A stretch of 64,000 bases of DNA from assembly GCA_002269645.1 (NCBI GenBank), contig NIVC01001870.1, positions 111,798 through 175,797 of the forward strand. Direction: 5' to 3'. The notes under the pieces were generated by a model that was not told the DNA's origin, searched no databases, and worked only from the letters and a program-made list of their open reading frames with translations. This document shows positions 1 through 64,000 of this stretch, in pieces. Position 1 is the first letter of the stretch, and every line of letters starts with the position of its first letter. Source of the stretch: Macrostomum lignano (lineage: Eukaryota). The translations under genes and the position numbers were made by a program.

Positions 1-499
1 TGCATGCCTCTGTTGATGTAACTCCTTATGGAGATCTAAGTTTAACCTGGTCACCTTGCCTGCGTCTATTTGCTATCCTAGCTTTTAATGAAAAGGAGCT
101 ACATATGCCTCTTACTATTATTCTTAATTTTTTCTAAACTACTGTTTACGCGATTGTTCAGCCCTGCCTTTTCTAATTGCTAACCTGTTTATGTGAGCCA
201 TGTAAGGTGCCCCATTCATTCATTTTGATCTTGGACCCCTGCTATGTAGTTATCTGTTTTATGACTCCTTGATTCATGCGCCTACCCCATCTCCGTGTGT
301 GCCACCTTAGAGTGTACAAGGGGTGATGGCCCTTTTTAGCAGTTAAATTTTATTTCCCCTGGTTGGCTTTTAATTCCACCAATTGGATATTTTTGTGTCA
401 TTTAAGAGCCAATTTTCATTCCATTATGTTCAAGCTCTGAATTGACCTGAGTTGTCAAAAGTTTTGCTTGCGAATCACTATTTATCCACAACTATGGAT

Positions 500-1611
500 T
501 AAAATGACCCTATGCTGGGCGGCGAGGAGTCTCCTCTCAGTCGAGAGATCAGAAGAGCTGAAGTGAGCACTAGTTTAGTGTTAGGTGCCCCCTTTTGTCA
601 GCTGTGCCCTTGCACCCTTCTGAGCTATTGGCTGCCGCTGGCCGGAGCTCTCCCTCTCCCTCTCTCTCTCTCCCTCTCTTTTCCTCTCCCTTTCTCCCTC
701 TTCCTCCCCATTGTCCTTTTGTCTGCCTGCGCTCCTTTTTCTGTCCCCCTTTTTCCAGTTCCTTTGCATTCTCAGTGTCTGAGCTTCTCCACTCAGCTGT
801 CCTTGATTCATTGTCTGTCTGGCCTCTCTCCCCCTTTTCTTGTGTGGCTGTGTTTGTTCATTCCAAGTTCAGCACTCAAGCTATACTCTCGGTCTGGCTT
901 GTATGGTAGCAGATCACGTGTCCTAGGCACTCTGTCCTTTTCTTGTGCTGCCTTGTGCAATATTGTGTATCAGTCTCTAAATAAGGAACAGTGTCCTTGC
1001 CTCTCTAGTAGGGCTCCGCGCTTTTTTCTAAAAATAGAACTGAATCACGCTAGGTTGAGGGGCGCAGTGAGAGCGGCCTTGCGCACTCTGGTGCAATGGG
1101 GTGATGCTGAAATTGATCCGCTATCCTATAAGTATGGGCCTCTTGTGCCTCTGTTTGGCAACCACGCGCTTAACCTTTCCTTTTGCCACCCTTCGTTTAT
1201 GAGTCTGGACTAAACATTGCTCTCACTTATAAGGCTCGCGCAGCTCACGCTAGCTCTTTGCCAACTTAACTTAACTTCTGATCTATCCTCGACTGAGTGC
1301 CTGAGTGTGAGCTAAACCCCCAGACAAGCTAACCAGAAACTAGCACAGTTCCTCCTCCCCACACTTGAGCCCGGCAGGACCGCTGACGAGGTGTGCACCG
1401 GTGCGAACTGTCAAATCTGCATGGCGTGCTAAGTTCTCATGTCTCGTTTATTTCGCTCAGCCCGGAGTCTCCCTCACCGAAGGACAAGATCAAAGCAAGC
1501 TGGTGGCAGCACTACCTACGCTATTGAAAGCTAAGAGAACTTCCCACTGAAGAGGCTCGAGACTTAAGGTAATCTTAAGTGCCTAAATGGGAAGCAACAG
1601 CAAACACTTCA
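500..1611 (+). repeat. LTR-like long repeat (diverged relative of the Gypsy LTR at 32119-33294); left boundary approximate
   Basis: Ends in ...CTTCA directly before a tRNA-Leu PBS (1613). Shares the motif TGGTGGCAGC(A/G)CTAC (1501 vs 32868) and a pyrimidine-rich tract with the 32.1-33.3 kb repeat. Confidence 0.4.
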
Positions 1612-1612
1612 C

Positions 1613-1630
1613 TGGTGGCAGCAGTGGGAT
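1613..1630 (+). promoter_or_regulatory. Primer-binding site, tRNA-Leu type
   Basis: TGGTGGCAGCAGTGGGAT is a 17/18 match to the complement of the conserved tRNA-Leu(AAG) 3' end (TGGTGGCAGCGGTGGGAT). Confidence 0.65.
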
Positions 1631-2499
1631 TTCAAGACTTATCAGGCTATTGCTAAATAGCATCAAGCAAAGTATAGCAAGTACAACAAAAAGACACTTC
1701 AAAGCTCTCAACTGCACCAACGACTATGACGGAGAGCCCTACGACCAGGCGCTACTTAATGAGTTCGACCCACATGGCGAAGGCCCTGCTAGCCCTGCCC
1801 ACTCCGGTGCCCTCTCCCGAGCCGCCTATGGCCCTGATACCCACGAGCAGCCCTGGCGTTTGGCTGCATGGGCTTATGGATTGAATCAGTACGGTGCCTC
1901 TGGCCCCCAAGCTGGAGGCCATCCATGTTTTGGAGTCAGAGTGGCATTTGACACTGCCCTTCCTACCATAAAACTAGATGAGTGGGTCCAGTCAGTCATC
2001 ACTAGTGGAAGCAGCAGTTGCCAATACCTAGTCTGACCATACACAGCACCTGGCCGAGCTGCTGCTCTGGGAATATGCTAGGGACTCAACACCCGGCAGA
2101 TGAGCGACTGCCACCACTAGCGCGACTATACCCTGACCTTTGGACAGCCGGCGGTGGCCCGAGCTGTCAGAATTACCGCCAATCTTTTGTGCAAACGGCT
2201 ATAACAATTGGTAGGCAGCCTGCACTACGGCACATTCTGTTTGTTAGTTGGCCTGTTTGTCGACCATGTGGCAACACTGGGGTGCGGAATAATGACCACC
2301 CTTATCTAGCATAGCCACCAGGCCCAAATTGCTCCAAATAATTACCCAAATAATGCCCCTGCTTGCTGAGGCCAGTTGGCAACATAGGGCCATCAAATCT
2401 AAAGATGACCAGAAATGCTCATCAATTGCTGACTGTTCCCCCAGTGCCCCCGCACTTGTGGTAAGCCAGTCTACCACTGGAGTTCAACAGCAATTGGCA

Positions 2500-3680
2500 A
2501 CTCTGGCGAGATGTCTCCCATGGCTGATAAATTGACATCATCTAATTCTACCAATGGACCAGACTTAGCTATTTTCTTCCTTTTCTCTTGGTAGATCCAT
2601 CCATTGTTCTCCTGGCTATACCCTCCCTTGCCCCATCTTTGTTTTAATGTGTTTTTTAACATTTTCAATTGCCAGTTAAATTCTTTTCCCTTGTGTGGCC
2701 TACCTGCTGCTCTCTTTGGTATCCCACTCCTGGGAATTAACCATGTCTATGTATATAAAATCTTGCGTGTTTTACTCAGTTTTAACTTTCCCATTGGTAC
2801 TTATTCTGTACCCCTTCTAATTTCAGTTTAATTTCCTAATTGCATGTTCTCTTGACCTTTATTTCTTAATACATTACTTTTTGCCCTCGGTACTGCCAAA
2901 TTTATCTTATCATTGCAGCAACAATAATAATTGACAATAATATTTATTAGCTTTGCCTAACTTAGTATTTATTCAGTTAACAATAATAACTATTTATGAC
3001 AACTATTTATTCATCTTATTTATTCATCTTCATTCTTAATCAAAGCCCTTAGTTTTCTATTGAGTCATTTGCCTACGGGGCCTAAAACAATCTATTTGTC
3101 TCATCTCAAAGAAAGCTATAAGACCCTCAACAATCCATAATACAAAATTATGGTAGTGGCAGTGCTACTTTACTACTGATAGTAACAAACTAAGCATATT
3201 GACAGACTATGAAATTTATAGTGTCTGAAGACCCAATTGAATGACTGTGCCATTTAAAGACTGTTTGACTACAAATTATGACTACCTTCCCTCTAGACTT
3301 GAGGACCTAGCAGACGGAGTATTGAAGGAGAAGAGTTATGAATCAGTTTATGAAATTTTCTAGCTTTATGAGTACCAAGACATCACAGGTGGCAATTCAA
3401 TTTCAAAGTTTAAAACTGTCTTACCTCATTGGTGTCAGTGAAGCAAACCAATGCCCCATTAATTTATTTTCTTCTTTTCTCGTACCTCAATACCTAGACC
3501 AGACCTATGCTTAGATAAAATACTTAGACTTATACTTTTTTAGATTATTCTAAGATATAATAAACTTATAATAGAATAATATTATATTGCTGGCAGTACT
3601 GGCAGATACCAACATTTAGTATATTTAATTAATTAGGAAAAAAGCAAAGCCATATCACAACTTTGGTAGTATTTCGTAAG
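2500..3680 (+). repeat. Second diverged LTR-like repeat; boundaries approximate
   Basis: 3060-3340 aligns by eye with 32775-33040 (tcatttgcc...ggggc.taaaa; tggtagtggcagtgctac; gtgtctga.gaccc; gaggacc..gcagacggagta). It ends with cacaactttggtag, like the LTR/PBS junctions at 33.3 kb. Confidence 0.5.
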
Positions 3681-6229
3681 ATCCAATTAGACAGAAGAAT
3701 ACCACTAGCAAAATTGTATTGAATTGGCTTTAGCTATACTGATAAAAGACTATATCCAAAAAATAGGCCCTACTAAGTCTACTTTAAATAACTTAAAGGC
3801 TTAACAATATGACATCAATAGGCCTAAGTAATTAAGCCTATGTAGGCCAAATATTATATTAAAACTTGATATTAGGAGGCCTAAGAAAAAGCTTAAAATT
3901 CAAATGACAAATGGTGAAATAATTTTTGTAAATTGTAAAACCTAATTAACTAGGCCTATACCCATTAGACATGCTAGACAAGTAAGACAACAGCTTCCTA
4001 ATCCTAGCCTTGTAGATAATCAATACATAGAAATCCAAAAAGAAACATTTCAAAAAGTGGGAAGGGCAGGTTTGAGGTTCAATGGCAGATTTAGGAAGGA
4101 GAGGCATACAGGATGCACACCCCCTGTTGAATATGATATTTTTTATGGAAAATGCACATTATCATCTACCAATTATTTTTAGCATTGGTCAGCACTCATT
4201 TTAGCACTAGGCTAGGCATATAGGCTATATAGGCCTAAGCACTTATTTTAGTACCACAGGCCCTATTTTAGTACCACAGGCACTCATTTTAGTGCCGCAG
4301 GTGCTATGTTTTGTCGCCCTGCAGCAAAAATGCAAAGCAGCAAAAAATAAGAGTAAAAAATAAGCTGAAAGTCTACATTTAGCATTTAATTTGTGGAGGG
4401 GTCAGATACCATTACTGCCCCCCTCCACTTTAAAAAAGTGGGGGCCATGGCCCCACTGTCGCCCCCGTTCCTACGCCTATGACTACTTGTGAAATCGCTG
4501 GAGAACATAAAGTAGACCTATCTAAACAGCGCATGCTATGCAATGCTAATTAGGCCTAACCGACCTGCCATTGTAGGCAAGTTAAAAAAAGTGACGCCGT
4601 CGCCATCTTGGATAAGCAGCAATATAAATATACTGCCATTTTTTTGCTGTTTTTTCAAATACATTAAGAGAAAGAGAATATACCCTTTGTCAAATCGACG
4701 TACAAATCGTCGTCAAATCGACGTACAATTTTGGCAAAACAACCTTGGGCCCCTAGCTTTGGAACTTTCTGCGAAGTCGTTTTTACTAAATATCAATCTT
4801 TAAAAAGGTTGTTTGGTATAACAAATTGGGAGCAAATGTAAGTCTGTCGCGAGCGGTTTTGATTATGGTTCAGTTGCCGCTTTTTTCAGCTGCAATTGTC
4901 AAAAAATATGATAGGAGCATATACTATACATGACGTACGAAGTACAGACTGTCTGGGATGGCCGACTGCATTCATCATTTGATATGCTTTCAGTAGTATT
5001 CGGCGTATCTGATCTCAGGCCATGCCAATGTCTGCAGGAGTGCGCAGATATGCTTTTAAGTTCGTTACTATGCCTTGCGACTTGATGTATATGTATAGGC
5101 TCGTGTAGCTGTCGATTTTAGATTTTTGGTTCACATGCAAACGCTGGTGAAGATGGCATGCAATACCGACGATGTACCTAGCTATACATACATGAAAGCG
5201 ATGCAGAACTGGGATGCTGAACTTTAACCCGTTTCTCTGCTGCTTGAAGTCTGTATATTGCATGTCTCTAGGAGCTAAATCTAAAATGTAAACCATGTAA
5301 AATAAACTGAGCAGCTTATTCACGCTGGTGGGTGGGTGTAGGTACATATGATAGATAATGTACACTGTACAACAAATTTCAATGTGTAGAACTTTCCACG
5401 GATTTTTTGCTAGATTGGAAGTTTCAGACCCGTATTCTCGTTTTTTGCTAATGTATATGTCACATGCATTATAGCCACAACTCAGTAACAGTAAGCTTTG
5501 CACTGAAGTAGACGATTACTCAGAATTGTTAAAATATTTAGACTAACTCCATTCATTGTTTTTACTACATATTGAATTGGTGTTAAACGTGTTTAAAAAG
5601 CGTGTCGAACGTTACGCACCCGTGCCAGTCTGCACACTTGCTAGTTGCCAGTGAACTTTGAAAAAAATCTGGGTTTTTTGAAACTACATGTACGCTCGTA
5701 TTATTATTAGTTTTTTTCAAAAAGGAGTACTTGGAGGAAAACTTTAACAAAGCTAGCTAAAATAAAATGAAACTGAAAAGCTCGTTTTGTAGTATAGATA
5801 ATTATTTGCAACTAATTTAAAGAACTTCGAAGAATGTTTTGAAAAGCAACAGTGCGTTTTAGTGATAGCCGCGTTTTATTTTTGATGGCGATCGAGTGTA
5901 CACAGAACTTTGCGAAATAGCGCCAGCAGGAATCGAATTGTAATGATTGTTGAAATAGTGTAAGTCACTCCTGCAAGGACTACGTCGATTTTGTCATAAA
6001 GATGGTCGACAAGTCCCAATCGAGACAGGCTTTGAAGAAACGGTCTTTGGTGTTTGACCAAGCGTTACATTAAATTTAAACTCTGAAAAGGGCATATCTT
6101 GACTTTGCTTTGTGTTAAACTCGGCTGCTAACGTACTCATGCAATGCTTCATTAGTCAAGCCTTCTTTGAAGTGATAACGGAAAGCATCTAATTCGATTG
6201 AATGGCCTTCATGACACTCGGCCGTCCGT

Positions 6230-6400
6230 GAGATCTTTTCTATAGTACAATATGTCAAGTGAGCATCATGTCAATGACGTCTCTCTCGTCACCGCCTGAG
6301 TGATTAAATAACCTAGCTACTACACAGGAACTGCGAAGACTGTGCCAGTGATTAGATCCGCGATTTGGTAGTGTCTTCGGCAACACTGCCTGTGCTTCCA
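6230..6400 (-). pseudogene. Degenerate tyrosine-recombinase (Crypton-like) C-terminal fragment
   Basis: With one frameshift the minus strand reads ITG-HSLRSSCVVARLFNHSGGDERDVIDMMLT*H, resembling the HSLR...RLF..G.DE..I...TGH box of Crypton recombinases. Confidence 0.35.
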
Positions 6401-6544
6401 GCACATCTCGATCTCGTTTTCATGTACAAGCGTAAAAGCTAGGATCTGAAGACATGCAAAACACAAAAAATTTATGATTTGTTACGATTTTTTGTGAGAA
6501 AAGGGCCAAGATGAATAGGGAATTTTTTTAGATCTCAGTGTTCA

Positions 6545-7419
6545 TCGGGGGAATTGCTGAACTTCTGTGGCTCGACCCGATCAAGGCTCACGGGGAAATT
6601 GCTGAGATCTCAAGGCTTACGGGGGGATTGCTGAGATGTCAAGACTCACGGGGAAATTGCTGAGATCTCAAGGCTTACGGGGGGATTGCTGAGATGTCAA
6701 GGCTTATGGGGGAATTGCTGAGATGTCAAGGCTCACGAGGAATTTCTGAGATGTCAAGGCTCACGAGGAATTTCTGAGATGTCAAGGCTCACGAGGAATT
6801 GCTGAGATGTCAAGGCTCACGAGGAATTGCTGAGATGTCAAGGCTCACGAGGAATTGCTGAGATGTCAAGGCTCACGAGGAATTGCTGAGATGTCAAGGC
6901 TCATGGGGGCATTGCTGAGATGTCAAGGCTCATGGGGGAATTGCTGAGATGTCAAGGCTCATGGGGGAATTGCTGAGATGTCAAGGCTCATGGGGAATTG
7001 CTGAGATGTCAAGGCTTACGGGGGAATTGCTGAGATGTCAAGGCTCACGGGGAAATTGCTGAGATCTCAAGGCTCACGGGAGGATTGCTGAGATGTCAAG
7101 GCTCACGAGGAATTTCTGAGATGTCAAGGCTCACGAGGAATTTCTGAGATGTCAAGGCTCACGAGGAATTGCTGAGATGTCAAGGCTCACGAGGAATTGC
7201 TGAGATGTCAAGGCTCATGGGGGCATTGCTGAGATGTCAAGGCTCATGGGGGGCATTGCTGAGATGTCAAGGCTCATGGGGGAATTGCTGAGATGTCAAG
7301 GCTCATGGGGGAATTGCTGAGATGTCAAGGCTCATGGGGGAATTGCTGAGATGTCAAGGCTCATGGGGGCATTGCTGAGATGTCAAGGCTCATGGGGGAA
7401 TTGCTGAGATGTCAAGGCT
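6545..7419 (+). repeat. Minisatellite, 28-29 bp unit, about 30 copies
   Basis: Unit ggggaattgctgagatgtcaaggctca(c/t)g repeated in tandem. Confidence 0.95.
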
Positions 7420-7458
7420 ACGTAGTTTTCGTGTACAAATGGTACACGAAAACTACGT
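7420..7458. other. Perfect 17-bp inverted repeat closing the minisatellite
   Basis: acgtagttttcgtgtac (7420-7436), loop aaatg, gtacacgaaaactacgt (7442-7458). Confidence 0.85.
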
Positions 7459-7898
7459 GTACTTTATTCAATTTTCTTGCTAATCCTTTCATTTGGGAGC
7501 CCTGATTGCTAGTCACCATTTGTGTGGCTCCTGTTTTATACTGATAGAAAGATATAATAGGAGAATGTAACGACTTTGCAACGCGACTTTCAGCTGGTTC
7601 TCCATTTAGCTAATCCAAACAGAAAGTAATCAGAGATTGTAAGAGTTGTAGCACGATCAATGTGTGCATATTTAGTTATGCTAAAAGGCTATATAGATGT
7701 GAAACTGAAAACGAAAATTTGAAAAACGTATCGAATAAACATTGTGTGTCGCTTGTCTATTTATATAGATTTCCAAATCACTACTACAAAATTGTTAAAC
7801 ATAAATTAGACAACGATGACTCAGTGCATTCTAACAGTATAGCATTTTAATATAATATAGCTTACGGGATATAAATATAGCATTACTTATACAGGACC

Positions 7899-8331
7899 CA
7901 CAGATACTAGATGGGCCACTCAGCACATTTGCGTGTCAACTACTTTCAGTTCAGTAGTAAGTTAAAACAGAAAGCATTTTTAATGTATTTTTAAAGCCAA
8001 GGCTCATTTTATTGGCACTTACCCCCAAGCCTAAACCGTCCAACCGCGCCTTTCCACGCTACCCCACGTCCCGCTTCAAATTTTATTGCCCTTCTCGGAA
8101 TTCCAGCCTAAAGCTGCCATGTACATTTTAGTGGACTGGCTAATGTACATTATTGCTGAACCAATTAGCAAGTTGTTTACGCCTGCAAGCTTGGGCTTCT
8201 CAACTTATCAGAGTCGTTTCAGCTGCCTTATTATTATAAAATAGCTTATGTATTCTTCTCTGCTACTGAACTGAAAGTAGAAAGCTGCTTTACTAAGCAA
8301 ACATGCCTATCTAGTTATTCTAGTATCTGTG
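7899..8331. mobile_element. Possible degenerate MITE
   Basis: Inverted pairs cacagatactaga/tctagtatctgtg and ctactttcagttcagtag/ctactgaactgaaagtag; no TSD found. Confidence 0.3.
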
Positions 8332-8901
8332 TGCAGGACTAAATATACGAATTTATCACAGAAAAAAGATTTAATTACTTATTTTTTATTTCAAAAAAAT
8401 TCTGCATTATAGAGTCTTAACTAGAAGCTACGCAAAATTCATAAATTAATTTGGAAACCGAATTAATTAACTTATTATAAATATTTGCACGAAACAGATT
8501 ATCAAGTCGACAAGCTGAGGTGATATCGGTGATAAAAATGACCGCCAAAATATAACAGACTTTTAAAACAAAATTCGAAGATAGCTCTCAATGAATATTA
8601 TTGCACAATCGATGAAAAAAGAGAGAACACACACGATTTTGTTTCACCGCTGTGATCACTAAAATTTGATCATAGCAATTTCATAAAAAATGTAAATAGT
8701 TGCAATACAAATTATGGTCCATAATCATGTCATGCGCCAATATCTACTAATGTACTGTACTTAAGCTGTTGACAATACGCCAAAGAGTACTAAAAGTAAG
8801 CTGAGGATGCGAATTTATCTAATCAAATTTGAACAATTTAGCAAGTTTGAGACCACGAATAAAATTATACATCAGTACAAGGATATCGTTTTACAAAGCT
8901 A

Positions 8902-9585
8902 GGGTTACTGGTGATGCACCCAGATTGTAGGTTTAGAACACCACGGTGACCAAGGGTTACTGGGATTGCAATCCAGATAGTAGGTTTAGAATACCACGGT
9001 GACCAAGGGTTACTGGGATTGCAATCCAGATTGTAGGTTTAGAACACCACGGTGACCAAGGGTTACTGGGATTGCAATCCAGATAGTAGGTTTAGAATAC
9101 CACGGTGACCAAGGGTTACTGGGATTGCAATCCAGATTGTAGGTTTAGAACACCACGGCGACCAAGGGTTACTGGGATTGCAATCCAGATTGTAGGTTTA
9201 GAACACCACGGCGACCAAGGGTTACTGGGATTGCAATCCAGATAGTAGGTTTAGAACACCACTGTGACCAAGGGTTACTGGGATTGCAATCCAGATAGTA
9301 GGTTTAGAATACCACGGTGACCAAGGGTTACTGGGATTGCAATCCAGATTGTAGGTTTAGAACACCACGGCGAGCAAGGGTTACTGGGATTGCAATCCAG
9401 ATTGCAGGTTTAGAACACCACGGTGACCAAGGGTTACTGGGATTACAATCCAGATTGTAGGTTTAGAACACCACGGTGACCAAGGGTTACTGGGATTACA
9501 ATCCAGATTGTAGGTTTAGAACACCACGGTGACCAAGAGTGACTGGGATGGCAATCCAAAATGAAGGTTCAGAACGCCACGTGGC
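8902..9585 (+). repeat. Minisatellite, 53 bp unit, about 13 copies
   Basis: Unit gggttactgggattgcaatccagat(t/a)gtaggtttagaacaccacggtgaccaa; period 53 measured (8954, 9007). Confidence 0.95.
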
Positions 9586-9794
9586 TAAGATAATTTTCTA
9601 TCTTAAACACAATGGTCTCGAAAAAATGATTAGTTGATAAATTGCGGAATAATTCAGATAATAAGCATGGTAGATAAATATTACAGTTTGAACAATAATA
9701 AACGAAAAACAATAACAACAAAGTGTTATTTTATTTTAAAGGAACAACGTGAAGGAATATTCTAAGCCTACAATATAGTGAATTTAACAGTAAT

Positions 9795-10196
9795 TCAGCC
9801 TTTCAGAACGGCCAAGTACGCCTCGTGCACTCCGGGATAGATTTCAACGTGCCTGGATTTCAAGCTCAAAGTGTAGGCATTAGTCTGCGGCACGATTTTC
9901 AGTTCGGCCAACACTAAAATGCCGTTAGTGAGCTTCACGCACTGGTACAGCATGTCAGTTGATTCAACGCTACGCTTAGCAATGGTGAACACGTTAAATG
10001 AGCGCAGCATAGTGCTGGCCGTGTCCGCATCGTGAGCATAGGAGCCCAGGTTAAACTGGGTCTCATTCTCTGGCGGGATGTCTTTCCAGGTGGACAAAAA
10101 CACGCGCTTGTCCATGTCGCCCTCCTCAGTGAACAGGGCGTACATTGGGATTAGACAGGCAAAGTAGAATATGTCAATGTTGTTCTTCACCGCCAC
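9795..10196 (-). CDS. AP1B1/AP2B1: beta-adaptin last exon (appendage C-terminal subdomain)
   Basis: [17 protein letters not shown]...YLAVLKG*, acceptor cag at 10199-10197. Confidence 0.92.
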   Translation of the reverse strand: MAVKNNIDIFYFACLIPMYALFTEEGDMDKRVFLSTWKDIPPENETQFNLGSYAHDADTASTMLRSFNVFTIAKRSVESTDMLYQCVKLTNGILVLAELKIVPQTNAYTLSLKSRHVEIYPGVHEAYLAVLKG

Positions 10197-13100
10197 CTGC
10201 GCATGGGACAGGGAAGCGAAGGGATTAGTGAGGATTTTAAGTGGGATTATCAGCACAATAACACAATGTGCAGCGTCTAACTGTGAATCGATCAGGATGG
10301 CGCCAAATCGATCAGGATGGCGCCAAATCGATCAGGATGTCGCCAAATCGATCAGGATGACGCCAAATCGATCAGGATGGCGCCAAATCGATCAGGATGG
10401 CGCCAAATCGATCAGGATGGCGCCAAATCGATTAGGATGGCGCCAAATCTATCAGAATTACACTGAATCAATTAAGATGGCGCCAAATCTATCAGGATGG
10501 TGCCAAATCTATCAGAATTACACTGAATCAAATAAAGATGGCGCCAAATCGATCAGGATGGCGCCAAATCGATCAGGATGGCGCTAAATCGATCAGAATT
10601 ACACTGAATCAATCAGGATGGAGCCAAATGGATCAAGATGACACCAATTCATTTAGTATGGCGCCAAATAGATCAGGATGGCGCTAAATCTATCAGAATT
10701 ACACTGAATCAATTAAGATGGCGCCAAATCGATCAGAATTACACTGAATCAATCAGGATAGAGCCAAATGGATCAAGATGACACCAATTCATTTAGTTTG
10801 GCGCCAAATCGAGCAGGATGGCGCCAGATCAATCGAGATTGCAAACAATTCAAGCAAGACAATGGACAAAAAACTAAAAATATGGCGCCAAATATGTACC
10901 GAAATGCAGCTAGTGGCATGGACAGCTCACCTGCAGAGTCAGCAACGGATCCATTTTCTGCACCGGGCCCTTAGTATTCAACGGAAGCAGCGTGGTGACG
11001 CTTTGTTGCGGAGCCAGCGGATTCATGGCCAACGGCTGCGCCGGGGCCAGGCCGAAGCTGTTCTTATTGAACTGCACGGCGAATCCGTTTAACTGTTGCA
11101 TAGCGTTATTTCGCAGCCGCAGCTCCATGCTCAGCTGCGGTCCGCGGCGCAGGAATCGGCCTTCAATTTGCAGGCCCTTGCCTTTCTGGGCTGGCAGCCA
11201 CGTCTCCATTGGCGGATCGAAGCCGCCGCCTCCGCCCAGGCCGCCGCCGACGCCGCCGCCTAGACCGCCGAAAATGTCGGCTAAAGAGTCGGCGCCGCTG
11301 CCGCCAGCGGCTGCTGAAGCTCCCGATGGTGGTACAGGCGAGGTGGCCGAGGGAGCCGGACCGCCGAGCTGCAATAATTGAGCGCGACATGAAACAAAGT
11401 ATATAACCGTAGATAAAAGTACATAGTGCAACACACGCTACAAAAGGTAGAATACATATGGAACGAAAAGTACACATGTACCAAACAAAAGTACAAATGT
11501 ACTAAACAAAAGTACACAATGAACATATACTAAATAAAAGTACAAATGTACTAAATAAAAGTACAAATGTACTAAACAAAAGTACTAACGTACTAAACAA
11601 AGGTGCATTTGTACTTAACAAAAGTACATTGTGCACATGTACTAAACAAAAGGACATGAGCTATTCAAAAGTATAAAAGTTTAACAGAGCTTCTTGTATA
11701 AATTTATCGCACAAAAAATATTTTATAAGCTCAAACTTATGAGCGTCTTTTTTACTTAAAACTATACTGGTAGTAGTATAAGTACAGATTGATGAGAAAT
11801 TACATTAACTGTATGGGACATAAAGCAGACAGGAGGTGCACAGAAGGTCAAACAGACCCAGCCACTCTCCCGCCTCCATCTGATCCCAACTATCAAATTA
11901 TTAATAGCAATTTAGTCCCGCTAGCGAAGCTCGTCACTAACATTTTGCTTGAGAGCGTCGACAAAGACAAGCACTTATTGCGGGACAAAGACTGTAAAAA
12001 CTTAATTAAGATTCTCGGCGAGAGTATATGGTGATTCCCAGTGAGATTATGGGAGATTCTTAGCGAGATTATATGGATATTCTTAGAGATTCTCAGTGAG
12101 ATTATAGAGATTCTCAGTGAGATTATAGGGAGATTCTTAGCGAGATTATATAAGAGATTCTCAGTGAGATTATATAGGAGATTTTCAGTGAGATTATAAA
12201 GACATTTTAAGTGTGATTTAGGGATATTTTTAGAGATATTAAATAGGGAGACATTCAGCGAGATCATAGCGAGATTCTCAATGAGATTATAGAGAGATTC
12301 TCCTTGAAACTATATTGAGATTCTTAGGGCGAGATTCTATTGAATATTCTCAGTTTCTCAGGGAGATGCTATACTGCTAGGACTGTTCTCACTAAGATAC
12401 AGGTAGATACTCAGTCAGACGCAATCGCCGCTGACTCACCAGCGAGTCCAGTCCCTCGCCAAGCAGATCCACGGGCTGCTGATTCGTAGAGGCAGAGGCG
12501 GCAGCCATGGCGGCGGCGGCGGTGGCCCCGCCAGACATGTCAATATCCAGCAGGTCCCCAATCAGCGACTCCTGCGTCGGTATGACACTGACGGCGGGCC
12601 GTCCGGGAGCTCCGGTGCCGGCGCCAAAGTCGCCACCACCAGCACCAGCGGCGGCGGCAGCGGCTCCGCCAGCTTCAGCGGCCAGCCGGGACGGCAAGCC
12701 TTTGGTCGCCTTGGCAACCTGGCCGCCGCCACGACCGTCAACGAAAGCAGCGGGCGGCTTGTGATAGACGGACGCCAGGCTGCCAATGTGGCAGATCAGC
12801 TCGTCGAGCAGGTTCGGTTCCAGCAGGTCCGTCTCCTCGCTGATCAGCGGCTTCTCGGCGAGGACAACCTGCGGCGATGGTTGACGGGGCGGGGTCCGAT
12901 TTGCGCTACTTTGAGGCTGTCTGAGCTAGTGCTTATCTGAGGGGAATATTAGTGCTATCTGATGGGAATTTTAGTGCTACCCGAGGAGAATTTTAGTGCT
13001 ACCTGAGTGGAATGTTAGTGTTAGCTGCAGGGGAATGTTGTGTTAGCTGAGTGGAATGTTAGTGTTAGCTGCAGGGGAATGTTGTGTTAGCTGAGTGGAA

Positions 13101-16100
13101 TGTTAGTGTTAGCTGCAGGGGAATGTTGTGTTAGCTGAGGGGAATGTTGTGTTAGCTGCAGGGGAATGTTGTGTTAGCTGAGGGGAATGTTAGTGTTAGC
13201 TGCAGGGGAATGTTGTGTTAGCTGAGTGGAATGTTAGTGTTAGCTGCAGGGGAATGTTAGTGTTAGCTGCAGGGGAATGTTGTGTCAGCTGAGGGGAATG
13301 TTGTGTCAGCTGAGGGGAATGTTAGTGTTAGCTGCAGGGGAATGTTGTGTTAGCTGAGGGGAATGTTGTGTCAGCTGAGGGGAATGTTAGTGTTAGCTGC
13401 AGGGGAATGTTAGTGTTAGCTGCAGGGGAATGTTGTGTTAGCTGAGTGGAATGTTAGTGTTAGCTGCAGGGGAATGTTAGTGTTAGCTGCAGGGGAATGT
13501 TGTGTCAGCTGAGGGGAATGTTGTGTCAGCTGAGGGGAATGTTAGTGTTAGCTGCAGGGGAATGTTGTGTTAGCTGAGGGGAATGTTGTGTCAGCTGAGG
13601 GGAATGTTAGTGTTAGCTGCAGGGGAATGTTAGTGTTAGCTGCAGGGGAATGTTGTGTCAGCTGAGGGGAATGTTGTGTCAGCTGAGGGGAATGTTAGTG
13701 TTAGCTGCAGGGGAATGTTAGTGTTAGCTGCAGGGGAATGTTGTGTCAGCTGAGGGGAATGTTAGTGCTAGCTGAGGGGAATGTTAGTGTTAGCTGCAGG
13801 GGAATGTTAGTGTTAGCTGCAGGGGAATGTTAGTGTTAGCTGCAGGGGAATGTTAGTGTTAGCTGCAGGGGAATGTTGTGTCAGCTGAGGGGAATGTTAG
13901 TGCTACATGAGGGGAATTTAGTGCTACCTGAGGGGAATGATAGTGCTGAGGGGAGTCCTACACAGCCACATGAAGGGCCTGAAGGACATACTTAAGAGCC
14001 TACTTAAGGGCTTACTTGAGAGCCACCTGAAGGAAATACATAAGAGCGACCCGAAGGACCTGAAGGGCATGTTTGATTGAGAGCCACCTGAAGTGAATAC
14101 ATAAGAGCGACCCGAAGGACCTGAAGGGCATGTTTGATTGAGAGCCACCTGAAGTGAATACATAAGAGCGACCCGAAGGACCTGAAGGGCATGTTTGATT
14201 GAGAGCCACCTGAAGGGAATACATGAGAGCGACCCGAAGGACCTGAAGGGCATGTTTGATTGAGAGCCACCTGAAGTGAATACATGAGAGCGACCCGAAG
14301 GACCTGAAGGGCATGTTTGATTGAGAGCCACCTGAAGTGAATACATGAGAGCCAAATGAAGGACCTGGAGTGAATGCTACTATCACCAGGAGCCCAGCAA
14401 AATTCTTGCGTCACCCGGGGAGTTGGTATGCAACCCTATGGACCCAAAGGTGGCAGTAGTGTGGTGACAAGCCCTAGAGAATCTGTAGATAGTATCGGTA
14501 GAGACATAAACAAAAACCCTATTGAATCAAGAATGACGCAGCACCTGTTTAGCAGCGGCGGGATCTGTAGACAGCAGTCGCCAATAGATGTAGCCGCGAT
14601 CCCGCAGGTCGGGATTATCAGCCTCCTGAGTAGCCAGACTCAGCGCCTGCTGTACCAGCTCCTGCGTATCCGTGGGCCGTTTTAGAAACAGCTTCACAAC
14701 TGACGTGAGCAGCTGCAGCTGCACGGCAGTCTGCTCGTCGGCGAAGCCTTCTAAAAACGATTCAAGCAGCTCGTCGGCGTTGTCGATGCGTTCGGCGTAT
14801 TCGCCGATGATCCAGATCATGGAGGCGCGGGCCTCCGGCTCGTCGAGGGTGTCCAAGTTTTCGCACAGCGTGCCAATGACGGACTCGTATTTGTTGGGAT
14901 ACTTGCGGAAAATGTCTTTGATGACTACGATGGCCTCTTGGACAACGTAGTTCACCTTGGTCTGGATGAGATCCAGCAGGGTGCTCACGCAGCGCTCGGC
15001 AGCCGACTCGACTTTGATCGCGCAACGACCGATGGCGCGAACCTGGAGAAAATGTTTTATATAATTAGGGATTGATATGCAGCTGACAGTAGCAAAGCGT
15101 GTTGTTAGGACTGGGGAGTCGCCACACACAGCCTCAATTACCCCAGCTAATGCTGGCACCCATTTTACAGCTGGGTGAACTGAAGCCATGCAGAGTTAAA
15201 TGTCTTGCTCAAGGACACAAATTGTTTCAGTGGGATCGGGAATCGAACCCTCGGCCTTTAAGTCGTGAGTCCGAGGCTCTGATCACTAGGCTACAACCCC
15301 CTCTAATAAGACTATCAGTAGTTGAAGTGCGTTGCTATGCAACTATCAGTCGCTAGGTGCGTTGCTATGCAACTATCAGTAGCTAGGTGCGTTGCTATGC
15401 CACTATCAGTAGCTAGGTGCGTTGCTATGCCACTATCAGTAGCTAGGTGCGTTGCTATGTCACTATCAGTAGCTAGGTGCGTTGCTATGTCACTATCAGT
15501 AGCTAGGTGCGTTGCTATGCAACTATCAGTAGCTAGGTGCGTTGCTATGCAACTATCAGTAGCTAGGTGCGTTGCTATGCAATTAAGTTGTTGTTACGCT
15601 TACGCAATCAAGCATAGTTTTAGTTCCGCAATACTTCTTTTTAACACAACAAAGAAAAGTGATTACGTAATTACGATAGATTACATTATGAGCGTATTAC
15701 GCAATTGAAAAGGCAGGTTTTAAGACTCCAATACTTATTAAGGTAACCATTTCTTTAATAATGCAGCCCTTAAACTCACCGCCTTGCGCACAAAGTCAAC
15801 ATCAACTTCCGTGGCGTATTCCTTCAATTCGGCCAGCACATTAGCAATATTAGCAGCAGAGGTCAGCCTGATGAGGATGTCCAGCTTCTCGAGTTTCACG
15901 TAGATCGGATCGTTGTATTTGACGAAGAACACTTTCAATTCCTGCTTGAGAATGTCAGGCCGCTTCTGCACAATCAGATTGATATTGCGCAGAGCAACGT
16001 ACTGAATCTCGGGTTCGCTAGACAGCAGCGTGACTAACGGTGCAGAGAGCTTCTTGATGGTGCTAACAACGAAATCGGAGTTGGGATCCAGCATCTCGAG

Positions 16101-19100
16101 TAGCTTCATGATCACCTTGACAGCGCTAAGTACAACGGCAGCGTTAGCATGAGCCAGCCGGGGTGAAACTCGCTCGATCATGCTGGGGGTTTAGGATGAA
16201 AAAAATAATTTATTGACCATTGAAAAAGTCTCGTTACTGATCTGTACAAAAGTCCCGTTACTGATCTGTACAAAAGTCCCGTTACTGATCTGTACCAAAG
16301 TACAGAAGTACGGCACCAGAGTCATTATAGAAGCGCCCCAGAGTGGTTTCAGAGTCGCAAACAGAAAAGCGCCTCAATTTGACTCTTAGGCAACTGTTTG
16401 ACGACTTTTTAACGACTTATACCGCGACATCTCGTCATTTTAGAGTCGTCTTGAGTCACTTAACAACCTTTAGCATTAAATTAGAGAATATAATAACACT
16501 AACTGTATGGGACAAAAAGCAGGCCGGAGGTGCACAGAAGGTCAAACAGACCCAGCCACTCTCCCGCCTCGTCACCGACATTGTGCCTGAAAGCGTCGAT
16601 CGACAAAGACAAGCGCTCATTGCGGGACAAAGACCAATGTGAATGATGAAATGCTTACTTTTGCGCTTCGTTATTTTCAGTAGGCGTGTAATTAGCAACA
16701 GCATCCAGGATGAAGACCTGGCCCCATCTGAAAGTTTTAATTGGAAACAGCAGGTTTAATTGAGAATCTGTTCCACCTGAGTGTTTTGATTTTCTAAGAA
16801 TCTGTTCCACCTGAGCATTTTGATTTTCTAAGAATCTGTTTCACCTGAGTATTCTGAGTTTCTAAGAATCTGTTCCACCTGAGTGTTTTGATTTTCTAAG
16901 AATCTGTTCCATCTGAGTATTCTGATTTTCTAAGAATCTGTTCCACCTGAGTATTCTGATTTTCTAAGAATCTGTTCCACCTGAGTATTCTGATTTTCTA
17001 AGAATCTGTTCCACCTGAGTGTTCTGATTTTCTAAGAATCTGTTCTACTTGAATATTCCGATTTTCTAAGAATCTGTCCCATCTGAGTATTCTGATTTTC
17101 TAAGAATCTGTTCTACCTGAGTATTCTGATTTTCTAAGAATCTGTTCCACCTGAGTATTCTGATTTTCTAAGAATCTGTCCCATCTGAGTATTCTGATTT
17201 TCTAAGAATCTGTTCTACCTGAGTATTCTGATTTTCTAAGAATCTGTTCCATCTGAGTATTCTGATTTTCTAAGAATCTGTTCCATCTGAGTATTCTGAT
17301 TTTCTAAGAATCTGTTCCACCTGAGTATTCTGATTTTCTAAGAATCTGTTCCACCTGAGTATTCTGATTTTCTAAGAATCTGTTCTACTTGAATATTCCG
17401 ATTTTCTAAGAATCTGTCCCATCTGAGTATTCTGATTTTCTAAGAATCTGTTCCACCTTAGTATTCTGATTTTCTAAGAATCTGTTCTACTTGAATATTC
17501 CGATTTTCTAAGAATCTGTTCTACCTGAGTATTCGGATTTTCTAAGAATCTTTTCCACCTTAGTATTCTGATTTTCTAAGAATCTGTTCTACTTGAATAT
17601 TCCGATTTTCTAAGAATCTGTCCCATCTGAGTATTCTGATTTTCTAAAAATCTGTTCTACCTGAGTATTCGCATTTTCTAAGAATCTGTCCCACCTGAGT
17701 ATTCTGATTTTCTAAGAATCTTTGTAAGACTTACTCAGTGCATTCGTTTAGCGCAGTGAGCAGTTTATTAATCAACTGGCCACTCCAGCAGAGCATATCA
17801 GCAGCCGTGTCAGTCTGGGCAGAGTCGGAAATCTCAGTGATTGCGGCCACAGCGTTAGCTACCACCATGGGATTGCTGTCGGCCAGGAGCTCCTTCAGAG
17901 CGTCTAGGAAGCCCTGCACGGTGCGGTGGATTGCATTAATCCTACGGATTGTCTATGTAGATTACTGTGAGCATTTATACCAACTAGCCTAATATCATAT
18001 ATATCACGTCTATACACAATACCCCATAGATTATACAATCTCACAGACACAATATTTCATAGACTATACAATCTCACAAACACAATATCCCATAGACTAT
18101 ACAAGCTCACAGACACAATATCCCATAGACTATGCAAGGGTATTACAACACCCCAACAGACCTGCTCCTCAACCAGCAGCGGATCAATATCGTGCAGCTT
18201 AGCAACGCACACAGCCGCAGTCTTGCGCACGTACGGGTCCTCATCTTTCAAGCATTTGCGCAACGGGTCGCACAGGTAGGCGGTGATTTCGTCAACCCGA
18301 ATGCAGCCGATGGTGCGAACGGCCAGAGCCCGGATTAACGGATTAGGATCTTCGCAGTCGCGCACAAAAGTGTTCACGGCCATGATAGCTTTATCCGGCT
18401 GGGTCTTGGCGTAGTTCATCAGGTACAGATACACCAGCTTCTTCAGCTCCAGGTTGTCAGCCTGCATGCAGTTGACCACGTCAGGGAACAGAGTGCTGAC
18501 ATCTTTGCCAACAGTCATGCTGGCGATCACCTTCTTCACTGCCTCTTTGCGTTTGTCCTTTCGTTCGCTGTTTAGTTCGGCTTTTAGTTCGAATATTTCG
18601 CCTGCGTGAAACAGTGGGCAGATTGGTTGGTGAGACATGGCTATCAGTGTCTGCACATTGCGGCAGATTGTATTGTGTTTAATAGTAGATAATGGCAGAT
18701 TAGTTGGTGAGAAATGGCACATTGCGGCAGATTGTAAGATATATGACAGCAGATACTGGCAGATTGTAGGGTATTTAATAGTAGATAATGGCAGATTGTA
18801 GGGTATTTAATAGTAGATAATGGCAGATTGTAGGGTATTTGATAGTAGATAATTGTAAATTGTAGGGTATTGGATAGTAGATAGTTTTAAATTGTAGGGT
18901 ATTGGATAGTAGATAATTGTAAATTGTAGGGTATTTGATAGCAGCTACAGGCAGACAGGATTCAGAAAATAAGTTGTGTCTTAGCAGTATTAGCAATAAA
19001 AAAAAATAAACAATACAAACCCTTTCTCGTTGTAGTAAAATACTTTGAGTCAGTCGTTTTGGCCTGTGTTGTTACTTTTTGAAGCCATGGCCTGCAAATT

Positions 19101-19206
19101 AATAAAAAATGCTAGCTAGAAAAACAAATACAGGTTTAAATCTCTAAAAAAAGGTTTACCTTATATTTCCAAGACTTTCTGAAACAGAAGCTGCTACACC
19201 TTGCAT
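9795..19206 (-). CDS. AP1B1/AP2B1: AP-1/AP-2 adaptor complex beta subunit (beta-adaptin), 10 exons
   Basis: Exons spliced at GT-AG sites: 19206-19160, 19091-19021, 18601-18162, 17913-17735, 16727-16659, 16182-15780, 15042-14545, 12868-12440, 11368-10931, 10196-9795. The translation contains [70 protein letters not shown] and the appendage [12 protein letters not shown]. The first exon is inferred. Confidence 0.95.
10290..10900 (+). repeat. Intronic minisatellite, 20 bp unit
   Basis: gatggcgccaaatcgatcag repeats with longer variants. Confidence 0.9.
10931..11368 (-). CDS. AP1B1/AP2B1: beta-adaptin exon 9 (hinge end and appendage Ig-like subdomain)
   Basis: [14 protein letters not shown]...[14 protein letters not shown]...KMDPLLTLQ; canonical splice sites. 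Confidence 0.92.
11440..11660 (+). repeat. Intronic minisatellite, about 21 bp unit
   Basis: gtacaaatgtactaaacaaaa repeats. Confidence 0.85.
11805..11995 (+). repeat. Dispersed repeat; second copy at about 16500-16635
   Basis: aactgtatgggaca...gtcaaacagacccagccactctcccgcctc...gacaaagacaagc...ttgcgggacaaagac in two introns; the second copy lacks an internal segment. Confidence 0.8.
12010..12360 (+). repeat. Intronic degenerate minisatellite, about 21-24 bp
   Basis: gagattct(c/t)ag(t/c)gagattata repeats. Confidence 0.85.
12440..12868 (-). CDS. AP1B1/AP2B1: beta-adaptin exon 8 (trunk end and hinge with clathrin-box-like LLDID/LLGEG)
   Basis: [39 protein letters not shown]...[10 protein letters not shown]...[10 protein letters not shown]. 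Confidence 0.92.
12930..13950 (+). repeat. Intronic minisatellite, 21-23 bp unit, about 45 copies
   Basis: agctg(c)aggggaatgtt(a)gtgt(t/c) repeats. Confidence 0.95.
14019..14350 (+). repeat. Intronic minisatellite, 61 bp unit, about 5-6 copies
   Basis: gagccacctgaagtgaatac...gcatgtttgattga; period 61 measured (14081, 14142, 14203). Confidence 0.95.
14545..15042 (-). CDS. AP1B1/AP2B1: beta-adaptin exon 7
   Basis: [12 protein letters not shown]...STDPAAAKQ. Confidence 0.95.
15108..15300 (-). mobile_element. tRNA-derived CORE-type SINE
   Basis: Minus-strand head with A box TAGCCTAGTG and B box GGTTCGATTCCC, followed by a MIR-like CORE (plus strand cccattttacagctgggtgaactgaagccatgcagagttaaatgtcttgctcaaggacaca). 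Confidence 0.75.
15322..15585 (+). repeat. Intronic minisatellite, 30 bp unit, about 9 copies
   Basis: gttgctatgcaactatcagtagctaggtgc. Confidence 0.95.
15780..16182 (-). CDS. AP1B1/AP2B1: beta-adaptin exon 6
   Basis: [22 protein letters not shown]...DVDFVRKA. Confidence 0.95.
16659..16727 (-). CDS. AP1B1/AP2B1: beta-adaptin exon 5 (not in the ORF track)
   Basis: (E)[22 protein letters not shown]; splice phases match both neighbouring exons. Confidence 0.9.
16765..17722 (+). repeat. Intronic minisatellite, 34 bp unit, about 28 copies
   Basis: attttctaagaatctgttccacctgagtattctg; period 34 measured. Confidence 0.95.
17735..17913 (-). CDS. AP1B1/AP2B1: beta-adaptin exon 4
   Basis: [24 protein letters not shown]...LLTALNECT. 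Confidence 0.95.
18010..18135 (+). repeat. Intronic minisatellite, 33 bp unit, about 4 copies
   Basis: acaatatcccatagactatacaatctcacagac. Confidence 0.85.
18162..18601 (-). CDS. AP1B1/AP2B1: beta-adaptin exon 3
   Basis: [35 protein letters not shown]...[13 protein letters not shown]. Confidence 0.95.
18660..18950 (+). repeat. Intronic minisatellite, 32 bp unit
   Basis: ggcagattgtagggtatttaatagtagataat. Confidence 0.85.
19021..19091 (-). CDS. AP1B1/AP2B1: beta-adaptin exon 2 (contains TDSKYFTT)
   Basis: [24 protein letters not shown], with acceptor tttgcag and donor gtttg. Confidence 0.8.
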
Positions 19207-20792
19207 TTTTGGAGAGCAGAAATATAGGTAAAATATAATAGAATTTATGGAGTAGAAATTGGCTAATGCAGCTTTATTAATACACAGCAAATAAATGAAA
19301 AAATAATCAAAATAACAAGTAGTTGAGCAAATTTGAAGTATATATAGCAAGATAAGAATAATCAGAGTAACTTTGGTAGTATAAAACTTAGAAGAGTCAT
19401 AGACCTATATATTAGTTGAGTAATAATATTAATTTTAAAGATATTGATTAGATAGCCTAGTAATATAATGCAAATCAGTTTCAGTCCTAATTTGTTAATT
19501 TTTAAGTGCTTGTGAAGCAAAATAATTAAAAATGAAACTTTTACACTTTTTAAAGCATTTGTTTCTTGGACTGTTTATATAATCATATAATTTATATTGC
19601 TTAACAATATATATATCTTATTGATGATATTATTAATAAATATGATAACAAATATAAATTATATACCTATCAATTATGTATTTACTTAAAAACTAATATC
19701 ATCTTATAAAAGAAAGTTCATTTCATTTTATATAACTAGCCCTTTCAATTAGGCTGGTTTTAGATAATTTAATATAGTAGGTAATAGGCTTATCTAAGAG
19801 TATATAATTAGAAATTTTATTATAGATCTTATTAGTATAGGCCTAGATAAGATTAAAAGCACACGTATAGTCAAGCCTTGTTGCAAATACTTAGTTTTAA
19901 TGCTAGGGCTTAATTAGATTTAGAAGGTTGATAGTAAGTTTTATCAGCTATAATATTTTATATTTTTTTCAATATACTACAACTCTAGTGATGTTTGTGT
20001 GTATGTTGTAAGTGAACTCCTACAGTACTGGCAAGTCAGCTTCGAAACTTATATAGGAAAACTGTAAAATTTCTGGATCAGGCTTTAGCCTATTTTAATT
20101 TTTAATTTTCACATTTAAACATTCCTAAAACAGCAGAAAACTGCTTTTTTAACCCTCAATAACCTTCTTTGGCCCCTCTGCCTAGGGCTGCAACTAGTTG
20201 ACCACCCCAACCTCCACTCGCGGGTCCTGTGTATTGGAAGGGTGCGCGTGTTCTGCATTCAATGCAAATAAAACCCCTGTGTGTTAGGGGTGCAATTAAT
20301 TTAATGATTCCACCGGAATGGGGGGTTGGGCTTGGGCTGAGTGTACATAGCAATATATAGAGTAAACAGATGGATAGGACAGTGTTAAGATTCAATTGGT
20401 TTTGTTATTGGCCCTGTGTATTAGCTGGGTGATGAAATTCAATGAACAAACTTGCAAAGTTGCGAGCTTCTCAGGCAAGCAGTTGGGAAATTGAAAAATT
20501 TAATTTTAATGCTAACTGTTCCTTGTTTTAAAATTTGAGAGGAGAGACTTTTATTGCTGGAAAGAGCTTGCAATGCTGAGTTTGGGGATATAAGTTTCTT
20601 GCTTTAAACATGGGAACAAAAAGCACAGGATTCAAGAAAAAATCCATTCTTTAAATTTTCTGACATGTGTTCTGCGTACAATTCAATTAAACCCCCATGT
20701 TGGGGGGTGGCAGCGATAAGGGTTCAGTATACACAGTGAATTCCCAGTAGAGGCTACAGATAGCAATGAAATGAAAGAATGATGAAATGATT

Positions 20793-20822
20793 CTAACCCT
20801 AACCCTAACTCTAACCCTAACC
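20793..20822. repeat. Interstitial telomere-like (TTAGGG)n, about 5 units
   Basis: ctaaccctaaccctaactctaaccctaacc. Confidence 0.7.
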
Positions 20823-21329
20823 ACTGACACCTCTAACTTGAATATTTTTAAGTATAGAAAGCATCATTTGGATCTCTATTTAGTAGTCTTGATTTTCAAT
20901 CAAGAATTTGATGATGTTGGATATTATGATTAAAAATTGATGAATCGCAGCTTGTTGGAGATGATATTGATAGACTGACTTTGAAAGGAGAGGATTTTGA
21001 TAGAATTCAATTTCATGAAAAGAATTTGATAAAGTTCTATTTCACAGAGACAATTTTGGTGGCTTACAGTTTCCTAAAGAAAATTTTGATAGATTTCTGG
21101 TTCACAGAGAGAATTTTGATGAATTTCTGTTTGATAGAGAGCCTCTCCATTAGCCTCTCTGTCAGCTTGACAAAGAGGCTTTTGATTGTGTTCTGTTCAA
21201 TGAATAGGCTTTTGATGGAGTTTTGTTCAATGAAGAAAACCTTGAAGCATTTCTGTTTCACAGAGAGGATATTAATAGAGTCCTGTTTTGCAGAGAGTCA
21301 ATGGATTTTGCACCTTCATTTAGTCAGAG

Positions 21330-22210
21330 AAGATATATGATAGAAAAGAGAGTATATACAAGAGAGGAAAGATTAGAGATGAGAGAGAAGAGGGAAGTAA
21401 GGCGGGAATGAAAAGGGAGAAAGAAGAGAAGAAGAGAGAGGAAATGAGAGAGGAGATATAAGATAGCAGAGGAGATACGAGAGGAGAAAAGACAGGGGGA
21501 TAATAGCATACAGAGGAAATAAAAGAGAGGAAAGAGTAGAGATGAAAGACGAAAGAGAAGAAATAAATAGAGGAGTAGAGATGACAGGGTAGAGAGGAGA
21601 GAGAAATGAGAAGAGAGATGAGAGAGGAAAGAGATAAAATATCAGAGATGAGAGAGGTAACAAAAGAAAGTAGTGACGAGAAAGAAGAGGCTAAAGATGA
21701 GAGTGCAGAGAGGAGAGATGAGAGATGCAATGAGAAAAAAGATGAGTGAGAAAATAAGTGAGAGAAGAGATTAGAGATTAGAGAAAAGAAGGGAGAATAT
21801 AAGAGGAGAAAGGAGAGGAGAGAAGAGAATGGAGAGGAGAGAAAAGAGAGTGGAGAGGAGAAAGGAGATGATAGAAAGGAGAGAAGAAAGATGGGAGATA
21901 CGAAAGGAGAGAAAAAAAAGAGATAGAGGGTAGAGGAAAGATGATGGATAAGTGAGTAGAGAGATGAAAGAGTAGGCCTAGATAAGAGAGGAGAGAGGAG
22001 AGAAGAGGGGAGAGAGGAGACAGAAGAGAGTAGACACGAAAGACAAAGGAGAAGAGATAAATAAGGGAGTAGAGAGGAAAGAAAAGCAAGAGAAGGGAGA
22101 GAGAAGAGAATAGAGTGATGAAAGATCAGAGATAAGAGAGATGAGAGTGGAGAGAAGAAATTAGTGAAGAGAAATAAGTGAGGAGAAAGAAGAGGATAAA
22201 AAATGAGAGC
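21330..22210 (+). repeat. GA-rich polypurine low-complexity tract
   Basis: About 880 bp of mostly A/G; it generates the spurious S/L/F-rich minus-strand ORFs. Confidence 0.9.
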
Positions 22211-23613
22211 ACAGGGCACAAGTATTTAAAAGGCTTTATAGAGAATTTAGACGATGGGATTCAAATCATAGAATTTCAACTGATGGATTCCAAGGAATGG
22301 AATTCTGGTGATGGGAGTTCTTCCCCTTTCTCCTCCAAAGGAGGAGTTCCACTCATCTAGATAGGCCTATACTATTTTAATAACTTATTTAGATATTCAA
22401 AGGAAATAGAAATCCTACATCATAAATTAGGTTAGGCCTAGGCCTATAATGCTAAAAGGAAAGTTTAGTATTTTTTTCTAAAAAAAAATATTATTGACTA
22501 GGCCTATATAGGTGTCTTATATGCTAGAATTTACTAGTATATATTAGGCCTAGCCCTTCATAGTTAATTGCCACTCTCCCAAAGATGCTGTTTTATCTAT
22601 AAATTTGCAGCATGCATAAGAGGTTTTGGCCCTTATGCTGCATACATTATTGCGTGCAATAATATTGGCAGAAAAATAATTTTTGGCTTGCAACCATATG
22701 CAAAATGGATTTGGAAATAAAACATGGGTTTGGATTTGGCTGGACCATGGAAATTCTTAATCAGTAATGTCAATTTAAGTATTTTTTAATAATTTTAGTA
22801 AGGCCTACTATGTTTTTTTAAATAATTGTAATATAATATTTTATATTTTTTAATACTTTTGCAGCAAAATAAAACAAAAAAAGTAATTTAATCCATGGAA
22901 AAAATGAATTTACTTTGTTTAAACACGAGGAAGGCCCCTCTCATTTTATTCAACTATTATCATGTATTTTAAAACTGCGCTAAAAACTAAGAAACACTTT
23001 TTGTTAAAATGAATATATTTTCAATAATATTTCACGCGAACTAATTTTGTTATAAATTGTTGTAAAATTTAGTATAAATACAAGCGATTCAGACGAGAGA
23101 AGAGGCAACTTGCTTGCGGCGTGCAGTTCAAGAATTGAAGGTACTAAGAAATAATCAGTGTTCCAACTAAATATATCTGCAGTGTTTTCCGAGTTATTCA
23201 TTTGCAAACATAAGAGCAAAATAGACTGAAGTGTATACAGTATATACTATTGAAAAGCAGCAGCATTGAGTAGTAAGAAATACGAAGTAGTTCCGAAGTA
23301 ATAAGTGTAAGAATAACCGGAGGCTGTGACCCTCTGATCTCGGTAACGCCCAAGGATTTGCAAAGTACATGAAATACATTTACCAGTAAGCCAAAATACT
23401 GCTCAGGCCAAATTATTAAACAAAACGCTACTAGAATAACAGAACGCTACCAGAATAACAAAGGAATAAAATCTTTAAGGGCTAATAGTTTTCTAAGAAT
23501 AATACTCAGACTAAATACTCAGACTAATTACTCAGACTAAATACTCAGACTAAATACTAGGATATATACTCAGATCAATTCTAAGAAACATTTCTCGGAT
23601 TATTCTAAGATTG

Positions 23614-24588
23614 TGGGTACCACCGATTGATTATTGGCTCTTATGGTTTCTTAATAACATTACAGTTTCTGGACAATAAAATTATGCGTACCCTATTCTG
23701 GTCCCCGTTAGTCCACTCCCTGGTGCAAGTCATGACATATTTCTGCCCTCTTCCTGTTCCCCTTTGCCCCATTTTCTGGCGCTATATGACCAAATTGTGT
23801 TTTCCTTTTGTTTTACTATGTATTTCTGCGGTAATTTTGTTGAATCCCCTTTTTGGCCTTTTGAGTTTTCGCCCTTCCCAAGTTTCTGGGCCTCGCAAGC
23901 CTTTTTGTGACCTGTTTCCTGTGTATTTATTCCCGCCCCTTGCGCCTGTCCTCCCCTCAGTTTTTTTTCCTCCTCTCTCCCTCTCTTTTGCTCTCTTCCC
24001 CTTTCTTCTACTCTTTCCGACACGCCCCTTAACTTAATAACATTTAGTTAACGTAGTCTAATACTTGAAGGAAAGAAAACCTAACTTAGTTTTATTTAAG
24101 TAAGCCCGCACTGCGGCACCATACATGCGCAACCTCCAAAATTCGGTCGGCCATGCGACTTAGTTTTAACAAAAATGCGACGTAGTTTTTGGCCAAAAAT
24201 GCGACTTACATGTAATAAAAACCCTAAAGCAAAATTAACGCAACTTTGGGTAAACGGAAGGAGTAACTATGACTGTCTTATTAGGTAAAAATGCCTCGTC
24301 AGCTACTTAGTAATACTACTTTGGTATTTTTCGGGTGGGCATTTTTGCGACTTCCTTGATTGGCTGCCAAATCGGTCGGCCGGATTGGCCGACTCGGCCG
24401 ACTGTTGCGCATGTATGTGCGGCACCCCTGATTCATCTGTCGTCGGTGGTCTCTTATTTTACGCGCGTGAGGCCTAGTTTAATATTTTAGTTTTTTTGTA
24501 CCAACTCGATAAGCAATAAACTCGCATTAATTTGCTGCAATCCATTCTTCGATAAAAGCCATAGCTTAACTTAAGTCATTTGCCCGTG
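23614..24588 (+). repeat. 5' LTR copy (truncated, contains a MITE)
   Basis: Nine substitutions and two small indels relative to 32119-32791, apart from the MITE. Confidence 0.85.
24120..24417. mobile_element. 298-bp MITE (hAT or P type) carrying a 28S rDNA-like fragment
   Basis: 14-bp TIR CATACATGCGCAAC; 8-bp TSD TGCGGCAC (24112-24119, 24418-24425); the empty site with a single TGCGGCAC is visible in the other LTR at 32620-32627. Confidence 0.93.
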
Positions 24589-25310
24589 CTACGCCTGGAG
24601 ACAACGGCTAGCCTGGCTCAGCGAGTAGCTCCACCGCCAGCAGCGAGACATGTACGGGTTCTCGAGGATGACGACAGTCAGACGCCCACTGCGGTGCAAC
24701 ACGACGCCAAGTCATCTCGGCCCGAGGAGAACTGGTTGCGGGAAGTGATGGAGCAACAAACGGAAACTCTGCAAGAGCAGCGACGAATTCTGGAAACATT
24801 AAGCAACGAAATGCGAGAGTTCTACTCGCGGGGATCGCGCGACAATGACACCCCGGAGCCATGGGAACCAGCTCGCCATCAGCCGCGGGACTCGTGGGGC
24901 CAACGCTCCAGATGTTTGGTACCTCCGACTCCTCGCCGCAGCGCCGATGGAAGCGCCCTATTTACGACACCCGGCACATGCCATGTGCAGCATCAACCGT
25001 TCCATCGACTTCAGCAACCACGAGATGGCAGCAACCCGCCGCCAAGGACACCGCCAGCAGGAGGTCAACGTTGACAACATCAGCAGCCGCAGCAGTTGCA
25101 GCAGCAGAAGAGTTTGCGCCCGCCGCCCTATCAGCTGCGGCGGCAGAGCGCCATGTGCTACAGGTGCAATCGTGAGCATTGCAGCAAAGAGTGCCCGCAT
25201 TGACGGTCGGCCAGCACCGTGCCCCAGCAAAACGGCAGCTCGGGAAATGGGACGGCTGGACGCGCCATCGGGGGCAGCGCCATCCAGCAGCTGAGCCAGC
25301 ACTAAAGTCC
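24589..25310 (+). pseudogene. gag: Gag C-terminal remnant with zinc knuckle
   Basis: CYRCNREHCSKEC (Cx2Cx3Hx4C) at 25156-25194, followed by an in-frame TGA at 25201. Confidence 0.7.
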
Positions 25311-25394
25311 CCGCCGAGGACTTTAGTCGCTCAGCAGGCCACTGCTGAGACCGCCTCTGCGCCTGTACAGAACTCTGCACCCAAGCGACCTTGA

Positions 25395-28300
25395 AGGGAT
25401 CCATTTCTGACTGGTGAGATTCAAGGCCGCTATTTTGCTTTTCTACTTGACACCGGCTCCAAGTGCGAAGTCTTAGGATTCAGCACCTGGCACCGTCTAT
25501 GTACTGATGACCCAACCCTGCGTGGCCAAATTGAGCCCTGCCAACAATGCATTGTGACCTACAATGGCGAACCAATCCAGATGGCAGGCCAACTAACTAT
25601 GAAAGTTAAAATCGGAAGTTTTGAGCTGACAGTTAAGTTTCTGCTAGCAAAGGGATCACATGACAACATCCTAGGCTTCGAGTTTCTAGAGAAGTACAGC
25701 ACCTCACTAGATCTCGCCGCCGGGATGCTGTTCTTCAAGGACGGCACTGCCGCACTGCTTCGCTACACGCGAACTGAAGCTACCACGTGCAGAATTTATA
25801 CAGCCGAGAGCACTACTGTGCCACCATTATCTTCAGCACGAATCAAAATCAAATTAGCAAAAGGACGCGAAGAAAACCAAGGGACACTAGCTGTGATCAA
25901 GCCGCTGAAACTGGCTCGGCGCGAAGACGATGTACAGCACCTGGACGCCGCGCCTGCCCTGATATCAATGGCGAATGGAGAAGGCGCAATTGAGATGATC
26001 AATCGAGGCACTACAGCCATCAAAGTGCGAGCGAACGCCCTAGTCGGGATTGCGAGACCAATCAGACTGCCCGAGTTACATTTCTTTCCACTGCCGAAGC
26101 CAGAAGACTTTGTAAACCAAATCCAAGACGAAGATCCTGATGCTTAGATCAAGGAGATCGACATCGGCGAGGATTTGACCAGTGACTAGCGCGCTCAAGT
26201 CATCGAGCTGCTAATGAAGTACAAGAACATCTTTTCCCAGGGGCCACACGATCTCGGCCGAACTCACCTGGTCACCCATAACATCGTACTAAGGGACAAG
26301 GATCCGGTACACCTGCCGATGCGAAGGATTCCGCCACATCTGTTACCGAAGGTGGATCAGCTGCTAGACGATCTTCTTGCCAAAGGTGTGATCAGACCAA
26401 GCTTTTCTAGCTACAACACCCCGCTGGTGATCATCCCGAAGAAGGACGGCAGCCTGAGGATTGTACAAGACTTTCGGAGTTTGAATCAGAAATGTGAGTA
26501 CTTTCCATACCCGATTCCTAATATTCAAGAAGCGTTCGCCAGCCTCAAAGGAAGCCAGCTGTTTAGTACATTCGATTTAAATAGCGGCTACTATCAGATT
26601 CCTCTGCGTCCAGAAGATCAAGATCTGACTGCATTCGCTACGCTGCACCGCGGACAATTCGCCTATAATGTTATGCCTATGGGACTCAGCTCAGCTCCAG
26701 CCAGCTTCATGAGACTTATGAATGCTGTGCTCAACGGGATAGCCTACAAAAGTGCAATTGCCTATTTAGATGATGTCATCGTCTACTCCAAGAAGTTCAA
26801 CGACCATCTTCAACATATGGAAGAAGTTTTCAAACGAGTGCAAGACGCCAACTTAAAGTTCAAAGGCAAGAAGTGCCATTTATTTCGGGAAAGTCTAAAT
26901 TATTTGGGATACCTAGTAACTAAGGACGGCATCAAGACCGATCCGGCGAAAATTGAAGCAATCCAAACCTGGCCAAGACCAAGAACAGCCCGGCAACTTA
27001 AAAGCTTTGTTTGCACGTGCGCTTATTATGCTAAATTTGTACCCGGCTACGCAGAACTTGCAGCTCCGCTCCATGATTTGATCAAAGAAAAGAAAATTCG
27101 GAATTTCAATTGTCTATGGGGAAAAGCCCAGCAAGACGCGTTCGACCAGCTCAAGGCAGCTATGACTTCGACATCAGTGCTCGCATTTCCGCAGTTCAGC
27201 GAGGATCCTGAAGTAATGTTTATCTTGGACACGGATGCTTTTGCGACCAGGATCGGAGCCTGCCTGAGCCAACGCCAAGCTGATGGAATCAAGCGCCCAA
27301 TTGGCTATTTCTCCCGGCGACTCAAGCCAGCCGAAGCCCGCTATCCGATTACGAAGCAGGAACTATTGGCAGTCGTAGACGGAATGCAACACTTCCGCTT
27401 CTACCTGCTGGCCAAAAAGTTCATCTGCCGAACCGACCATGCCGCACTAACCTGGATCCTGAGACGAACTCAACAGGTTGGAATTTTTTGGAAGATGGCT
27501 ACAACGCCTAAGCGAATTCGAGTTCGAGATCCAGCACCGAAAGTCGAGTTAGCATCAAAACGCTGACGGCCTCTCGAGACGGCCTGAGGACGACACTGAA
27601 TGCATGGAGGAGGCTCAGCGCGAGGCAGCCGCAGTCGAGGACCAAAGTAAGCAGCCAGCCGCGATAACTGGCATAGCGGCGCCGAAGGTCCACGACAGCA
27701 GCCACCCTAGTCCTCCACCAAGCAAGAAGCGACCGACCCGCCGTCACCGACAAAAGCCGCCGACGAAATCAACTGAGTCCAACGGCGAGACTACGCCGCC
27801 CGCAACACCGACAGCCGACAGCAAGCCGCTGACAGAGCTGCATCCGCCAGCGACGAAGTCGAGGCCATCTGCCAGTCGTTACCGGGACTCACAGAGGTCG
27901 CCTACCAGCTTTAGCAGTTCGACATGTTGCCCCATTAGGAGCCACCGACTACTAGCTGAAGGTGACGAGGACAGCGACCACAGTGCAGCCAGAGATGACC
28001 GCTGCCAACCCGCTTGCTGCCCTAAGTTCAAGAAGGTGAGATTCAGCAGCGATGCCAACAGCTCCGCTGACTCATCATTATCTGCTGATGATTCAAATTT
28101 CAATAACAATGACGCCAAAGCCACCGACACGGATCGGCCTTCAAAGACAGCAATGGCCCGGCCACCAGTCCAAGTAGCGACCATGCGTAGGGAGCTCCCG
28201 ACCCCGAACCATGCCGCCACAGCCGATGCCGCGCCAGCAAATCCTACTGACAGACGCCGTACTCTGAATCTAACAGATCACATCCCGAGGCCAGTCACTC

Positions 28301-29607
28301 GCGAGGAGCTCCAGACCCATCAGCGTGCTGACTCCGCCATCACCATGGTGATCAATCTATTGGAAACCCGACAACCGAAACCGCCGATGAACCAACGTCT
28401 GAACATGACGAGAAATGAACGGAACCTGTTAGCGTTTTACGAACAATTAGAAGTCCGAGACGATGGACTATTAGTTATACATCTCGACGATGTCGGAGAA
28501 GAGTACGAAGCGCGAATCGTCTTGCCAAAGAGTCTCGATGCCACCGTGTTCGCTGACCTGCATGGTTCGCCCTACTGCGGACACATGGGCTGAGACCTTA
28601 CCATCGCTAAGGTGCGCGAGCGTTTCTGGCGACCTGTCCTGGCCAAGGCAGTGTCCAACTATGTCGCTTCCTGCCAGACCTGCACTTTAAGCAAAGGACG
28701 GCGGAGAATTCCGGCGCATGTACAGTCGTTCCCGGTCTGCAAAATCTATGGGCGATGCGCTATTGACATCTTGGGCCCCACTGGAGATCCGACAGATCGA
28801 GGCAATAAGTACATCCTCACCTATGTCGACACGACGTCGAAGTACCCATTCGCTTTTGCCATGAAGAACCAGCGCGCTAAGACGATAATCACGCTCCTGC
28901 AAGAGCAAGTCTTTCCGATCACCGAAATTCCCGCTTGGATTCACTCGGATCAAGGCAAGCAATTTACAGGGCATGAGTTCCGACACTTCTGCAAAGTCTA
29001 CGGTATCAGGCAGACAACGACGCCACCATACTCGCCCTGGGCGAACGGACAAGCCGAATCGTGCAATAAGAATATTAAGAAAGTGCTCACCTGTCTCCTT
29101 GAAGACCACCAACAGTGGGACAAAATGTTGCCAGCTGCTTTGACTGCACTAAGATCCGCCGTCAACCGTACCACCGGGTTCTCGCCGCACTATGTAGTCT
29201 ACGGAGTGCCTTATCGATACCCTATCGACAACACCCTAGACCGCCTAGACATATCAGCTGACCTCCCGGAGTACATCGCTAAACATCAGCACAGACTAGC
29301 CGAGACTGAGCGCATTGTTTGCCAGCAACTGAGAGCAGAGATCCAACGCTGAGAAGAGTACTATGAAAACCGGCTGAAGCCAGTAGAACTGCAGCCCGGA
29401 GATTTGGTCTGCCTGGCCAACCCGAAGCTCGAGTTGGGAGAGCTGCCAAAATTCCACCGGCCGTATAAGAGCATGTATAAGATTGTTAAGAAAGTCGGCG
29501 AAGTCGCTTATTGGATTAAACCTGCCACAGCACGACGAGGACGCCCAGCCGAAGTACTCGTACACCGGAACAATATTATCAAAGTGCCGCAATCAATGGC
29601 TGAATGA
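25395..29607 (+). pseudogene. pol: Gypsy pol (protease, RT, RNase H, integrase, GPY/F-like tail)
   Basis: LLDTGS (GAC at 25449), YLDD, ILDTDA...ELLAVV, GHMG*...CQTC, AIDILGP/HSDQG/GQAES. Stops at about 26145, 26187, 28591 and 29350, and a frameshift near 27490. Confidence 0.93.
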
Positions 29608-29984
29608 CCACAGGAGCCACCGCAACTGACTGAGCGGCTGATGTTGCCCTGCGAGTCGAGCGAGGAAAGCGAAACGGATTCAATTAATCAGCCCGCACTA
29701 GAGCCGCAGGCCGCAGCTCAGCCTGATCTTCAAGGCAGCCAATTATTTGAACCCAGCCTGCGCCATCCTGAAGTGCTAGAAGAAGACGACCCGGACCTGC
29801 CAGACATCGGAATGGAGGTCGAAATTCAAGGTAATTAACCGCGAAATTTATATATGTGCGCTTTCCGCGAATTTTACTTGCGCATTACTGCCAGTAGCCA
29901 CGTTTGCGAATGTGTTTATTTCCCTGCTGCTGTAAAACCTTCTCTGCACCTGCTAATGTGCTGAAGGTTAGTGTTTTTCTAATT

Positions 29985-30315
29985 TGACCTTATGCCTGAG
30001 GGATAAAGGCAGCTTTTCTTTGTAATTTTACCTTATGCCTGAGGGATAAAGGCAGTTTTTCTTTGTAATTTTACCTTATGCCTGAGGGATAAAGGCAGTT
30101 TTTCTTTGTAATTTTACCTTATGCCTGAGGGATAAAGGCAGTTTCTCTGTAATTTTACCTTATGCCTGAGGGATAAAGGCAGTTTCTCTGTAATTTTACC
30201 TTATGCCTGAGGGATAAAGGCAGTTGCTCTGTAATTTTACCTTATGCCTGAGGGATAAAGGCAGTTTCTCTGTAATTTTACCTTATGCCTGAGGGATAAA
30301 GGCAGTTTATCTAAT
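29985..30315 (+). repeat. Tandem repeat, 41-43 bp x 8, in the Gypsy 3' region
   Basis: ttaccttatgcctgagggataaaggcagttt(tt)ct(t/c)tgtaatt. Confidence 0.95.
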
Positions 30316-31392
30316 TTGTCCTAAAGCTTTCCAGTTAAAAGCAGCATCTATCTATTTCTACGTGCTTATGCTTATGCGATGCGTTACAATAAGCTGCACC
30401 CTCGCGTTTCCTATTTAGCCTTAGGCTTTCTGGTAAAAGCCTGCACAAGTGCGTTATTTATCCCCATGCGATACAATATTTTGGCGTGAATTTTCCCGTG
30501 TGATCTGCGAAATTTTGCTGTAATTTTCTGTTCATGCCCAAAGTGCTGAAAGTGGTACGAGCATGCTCTTTTCTGTAATATATATTCGCATGCTAAATTT
30601 TCGTTATTTTGTAAACCTTCTCAGCTCCTTGATTAAAGCTGAAGGTAATTTTGTTCAACCCGCCATTTTGACTGCCCTGCCGCACCCGGGTCAGGCCCAC
30701 TTGTTCGAGGCTCTGTTCCCAGTGGGGGCATCTAAGGTGACTCGAGGCTCCAGATCTCTGTTCAGATTGAGTCAAGCCTGGGAAAATTCTCCCAGTGTCT
30801 TTTTCCTTTTGTTTGTATAGCTTCTCATGGAGATCTACCTACTATTTCGGTTAAACTATTATTCAGCTACTTTCCTTTTATTAAAGCTGGTTAAGAACCT
30901 CAGTTTGTTACTAATGGTCAGTCAGTTGTCTAAATTTCTAACTTGTATTTGCAAACTCTGATGCGCCGCCCCTGTGCTACCCCCCCATTCGTGTGAGCCC
31001 ATTTGGGGCCTTCTCGTTTTCAATTCCTCTGGCATCCAGCCTAAACCCTAAACAGGCGGCACCGCAACCCCTCTCTAGAAGTTATCATTTTATTGCCCCT
31101 TAATTTTCTCCCCCCCAATCTCCAAGCCACTTGGCAATGCGCGGTGGAAGGTGTGTGTGTATTTTTTCATTGACCATTTTCTGGCCCCCTTTGTTCATTA
31201 TCTGGCCTAATCATAGAAGTATATAAGCGATAAAATTTTCTCTGCGCTAAATTTCTCCGAATTGGATTTTGACTAGCAAATCATCAGGCCATTGGTCTCC
31301 TATTAAGAAAATTTATCGCCAGCTCAAGTCGCCACTTCAATTGACTACGGACTAATCACCTAGAGCAACTGCCAACAACAAGTCAAGCCGAG

Positions 31393-32052
31393 ATGTTTAA
31401 TGAGCACCAGCCGCCAGCAGTGAATAACGGCTCCGCCCAAGTCAACCTCGAGGCTCTGGCAGCTCCGACCGCCGCCTATTGGCTCCGCCCCGGCGAGGCC
31501 GAGACGCTCCGGGCCTACGTGGCCACTGCCACTGGGACCGCCCCGGCGAGGACCCGGCTCAAAGACGAGCTCGAGAATGAATTACATCAGGTGGCCCGGC
31601 GGGGGAGACTAAGAATTGACCGGCCCTGGCGCCTGTTATGCCGAATGATGGAGCCGGAGAACGTCCGAGACATTGTGGAGGAGATTCTCTGGAAGGCTGA
31701 AGACTGTCTACGACAGCGACGAGGCCACCCCCGCCCGGCGATGGCTCTTTTTGTCGCCATCGCCTTCGGGGAGGCCGGCCTCCTGAGTGGCGGGTGGACG
31801 CCTCGGCTCTGCGCCTTCTGGGACGCGGCAGTCGAGAAGCGTCCCGAGAGACTACACTACCAGGATGGCCGGATCTATGTCATCAATCAGGACTACGACG
31901 ACGGTGAGAGTGGGGACAGCGGCGAAGAACAGCCGAACGTGGCCAGCGGCCATGGGGACTTGTCTGGCGCCAGACGCGGCGCCACCCGCGGCGCGGCCCG
32001 CGGTACTCGCCAAGCCAACCGTGGCGGCCGGGCCACCACCAACCGCGGCTGA
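31393..32052 (+). CDS. Intact 219-aa extra ORF of unknown function between pol and the LTR
   Basis: ATG-to-stop, GC-rich coding-like composition, predicted helical body, acidic patch and Arg/Gly-rich tail (RRGATRGAARG...RGGR). Confidence 0.6.
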   Translation: MFNEHQPPAVNNGSAQVNLEALAAPTAAYWLRPGEAETLRAYVATATGTAPARTRLKDELENELHQVARRGRLRIDRPWRLLCRMMEPENVRDIVEEILWKAEDCLRQRRGHPRPAMALFVAIAFGEAGLLSGGWTPRLCAFWDAAVEKRPERLHYQDGRIYVINQDYDDGESGDSGEEQPNVASGHGDLSGARRGATRGAARGTRQANRGGRATTNRG

Positions 32053-32118
32053 CACCCATAGCGCGGGAGCGCTTCGGTTTCGTCCAGTCGCCCACGGCCC
32101 GCCGGCGCATGTGGTAGT

Positions 32119-33294
32119 TGGGTACCACCGATTGATTATTGGCTCTTATGGTTTCTTAATAACATTACAGTTTTTGGACAATAAAATTATGCGTACCCTA
32201 TTCTGGTCCCCGTTAGTCCACTCCCTGGCGCAAGTCATGACGTATTTCTGCCCTCTTCCTGTTCCCCTTTGCCCCATTTTCTGGCGCTATATGACCAAAT
32301 TGTGTTTTCCTTTTGTTTTACTATGTATTTCTGCGGTAATTTTGTTGAATCCCCTTTTTGGCCTTTTGAGTTTTTGCCCTTCCCAAGTTTCTGGGCCTCG
32401 CAAGCCTTTTTGTGACCTGTTTCCTGTGTATTTATTCCCGCCCCTTGCGCCTGTCCTCCCCTCAGTTTTTTTTCCTCCTCTCTCCCTCTCTTTTGCTCTC
32501 TTCCCCTTTCTTCTACTCTTTCCAACATGCCCCTTAACTTAATAACGTTTAGTTAACGTAGTAGTCTAATACTTGAAGGAAAGAAAACCTAACTTAGTTT
32601 TATTTAAGTAAGCCCGCACTGCGGCACCCCTGATTCATCTGTCGTCGGTGGTCTCTTATTTTACGCGCGTGAGGCCTAGTTTAATATTTTAGTTTTTTTT
32701 GTACCAACTCGATAAGCAATAAACTCGCATTAATTTGCTGCAATCCGTTCTTCGATAAAAGCCATAGCTTAACTTAATTCATTTGCCCGTGGGGCGTAAA
32801 ATAACCCAGTCTCACCTCGAAGCAAGCTCTGAGACTTTTCCAACGTTCCGTAATACGCAAATTACGGTGGTGGCAGCGCTACTCTACTGTTAGTAACACA
32901 ATAAGAATACGAGACACATTCAATTTACGGTGTCTGAGGACCCGCCATCTGAATGCTCGCGCCAAATGAAGGCCGCTCGCCTACGACCAAAACTACCCTC
33001 CCCCCGGGATTGAGGACCCCGGCAGACGGAGTATCTACGAGTTGTTTACATCGGGATCTGTTCACGCAAACTTTCCGGATTTAATTCGTGCGAAATAACA
33101 ACGGCGCCCAATCGAAGGCCTGAGCCGCTCAAATTCGACATTAGATCAAGTGAACACCGGACAATCCCGACCACCCCCAAGTCAAAATTGCCCCCACCTC
33201 AATTGATAAACTCATAATTTATTAATAGGATAATCCTGGTGGCAGCTACCAACATTGAGACATTTATAGAGACAGAAGAATAACCTCTGTAACA
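32119..33294 (+). repeat. Full-length LTR copy (TG...CA); 3' end inferred
   Basis: Starts TG at 32119 and ends ...GTAACA at 33294, 4 nt before a tRNA-Leu PBS-like motif. No clear polypurine tract upstream. Confidence 0.6.
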
Positions 33295-33426
33295 ACTTTG
33301 ATGTCAGAAGTGGGATCTAATATCGTACAGGAAAACCCCCTACCACAACTTTGGTGACTCAGCGGTGGGATATTATTAAGAAGTAAGTCTCCCCTGGGAC
33401 AACTTTGGTGGCATAACGGTAGAATT
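33238..33426 (+). promoter_or_regulatory. Array of tRNA-Leu PBS-like motifs
   Basis: TGGTGGCAGC (33238), TGATGTCAGAAGTGGGAT (33299), TGGTGACTCAGCGGTGGGAT (33352), TGGTGGCATAACGGTAGAAT (33406). The last three are each preceded by ACAACTT. Confidence 0.55.
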
Positions 33427-34799
33427 CTCATGGGGAATCAAAAAGCCTATTACAAACAGGCTTTGCTGCTTTTACTTAAGCAAATTGCAAATTGCTCAAA
33501 AAATACTAGGGGCCTAGCACATTTTTGTTTTCAATTCAATATCTTTTGCTAATCTTGCATGTGGTACATAATGTAGATAAGGCCCCTGATGTGCAACTTG
33601 CAGTGCACATGAGATTTCCAAATAATCTTAGTATGTAGCATGCAGGGTCAAAAAGTTTTGTGGCATGGCATGCATGGAACATATTCAACATATATAAACT
33701 GGTTTAAGTACCTTTTAGTTTTTGAAACAAAGATAGTACATTTCAAAGAAAAAGGTAGGCCCTAGTCATTCAAAGGTGAAAAGAGTGCAAATGAAAAATG
33801 AAAATATGAATTGAATATGTTATTGTAGTTAGTGCTTTTTTAAAGAATTTAGGTATTAGAACCTAGGTTTTTTGTGCATAGTGTGCATTTTAAAATTCAC
33901 CCAAAAATTGAATTGAAATTGAAACTGCAATCTCATATTATATCATATATATGTTATGAGAAAGTTAGAAACATAACCTATTTTCCTTTAAAGCCTCATT
34001 TTCACCAGGCTCTAGATTGTGTAATAGTGTACGCTGGAACAAGAATCCTATCTCAGCTAAATGTATGCCAGTATACGCCAAAAATGTAAAATTTCAATAA
34101 ATTGTATGCTAAACTTTTTTCCTAAAATAGTTCTTTGGTTTTCACTAGGCCTAGTTCAGTTTTGAGGCTTTTCATATTCCCAATTTCGTTTTTAGAACCG
34201 GTTTGATACTTTTCATTTTGCCGATTCCATTTTCAGAATCGGTTCCGGAACCTTACACCGGTTCTGAAATTGGGTTCGACAAAATTTCTCGATTCTTTTC
34301 CCCTTTTTTTGGAAACAATGAAAAATATTTAAAGTCAATTTAACTCCAAATATAACTTAAAGGGTAAAAAAATAAGTAACTTAGAAAAAAATAAAATTAT
34401 TAAAAATGATAAGCAATTTTTGACAAAAAATAAAATCTACTCGATGCTTTTCATTTTACTAGCGAATCTGGTTCTGGAGTAGACTTAGTAAAAAGGCTAT
34501 TTCTAATTCTGATAAAAGGTTTCGTAAAAATCTTCTTAAAAGAGTACAAATATTTCAATTTTAAACAAAAATAAATCAAATTTAAAAATATATATCTAAT
34601 TTTTGTTTTTCGCGATAGTTTTTACTAGTTTCATTTACTATTAGGTTCAAGGTTTATTATAGACTTTCAAGAGTATACAAATTTTCTTTATTTTATGTAA
34701 ACGTTTATTTAGATTAAATTTTTCATGCATGGCATGAATTTGTTCATTAAAATTTGTAAAAAATAGCATAAATTTTTATGCTGAAATTTGCATACTGTG

Positions 34800-35060
34800 G
34801 CGGTGCACAGCCGGGATCGAGAACTTAGGGCATTCGCACGCAGGCCCCAGCACGCCTGGCTTGTAGGGTGACTCCACCCAGCCAGCCAGCTTGGATGTGT
34901 CTGGGGAAAATGATTCACGCTTCTGTGTGCGCACCTCCGTATGCCCGATTTCCCATTACAATGCAACGGTATATAAGAACTGTCTGACCAATAAACAGTA
35001 CCCTTCTCTCGCACCGTTCTCTTGCAAGCCTCTAAAATACTGGTTTCAACTTTGAAGGGG
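34800..35060 (-). pseudogene. Merlin/ISXO2-like transposase fragment
   Basis: REKGTVYWSD...AHRSVNH...LAGWSH resembles the PGTTIWSD...HRTVNH...EGMWSH motifs of ISXO2/Merlin. Confidence 0.4.
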
Positions 35061-36371
35061 GTCATTTGTACACTGGAATTTTCCGGCGTACATGTATACA
35101 TGTAGTATGGCTGGCCGACCTCGAGCGCCGCAATCTATCGTTCCTTGCAATCGAAGTCGTCAACAGCATCGTGCTGTGCGACCTTCTTTGTGAACCATCG
35201 TGGATTTGGTTGTTGTGTGACGTTGCTAGTTTAAGTGGTCCCGCAAAAGGGCCGTTGGACTATAGTTTCCCTCGCAATTTCTCATATTAATTTCTCCAAT
35301 AGTTTATTTTAACGTTTACTTGTAGTAGCGTGCAAATAATCTGTATCAACTGCTAATTCACTGTGTATTTGGTAGGCCTTGCGCTGATCGCCTGGGAATT
35401 TTGGCACGATCGATAATTTCAAGTTCTCTCGCCAGCCAATGAAAAATCTCCGCGTGTATATTGCTAGCCCTCGACTGCGCTCTTTATCAACCCCCCGCCT
35501 GGCGGCGGGCTCCTCACTTCTCCTGCCTTCTGTCTCGAGCCTCCTTATCTCTCGCCACGGCTCCTCTGTCTGGGCCAGCCTGTTTACACTGCCTGCCACT
35601 GTCTGCCACGGCTAACGCCAATCTCACCACTACGCATCTGCCTCTGCTGTGCTCATCGCCGTTACTCACCACGTTGCATCGCCTTGCATCACTCGCCTGC
35701 CACTCGACTGCAATTTCTAACTCACCTTCAATTCAAAACCATTGTTGCAGCCGCCAGTGTCCCAAAGCACCATATTTTTTAAGTTCTGTATTGACATTAA
35801 CCAATTTGAATATTGATCTCAACAATAAATCAACTACGGCAGTTCCCTTCCTTGTACGCCAAGTGCTCCGCTACACAATCCGCTTCTCAAGACTTGACTC
35901 GATTCATTTTAGGACTACGACTTACGACAACTCTCGTAAAACGGCCCTTCTAAGGGTCATAGCCTCTACGCCAATAACGTGACAGTTGCGCTGGTGCCTG
36001 ATGTCGACGATAAGCCATGCGATGGATGGCGAAGCACCACCTGCTCGCTAATAGCAGGACTTGTGAGACGTGTGACATTGCTATGTCACTCCAGCGCCGC
36101 GTGCCGGCATGGACTCTGTTGGATTTGTCGGACTTCTGGATTTCGTTTTCGTCGCTTTAATTTTGGGACTCTGCAAGAGTGGGAAACCAAAAGATCGCTC
36201 GCGACCGCTTCAGAAAATCGTTTTCCTTGATCAGTTTGATTTACTGGCATATAGTTGTGTTTTAATTTTAACAAAATAAAGTAAGGCCTTTATTTTAAAA
36301 AAATTAATTTATTAACAATTAACAGCCTATTGGCTGCGTACATAAAAAAGTTAATCTAGAGTAGTCTCGAG

Positions 36372-37604
36372 CACAGAACTTACACAGAATGCTCAATCAG
36401 CGATTTAATGAAATTAAACTGCGTAGAAATAGATATGCGTACAAACTACTAATCCGGTGAAGAAACATAAGTAGCCATAGACTATTACTCAAGTGTGTAG
36501 CACAAGACCGCCTGATTTATTAAGTCAGTAACCAGAAACCATACAGCAATCGAAACGTAGAAACCAGTTAAACTGGAGCACAAAAAGTTTTGAAGTGATG
36601 CAACTCAAAAAGTTGGATAAAAAACGGAAAAGTGTCATTAAAGCACTGCCATTAGTTGCCAACGTTCATTCGCAAAAATTTCTTGCTCACTGCGTCTGCG
36701 CCGAACACTTGCTTCCTCTTCCTTTGCCTTTGAGTTTCCCGTCGCTGATTGCTGCACCAATGGTGCAGCCGTAGGCGGCAATACAGCGCTTCAAAGCTGA
36801 TTGCACAACTTACCGAATGGGACTCAATGTGCAGATTGAGAGCGGGCTGAATCGCTGCAGCAAATTTTCGCTGAAGGTCTTTGCCAACGCCTTTCTGTTG
36901 GAAATAGGATTTGTCACTGCCAAGAAAGATTTGCTCCATGATCCTGACGGCTCTTCTGAGACACAGGCTCTTGGCTTTGGAGGCGAGCGGGTCTTCTGCT
37001 CCTGAGCCGTGTCTTTATACAGCTTCAGTGTTGGATGCGCATTCCAGACAAGTCGACTGTGCGGCTCATGACGGTCTTTCGTGCACATATACATGTGATC
37101 AGCGAAGTGCTGACTGCACACCACTGCAGTCGCCCATTTGTGCTCATACTTCTTCCCCAGAAGGTCAGCACGGAAGATGCGACGAGCCCAGTCTTCACAC
37201 CTAAAGCGTAAAATTCAACATAAATCGTACACAAGTTTTCATGCAAATAATATTAGTCACGATTCGACTAAGCTTACCGGGCACGGTTTGAAGGAAAGCT
37301 GTGAAACCTGGTTTCTGGTGGACAACGATAGGAATAATTTGGACAGCCATGGGCAGCACACTGTTTTCGCGATTTTGCAGAAGGCATACTTCACTGCAGC
37401 AAAACCGAACATCCAAATTCTTTGTGAAAAGACAATGCTGCTGCAAGTAATTCTATTAAATGAATATATCTTGTGCTACACACTTGAGTAATAGTCTATG
37501 GCTACTTATGTTTCTTCACCGGATTAGTAGTTTGTACGCATATCTATTTCTACGCAGTTTAATTTCATTAAATCGCTGATTGAGCATTCTGTGTAAGTTC
37601 TGTG
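36372..37604 (-). mobile_element. Non-autonomous P-element derivative, 1233 bp
   Basis: Perfect 136-bp TIRs starting CACAGAAC (36372-36507, 37469-37604), 8-bp TSD GTCTCGAG, internal THAP domain and a C-terminal transposase-like remnant (YCRLRLHHWC). Confidence 0.88.
36810..37387 (-). CDS. Spliced THAP zinc-finger protein (exons 37387-37278 and 37200-36810, 166 aa)
   Basis: MPSAKSRKQCAAHGCPN...FHSFP...|CEDWARRIFRAD...VVCSQHF...RLVWNAHPTL; the GT-AG intron is phase-compatible. Confidence 0.75.
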
Positions 37605-38399
37605 GTCTCGAGTCTATGGCATGTTGTGCAACCAGCCATATGTGTGGCGTAACGAGCCTAAAATGGGTAAAACAGTTTTCAGCCCATGAGAATTGCCATC
37701 ATACCGATTGTCTGTCTCAATAATCTCTCAGATTGAGAGGGACATGGTGACATAACATAAGCATATCATGTATTAATACCTCACTGATGTACCCAAGGAC
37801 CACACGTACGTACTATACTTAGAAGATACCGTTACAACTGCGGGGCCGGGTAACTTCTAGTGCGGTCCTTGGATGTGTATCCCTTACAATGCAAAAAACC
37901 TCTGCGACAGGAAAAATTCTGCACCTAACTCCGCAAATTTAGGCGAATGGGCGAAATTTAATATCCATTTTTTACCACCGAAACGTTTTTGATTGGGTAA
38001 ATCTCTTATTAAACTAATACCAAAACTTGGGGAGTGGCAAAAATGCAAGGCAAACTGGCAAAATCTATTGCATGCACTCGAGGGAAAATTGCTCTGCTGT
38101 AAAATATCTCAGTGGGAAAAACTTGGTGGGCACTAGACGTTTAATTCGATCTTAGAACAATTTTTGAAGGCTGCACTTCTAGCTGCGATTTTACACTATA
38201 AACGCGATGTTCAATTCATGATGCGTTCGGTTATGAATTACTGTAATACATATCATAGATAGAAAGATAGAAAGATACATAGAAAGATGCTGAAGAATCG
38301 GAGACTCTTAGCGCTCACACGCTCGCAAAAAAAGCTCAGAGGGGGGAGGAAGTGGCTTCAAGCGGGGTGAGGTTTGGATGGCCTGAAGGTCACTAGCAA

Positions 38400-39700
38400 A
38401 GGTCTTAGAAGCGTCTCAGTGTGCGCATGTCCGCGCGTGACGATATGGGTGATCGCACGGCGGATTGAGCACGACAACTGCGAGAGGGTTTATTTCCCCG
38501 CGTCCGTAGCTGCGAAGCATATGGCCGAGAAGTCGCTGTCTCCGCGTTCTGAGGATTGAGCTCGAACTGCACTGGCGGTACGCCGGAGCGAGCAGCGAGC
38601 GCGCGGTTTGACAGCCTTTCAGGGTAGCGGAGATCAACAGCAAGCCGCAGGATAGCTCTGAAGGTCGGACGACAACGAAGCCATCGTCTTCAGTGGAGAG
38701 GGTGCGGCGCAGGACATAGACGATGATAATGATAAAGATGAACGAGGCCAGAGTTTCCCCTTCCAGGACGCCGGAGCTGGTAGTGAAGGCCTCGGTTACA
38801 TCTTTCTTCATCTCGACAAAAGTGCGGGTGTCAGAGTAGAGATCGATGATCATGGCCGCCACCAGAGTCGGCGGAACACCGTAGTAGGAAAGGAGCCACT
38901 CGATGGCAGAGCGAAGATCGAGTCAAAGGCTTTGCGGAAGTCGACGAACACGAGGGTCGCCAACTTCTACCGCGTCACGCAGGACTCGATGATGCTGCGG
39001 TCGGTAGCGATCTGTTCGCCGGTAGATCTGCCTTGGCGGAAACCACTCTGAGCGTCCAGCAGAAGCGGATTGATGACCGGCAGCAGTCTGTTCCTCAGGA
39101 TCGAATGAGAAGCTTAGGGAGGGTACATTCCAGAGCGATACACCTCTCTGGTTGTCCAAGCTGGTGGACAGGCCTTTTTTCGGCAATGAGATAATCTTGG
39201 GAGATGCGCAAATGGATGGGGCTTCGGCGCCAGCATCGCCTCCAAGAACGAAATATTTATTGAGGAGCGTACGGTGATGATCGAGTTGAGCTCTGAAGTA
39301 GACTTGTTGAGCTCTGAAGTAGCTTAGGACCCTTGGGGAGGGGGGGGGGTGACTCCATCGACGCCATGACGCCCATGAGCAGCATCAGGCTTCTTGATTT
39401 TGAGGGCGCTGCGAACCTCGTAGTTCGTGATGGGACTGGTGTTGAAATCCTCACTGCGAGCAGGGGAGAAGCCAGGCACAGGCAGGAGCACCGAGGTTGG
39501 GGCAGGGGCGTTGAGCACACAGCGGTTTTGTTCCGCGGGCTTAGCTTTCCTGTCCTCGAAAGAGTCGGCACCGATGACAGTGCACTGCCTCGGTTTCCGG
39601 CCAGTCAGGTTATTGATGCCTCTCCAGGTGGCTCTGAGCCTGCAGGTTGTCAGCCGCGTCCCTGATTTCCAGGACGGCCTCCTGGACGAAGTGTCTCGTG
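38400..39700 (-). pseudogene. Degenerate RTE-like non-LTR reverse transcriptase fragment
   Basis: KKG...NQRGVSL, FVDFRKAFDS and SGVLEGETLASFIFII..YVLR motifs across several frames. Confidence 0.8.
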
Positions 39701-40016
39701 CTATCAGAGTAGGTGGGTGTGCACGAGAACTTCATTTTCAGTACAAAAAATTGTATTAAATATATATATAGTTTCCCACTGAAAGCCCGTCATTTTGAAT
39801 GAGTGACATGTATTACATACCACTACAAGACTGGCTTTGCCTGCTAGCATACCCGTTCCCGACGGCTTGGTCCGAAATCGGGCCAAAGACAAATTAGACA
39901 AATTTTCTTAGTCTAACTTTCACACCCGTAGGGAGCTGTTAAAGTCAAATGCATTCCATAGAGTTCTAGCATAGAGTTTCCAGGATCCATTCAAACTAAT
40001 CGTTTATCAACAAACC

Positions 40017-43000
40017 ATGGATTCTGATGCGAGTTCGGATTCATCTGATTCGTCTAGCTATTACTCAACTGCTGACGAGACTGTTGATGAGTTTGAAGAT
40101 GAGGTAGAGAACCCAGGAGTCGAACACGTTGGTGAGTGGCACATGGTTCAAGCTGACACAATCGACCATCAGCCTTGCCTGAATTCCTCGGTACCCCCGG
40201 TGCACGACCTGATTGGCATTCTCCACATGCTGCGGATGGAAACGAAGAAGCTTTCCTGAAGCTATTTCTGACGGATCAACTGTTTGAAGATATTAGCCGA
40301 TGGAACAACGTAAAAGCTTGGAAGATCTTTCAGGAGGCAGAGACTCAGGATGCTGTACCGAAGCTGGTGTTAAACTGGCGTGATTGCTCCACTAATGAAG
40401 CTCGAAAGTTGGTGGGCATTGTGCTGCTCATGGGAGTCGACAAGAAGCCAGAAATAGCCCAGCTACTGGTCAACCGACCTGATCTTTCACTGCCCGTTTC
40501 TTTCCAAGCCTTTCTCTCTATCAAGAGACCGATTTAAGCAGCTCCTGTCGTGTCTCCGTTTCTACGACTGCTCCGAGGCTTTTGGTGCTGGTCCATTGGC
40601 AAAGATGAAGCCCTTTCTCGATCGTGTGAGGCACCTCTGCAGCAATAACTACATGCCCCGACAGCGACTTTCAATTGATGAGACGCTGGTGCTTTAACAA
40701 AGGGAGTTTTGCTTTCAAGCAATATATCCCGTCGAAGCGAAGCAAGTATGGAATAAAGCTGTACTGCCTCTGCGAGACTGAGAGTTCATATTTATGGAAC
40801 TTCGTCATGCACACGTCTCCTGAGGTTAATCAACAGTTTGGTGAACGACTCGGATGTCAAGGCTTGAGTATGAGCGAGAGTTGTGGCAGAGCTGTGCCAG
40901 GGTCTTCTCCATCTCAGACATCATGTGTTCACTGATAGTTGGTTTACATCACGCCGGCTGGCCGATTGGTTGCTGCAACACGATACGCTGCTGACCGGGA
41001 CGGTGCGGAAGGATCGCGGCATTCCCGCTGATTTGCAGGCTCTCAACATCCACCCAACTTCATCTGTATTCGCACGTTCAGGTGACCTCTTAGCGTGTAA
41101 ATTTGTCGACAGGAAGCAAAGCGGCACCAAGACTCTGTATTCGCTGGACACGGCGGGCAAGGCAGAATGCATTCAGGTTCAACGCAACCGTCGCGGTGGT
41201 GCAATGCAGGTGGTGCAAAAGCCTGCTAGCGTGCTTGCCTATTCTTCCAGTATGAGCGGGATTGACCATTTGGACGCCTCAATGCACCCGTATCTCGCGA
41301 ACCGAAAGAGCATGAGCTGGTTCCACAAGCTGACTTGACTTACTTGACTTAGCTGCAGGGTGGTCCGTAGACACAGCGGGGAGGTGAGGGTCGCCCATTC
41401 CGCTAGCCCCTGATTCCGCTACCCGCTAGCCCCGGGTGTACTGCTGTCGGAGTGGATGACAATAGTCTTTCCTCTCGTAACCTTGGCGTTCAGCTCTGCA
41501 GCGCAAGAGCTGATGGCAAGGACTTCGTTCTGGAAGACTGTGGAGAGTCTACCAGTGTGCTGGGCATGCGTGGCAATGACGCGGCCGTTGATGATGATGC
41601 AGACCCCAAAGCCGGCGTGACCGTCTTTGATGGATCCGTCCGTGTAGCAATGGACCTCCTGGAAATTCCAGTGGTCATTGGCAGCATCCCTAGAGGGGAT
41701 GGTGACCTTGTAGCGCTGAAAGAGGTTGAGAGTGCGGGGTTCGCCGTCAGATAAGACGTGGAGCCCGCCGCTGTCTCTCAAGTCCTTGAGGCAGAGGTCG
41801 GCGTGGGGCAGAAGCTTGCGCTTAGCCATGGCCCTATGGGGCTGGATTCGAATGCCAGCGTCAGCTAGACGACGGGCAGTCTTAGCCGCTTCCCTGCGGA
41901 CAAAGATGTCCAGCGGAGGAATGTTGAGGAAGGCGTTGAGGCCATCGTAAGGAGCAGACGGAGGGGCGCTCATGATCGTGCGACATGCGCGCCCTTACGC
42001 TCTCCTGAGAGCCTCTAGACAGGTCTTTATCTGCAGGGCGCTAGCCCAGATCAGGCCGCCATACGAGATAGCGGGCCTAACCATTGCAGTGTAGATCCAC
42101 CAAAGGCGCTTGGGGGTGAGCCCCCAGGTGGTGCCGACAGCCCTGCGCAATTGCGCGAGGACTGCGAAGGCCTTTTTGGCTTTTGTTTGAACGTGGGGTG
42201 ACCAGTTCAGCCTGTGGTCCAGGGTAATACCCAGACATTTAGTCTGCTTGCAGAAGGGGATTTCCCTTCCGTAAAGCGTGAGCGGTCGAATCTGCCACTT
42301 GGTCCTGCTGGTGAACATGATCGCTGCGGTCTTAGTCTCAGAGAGCCTTAAACCACAGCGGTCCGCCCATTGCTCAGCGGCGTAGATAAAGTTCTGAAGA
42401 AGGTCCCTGAGGGTATCAGGGGACGGACCAGATGCCACCGCGGTGACATCGTCCGCATATCCAACTTTCAGAATGGGGTCAGGCCGAACATCCCGGAGGA
42501 GCTCATCGATGACCATATTCCAGAGAACTGGAGACAGCACCCCACCTTGCGGGCTACCTTTGCAGACGGGGACCGTCCTCTGGTAGCCCAGCAGACTGGC
42601 GGTGGCCGTGCGATGGCTGATCATGTACATGATCCATCTGGTGAGATGTGAGTGCGTTTGTCTCTCACGAAGAGCTCTTCGGAACGCCTCAAAGAGGACG
42701 TTATCGAAGGCGCCAATGGTTCCACAAGCTGGGATTTCATCTTCTTGCGATGCTTGTGCGGAACTCGTGGGTGATCTACCGACAGTCAGATGGCACAAAG
42801 ACCTTTCTGCAGTTTCTGAGGCTGGCAATAAAGAGTCTTGTGGAGGACGCTGGGGTTGCCAGGAGACGTGGACCTACACCAGGTGGTGCTGGCGCTCTTG
42901 CTATTGGGCGCTCGTGCTGACGCCCATTCGCCTGCGCCAAAGGCTCCAAGAATCGGAGATGTCGTGTGTGCTATGCAGCTGGCCAGGTCAAGAAGACTTT

Positions 43001-43062
43001 ATTCGTTTGCGAAGCCTGCCCGGGAGTTCCAGCCCTTTGCCTAGGTGCCTGTTTTTTCACAC
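40017..43062 (+). pseudogene. piggyBac (PGBD-type) transposase, frameshifted and split at WFHKL
   Basis: Reading continues RKSMSWFHKL (41332) to WFHKLGFHLLAMLVRNSWVIY (42717 onward); CRVC...CEAC...LC...CF near the end. Confidence 0.85.
41333..42716 (-). mobile_element. 5'-truncated non-LTR retrotransposon with RT and RNase H (R1/LOA/I group)
   Basis: 15-bp TSD TGGTTCCACAAGCTG (41318-41332, 42717-42731); short AAGT-repeat tail; GSPQGGVLSPVLWN, YADD, LGITLD, YTDGS...QNEVLAI...HSDS; one in-frame stop at 41995. Confidence 0.9.
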
Positions 43063-44409
43063 TGGCACTCGCACTAACTATTAGCTATTAGCTTTATTAC
43101 CTTTAAACCATTACATGAATCAAAACCGTTATTACGAAATCGAATTTTTGTTGGTGTTAATGTTCCTTATTCAACTGAATTGTTATGCGTTGCAATATTC
43201 GTGTATGAATATTTTCGGCTCTATTGCAGCCTCATGCAAGTGCATGTACCACAGTTCTGAGTCTCCTATTCAGGCACAATCCCTTAACTGGCCGTTCCCT
43301 TTCATCACCTACCCACATGTACCAAACCACCTACCTAACTACCTACCTACCTACTCATTGTACCATCCTGCTTACTCGTATATTACAGATGCTCCAGTGT
43401 TTACATCTTTTCTTAATTGGAAATTGTCCCTTATAAGTCATGTAATTAGCTGACTATTCCGGCTTCATTGGGATTAACAATCTTATTTCGTACAAGCAAT
43501 TTTTACAGTTTTGTTGAAAACTTCCACAGTAGTTTTATTATAAACGAGTTATTAAAATTACAGGTATGACATATCTAAGCTAATAATTCTCATTTTTGCG
43601 TCATCTACTATTTGCAACATTCTTAGACACTGACCCGAAATCGGGCCATTTCCGTCGGGAACGGGTGTGCTGAGATGATGATTGATTTGCCATAGACTTT
43701 TACAAACGCGCAGCCGTTCGCTTCGGTGCTGGCGGGATGACCCGAAATCGGGCCATCCGCCCGCTCATGGGTAAATGTTTCGTTGATTTTGCAAAGCTAG
43801 CGAGCTCTTTTGCATTTTCTAACATGTACGAGCGTACATTCCTATATATTTTAGTGTTAGACAGAAAAAATTATGAAGTGACTCAAAGTGCAGAATATGG
43901 AGAGAATACAACATACTGAAAATTGCTGGAATTGTAGACAAGTGAATCAATGGTGAAATCTTAGCAGTAATGGGATGAATATAGCGCGTAAATAAATAGG
44001 CATGCATGCAGTTTTAGGGGACAGAAGGAACAGTTACAGCGGGGACACGAAAAAGACGGAATTTGAATGACTGAATTACAGTTTACATGCATCGTTGAAC
44101 GGTATGACTCAAATGATATGCAGAACTGTAATATTTTATACCATGTCACTCGTAATACTTAACGAATACAGTGTGTCAAAAATACAGTAAGGCTAGCAAG
44201 GTTAACTAACAAAAGTCAATTAAGCGTGCAAATATAATTTTTTTTTCAAAGCTCGAATGCATCCATTTATTTAACAAAAAAGTTAGTAAGAGTAATAGTC
44301 AACAATGCCTTACTATTAAACACCTAATGGTGACACAATTTGCCTTCCATTTGCGCCATCGTTAATTCCGTTAATTTTGCGTAATCGTGAATTTTGCGTT
44401 GCATTTTAG

Positions 44410-45860
44410 TTGACCTCCAAAAGTCTTAAGATTTGCAGTAAGCAAATTCTACCTGTCGTTACTGCGGTAGGTCCCACCTCGAAGGACGAAGGTAAATGTC
44501 CGGCCTACGGAAAGACCTGTATGAAGTGCGGAAAAAAGAATCATTTTAGCAACGTCTGCAGGTCTGGAGCTACTCGTTCGCTGCACCACACGACGGCAGA
44601 CCAAGGTGACGAGGGCAAAGAGCCATCTCATTTACCGGGATCCATCATGCACCTCACCGACGCCAGTTCTGTGCATGCTATAAGCGAGACTATCGAAACG
44701 GTGGTCGTCGACGGCAGAAGCCTGAGGATGCAAGTTGATACTGGGGCGTCTGTCTCAGTGATTTCAAGCGCGCAGTGGATTTTGCTGGGTCGCCCGCAGC
44801 TGCAAAAATGCTTTCGCCGCCTTGAGGCCTTTGATGGTCACGTCATGCGTACACTGGGCAAATTGTGCACCGCTGCACAGCTCCGAGGACGTTTGCACCC
44901 AGCAGAGCTTATGGTTGTTGCCTCAAGCAAGGCTCATGGTCATATCGACCGTGATCTACCACAGTCAGATAAACTCTTTCACGCCACGGCCTTGCCATCC
45001 GACAACCAGCAGGCTGTGGAACCTCTGCCGACAATTAAGGGCGTGAAAGCCAAAATGGAGCTCGTGGACGGAGCAAGGCCACAGTTTTGTAGGGCTCGGT
45101 CCGTACCAATCGCACTGGAGGCCAAAATCAACGCGGAGCTGGATCGATTGCAAATGTTAGGCTTCATCGAGCCCATTGAGGGCCCTGTCAACAACGCATC
45201 GCCCGTCGTGTGGGTGGAGAAGAAGGATGGCTCCTTGAGAATGTGTTCCGACTATAGCGTACACGTTAACACAAAGATCCAATCAGATTCCTACCCCATT
45301 TCAAACGTGACGATGTTCTCTTGGCTCAAGAATTCAAAGACATTCGCTACTGTGGATTTGAGTTCTGCCGATTGGCAGATTGAATTGGATGATTCCGCTC
45401 GGGATTTATCCGTAATAAACACATCCCGGGGGCTCTACAGCGTCAACAGGCTTCAAATGGGGATGAAGAACGCTTCCTTCATTTTCCAGCGCACAATGGA
45501 GTCCATTTTGGGTGATATTAAAGGTCTACTCATCTACCAAGATGATATTCTCGTACACGCACTGGACGCAGTCGTCTTGGAGAAGCGACTAGCGGCAGTC
45601 AGGAAGCGCCTCACCGAGAAGCGAGTGACTATAAACGAATTGAAGTGCATCAACTATTCTGACTCTGTGTCATTTCTAGGCTTCCGGATTTCCACCGCCG
45701 GAATCCAGCCAGACGAGCGTCTCGTAGAGAAGATTCGCCATGTATGCGTACCGAAAAACAAGACGGAACTCTTCCAGTTTCTAGGTCTAGTCTAGTCAAT
45801 TTCTTCGGAAGATTGATTCCGATTGACAACTGCTCCGCTTAACAGACTGCGAAAGGCTGA
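44410..45860 (+). pseudogene. pol: Gypsy (K02A2.6-like) gag-knuckle/protease/RT fragment
   Basis: CPAYGKTCMKCGKKNHFSNVC, QVDTGASVS, YQDD. A 5-bp duplication (ctagt) frameshifts it at about 45790, and it ends at a (GACA)n microsatellite. Confidence 0.88.
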
Positions 45861-46282
45861 CAGACAGACAGACAGACAGAAAAGCAGACAGACAGACAGA
45901 CAGACAGACATACAGAAAGGCAGACAACTCACAACAGCCACCCGCAATTGCACCGGTGGGTATTCACGCAGCCCAGATGCTGTCCCGCTTGCCACTGCTG
46001 CAGTGCCAGACCTGCTCCCTGTGTTTGCGAATATTGTACGACGAATTCGAGCCTCGAACTCGCGACCTCCTGGCCAGATTGGCGGCCGAAGCGGAGCCGA
46101 TCCAGCAAGAAGCGGACTGAGTTGCTTGGTTAAAGAATGACTTGTCAATCAAGCGCAAGTCGCTTAAAAATGCGACCTAAATATATTCACATACATGTAT
46201 TGTACGGTTTTAATAGCATTTATAACCAAACTTGGTCAAAGAGGATTCTACAACTTAAATTAATTTGGTTATATATATTTAA

Positions 46283-47060
46283 CTAGCAATCTAGTGCCCC
46301 CTTCGGGGGGCGCCCAATAAGCAGAAGACGAAAATCCTTCAATGATAAACCGACGGATGTCCAGAATACCGGAAAAACAGCCACTTCTGCTGCAGCCGAA
46401 AACTTAAAACCGAGTTTATATGGCTAAAACTGCTGCTAGTACGTATGTAGGACTAGCAATCTAGTTCCCAATAAGCTTCATGGGCGCCCAATAAGCAAGA
46501 GAATAAACTTATTTATAAGAAAGCTCATTCTCTTAAGAGCATATTTCAGTTTTAAAGTCACCTTTTTCGTGTAAATTGTTCCAAAAATGGAATAAAAAAA
46601 AAAAAACTACATGCTGCTTCTGACTTCTCAGCCTTGAAATCTCAGCAATCCCCCCCCCAGTAAGCCTTGCCATCTCAGCAATTCCTCCTAAGGTTGACAT
46701 CTCAAGACATAAACATTTCTTAAATTACGTTTTTTATATGTTTGATTTGAGGCTTCTTGCATGTTTTACATGACGAAACTTTTATGTTTGACGTTTAATA
46801 AAAGGTTTAAATAAAAAACTTTACACTACTGAGATTCGAATCCGGAATTCAGCCAGTCAGTTTTTTATCTGGCATTCTTACAATGCATTTCAAATCGGAA
46901 AGTCTGCTTGACCTTTGCATATAAGCATGTTTTTCGAATATTTGATCCCTTTAGCATTGAGAAGTTTCTTAGCCAAGGCACGTGTACCGTGAAAAAAATT
47001 TCTGATCGAACGGTGCAATTAAGCTTGAAGAAAATCGGTTGAGCCGTTTTTTTCTAAAAA
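46283..47060. mobile_element. Possible Helentron/HINE-like non-autonomous element
   Basis: Duplicated actagcaatctag...gcccaataag with a GC hairpin (46283, 46453), internal copies of the 28-bp satellite unit (46620-46710, minus strand) and aaaatcggttgagccg near the other end. Confidence 0.3.
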
Positions 47061-47099
47061 TCCACCAAATGTCCGCGCTGGTCCCGGTCGAGTCCGCAG

Positions 47100-48130
47100 C
47101 TTCAGCTGGCTCGGTCCCGGCTGCTGGACCGTCAGGTTCGTCGCTCTCGACTGATCGGCTCTGCAGTTGGTCGGCATGACGGCGCCAGGTCAGCCCGTCG
47201 CTCGTTTAGACTCGGAAGCTCAGCGGCCCCGTCTGCTCGAGAACTTTTGCTGGCTGCCAGGCCGCCGCATTAGGCCGGTAGTCCCTGGCCTCCGACCACT
47301 GCTCCGGCAGCTCTCGCGCCCGCCCATCGTGCTGTCGTTTCTGGGCCGATTGCTCTCGCAGTACTCGATCCTGGGCTGACGGCCGCAGCAGATCCATTCG
47401 AGTCCGGAGCTGCCGCTTCAGGAAGAGCTCCGCTGGTGTCCGACCGGTCGTTGGGTGCGGGCTATCTCGGTAGCCCAGCAGCCAGCTGCACAGGCGGATG
47501 TCGAGGTCCGGCTGACTGCTCCGTGACGCCTCCATGGTCATCTTGAACGACTTCACCAGCCGTTCCACCAGTCCGTGGGTCTTGGCGTGATACGAGCTAT
47601 GGACTGCTTCTTGCATGGCGAATTAAATTTGCCTTTCAGACATCGCTAAACCCCAGGCTGATGAATGCTGGACCGTTGTCCGATACGAGTTCTCGATACG
47701 AGGCCCCATTGTGCAAACAACGCTCGCAGCTTGCGGACCAGCTCGGCCGATTTGAGTGTTGACACGGCCTCCACATGCGGCCACTTTGAGTGCGCGTCCA
47801 CTACGAGGAAACTGGCGCCCTCGGACCGGTTCGGCAAAGTCAAAGTGGATGCGGTCCCAGGGCTTGTCTGGCCACACCCAGGGGTGCAGTGGAGCCAGCA
47901 CCGGATGCAGCTTAATGGATTGGCAGTCTTGGCAGCTACTGGCAACCAACTCGATGTCGGCATCTATTCCTGGCACCCAAACAAAAGCTCTGGCAACACT
48001 TTTCATCCGAATTGTTCCGGCAGCTCGCGCAGAACTCCAGATGCAGGAATACAACCGCAGCAAGGAAAAGGGCCGAGAGCGGTGAGATGAGCTTGTTCTA
48101 GGTATAGTGAGACGCATAAGTATCACCAAA
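47100..48130 (-). pseudogene. int: Gypsy (K02A2.6-like) integrase fragment
   Basis: RMKSVARAFVWVPGID..IE...CQDC, PWDRIHFDFA, VVDAHSKW, GLVERLVKSFK, TTGRTPAELFLKRQLRT; frameshifted. Confidence 0.88.
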
Positions 48131-50726
48131 CCGGCTTGGGCCGAGAAAAGGGGTGAGTAACAGACAGGGAAGCCTCGCCCAGTCAAACTAGCTGGTTTTC
48201 AGACGGCTATCCAGGACAACAGGCTCTATATGCTAGAGACAGCCAGTGTGCCGTGTTTCCTGCTACATCTGCCTGGCCAAAGACCTTTCCGTCACGTATG
48301 GAGCCAACGGACTGCCGCTAAAAGAAATCATTTTCAGCGACCCACTGAATGGAAGAAAAGCTTTGAATTTCAGCCAGCTTGTGAATCCCATGTCCAGAAT
48401 TAAGAATTGGACTGAAGATTCCTGCAAGGCCGAGTCCTCACCCGAGAGCTGAGACCAAGCTGGTCTCCAGTCTGCTGGATGCGGTGCAAGACCTCTTGGA
48501 GGAAGCAGAAGGGCTGGCTAACAATCGGACTGTGAGCGATATGGATATTATGGGTATTTATTACTACTTATCGCGCTTTTAAGTATCGATTTTCAGATGT
48601 TTTGACGCAAAAAACGCAAATTATACTACTATCTGAATTAAGTAAGTAGTATATGAAAACGTTATCCTAAGCGTAATATATGTATACATAGCATACTTCT
48701 ATATGTACTCGCATATGTACATTAATCCCTATCTATCTCAAATTGTATGTGTACATTGTCTACTTCTATGTCTATCCCCAATTCTATATGTACATTGCCT
48801 ACTTGTACAGTGCATACTTCTACATGTAGACTTGCGCATTAATCTACTTCTATGACAATTTCTATATGTTCAGTGTCTATATAAATAATCCCCAATCTAC
48901 ACGACGGCCTCCGCTCTGCGTATTTGAATTGTCAACCCCACAAGATTATATGTACAATTCAAACTCGAAACACTAATTGCTACGTGTACAGCGCAGTACA
49001 TGCGCAGAGGTGGGTCGGTGCGCGCGCGCGATGTACAATCCCATCTACATGTACTGCCAAATGAGTCAACTAACCCCCCAAATTTTATTAAACACGTCAT
49101 ATGCATTGAATAATTTTTTTCGAAATCACTTATACAATACATATGCATTCGTATAGAGCCGGGTTCGTGCGTACAAACTCTCGCCAAGCGATGGGGTGGA
49201 GGTTGCGTCATCCAAGTCTCTCCCCAAGTCTGCCCCCCAAATACAAGACTGTGTTGAAGCAGTGCTTTATATTTCTATTGACAGTGGGTATTATAAAAGA
49301 CGCTTCGTCGCGCTTTAATATCCCCTCGAAGCTCCTATACTGAACGTTTAATCACCCTTTAACTCGGATCATAGTCAAAATTCAACCCCAAGACTGTTCG
49401 AAAACAGCCACCCCTCTGATGTTCACCAAACTCGTCTTCACAGCGCAGACCCCATAGCAAATCGAGCTAAATTAACGCTCGTCCAGCTGTTCTCTCTGTC
49501 CCCCTTCTAAATGCCAAGGAATTTCGACCCTCTCTCCATTTTCAGTGTACAGACAGATCTTTCCACAGCACGGACCCTATATTAAACATCATTCAGCAAA
49601 ACCCTCATCTCTGATTACGTCATCCATACCCCTACAGAAGCAGTTAGCAAGAAACCAACTTTTAATGCACACATCAACCCCGCGAATCTGAGCAAATCCG
49701 AATCCGCCAACCTCTACCTTCATTGACCCAATATCTATCAAGGTACACAGCCTATTAATCAGTGTCTCCACCGCATGCAATTCTGATATACTTGATTCTA
49801 ACACTTTTGCATATTGTCTCTTTGTCGCGACTTTCCTAGTCATTTCTTTAGTTCACCTTCACTTGTCTCTGTTTACTCTGTTTTCTCTCTCTGTCTAGCT
49901 CTGACAATCTTGTTATTCTTATCTCTCTCTCCCTTGCTGCCTTCTGATTGGCTCTCCATTCTCACCTCTCTTTTTAGTCGCGCACTCCACCCCTCTCAAA
50001 TGTTTTATTCTTCTTACGTAACCAAACATTTTTTTCAACTTTGTACGGTTTTTGGCCGTACTTTTACTTTTCTTTAAGATTAAATTTTGCGTTTGCGCTT
50101 TACCAAAATACTGGCATATGCTTCCAGTTTCAAAGTTTCTATGTCTGCTGTGGTCAAATGCAATTATATACTCGTATAATCAAAATGATGAAAAAAAGCT
50201 ACTTTCTGTGGCTCCCATATGTGTGGCATGGTGTCTCAGTAGTATATAAAAAGACGCTTCTAGACCCAGAGCACTTTTTTAATGACCGTTTTAAGGGTCT
50301 AGAGGGGGGACACGGGGGGTAAATAAAAAAACACATCTAAACACCATTAATACATCTAATCACCCATAATCACCCCTAACAATAAAAATCACTTCCAAAC
50401 ACTTCCAAACACTCCCCAACACCCCCCTCGCGTCCCCCCTCTTAAGACCTTACAAACGGCCATTAAAATAAGGTCTGATCTAGAAGCGTCTTTTTCTATA
50501 CTACTACTCTATAACCCCTTGCCCGCGCCGCAGGCGCGAAGGGTCGGAAAGAATAGAAGCTATTTATAGTCAGCTCACCTACCCACCCAACATTCCATTT
50601 AGACCAGATTTTAGACCAAACAAAACTAGACTATCGTTTTGGTTTTCGTTTTCAAAAATTTGGTCTAAAATCTGGTCTAAATGGAATGCAGACAATCTTT
50701 TTCTGTTACTAAAAATAGAACAAAAA

Positions 50727-51125
50727 ATGACACACGTTACACATATGCAAAATCTGAATGAATTGCAGGTAGGAGACCCAGTTGAATACCGAGGTGAGGG
50801 GCTTTTTGATGTGGTTGGAACAGCAGCAAATTTTGTTAAAGACAATATGGGGCTTATAGGGCAAGCTGGCTCTGCAGCAGGCTCTATAACAAATGCTGTA
50901 AAAGGAGGAATTGAAGCAGCTAGAGCGGCAGAAGAACTAAAGAAATTGAGAGATTTTAACGACACCCTCTCACAAATAAATGCAATAAAAGATTTAAAGC
51001 TGGCACAAGCCGCACAACCAACAGAAACCCCCACGAAAAGCGCACCAATAAGTAATAAAGATATTCAGGATTTTAATAAAATGTTAAATACTATTAAAGG
51101 TGGAAAAGGATTAAAGAAATTTTAA
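50727..51125 (+). CDS. 132-aa putative virion/core protein
   Basis: Ala/Gly-rich amphipathic segment with GEG-L and IKGG-KG motifs resembling adenain cleavage sites. Confidence 0.6.
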   Translation: MTHVTHMQNLNELQVGDPVEYRGEGLFDVVGTAANFVKDNMGLIGQAGSAAGSITNAVKGGIEAARAAEELKKLRDFNDTLSQINAIKDLKLAQAAQPTETPTKSAPISNKDIQDFNKMLNTIKGGKGLKKF

Positions 51126-51135
51126 CAATATAAAA

Positions 51136-52122
51136 ATGGACACAGATAACGACCGCTTATATTTTATAGGAGAAATTGTAGATACTTTAGATCTAGATGA
51201 TAATAAACATAGCCACACAATGTTAAAAAGATTGGATCGATTAGGTAAAAAGTTTGACTACGACATCGATACATTTAAACTCGCAGCAAAATATGCACAA
51301 GAAGGAAGGCCAATATCCTTTAAGAATCGCGGCAGAAATTATAGGTTGACAGACTCCGATGTGAAATTTTTAATGGAGACTCACACTAAAAAGGACGGCG
51401 GATTACTACCCATTCTACCGCTTCTTTTAGGACTTGGTGCAGCTGGAGCAGTCGGTTTAGCCGGAAAAAGAATTCATGATAATGTAAAACAGCTAGGAGA
51501 GTTAAGAGCGAAACAGGGGGGAATCTTACCCCTTGCAGCTTTGCTCCCAATAATTTTTGCAGGAATTGGAGCAGCTGGAGGAGTTGCTGGCGGAGCAGCT
51601 GGAATTGCAAAAGCAGTAAATGACAAAAAAGCTGCGGACGAAAAAGCTAAAAGAGAGGCCGAATTTCAAAGACAGCAAATAACGCAGGACGCACAATTTA
51701 AACAAAAACTTATCGATACAATTAATAGTAGTTCAGCAACAGCTGAGCAAAAAAGAAATGCAGAAGCTAGGTTATCAGCTGGAAAAGGGTTAATACTAAA
51801 AGGATCAAATCATGGCAATGGTTTACTTTTACAAGGAACAACCCAAGGAAGTGGAGTTGTAGCAGATAAACTACATGAATTTGGTCAAACTTTAGAAAAA
51901 ACGGGTGAGAAAGCTAAAGGATTTTTTGACAATATTGGATCCAATTTTAGGCCAGCAGTTCAGAAGATTTTTACTAAGTTAGGAAAAGATTTTAATATCA
52001 TTGAAAAACACGACGGAAGCGGATTATATCTCGAAATGAGACCAAAAGCAGGTTCAGGAATTTTCTTAAATTCAAACGTTATGGGCAATGGATTGCTATT
52101 ACCAAAAGCAGATCTCGAATAG
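51136..52122 (+). CDS. 328-aa core-protein precursor with two adenovirus pX-like peptides
   Basis: GG-LLPILPLLLGLGAA and GG-ILPLAALLPIIFAGIG, compared with adenovirus pX GG-ILPLLIPLIAAAIG; repeated GxG(L/I)xL motifs. Confidence 0.75.
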   Translation: MDTDNDRLYFIGEIVDTLDLDDNKHSHTMLKRLDRLGKKFDYDIDTFKLAAKYAQEGRPISFKNRGRNYRLTDSDVKFLMETHTKKDGGLLPILPLLLGLGAAGAVGLAGKRIHDNVKQLGELRAKQGGILPLAALLPIIFAGIGAAGGVAGGAAGIAKAVNDKKAADEKAKREAEFQRQQITQDAQFKQKLIDTINSSSATAEQKRNAEARLSAGKGLILKGSNHGNGLLLQGTTQGSGVVADKLHEFGQTLEKTGEKAKGFFDNIGSNFRPAVQKIFTKLGKDFNIIEKHDGSGLYLEMRPKAGSGIFLNSNVMGNGLLLPKADLE

Positions 52123-52206
52123 GCTCCTGGGGGGAGGGTCTGGACACCAAAAACACAAAATTAAAAAATCAATAATTCAAACATTATATAAATTTTATTC
52201 TATAAA

Positions 52207-55200
52207 ATGGAAGCAATTTTAGCTCAAATCGACAACCCGAACTTAGAGCACAATTAATAGCTCAAATCGATGCACAACGAATTGCCGATAGGGCTGAAAT
52301 AGAAGCAAGAATTAGGGCAGAAAATGAGATACGTTTAGAAAGACAATTAAATGATATTAATAACCCCCAACCACAAGGACAAAATGGAGCTGAAGTAATA
52401 TATATAGATATAGATATAAATACAAATTATAAAGAATATTTTAAACAAATGAAAGATAAATTAAAGACTATATTAAACAATTATACTATAAGGCCAAATA
52501 ACAAACGACAGCCAATTAAGTATAAAATAGAAGTTGAAACAGAATTTAAAAAACCAAATATTCTTAATGCAAATTCAGAAATTGAAGTAATAAATAACTT
52601 TTCACAAGAATCATATAAAACATTATTATCAATGGGAAATTACAACAATCAATTCGATCAAATAGAAGCTGAGTTTGATGAATGGATAGATAAGATGACA
52701 GAAAACGGATCTGGGTTTATATTTGTTTCATGCAATTCAGCAACAGTAAAGATTGCACCCATAGAAATTCTTAAAGGACGATCACATATGAAGCTCAAAT
52801 TTAAATCACCTATGATTATAAATCCAGACAATAAAGATAATAAATGTTTATTATGGTGTTTATTAATTCATAAATATCACAATCAAGTAGAATCACACAT
52901 TAATAAAATATATAATTATAGACAATATGAGGATGAAATAATAATGAAAAACATATCATACCCAGTAGCAATAGATGATATATATAAGATTGAAAAAATG
53001 AATGGTTTAAATATTAATGTGTTTACAATTGAAGAACCAAAAGATCTAGAAGAAATTTTAACCGATCCAGAATGGTATAAGAAAAGGTGTTATCTTGTTA
53101 AGCCAGCAACTGATATAACAGCACCAGATCAAATCGATCTTTTGTACATGCAGCGCGAAAATGAAACACATTATATATACATAAAAGATATTAGTTCTTT
53201 TTTAAGAGAAAATAGAAATAGATATCCACTATGTAGAAATTGTTTTACATTTAAAAAGGATGAAACAGCTCTTAAAAACCACCAACGATTTTGTTTAGAT
53301 CACAAATTTACTAATGCTATAATGCCAGCATCTGAAGATGCAACCCTAAAGTTCCAACAACATTATATGGCAATTAAAAAACCAATAGTAATATATGCTG
53401 ATTTTGAAGCAACAAATGTTCCCTTAAAAGAACCACAAACAGTATCTGATGACGGTGAATGCACAAAAAAATTGGCACAACAGTTTCCGAATAGTTATTG
53501 TATATATGTACACTCCGTAGCTGATCATATATTTAAATCAAGGATGATTACTTACCACGGTAATGATGCAGCTAAGCACATGGCAGAATCATTAGTAAAT
53601 GTATTTGAATATATTCAAAATCAATATGATAAATTATCAAAAAATATTAATATGACAAATAAGGATAGAGACAATTATAAAAATGCAACAAATTGTTTTA
53701 TGTGCAAAAGACATTTAAGTAAGAATAATAAGATACGAGAACATTGTCATCTAACAGGAAATTATCGAGGGGCAGCATGTAGATCATGTAATGCAAAAGA
53801 AGGAAAAGGATGTAAGGAAATACCAGTATTTTTTCATAATGGTTCCGGATATGATTTTCATTTCTTAGTTCGAGAATTGCTTCATTTAGGAAAGGATGAA
53901 TATGAAATAAATATATTACCTAAAACATCAGAAAATTACATATCAATAACATATGGTAAGAAATACTCCCATCTAGTTTTTCTAGATTCCTTGAGATTCT
54001 TATCAACATCTTTAGCAAATGTTGTTTCATCATTAGTTCCAAAACCATGGGATTTAGAAATAGTAAAGAAAAACTTTCCAATCTTATTGAATCGTTTCAA
54101 AAAGAAAAACTATCCGAGGAAGAACTAATGCTATTAACTCGTAAGGGCATCTACCCATATGAATATGTAACATCTGAAGACGTATTTTTTCATACCGAAT
54201 TACCCCCAATTGAAAAGTTTTATTCAACATTATCACAAACAAACATAAGTGAATCGGATTATGAACACGCTCAAAAAGTATGGAAATACTTTAATTGTAA
54301 AACATTTAAAGATTATCATAATCTATATCTTAAAGCAGATGTTCTCCTATTAGCTGATGCATTTGAAAACTTTAGGAATCATACATATGAGAATTTTAAA
54401 ATTGATCCCGCATATTGTTTCAGTGCACCGGGATTAACATGGGCTTGTGGTTTGAAACATACAGATGTTAAGATTGATTTACTAACTGATCATGATATGT
54501 TGTTAATGATTGAGAGAGGAATTCGCGGTGGATTCTCGGGTGTACTAGGAGATAGATATACTAAAGTAAATAATAAATATCTACCAAATTATAATAAAAA
54601 AGAAAAATCATCATATGTATTATATCTAGATGCAAACAATTTATACGGTGGTTGTATGAAACAAAAATTACCAATAGCTGATTTCCAATGGGAAGATGAC
54701 CCCGATTATTACAAAAATATTCCCGAAGGAAGGGGCTGTATTGTAGAGGTGGATTTGCAATATACTCGGGAAGCAAAAGCAAAAACATATAAATATCCTT
54801 TAGCTCCAGAGCATTGTTCAGTTAATGAAGATGATTTATCACAAACACAAAAAGATTATCTTAAAGCAGATAATGCAAAACATCTAGCAACAAAAAAATT
54901 AATATTAAATTTACATGATAAGAAAAACTATGTAGTGCATTATAAGCTTCTACAATTTTATGAAAAGCAGGGATTAAAAGTGTCTAAAGTACATCGAACA
55001 ATATCGTTTATTGAGGAAGATTGGTTAGCTAAATATATTGACTTTAATTCAAATCAGAGACAGATGTCAAAAACAAATTTTGAGAAAGATTATTGGAAAT
55101 TAATGAATAATGCTTTTTATGGAAAAACGGTTGAAAATATTAGAGATAGAACCCAATTCCATTTAGAAAAGGATATTGATAAAGCAAAGAAATATTTCTC

Positions 55201-56170
55201 AAAACCTAACTTTAAAGACTTTATAAAATTTGATGATAACTTTATGGGTATTCATATGAGAAATAAAACAACAAAATTTCTTAAACCAATATTTATTGGA
55301 ATGGTTGTTTTAGATTATGCAAAGCTGGTAATGTATGAATATTATTATGATGTTATAAATAAAACATGGCCAGATAACTATCCAATATATGCAGACACCG
55401 ACAGTTTGGTATTTAAGGTTGAAACAGAGGATCGGGCAAAGCCCGCGAACCAAAGGTTCGATGTCTATAAAGATATGGAAAAAATTAAGGATACACTGGA
55501 TACCTCCGACTATCCGGATAACCATCCTTTAAAATCAGATCAAAATAAAAAAGTTGTACTTAAAATGAAAGATGAATTAAATAGCAAAATCATAACCGAG
55601 TTTATAGCAATAAGATCAAAATGCTATGCATTTAAAGTTTTAGGACAGGAGGGAGAGGTAAAAAAAATAAAAGGGGTATCAAGAGCAGCAGTAAAAAAGA
55701 TAACATTTGATGATTATAAAAACGTACTTTTAGATTACCTTAATACAATTGAAAATTATCATGCTCCACAATATCGATTAAATTCAGATAAGCATCAGAT
55801 GTTTGTCATCGAGACAGATAAAAAAACATTAAGTCCATTTGATGATAAAAGATATTTAGATGATAAAATTAAAACATATCCATATGGTTTAAAAGAAGAG
55901 ATAAAAAATATGATAAAAGATAAAAAACAAAAAGAAGATATAATAAGTAAATATAATGAATACAAAGCGGCAATAAATAATTATTATTACGATTGTGATT
56001 GTGAATCCGAATGTGATTGTGAATATAATACATTTCTAGAATATGAAAAAGATATAGATAATTATTATTCAACATTTCCAAAAGAACTTAAAAAATTAAA
56101 TAAGGAAAAAGTCTTGAATAACTGGAAGAGATTAACAGAAAAATTACTTATCGGGTCTGTAAAAAACTAA
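52207..56170 (+). CDS. polB: Protein-primed family B DNA polymerase with EndoVII-like insert; two single-base frameshifts in this sequence
   Basis: IYADFE, HNGSGYD, YLKADV (Exo I-III); YLDANNLYG, KLMNNAFYGK, YADTDS (pol motifs); CFMC...EHCHLTGNYRGAACRSCN. Frameshifts near 52235 and 54078. Confidence 0.95.
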
Positions 56171-56503
56171 AGCATGTAATTGTTTGAGCAAATCATTAAC
56201 TTCAATTTCATATATTATTGAGCACCAATTATCCTCACAGTCGGCAGGGTAACTTAAACAATCCTTTATTTTTTTCCTAAGTTTTTTTATTTTTCTAACC
56301 AATCTATCTATTTCAATTTCAATTACTATTTCAGCATAAACAATATCTTGTCTTAAAAAACGTTTTCTTTTATCTATCTCATATCGGATGGGAAACATAT
56401 CGTCCCCATACTCATGATATTTCTGAGATATAATTATATTTATTTTTTTATTAATATCATTAAGTTCACGCTCTTTAGTGATAAGGATTTTTATCGTATC
56501 CAT
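56144..56503 (-). CDS. Hypothetical 119-aa viral protein
   Basis: ATG ORF with AT-rich viral composition, converging on polB. Confidence 0.5.
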   Translation of the reverse strand: MDTIKILITKERELNDINKKINIIISQKYHEYGDDMFPIRYEIDKRKRFLRQDIVYAEIVIEIEIDRLVRKIKKLRKKIKDCLSYPADCEDNWCSIIYEIEVNDLLKQLHALVFYRPDK

Positions 56504-56556
56504 TTTCTTATAAAAAATTTAGTCTTCGTCGTCATCCTCCCAAACAGCCGCCAATT

Positions 56557-56850
56557 TTACAGTCCTATCACTCTTTTTATTATTTTTTGTTTTAGTTTAA
56601 ATTGCAATCCACCCTCGTTGCAGTATTTCATAACAAACGCTTTAGGTTTATTAATAACTAAAACAGGAAAATTTTTAACATCATCTCCGCTTAGACATAA
56701 AATTTTTTGCCCATCTAATTGTAAAAATATTGATTGAAGCCCAATAAATTTAACCTGTCTCAAACATATAATATTATATTCTTTATTCTCCAACATATTG
56801 GGTGTGAGATAATTAATCACATTAGAATCGGTTTTGAACCAGCTCTCCAT
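56557..56850 (-). CDS. Hypothetical viral protein (likely start MESWFK at about 56850)
   Basis: ATG preceded by an A-rich leader like the other viral genes; may be frameshifted at the 3' end. Confidence 0.45.
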   Translation of the reverse strand: MESWFKTDSNVINYLTPNMLENKEYNIICLRQVKFIGLQSIFLQLDGQKILCLSGDDVKNFPVLVINKPKAFVMKYCNEGGLQFKLKQKIIKRVIGL

Positions 56851-56877
56851 TTTTAATCTAAAAAAATAACAAAAAAA

Positions 56878-57339
56878 ATGAAAGACATTTATGTTTGTAA
56901 TAAATGTAATGTGACTATGCACAGAGGGCAAACAGCAAACGGAGATATATATCATATGTGTTATTCATGTTCTAAAATATATCAATTTGAAAAAACAAAA
57001 AAGATTGAAAACTCATATTACTATTTTAAAAACACAATTTTAAGAAATCTTACAAGAGACATTTCTGATCCAATTTTAATTCCCGGAAATAATGTTTATT
57101 TATATAATAACTTTTTCCATTTAAATAAAGGAAAGGGATTAAGTTCGAAAGACTCTGAAAGGATTTTAATTTTAGTTGGATATTATTTCAATTTTCTTAT
57201 TCGAGAGAATACAAAGTTTATAAGGATAGGTAACATACCTAACGAAATGTTATTGAAAAAGTCATTGGAATTTTTATGTATTGATAAAAAATTTAAACCT
57301 AGATCAGAAGAGAGTTACCACTTTGGGAAGAATATATAA
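56878..57339 (+). CDS. Hypothetical 153-aa protein with N-terminal CxxC...CxxC zinc ribbon
   Basis: CNKC...CYSC. Confidence 0.55.
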   Translation: MKDIYVCNKCNVTMHRGQTANGDIYHMCYSCSKIYQFEKTKKIENSYYYFKNTILRNLTRDISDPILIPGNNVYLYNNFFHLNKGKGLSSKDSERILILVGYYFNFLIRENTKFIRIGNIPNEMLLKKSLEFLCIDKKFKPRSEESYHFGKNI

Positions 57340-57356
57340 CATATGCATTAGAAAAA

Positions 57357-57985
57357 CTAAACAACCTGAAGTTCTACCGCACTTCCTGACCGCGGGCTTT
57401 GTGCCCCAGTAGCAATAGTTTCAGGTTCGTAAATGCCTAATGTTTCTATAGGTGGAGCTTTGGGTTTATCGAGTCTCAACTCTTTTAATTCCATATCGGT
57501 AAAAGTTTCAACATCTAAAATTCTATTTCTATCTTTTAAATATTTTTCATATAATTCAACCGCGGTTGATAATTCATGAATCGTTATCTCTCCGTCATCC
57601 AATATTTTTTGCACATATAAATATAATTGATTTTTATATTGCTTGGCAACATCTCTTAAAGATTTATATTTTTCCTTTCTTTTTTAAGATATAATTTAAT
57701 TGCTAAAAGTATTGATAAGTTCTGATCATTCAAAACCTGATATTGAGCCAATTGAAATACCTAAAAATAATTGAGATAAATTAAGAGTTGGAATAGATTG
57801 TAAAATACCTAAAACGATTACACATAACATTGATAAGCTTCCAAATCCAATATTGAAAAATCCATATTTCTTATATGGTTTGAAACTCTTCTTACTTTTT
57901 TAGCATATAAATCATAATCATAATTTATTCGATCAACATTACTAACATCTGACCTTTACGTTGGTTGAACCGGTCGCGTTCCCAT
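57357..57985 (-). CDS. Frameshifted Polinton membrane-type protein
   Basis: A hydrophobic stretch (GFGSLSMLCVIVLGIL..LFLGISIGSISG), then LDDGEITIHEL, reconstructed across frames. Confidence 0.45.
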
Positions 57986-57994
57986 TTATCTGCT

Positions 57995-58321
57995 TCAGAT
58001 ACCGACATTCTCGTCTATTTTTAATAGCACCAAAATGAATTCCCCACGCTCTTTGGGGATTTGTCCCGAGCTTAATAGGTATTGTATTGGAGTTATTCTT
58101 TCTTTTTTCTCCCATTTAAATCCTATTTTCCAAAACTCTTGAAGTATAATATGATTTTTTAATAACTTAATTAATTCTTGAAGCTTCTTATTATCCTGAA
58201 CATTTACAGTACTAAATAAAAATTTGGTATGAGATTTGAATGTTTTTATATTTGATTCTTGTTTAGGAATAGGAATAATAACATTATTTTGCCGCATCGA
58301 TGGAGTTCTACTAAAAGCCAT
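57995..58321 (-). CDS. Hypothetical 108-aa viral protein
   Basis: ATG ORF with an A-rich leader, co-oriented with the morphogenetic genes. Confidence 0.5.
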   Translation of the reverse strand: MAFSRTPSMRQNNVIIPIPKQESNIKTFKSHTKFLFSTVNVQDNKKLQELIKLLKNHIILQEFWKIGFKWEKKERITPIQYLLSSGQIPKERGEFILVLLKIDENVGI

Positions 58322-60378
58322 TTTATATAGAAATATTTAAGTATTTCGGTTTGTGGCCGTTCCAAATATGCGGTCGCAGCAAAATCATATCCTGCTGATG
58401 TGCTACCACAAACGGCTGCACCACGAATAAAATGTGCGGCATCTGCTCCTCCAGTTCGAGCACCAAAACCCATAAGAGTTCCCGTTTTATCTAAATCTCC
58501 CCAAGTTCCACTATCATATGTAAAAAAGTTTTGCCCAATTAGCGTATATGTATTAGCTGATACATTGTATGTGCTTATTTGATACCAAACTCTTTGATTT
58601 AAAATATTAATTTCAAAAAGATGCCAATCGCCGTTATCAATATTAGCATAGGTTATAGTTTGATCTGCGTCATTAAGAACATCATTACGAGCTGTTGCAC
58701 CGTCTGATTTTATATTGCTCCAAACAACCCCAACTCTATCATGCCATTCACTCGCAAACACAATCAAGCCGGCGCGGGTTGTTAACCCGGATCCAAATTC
58801 ACTTGTTGGACGTTCGTGACAATATGCATAAAACCAAACCGCATCAGCACCACTTCCTGTAGCATTAGCAACTCGGAAATAGAAGGAGGCGGAGATATTA
58901 CGAAAATGGGTGAAATTAAATTGCAACGCTCCAGACTGACCACTTGCTTCATCAGTAATTCTAGCTCCATTTTGATAATCAATATAAGTAGCGCTACCAA
59001 CAAAACTTCCAGTTGGAAAAATATCACCGGCTGTGGTTGGGTTTTGATATCCAGTCCAATTGCAAATTACAGGCTCGTACAAAGCGGCATCGATTGCAGG
59101 TATTCCATCCAATTTTATTTTATCGTTAAAAGACATTCGGCCATCCGCCGTTTGTGTTACTCGCGTATCAACATAACCTTTAGTAACAACAGAACTGTTA
59201 TTGTTTATAGTAGAGATATTAGTAATTGTATTACCTCCCATATCAATTGATTGATTAACCACTCCCAAATTTAAATCAAGAATTGTAAACGTCTGTCTAT
59301 AAATCTGGAAGGTTGACAGACCCGGGTTGGTTGAACCCGAGTTGATGTAAGACAGAACAATCTGAAATATGAATATGTTTTATCAAAATTTTGTGTGACA
59401 TTAATTGTTTGAGTTGAGTTATTTATTGCTACAGAACTATCCGCAGGTATTAATACGTCCCAACTTGTATTGTCATTACTTCCCTCAAATCGCCATGATG
59501 CTGGGTGCTCGGTTGAAGGTGATGGCCTACCACGTAAATCAATTTTATAACACATTATTGCGGAAGGGCATTGGACTTGAATCCAATAATCGGTTTGAGT
59601 ATTATTTGTTGCCCAATCTGTTGAATCATTTCCATCAAACGCTTTCCAACTTGCAAAATCAGTTGTATTAAATGCAGTGCTTGCGGTTATTGCAAAACCA
59701 TTTCCACTCCAATCTGCCATGGTAGGTATGTGACCAGTTTCAACCGTTTGGAATCGATCTGTTTTGGGCTCCACCCCCAACTAAATTATCAACCTCCGTT
59801 TTGGTATAGGAATCAGTTATATCTCTTTTTAAATTTAAGGAATTATCAACTTCAGTTTTGCTATAAGAATCAGTTATATCTCTTTTTAAATTTAGGGAAT
59901 TATCAACTTCGGTTTTGGTATAGGAATCAGTTATATCTCTTTTTAAATTTAGGGAATTATCAACTTCAGTTTTGGTATAGGAATCAGCAACATTCCGTTT
60001 TAAATTTAGGGAATTATCAACTTCGGTTTTGGTATAAGAATCGGCCGTATTGCGTTTTAAATTTAATGAATCATCTATTTGAGTTCGAGAATAAGAATCA
60101 GTTATATCTCTTTTTAAATTTAACCCATTGTCAACCTCTGTTTTTGTATATGAATCGGCTACGTTCCGTTTTAAATTTAGGGAATTATCTATTTGAGTTT
60201 TGGTATAGGAATCTGCAACATTTCTTTTTAAATTTAGTTTAGTATCAACTTCACTTTTTTTATAACCTTCATCTTCATTAATATATCGGTTATCTCCGAA
60301 TGTAACACTTATTCCACCAGAAGTACCACCACCAGTACTTGATGTTCCGTTCCATGAGGGTGTTCCAGAAAATAACAT
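58246..60378 (-). CDS. Putative fibre/receptor-binding protein (about 700 aa, two frameshifts): 19-aa shaft repeats, discoidin (F5/8C), short stalk, L-type lectin
   Basis: 8 x KR(D/N)xxDSYTKTEVDNSLNL; AS..WKAFDG...WIQV...GR...EGSND..W...YFRL; IDMGGNTITNI...TKGYVD; GADAVWF...GDWH...MGFGARTGG..AHFIR. Confidence 0.75.
59785..60260 (-). repeat. 57-bp coding tandem repeat x 8 (fibre shaft)
   Basis: Directly visible 19-aa periodicity. Confidence 0.9.
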
Positions 60379-60408
60379 TTTTTACTGTCTATTTTATAGA
60401 GTCTAAAA

Positions 60409-60827
60409 TCATCTTAAATACTTCGGGTTTACACGAGCTTCATTCGAAAGTCGATATAAAAAATACAACGCCGCTTGCCCGCAATAACTTTTATCAAAGG
60501 TTTGAAATTGTTCGTGATGATCTCCACATAAACGATTTTTAGTATGATTAAATTTGTCTTTTATTTCCTGTAACGGAGGAAGCGCGTATGAATCAAAAAA
60601 ATAAACAAGTTTAGGTTTGAATAAACTGCTGACCAATGAACACCATTTTCTTTTGTTGTTTCAATATTAACAATGAAACATCCATATTGTGGTAAGTCTT
60701 TTATCTCATCCCGCATAACACATCTGAATGGTTTTATTTTTAACTGCCTCGCCCAATTTGTTAATTCGATATTGCTTGTTGTGTCCGTTCCATATCTTTG
60801 TTTAAAATCATCCCACGTCATGGTCAT
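60409..60827 (-). CDS. Adenain-like cysteine protease (one frameshift near 60620)
   Basis: NGVHWSA (His), YFFDSY (Asp), QFQ..SYCG (Gln/Cys) in adenain order. Confidence 0.88.
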
Positions 60828-60828
60828 T

Positions 60829-61032
60829 TTATGTTCCTGAAAAACTCTTGGTTTTAGTTAGTTTCGTAGGTGTGGGTTTTAACAATTCCTTTCTTATTTT
60901 ATCAGCTTGTAACTGCCTTAATTTTGCTAGTTCTAGTTCGTAATTATCTTCAGCTTTTTTAACTTTTTCTGATTGTTTTTTTATTAAATTATTATCGTGC
61001 TTTGCACGCGAACATGTTGTTCGATTACCCAT
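60829..61032 (-). CDS. Small basic coiled-coil protein
   Basis: MGNRTTC...KLRQLQADKIRKELL, between penton and protease. Confidence 0.45.
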   Translation of the reverse strand: MGNRTTCSRAKHDNNLIKKQSEKVKKAEDNYELELAKLRQLQADKIRKELLKPTPTKLTKTKSFSGT

Positions 61033-61076
61033 TTTTACTATAGGAAACGGACAAAGTCCGTGAACCAAAGGTTCGA

Positions 61077-61862
61077 TCAAACCTGTTTTATACGTAAAAT
61101 TATTGTTATTGATTGCCCACCAAAACTTATTAATCTATCGCTTTCATCTACAATCCTAATATAAATTGATTGAACGCTATATTGATTTAAAGGATAATAT
61201 ATTGGGGTTTGGGGTGCAACAATCATTTTCTCTCCAATTGGAACAGCAAGAAATGGGATTGAATAAATAATTCCACGTTGAACCAAAACTCCGTTATTAT
61301 CTGTTATATAACCACCGTTTGATATGTCGGTTGTTATATTAATTGTATTAACTCCACCCTCAATATTTCCCACTGTATCTCCGGTGCTTGATGTGGTAAC
61401 TATTCGGGAATTAAATCCAAGTATGGTTCTGAGTGAATTTGCAATTGTGAAATCAACCTGATATCCGGATCCTAGTGATAGTGTGAATCTGCCAGACGGT
61501 AAATCAACACCTATAACAATTGCTCCTGTTACCCAATCACCATTAGTTGTTAATTCTCCTTCTATATAAGCATTCAAATCAGTATAGCTATACGCTCCTG
61601 GGTTAATGCTAAATGTTGTCCAATTGGCTCCGGAATCTTTAGAATATCTAAATTGATTATTTGTTGCATTAATTAATTGAGGCATGTTGAAAACCGAAAA
61701 TAGAATTAAACCTATTTGATAACTTAGGCTTTGATCAAGTTGTAATGGATCGCGCAATTGAATCCGTTGCTCGCTGGTTGTCATTATAAACTGTAATGTT
61801 GTACTAAATTTTGAATTAGTTCGATCTACCAATTGTTTTATAGTATTTAAATTTGTAGTCAT
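61077..61862 (-). CDS. Minor capsid (penton) protein, 261 aa
   Basis: Intact beta-rich ORF: LRDPLQLD..YQIGL, NATNNQFRYS, INPGAYSYTDLNAYI, IRIVDESDRLISFGG, typical of Polinton minor capsid proteins. Confidence 0.8.
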   Translation of the reverse strand: MTTNLNTIKQLVDRTNSKFSTTLQFIMTTSEQRIQLRDPLQLDQSLSYQIGLILFSVFNMPQLINATNNQFRYSKDSGANWTTFSINPGAYSYTDLNAYIEGELTTNGDWVTGAIVIGVDLPSGRFTLSLGSGYQVDFTIANSLRTILGFNSRIVTTSSTGDTVGNIEGGVNTINITTDISNGGYITDNNGVLVQRGIIYSIPFLAVPIGEKMIVAPQTPIYYPLNQYSVQSIYIRIVDESDRLISFGGQSITIILRIKQV

Positions 61863-61882
61863 TTTTATAGTGGGAAATTGTG

Positions 61883-62675
61883 CTATGTCTCTTCTTCCTC
61901 ATTATCTTCTTTTATCAAATTTGTTAAAATTCTATGTTTCCTTTCTAACCTCGGATTGATATAAATATGTTTGTATTGGCTATCATCCCAAATTTTTTTA
62001 CACATACTTTTAAATGGTTTTGCATCCAATCCGGGATTAAATCTAGCGTGAATATTTTGTAGATCATAGTTATCTAAATCAAACATTACACAACAGCTAG
62101 CATTCTTTTTTATAATCGATTCTAATTCTCTAAAGGATTGAGTAAGATAAAAAGCTCCAATTCCATCTCCTCTACCACTAACAAAAATTTCCTTTTGCAA
62201 TTCTTGATCACCGTCATTAATACAATCATCAAAAATAATTAGTGTTTTATCATGTTTTGGAATTTGATCATAGGCTAATCGGGTTGATACTCTAACAGTT
62301 GGGGCGCGATCGGACGAAGTCCGCGACCCTTCGGGGCGATCGGTGATGTTTTCTGGCTGTTGTGCCATTGTTTTACATAAATCCTCAATGTCTGCTAGAT
62401 TAAATCGCGGTTCGTCATCATCCTCATATTGCTCATATGCTCTTAACATTCTAAACAAGACATCTTTTTTAATTTGTTTTTTAATCCATGTTTAAGAAAT
62501 TCATAATATTTTATTCTAGGTTTATTAGTATAAATTATTAAATTATTATAGTCTAACATTCCATCTGTTGTTAATAAATCGTAAACAAAGTGTGTTTTTC
62601 CTTTACCTGATCCTCCGATTACTAAACAAAGAAAAGGATCATTTGGAAATATTTATTGTGTTTTGCCTTTACCAT
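61883..62675 (-). CDS. FtsK/A32-like packaging ATPase (two frameshifts)
   Basis: Walker A IGGSGKGKT (about 62596-62622), Walker B LIIFDD, and GRGDGIGAFYLTQSF. Confidence 0.88.
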
Positions 62676-62739
62676 TTTTAAAGAAATAATTTAAATAGGC
62701 GCGACGGTCGGAGACCTGCGACACTAAAGTGGTGCGACG

Positions 62740-64000
62740 TGCTTTGCACTGCACTCATTTTACAATGGTGCGTCCGAACAATCGTGCCATCAGCTTTAGC
62801 AATTGACATATATTCCTCTAGAAACAATACGTGGGCGTCAAGTGCTGATTACCGGTTTTATTAATCTCTAACATATAATTAAGTCCAATATTGGCTACGT
62901 TTTCTTTCTGTGCCGTTAGATCATAAACAACCACTGGATGAATGTTTAGAAACTCTGTGGGTGTGTACTGAGGGACGGCATACGCTTCATTTTTAGCATA
63001 ATCTTGATAATATTTTATAAAATCATTAACATTATTATTTGCTATATTTAAATTTAGGGGGTCTTTAACCGGATAATATTGATCATCAACCTGCAGGCGG
63101 ATATTCTGAACATTAAACTCGTTAATAGCTGCAGCCGCATTGTCTGTTGCGGTGGCTGCTTGTTCTGCTATGGCACCGGATTGAAGCCAATATAAATCCC
63201 CATTTGCTCTTTTACTCCTTCTATTTGTTATCTTAAACCAAACAAAATATATCTCACCCGACGTTTTGATGTCAGTATTTGCCACTGGAATGAATCCTGG
63301 TTATTATTAATGGTTCGCATAAAATGTCGACGATTCAAATAAAATATTTCCTGATCATGCGTTAACTGATTATCGATGTGTTTTAAAAGTGGGGCTGTTA
63401 CCTCAATAGTTGGTACGACTAATTGAATTGAATCTATACGAACTGCTATATCGGTTGAAATTGAGGTTCCATAAAGTATCCTAGGCTGATATCCACCAGA
63501 TATTTGCAACTGTATCCCAAATTTTAATCCTTTCCATACCCGATTTGGTGAGAAAAACCCAAATAGTGGAAAGATTGAAAAGTCCTGCTCATATGCTGTT
63601 GCTGTGGTTAAAACCGCGACTGGGAATTTATTCTGACGATCTATAAAACCAGTATTAATATCTTTTGTATTAGTCATAGTGGTTACAACTGGAACTATGT
63701 TTGTATTAAGGTAAACAATTAGCGCTGCAGTATCTGCACCGGCTGCGTTTTGTACATTAGGTAAAACTACTGCTTGACCCGTTACTTTATCCGGCATCCA
63801 CCCAACATTATCACCAACTTGTTTTGATAAATAAGTATAATTTAAATGTTTCAAAACTCCATTAATCTCTGCGGGGTTTGATGATGTCTCAACCTCAGCA
63901 CCATTAACAGTTAGTTGAGCTTGGGAAAAACATTTATAAAACCAATCATTTTCTATTATTATTCCGGATCGATCTGCGATATCTCCGCTGCAAGAGCAGT
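62740..64000 (-). CDS. Major capsid protein (5' part beyond the window; frameshifts near 63230 and 62845; 3' end approximate)
   Basis: FQWQI...RYILFG-FK, NVQNIRLQVDDQYYP, FIKYYQDY, HPVVVYDLT, in the position and pattern of the Polinton major capsid protein. Confidence 0.8.

Follow-up and report, generated by a model that had tools for sequence, protein, structure and literature searches.

Gene content of the locus

We analyzed a window of 64,000 nt from a contig of Macrostomum lignano. From position 50238 onward lies a Polinton/adintovirus-like element, of which the window includes the left 13.8 kb (50238–64000) before cutting it off. The DNA of the element, from 50238 to the end of the window, is AT-rich and gene-dense, with the following features (double hairpins are given separately below):

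50238..50508, plus strand: left terminus, which begins AGTAGT and has an imperfect inverted repeat inside it (∼85 nt per arm)
50484..51125, plus strand: open frame with no assigned function (213 codons stop to stop; no Pfam match)
50591..50688, no strand assigned: strong hairpin with 30-nt perfect arms (z −12.6)
51115..52122, plus strand: intact ORF, possibly core-protein-like (Adeno_PX at E = 0.01, below cut-off)
52207..56170, plus strand: family B DNA polymerase (polB) with endonuclease VII domain; breaks within 52207–52254 and 53960–54128
56144..58336, no strand assigned: five small ORFs with no assigned function, one of them (about 57360–57990, minus strand) in pieces
58246..60381, minus strand: fibre-like gene with 57-bp repeats and an F5/8 type C domain; breaks within 59740–59780 and 59271–59379
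60409..60857, minus strand: adenain-like protease; break within 60561–60660
60829..61032, minus strand: small ORF with a double hairpin at 60996–61023
61077..61862, minus strand: intact ORF, probable minor capsid (penton), with matches to viral clusters and a role suggested by its position
61883..62675, minus strand: packaging ATPase; breaks within 62446–62491 and about 62640–62675; double hairpin at 62311–62338 inside
62681..64000, minus strand: double jelly-roll major capsid protein, truncated by the end of the window; breaks at 63231–63300, 62821–62848, and near the window end

Nine gene starts between 51129 and 62680 share a TA(T)AAAATG-like leader, a pattern that we made ourselves and that has no chance control.

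Relationship to Polintons and adintoviruses

The polymerase is a Polinton-type family B enzyme with hundreds of PolB homologues, one of which is a named adintovirus PolB (from a dragonfly; P0045, 41% identity). Its nearest relatives among the matches listed were unnamed proteins at 50%–55% identity, and none of these matches was a near-identical full-length PolB (the best were 54%–58%). A Pfam search gave no PF03175 match to PolB. Viral and metagenome scans returned distant relatives only (31%–42%) and no match for P0241 (a capsid homologue), P0121 (a related PolB), or the hairpin pattern described below. One distant viral contig (L001, 33–14334) carries an intact 1487-aa PolB together with capsid-like and ATPase-like genes.

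The remaining core genes were assigned from several kinds of match. The double jelly-roll capsid matched PF21738 below the cut-off (E = 1e-4), which its homologues P0243, P0244, and P0246 pass. For the protease, which had no Pfam match, the top cluster was "Adenovirus endoprotease domain" (0.96), with a recognition value of 2205 that lies below the tool's mark of 2300. Two collinear pieces of the ATPase matched Pox_A32 at E = 0.003 and 0.012, neither reaching the cut-off; a Walker A motif is visible, and there was no PDB match. The candidate penton fell with unnamed viral clusters (0.97–0.98), and its single-sequence fold prediction reached a pLDDT of 37. "Fibre" is a name suggested by the features of the gene at 58246..60381. 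Within the window, the rve-bearing P0004 matched only polB and Gypsy sequence; the right part of the Polinton lies beyond 64000.

Mavericks, as described in the accessible text of PMC8097293, have a retroviral-like integrase, a 6-bp target duplication, and terminal inverted repeats whose ends read (AG)3 or (AGT)2. Against that text, our element has in common the PolB, protease, ATPase, double jelly-roll capsid, and (AGT)2 left end, as well as intronless genes arranged in two converging modules; it differs in that its host is a free-living flatworm and that the integrase, right repeat, and 6-bp duplication fall outside the window. The same text reserves "intact" for Mavericks in which all core ORFs are uninterrupted. 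As assembled, the window copy is not intact in this sense, and majority contigs differ from it at at least six of the eight named breaks. Measured against the portion of PMC8502044 available to us, a PolB with no PF03175 match would fit Beta adintoviruses, whereas the closest PolB relatives here are unnamed (50%–55%) and no N-terminal OTU domain was picked up.

At the left terminus, the AGTAGT start corresponds to the (AGT)2 end motif given for Mavericks (PMC8097293, same text). The stretch 50238–50508 contains its own inverted copy, ending ACTACT, with no evident target duplication. A further 152 nt at 50544–50695, including the near-perfect long hairpin, were skipped by contigs of all four sequencing runs compared (see below); this stretch is either private to the window copy or a library artefact.

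Frame breaks in the assembled copy

The sequence-only reading had proposed at least eight frameshifts, each repairable by one base in a short motif. All eight motifs that it named sit at frame changes, with successive open frames overlapping: in polB near 52235 and 54075, in the fibre-like gene near 59340 and 59775, in the protease near 60615, in the ATPase near 62465 and 62645, and in the major capsid gene near 63235. Homologues locate several of them independently. In polB, the frame shift falls within 54035–54143 for every one of the 120 full-length homologues; in the capsid gene, it falls at 63243–63246 for the closest homologues, P0241 and P0242; and positions 11–57 and 96–169 of Pox_A32 fall in two separate ATPase frames. 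The first polB, first ATPase, and fibre breaks rest on overlapping frames and the common TAAAAATG-like start leader, not on homologues. Breaks exceed the eight named: P0241 alone indicates an additional capsid frame change at 62821–62848, another lies near the window end (64000), and two more lie in the gene without assigned function at 57360–57990.

The same reading had seen no nonsense stops in the core genes, and this was borne out for polB and the capsid gene, the two tested by homologues. Only two of 402 homologue alignments to these genes contain a stop, both merely overrunning a frame break.

Other genes of the window served for comparison:

9798..19191, minus strand: host AP-1/2 beta adaptin gene, the control, in 10 exon blocks with no inner frame change
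24565..29607, plus strand: Gypsy retrotransposon broken mainly by in-frame stops, the contrast case

Beta adaptin of Macrostomum lignano, the reference for the host gene, matches it at 99% identity and may itself come from a related assembly. The introns of the host gene (9798–19191) are filled with minisatellites of 12–61 bp units. The description of the neighbouring Gypsy as broken by stops holds for the 24.5–29.6 kb element, along whose pol we list seven in-frame TGA/TAG stops (the first and last are possibly natural ends) as well as a frame change near 27550. It does not hold for the Gypsy fragments adjoining the Polinton (44410–48198), which owe their disruption mostly to frame changes, truncation, and a microsatellite. 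These fragments (44410–45795 and 47206–48198) lie on opposite strands, and a GACA microsatellite splits one of them.

Contigs of public runs differ from the window at most breaks

We compared the window with assembled short-read contigs, which, not being raw reads, drop rare variants. In 20 of 24 listed runs, from eight studies, 78%–84% of sampled words of 52300–59300 were present, 84% being the highest share in any listed run. Contigs of four runs from four studies (X1, X11, X14, and X18) were then compared with 44400–64000, on the basis of the best-supported entries: the best 12 of 131 indel entries, the best 40 of 816 substitution entries, and a few dozen of more than 5400 pieces. Inside the element we counted 12 one-base differences, seven among the best entries and five bracketed from gapped versus ungapped contig pieces, under the assumption that runs agree.

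These contigs differ in length from the window at no fewer than six of the eight breaks, which rules out, for those six, frameshifts fixed in every copy. The six comprise three that were bracketed (both in polB and one in the fibre gene) and three among the entries listed (protease, second ATPase, and capsid). One length difference is bracketed in each of 52207–52254 and 53960–54128 in polB, and one within 59096–59427 in the fibre-like gene. At the ATPase (62446–62491) and capsid (63231–63300) breaks, all four runs differ at 100% of depth. Three of the four differ in length at the protease break, where X18 shows no difference (0 of depth 630). X11 has no length difference at one break of the gene without assigned function (0 of 121), and one non-coding one-base site is mixed in X1 and X14.

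The contigs reflect the family's majority form, not the window locus itself, and that majority sequence is open at the tested breaks (at least six of eight). Over the displayed pieces, the window copy differs from the contigs by 3.5–5.6 substitutions per kb (∼0.4%); four X18 pieces between 56488 and 63554 (1782 nt) have one substitution and four gaps. Contig depth over the element is higher than over parts of the flank, as a measure of depth and not of copy number. Both Gypsy fragments are matched at about 95%, as paralogues, and X18 barely covers 47670–48323.

Assembly error, decay, or recoding

Polishing errors or very recent decay had been offered side by side as the cause of the breaks. 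The spectrum of differences favours error, short of proof for the window locus. Among the best-supported entries, 11 of the 12 one-base differences run in the same direction (p = 0.006). Of the seven placed sites, four fall within or next to a run of at least four, compared with 13% of bases (p = 0.007), and two are in runs of one or two. All five substitutions listed inside the element are at synonymous third positions (chance about 0.001 at 25%), and they therefore resemble changes separating selected lineages rather than decay. What tips the balance towards error is this one-way bias, the enrichment in runs, and the synonymous-only substitutions: neutral decay should bring mostly replacement substitutions and some stops beside a dozen indels, as in the Gypsy element. 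In bacterial assemblies, homopolymer errors are documented to survive polishing within repeats (PMC8812927).

Two further observations discriminate less. The probability of finding no nonsense stop under decay is 0.02–0.33 depending on the assumed ratio (0.15–0.33 at three to five substitutions per indel), so the missing stops by themselves are weak evidence against it. Decay at a ratio of three to five would also accommodate the overall number of substitutions. The host beta adaptin gene has no frame change in 984 codons, where 2.6 would be expected at the element's rate (P = 0.08). This clean gene does not separate error from decay, because it fits repeat-confined errors and real decay alike.

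The window copy may instead have truly decayed by slippage after insertion, with intact copies or free virus dominating the reads. We consider this unlikely, although several observations are in its favour. The window copy is a distinct variant, with 0.4% substitutions and a left-end stretch that the contigs skip, and X18 lacks a difference at the protease break. Slippage, too, favours homopolymers. The contigs are unable to show absence: with rare variants dropped and the majority form retained, they would look no different if a single copy had decayed. Decay has to contend, however, with some 12 one-base changes of which 11 go one way, with the lack of any nonsense stop and of any listed substitution that is not synonymous, and with an older Gypsy in the same window that decayed mainly via stops. 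That the whole family is dead, with its frameshifts fixed in every copy, seems very improbable given the length differences at at least six of the eight named breaks; it would be in keeping with the lack of a near-identical full-length PolB among the matches listed and with two named breaks (the first ATPase break and the other fibre break) that are not among the read entries listed. We give equally little credence to programmed recoding of a functional element by ribosomal or polymerase slippage. Several breaks do lie in homopolymer runs, and transcriptional slippage could alter length if the sequencing runs are of RNA, as they may be. Yet the PolB and capsid homologues are single open frames, and a dozen sites in unrelated genes as well as non-coding DNA, at nearly 100% of depth, do not resemble recoding.

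The reading we prefer, with a joint probability of roughly 0.7, is that the element is one integrated copy of a young, multicopy, adintovirus-like Polinton family of Macrostomum with a Beta-type PolB, and that most of its one-base breaks are residual consensus errors of a presumably long-read assembly, left by polishing in a repeat.

Double hairpins scattered through the element

The element contains seven GC-rich hairpins whose loops are AAA, TTT, GAA, or TTC, where 0.34 would be expected. They make up four double hairpins of 13+15 nt (at 55433, 60996, 61048, and 62311) that share one orientation, and a fifth, degenerate copy that is reversed:

55433..55462, plus strand: 28-nt double hairpin flanked by AT at either end, within the polB reading frame
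60996..61023, orientation as above: double hairpin inside the small ORF 60829..61032 (minus strand)
61048..61075, plus strand: intergenic double hairpin, absent from some contigs
62311..62338, orientation as above: double hairpin inside the ATPase ORF (minus strand)
62716..62749, minus strand: degenerate reversed double hairpin, the fifth copy

A pattern search found four matches versus 0.08 expected, with the pattern drawn from those same copies. AT flanks three of the four clear copies on both sides, which makes the unit 30 nt. In the stems, six of 11 pairs are changed on both sides in a compensatory manner, and 89% of cells are paired (the structure was drawn from the same copies). The ATPase and degenerate copies fold no better than shuffles (z −0.8 and −0.9).

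Three copies lie in frame in ORFs (polB, the small ORF, and the ATPase). The one in polB adds exactly 10 residues after the DTDS motif, giving a spacing of 52 versus 42 in 119 of 132 scorable PolB homologues (240 examined). Three related PolBs (P0121, P0002, and P0166) have private 10-residue inserts rich in Gly/Ala/Arg/Pro, which could be similar hairpin insertions.

Copies also vary between contigs. The 61048 copy is skipped in contigs of three runs (joints 61038–61079 and 61043–61075), the 62716 copy (33 nt) in one X14 contig, and two X14 contigs join the ATPase copy to other places. Such joints could also stem from library skipping over hairpins or from repeats at likeness 90.

Rickettsia palindromic elements are likewise short, GC-rich, composed of two adjacent hairpins, scattered, and potentially mobile. 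The same properties are common to our double hairpin and the double-hairpin elements of fungal mitochondria, as far as the accessible text of PMC10085805 describes them. The extra residues in polB and the contig joints suggest that our double hairpin may be a tiny mobile insertion of that kind. The fission-yeast elements in that text are intergenic or in rRNA genes; ours are 28 nt long, AT-flanked in three of the four clear copies, and located in coding frames of a nuclear Polinton.

Implications

If the element behaves like other Polintons, its linear genome would be replicated by protein priming from the terminal repeats and inserted by a retroviral-like integrase, and its capsid module would consist of the major and minor capsid proteins, ATPase, and protease. 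Protein priming, the integrase, and the capsid module are family traits in the accessible portions of PMC8097293 and PMC8502044. We found no published account of Macrostomum Polintons (the supplements of PMC8502044 may list one; most subscription papers and Repbase were outside our scope) and, in the open literature, none of in-frame double hairpins in Polintons.

A wider proposal, which we regard as possible though doubtful, is that Macrostomum cultures carry an active multicopy Polinton virus, replicated or transcribed at full length and colonised by a mobile in-frame 30-bp double hairpin that varies between copies and has settled even beside a polymerase active-site motif. Maverick particles were unobserved as of 2021, according to the portion of PMC8097293 available. 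In a tractable regeneration model, free copies, particles, and expression of a young family could be observed by simple means. The case also warns that counts of intact versus fossil Mavericks depend on base accuracy in repeats.

Follow-up and report, generated by a model that had tools for sequence, protein, structure and literature searches.

A candidate glycan-attachment fibre with discoidin and L-type lectin folds in a Polinton-like element of a probable animal genome

Introduction

Modular phage-like fibres have been reported across the Polinton-like viruses (PLVs) of protists (PMC12220804). According to the accessible text of that survey, discoidin (F5/8C) domains occur in PLVs of Rhizaria and glaucophytes and laminin G3 domains, which are ConA-like, in those of cryptophytes; in one case phage tail repeats are fused to an H-lectin, and the fibres are proposed to be penton-borne trimers. 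PLV fibres of protists with discoidin or lectin-fold domains are, then, already known. The Ltf fibre of PgVV-14T (Gezel-14T) was detected in purified particles (10.1101/2022.07.28.501842); this virus has an algal host and depends on a giant virus, and the word 'lectin' is absent from the main text of the report. For adintoviruses and animal Polintons, the genes described are those for polymerase, adenain, ATPase, hexon and penton, together with a pX-bearing gene (PMC8502044). The main text of that study describes no fibre among the conserved animal genes and does not use the word 'discoidin'; one map in its Supplementary Fig. S2 has a 'Fiber' label, and its maps of non-animal MELDs have the labels 'Fiber' and 'Lectin' (galactose-binding). 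A further report outlines a proposed fusogen in nematode Polintons and a beta-helix fibre of phage type in oomycete Polintons (10.1101/2023.08.22.554363), and in the main text of another the words fibre, lectin and discoidin are absent (10.1101/2025.04.19.649669).

Here we describe a gene that joins a phage-like repeat shaft, a discoidin domain, a neck and an L-type lectin-fold head, found in a Polinton-like element within a 64,000-nucleotide stretch of DNA, the whole of which we call the window. The gene is like the protist PLV fibres in that phage-type repeats are joined to carbohydrate-binding domains. It differs from them in having no S74 chaperone and in its probable animal host, and the survey, its supplementary Fig. 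S6 aside, describes neither an ERGIC-53-like head nor a discoidin domain and a lectin paired on one shaft (PMC12220804). The Ltf of PgVV-14T, from what the report says of it, is likewise a phage-fibre-like repeat protein of a PLV. Nematode and oomycete Polintons, as outlined above, each carry an element-specific entry gene; the window element has instead a repeat shaft with lectin-fold heads, and none of the element's genes within the window was recognised as a fusogen. LtfA of the tailed phage DT57C (PDB 8HQZ), as far as it is described, has the same 19-residue repeat in its sequence and forms a trimeric fibre, but carries different heads. Its repeat region is missing from the cryo-EM model (PMC10713586), so that the shaft is backed by no solved structure. 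In the literature covered, which left aside subscription papers and some supplements, we did not find this architecture described in an animal Polinton.

Results

From about position 50238 to its end the window is gene-dense, and its GC content falls from about 0.47 to about 0.3. The probable left end of the element (50238..50688) starts with AGTAGT, contains nested inverted repeats and adjoins host-type DNA. Arms of 27 nt that begin at AGTAGT stand 214 nt apart, with arms of 19 nt within them, and there are also perfect arms of 30 nt, 38 nt apart; these two nested systems of inverted repeats suggest a second terminus-like sequence facing the first within 270 bases. The right end of the element and the integrase lie outside the window. 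Two ORFs with Gly/Ala-rich hydrophobic stretches occupy 50484-52122, the second with a weak match to adenovirus protein X (E 0.01), as in the pX-bearing genes of adintoviruses. They are followed on the plus strand (52206..56170) by two pieces of what we take, from motifs plain in the ORF, to be a family B DNA polymerase of the protein-primed type. The first piece has an endonuclease VII-like domain (Pfam Endonuclease_7, E 8e-7), and no polymerase match to the ORF was obtained in Pfam, PHROGs, NCBIfam or a phage tblastn search.

The fibre gene lies on the minus strand, in the same strand block as genes for protease, penton, ATPase and capsid. Directly upstream of it, two pieces at 60409..60857 (minus) presumably encode an adenain-like protease, as judged from catalytic motifs, and had no match in any library searched, Pfam included. 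A candidate penton or minor capsid gene (61077..61898, minus) scores 0.98 by ESM Atlas features against clusters in which the few members that bear a name are Preplasmiviricota. It is followed by an A32-like packaging ATPase in two pieces (61883..62652, minus; Pox_A32, E 0.003 and 0.012, below the Pfam cut-off) and by pieces of a double jelly-roll major capsid protein that run off the window end (62818..63998, minus; DJR-like_dom, E 1e-4, below cut-off). Candidates for the capsid, penton and ATPase genes of a Polinton are all present, the DJR-like and Pox_A32 scores being below cut-off and from fragments. Polymerase, protease, ATPase and capsid genes (52206-63998) are all split in the window, as is the fibre gene.

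Outside the element, a host beta-adaptin gene (9795-18806) is split by introns that are filled by minisatellites. It matches mammalian AP-1/AP-2 beta with an E of 3e-84 over 150 residues, and because of this closeness we call the host a probable animal. Remains of retroelements and transposons, presumably two Gypsy-like pol regions, a non-LTR reverse transcriptase with RNase H and a piggyBac-like fragment by their motifs, lie at 24565-29352, 40874-42873 and 44410-48198. The element is a probable Polinton/Maverick integrated in what is probably an animal genome. Neither the penton nor the polymerase had a relative among the viral contigs searched, and a weak search of longer proteins gave none for the capsid fragment. 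By tblastn, none of 113 loci matches the core genes of the window, a search that divergent Polintons would escape; none of 68 loci with the shaft repeat carries the head or neck of the window, and among the loci and viral contigs searched no second Polinton bearing this fibre gene was found.

Within the element, three minus-strand ORFs can be read as one fibre gene of about 680-710 codons. ORF A (59740-60381) has 212 aa from the ATG at 60378, ORF B (59271-59780) has 169 aa, and ORF C (58246-59379) has 377 aa from stop to stop, the 340 aa stated earlier for it corresponding to a TTG start at 59268. ORF A and ORF C share a frame and ORF B is one base off, so that two shifts of opposite sign join them. 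The first break falls in the overlap of the ORF A and ORF B frames (59740..59780, minus) and adjoins a run of five identical bases; the second was placed by frame comparison in the overlap of ORF B and ORF C (59271..59379, minus). The last 33 or so codons of ORF C (58246..58345, minus) have no counterpart in the two closest relatives, which end before them, and overlap the next ORF; this, together with a length difference found there in two sequencing runs, makes a third break probable. The initial annotation had joined the three ORFs over two frameshifts into one protein of about 700 aa; the ORFs are as it described and the reading as one gene stands, but the count of two breaks probably does not, given the third at the end of ORF C. 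The first Met of ORF B (59720) falls within a stretch matched by phage profiles and that of ORF C (59241) within the neck motif, which makes separate translation of the ORFs unlikely. As to the frame of the last discoidin strand, a seven-sequence profile gave 83.1 bits for the read-through with X vs 83.8 bits without the tail; for the strand in frame C, 28 of 200 shuffled tails scored equally high at the best setting. The N-terminal 38 residues (60265..60378, minus) are rich in Gly, Ser and Thr and are, by their position, a candidate capsid-anchoring tail; they have no family match in Pfam or PHROGs, and no anchor motif was recognised there.

Short reads bear on the nature of the breaks. Among the matches listed were at least 20 runs, all of one organism and from eight studies; they contain about 80% of the words sampled from 52000-59780. 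Contigs of four runs (X1, X4, X11 and X16), one each from four studies, were compared with the window over 50720-59840, a span that stops short of most of the shaft repeat array (59784-60258). Both breaks show a length difference from the window in X4 and X16, with depth there full or almost so; in X4 a single contig of 846 bases covers the two sites. A further difference from the window in these two runs lies close to 58340, the point at which the two closest relatives stop. For runs X1 and X11 no length difference is listed at either break, none of their listed pieces spanning the sites; X11 has a variant junction or loose ends at the first. At the polymerase break a length difference is present in four of four runs. 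Over the whole span there are 33 small length differences between the window and other runs, suggestive of an error-prone assembly. Among the one-base differences (12 of the 33 listed), seven are found in all four runs and eleven have the same direction. Since the contigs also carry substitutions, for example 29 in 4271 bases, they do not derive from the window's own copy.

These short-read data suggest a multi-copy family with an open gene, most likely in the form of a single reading frame of about 680 codons; copies without the breaks are probably present and more numerous than the window copy. The breaks in the window are probably errors of long-read assembly, decay of the window copy being the less likely cause. 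They probably play no part in the working of the gene, most copies in the organism probably being open: the frameshifts are present in the window and probably absent from most natural copies. Separate translation of the three ORFs is largely refuted by the contigs that differ at the breaks.

The shaft (59784..60264, minus) consists of eight full repeats of 19 aa (57 bp) and a partial ninth. The array of 57 bp in 8.3 copies has 79% matches (59784-60258), and five of the nine units have the exact motif YTKTEVD. Among the seven central units, 102, 24 and 114 differences fall at codon positions 1, 2 and 3, respectively; the sparing of second positions is the pattern of a constrained protein. The shaft matches phrog_5004 (E 2e-23) and the tail-fibre family phrog_10305 (E 4e-12) in PHROGs, as well as the sequence of DT57C LtfA (E 1e-7). 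Three copies of 165 residues were modelled as a homotrimer with a score of 0.74, the best of three controls having 0.00; at least 98% of contacts agree between runs, and pLDDT is at least 93. Of the proteins in the calibration, 21 of 30 solved as pairs attained the mark for this score, as did none of 23 solved as single chains; this calibration was for two copies and for microbes, and is only a rough guide for the present shaft. Ten of 27 viral shaft-bearing proteins, chosen from the 68 loci for repeat count and non-redundancy, match a PHROG of the category 'tail', and the repeat is also found in many proteins of no known role. Further occurrences are in gp1.4 of Bacillus phage SPO1 and in the oxymonad Streblomastix strix, where the repeat is carried by many hypothetical proteins that may stem from endogenous viruses. 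A Pfam match of ORF A to YlmH_1st was rejected as an artefact of the repeats, since no single stretch passes.

The discoidin domain (F5/8 type C; 59334..59750, minus) is recognised in ORF B by Pfam PF00754, with 47.7 bits against a cut-off of 28.2 and over profile positions 2-114 of 127. In PHROGs it matches the tail protein family phrog_17517 (E 4e-19), and relatives occur in eight phage records. By these matches the domain is of the type found in phage tail and virion proteins. The neck or stalk (59100..59253, minus), delimited by motif and profile, has the motif DMGG..TKGYVD at 59253-59146, followed by a phage fibre motif of the KxKLDGI type. It matches the tail-fibre family phrog_26630 (E 5e-4) and, weakly, the phage tailspike chains 9m4c (E 0.017) and 9m4d (E 0.044); neck-like motifs are also present in one relative of the head, P0002.

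The head (58396..59079, minus) is wholly in one frame of ORF C, has conserved GAD, SE and RTGG motifs, and is by its modelled structure of the L-type (legume/ERGIC-53-like) lectin fold. ORF C matches no Pfam family, and no L-type Pfam family scored above cut-off among the relatives (PF18483 in 3 of 30, far below it). A phmmer search of ORF C against solved structures gave no match, and the head none among 50,697 phage records. An AlphaFold (AF2) model of the head from 26 sequences has a pLDDT of 86.8 and a pTM of 0.85, as compared with a pLDDT of 32.5 from the single sequence. Foldseek with this model found VIP36 (E 4e-12), and VIA-align found ERGIC-53 (Z 21.6, rmsd 2.9, 209 residues aligned). 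Both methods rank ERGIC-53, VIP36 and legume lectins first, with VIA-align Z of 21.6, 21.5 and 20.1 for ERGIC-53/VIP36 and at most 16 for the first rows that are not L-type. The head shares with ERGIC-53, VIP36 and the M. jannaschii lectin (1r1z, 2duo, 7elv/7exo) the fold, at Z 18-22, and the GAD/TGG pocket loops, but it differs from them in sequence (13-16% identity), in its metal-binding loop and in not being a membrane cargo receptor. Residues of the pocket type are kept among the 26 aligned sequences (GAD Asp in 24, SE Glu in 25, RTG in 24-25), and in a profile alignment the GAD, SE and RTG motifs align with GADG, VEVD and GTGG of the archaeal lectin 7elv. The mannose ligand of ERGIC-53 is contacted by Asp121, Asn156 and Gly251-Leu253, as given in the accessible text (PMC3912170). 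The head has no clear counterpart of Asn156 of loop C, and its loop after SE is short, so that calcium-dependent mannose binding is not to be assumed.

The modules named in the initial annotation are borne out: the eight YTKTEVD repeats, with the further partial unit; the phage-like character of the shaft, by the PHROG tail-fibre profile and LtfA; the discoidin domain, above its curated cut-off; the DMGG...TKGYVD stalk; and the legume-type lectin fold, by its model and Z rather than by a Pfam match. The trimer modelling proposed there as a check came out in favour of a trimeric shaft.

Among 1.84 billion representatives, 34 relatives of the head were found, and those with names are proteins of Patescibacteria. 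The head family occurs at 11 genome loci, six of them from Saccharibacteria/Saccharimonadia and the rest from Binatia, Levybacteria, Nitrospirales and two Hadarchaea. It is also present on one 320-kb viral contig and on low-GC contigs resembling giant-virus DNA, where it is stacked with H-lectin and laminin G. The stack proteins have 960-1250 aa (L020 140-3511, L022 7724-10696, L023 2232-5123, L027 7769-11533 and L028 32-3094) and combine H-lectin with a head-family lectin; two have laminin G3, L027 has a weak discoidin-like match, and L022 and L027 are giant-virus-like DNA by their neighbouring genes. At L029-L036, from Saccharibacteria and other candidate phyla, the head family lies within ORFs of 750 to more than 3000 codons, twice in L032, and is not covered by any Pfam family at cut-off. 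Stand-alone heads of 260-280 aa are found in P0008, P0012, P0020 and L001. In the tree, the window head and two relatives (58% and 65% identity) form a supported clade on a long stem, and the tree points to no donor. The fibre gene is a mosaic of widely mobile modules.

A loose end near 58954, common to three of the four runs, looks by eye like a diverged strand of the head (6 of 10 residues the same). The listed pieces of run X4 are 156-217 nt long over the head, as compared with 4271 nt over the polymerase. Together, piece lengths and shared loose end faintly suggest greater variation of the heads among copies. A swappable head module, as had been suggested, did not emerge from these data: among the 20 of 64 loose ends listed, the one visible variant is, by eye, a diverged lectin of the same family.

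Discussion

What looks new is this architecture, together with its probable animal host and a head family otherwise found in Saccharibacteria, phage-like and giant-virus-like DNA. With a probability of about 0.65, the gene encodes a capsid-anchored glycan-attachment fibre of a Polinton-like particle. The modular receptor-binding fibre first proposed for this locus holds up in its single gene, the trimeric shaft model, both folds and the setting among virion genes, but as an idea it is less new than had been implied.

The repeat shaft is predicted to form a parallel homotrimer, and the modules appear to run in the order shaft, discoidin, neck of phage tailspike type and terminal L-type lectin; in such a trimer, each of the two carbohydrate-binding folds would be displayed three times. 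The N-terminal tail would dock on the capsid, most likely on the penton as in adenoviruses, and the shaft would keep the heads at a distance from the shell. The heads may bind glycans on the host cell surface, matrix or mucus, and this attachment would precede uptake of a non-enveloped particle. Where an infectious stage is concerned, the fibre is no more than an addition to what would follow from the capsid genes.

Given that the head family lies in long prokaryotic proteins and the shaft repeat in proteins without a known role, the modules do not prove a role in the virion. The protein may instead be a trimeric lectin other than an entry receptor-binder, serving to decorate the capsid, to help the particle persist in mucus or sediment, or to act as cargo inside the cell. 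Shaft, discoidin and lectin modules do occur in proteins outside known fibres and the N-terminus is without a recognised anchor motif, but the order shaft, neck and head and the position in the virion gene block suit a fibre, for which related viruses give a precedent; we regard such a lectin as unlikely.

Slightly less likely still is a particle fibre that binds microbial or algal surfaces, on which particles ride food or biofilm into the host. This idea is motivated by the virophage DSLV2, which, as its report describes, binds the LPS of Synechococcus through phage-like tail proteins and enters by bacterivory (PMC12724248). Every named relative of the head is prokaryotic or viral, but the home of a domain's relatives does not reveal its ligand, the window head sits with two relatives on its own long branch, and the solved structures closest in fold are of lectins for eukaryotic high-mannose glycans. 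A fuller version, in which an animal Polinton lineage enters as a naked particle by a fibre made wholly of phage and candidate-phyla adhesin parts, keeps diverging lectin heads among its copies in one host and targets them at microbes of food or biofilm, is improbable. If it were true, hitchhiking on microbes would offer a definite way for Polintons to pass from one animal species to another.

It is very improbable that the window copy is truly decayed, the family no longer particle-making and the fibre a relic. Polymerase, protease, ATPase, capsid and fibre genes are indeed all split in the window, and the contigs, with their substitutions (29 in 4271 bases), are not the window copy. Against this, at 7 of the 12 listed one-base differences the contigs of four studies share a state that the window lacks, and 11 of the 12 have the same direction; with an 846-base contig across both breaks as well, open copies are probably present and more numerous than that of the window. 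That the ORFs give three separate proteins, or a single one by programmed frameshifting, is scarcely credible: relatives do include stand-alone heads of 260-280 aa, but the first Mets of ORF B and ORF C lie inside the phage-profile stretch and the neck motif, other runs differ in length at both breaks, and every core gene has the same kind of break.

As an attachment fibre of a Polinton-like particle, a protein with two carbohydrate-binding folds would be a specific and assayable candidate for the attachment step of animal Polintons. With it, the known use of borrowed phage fibre parts among Polinton-like viruses would reach beyond protists to what is probably an animal host.
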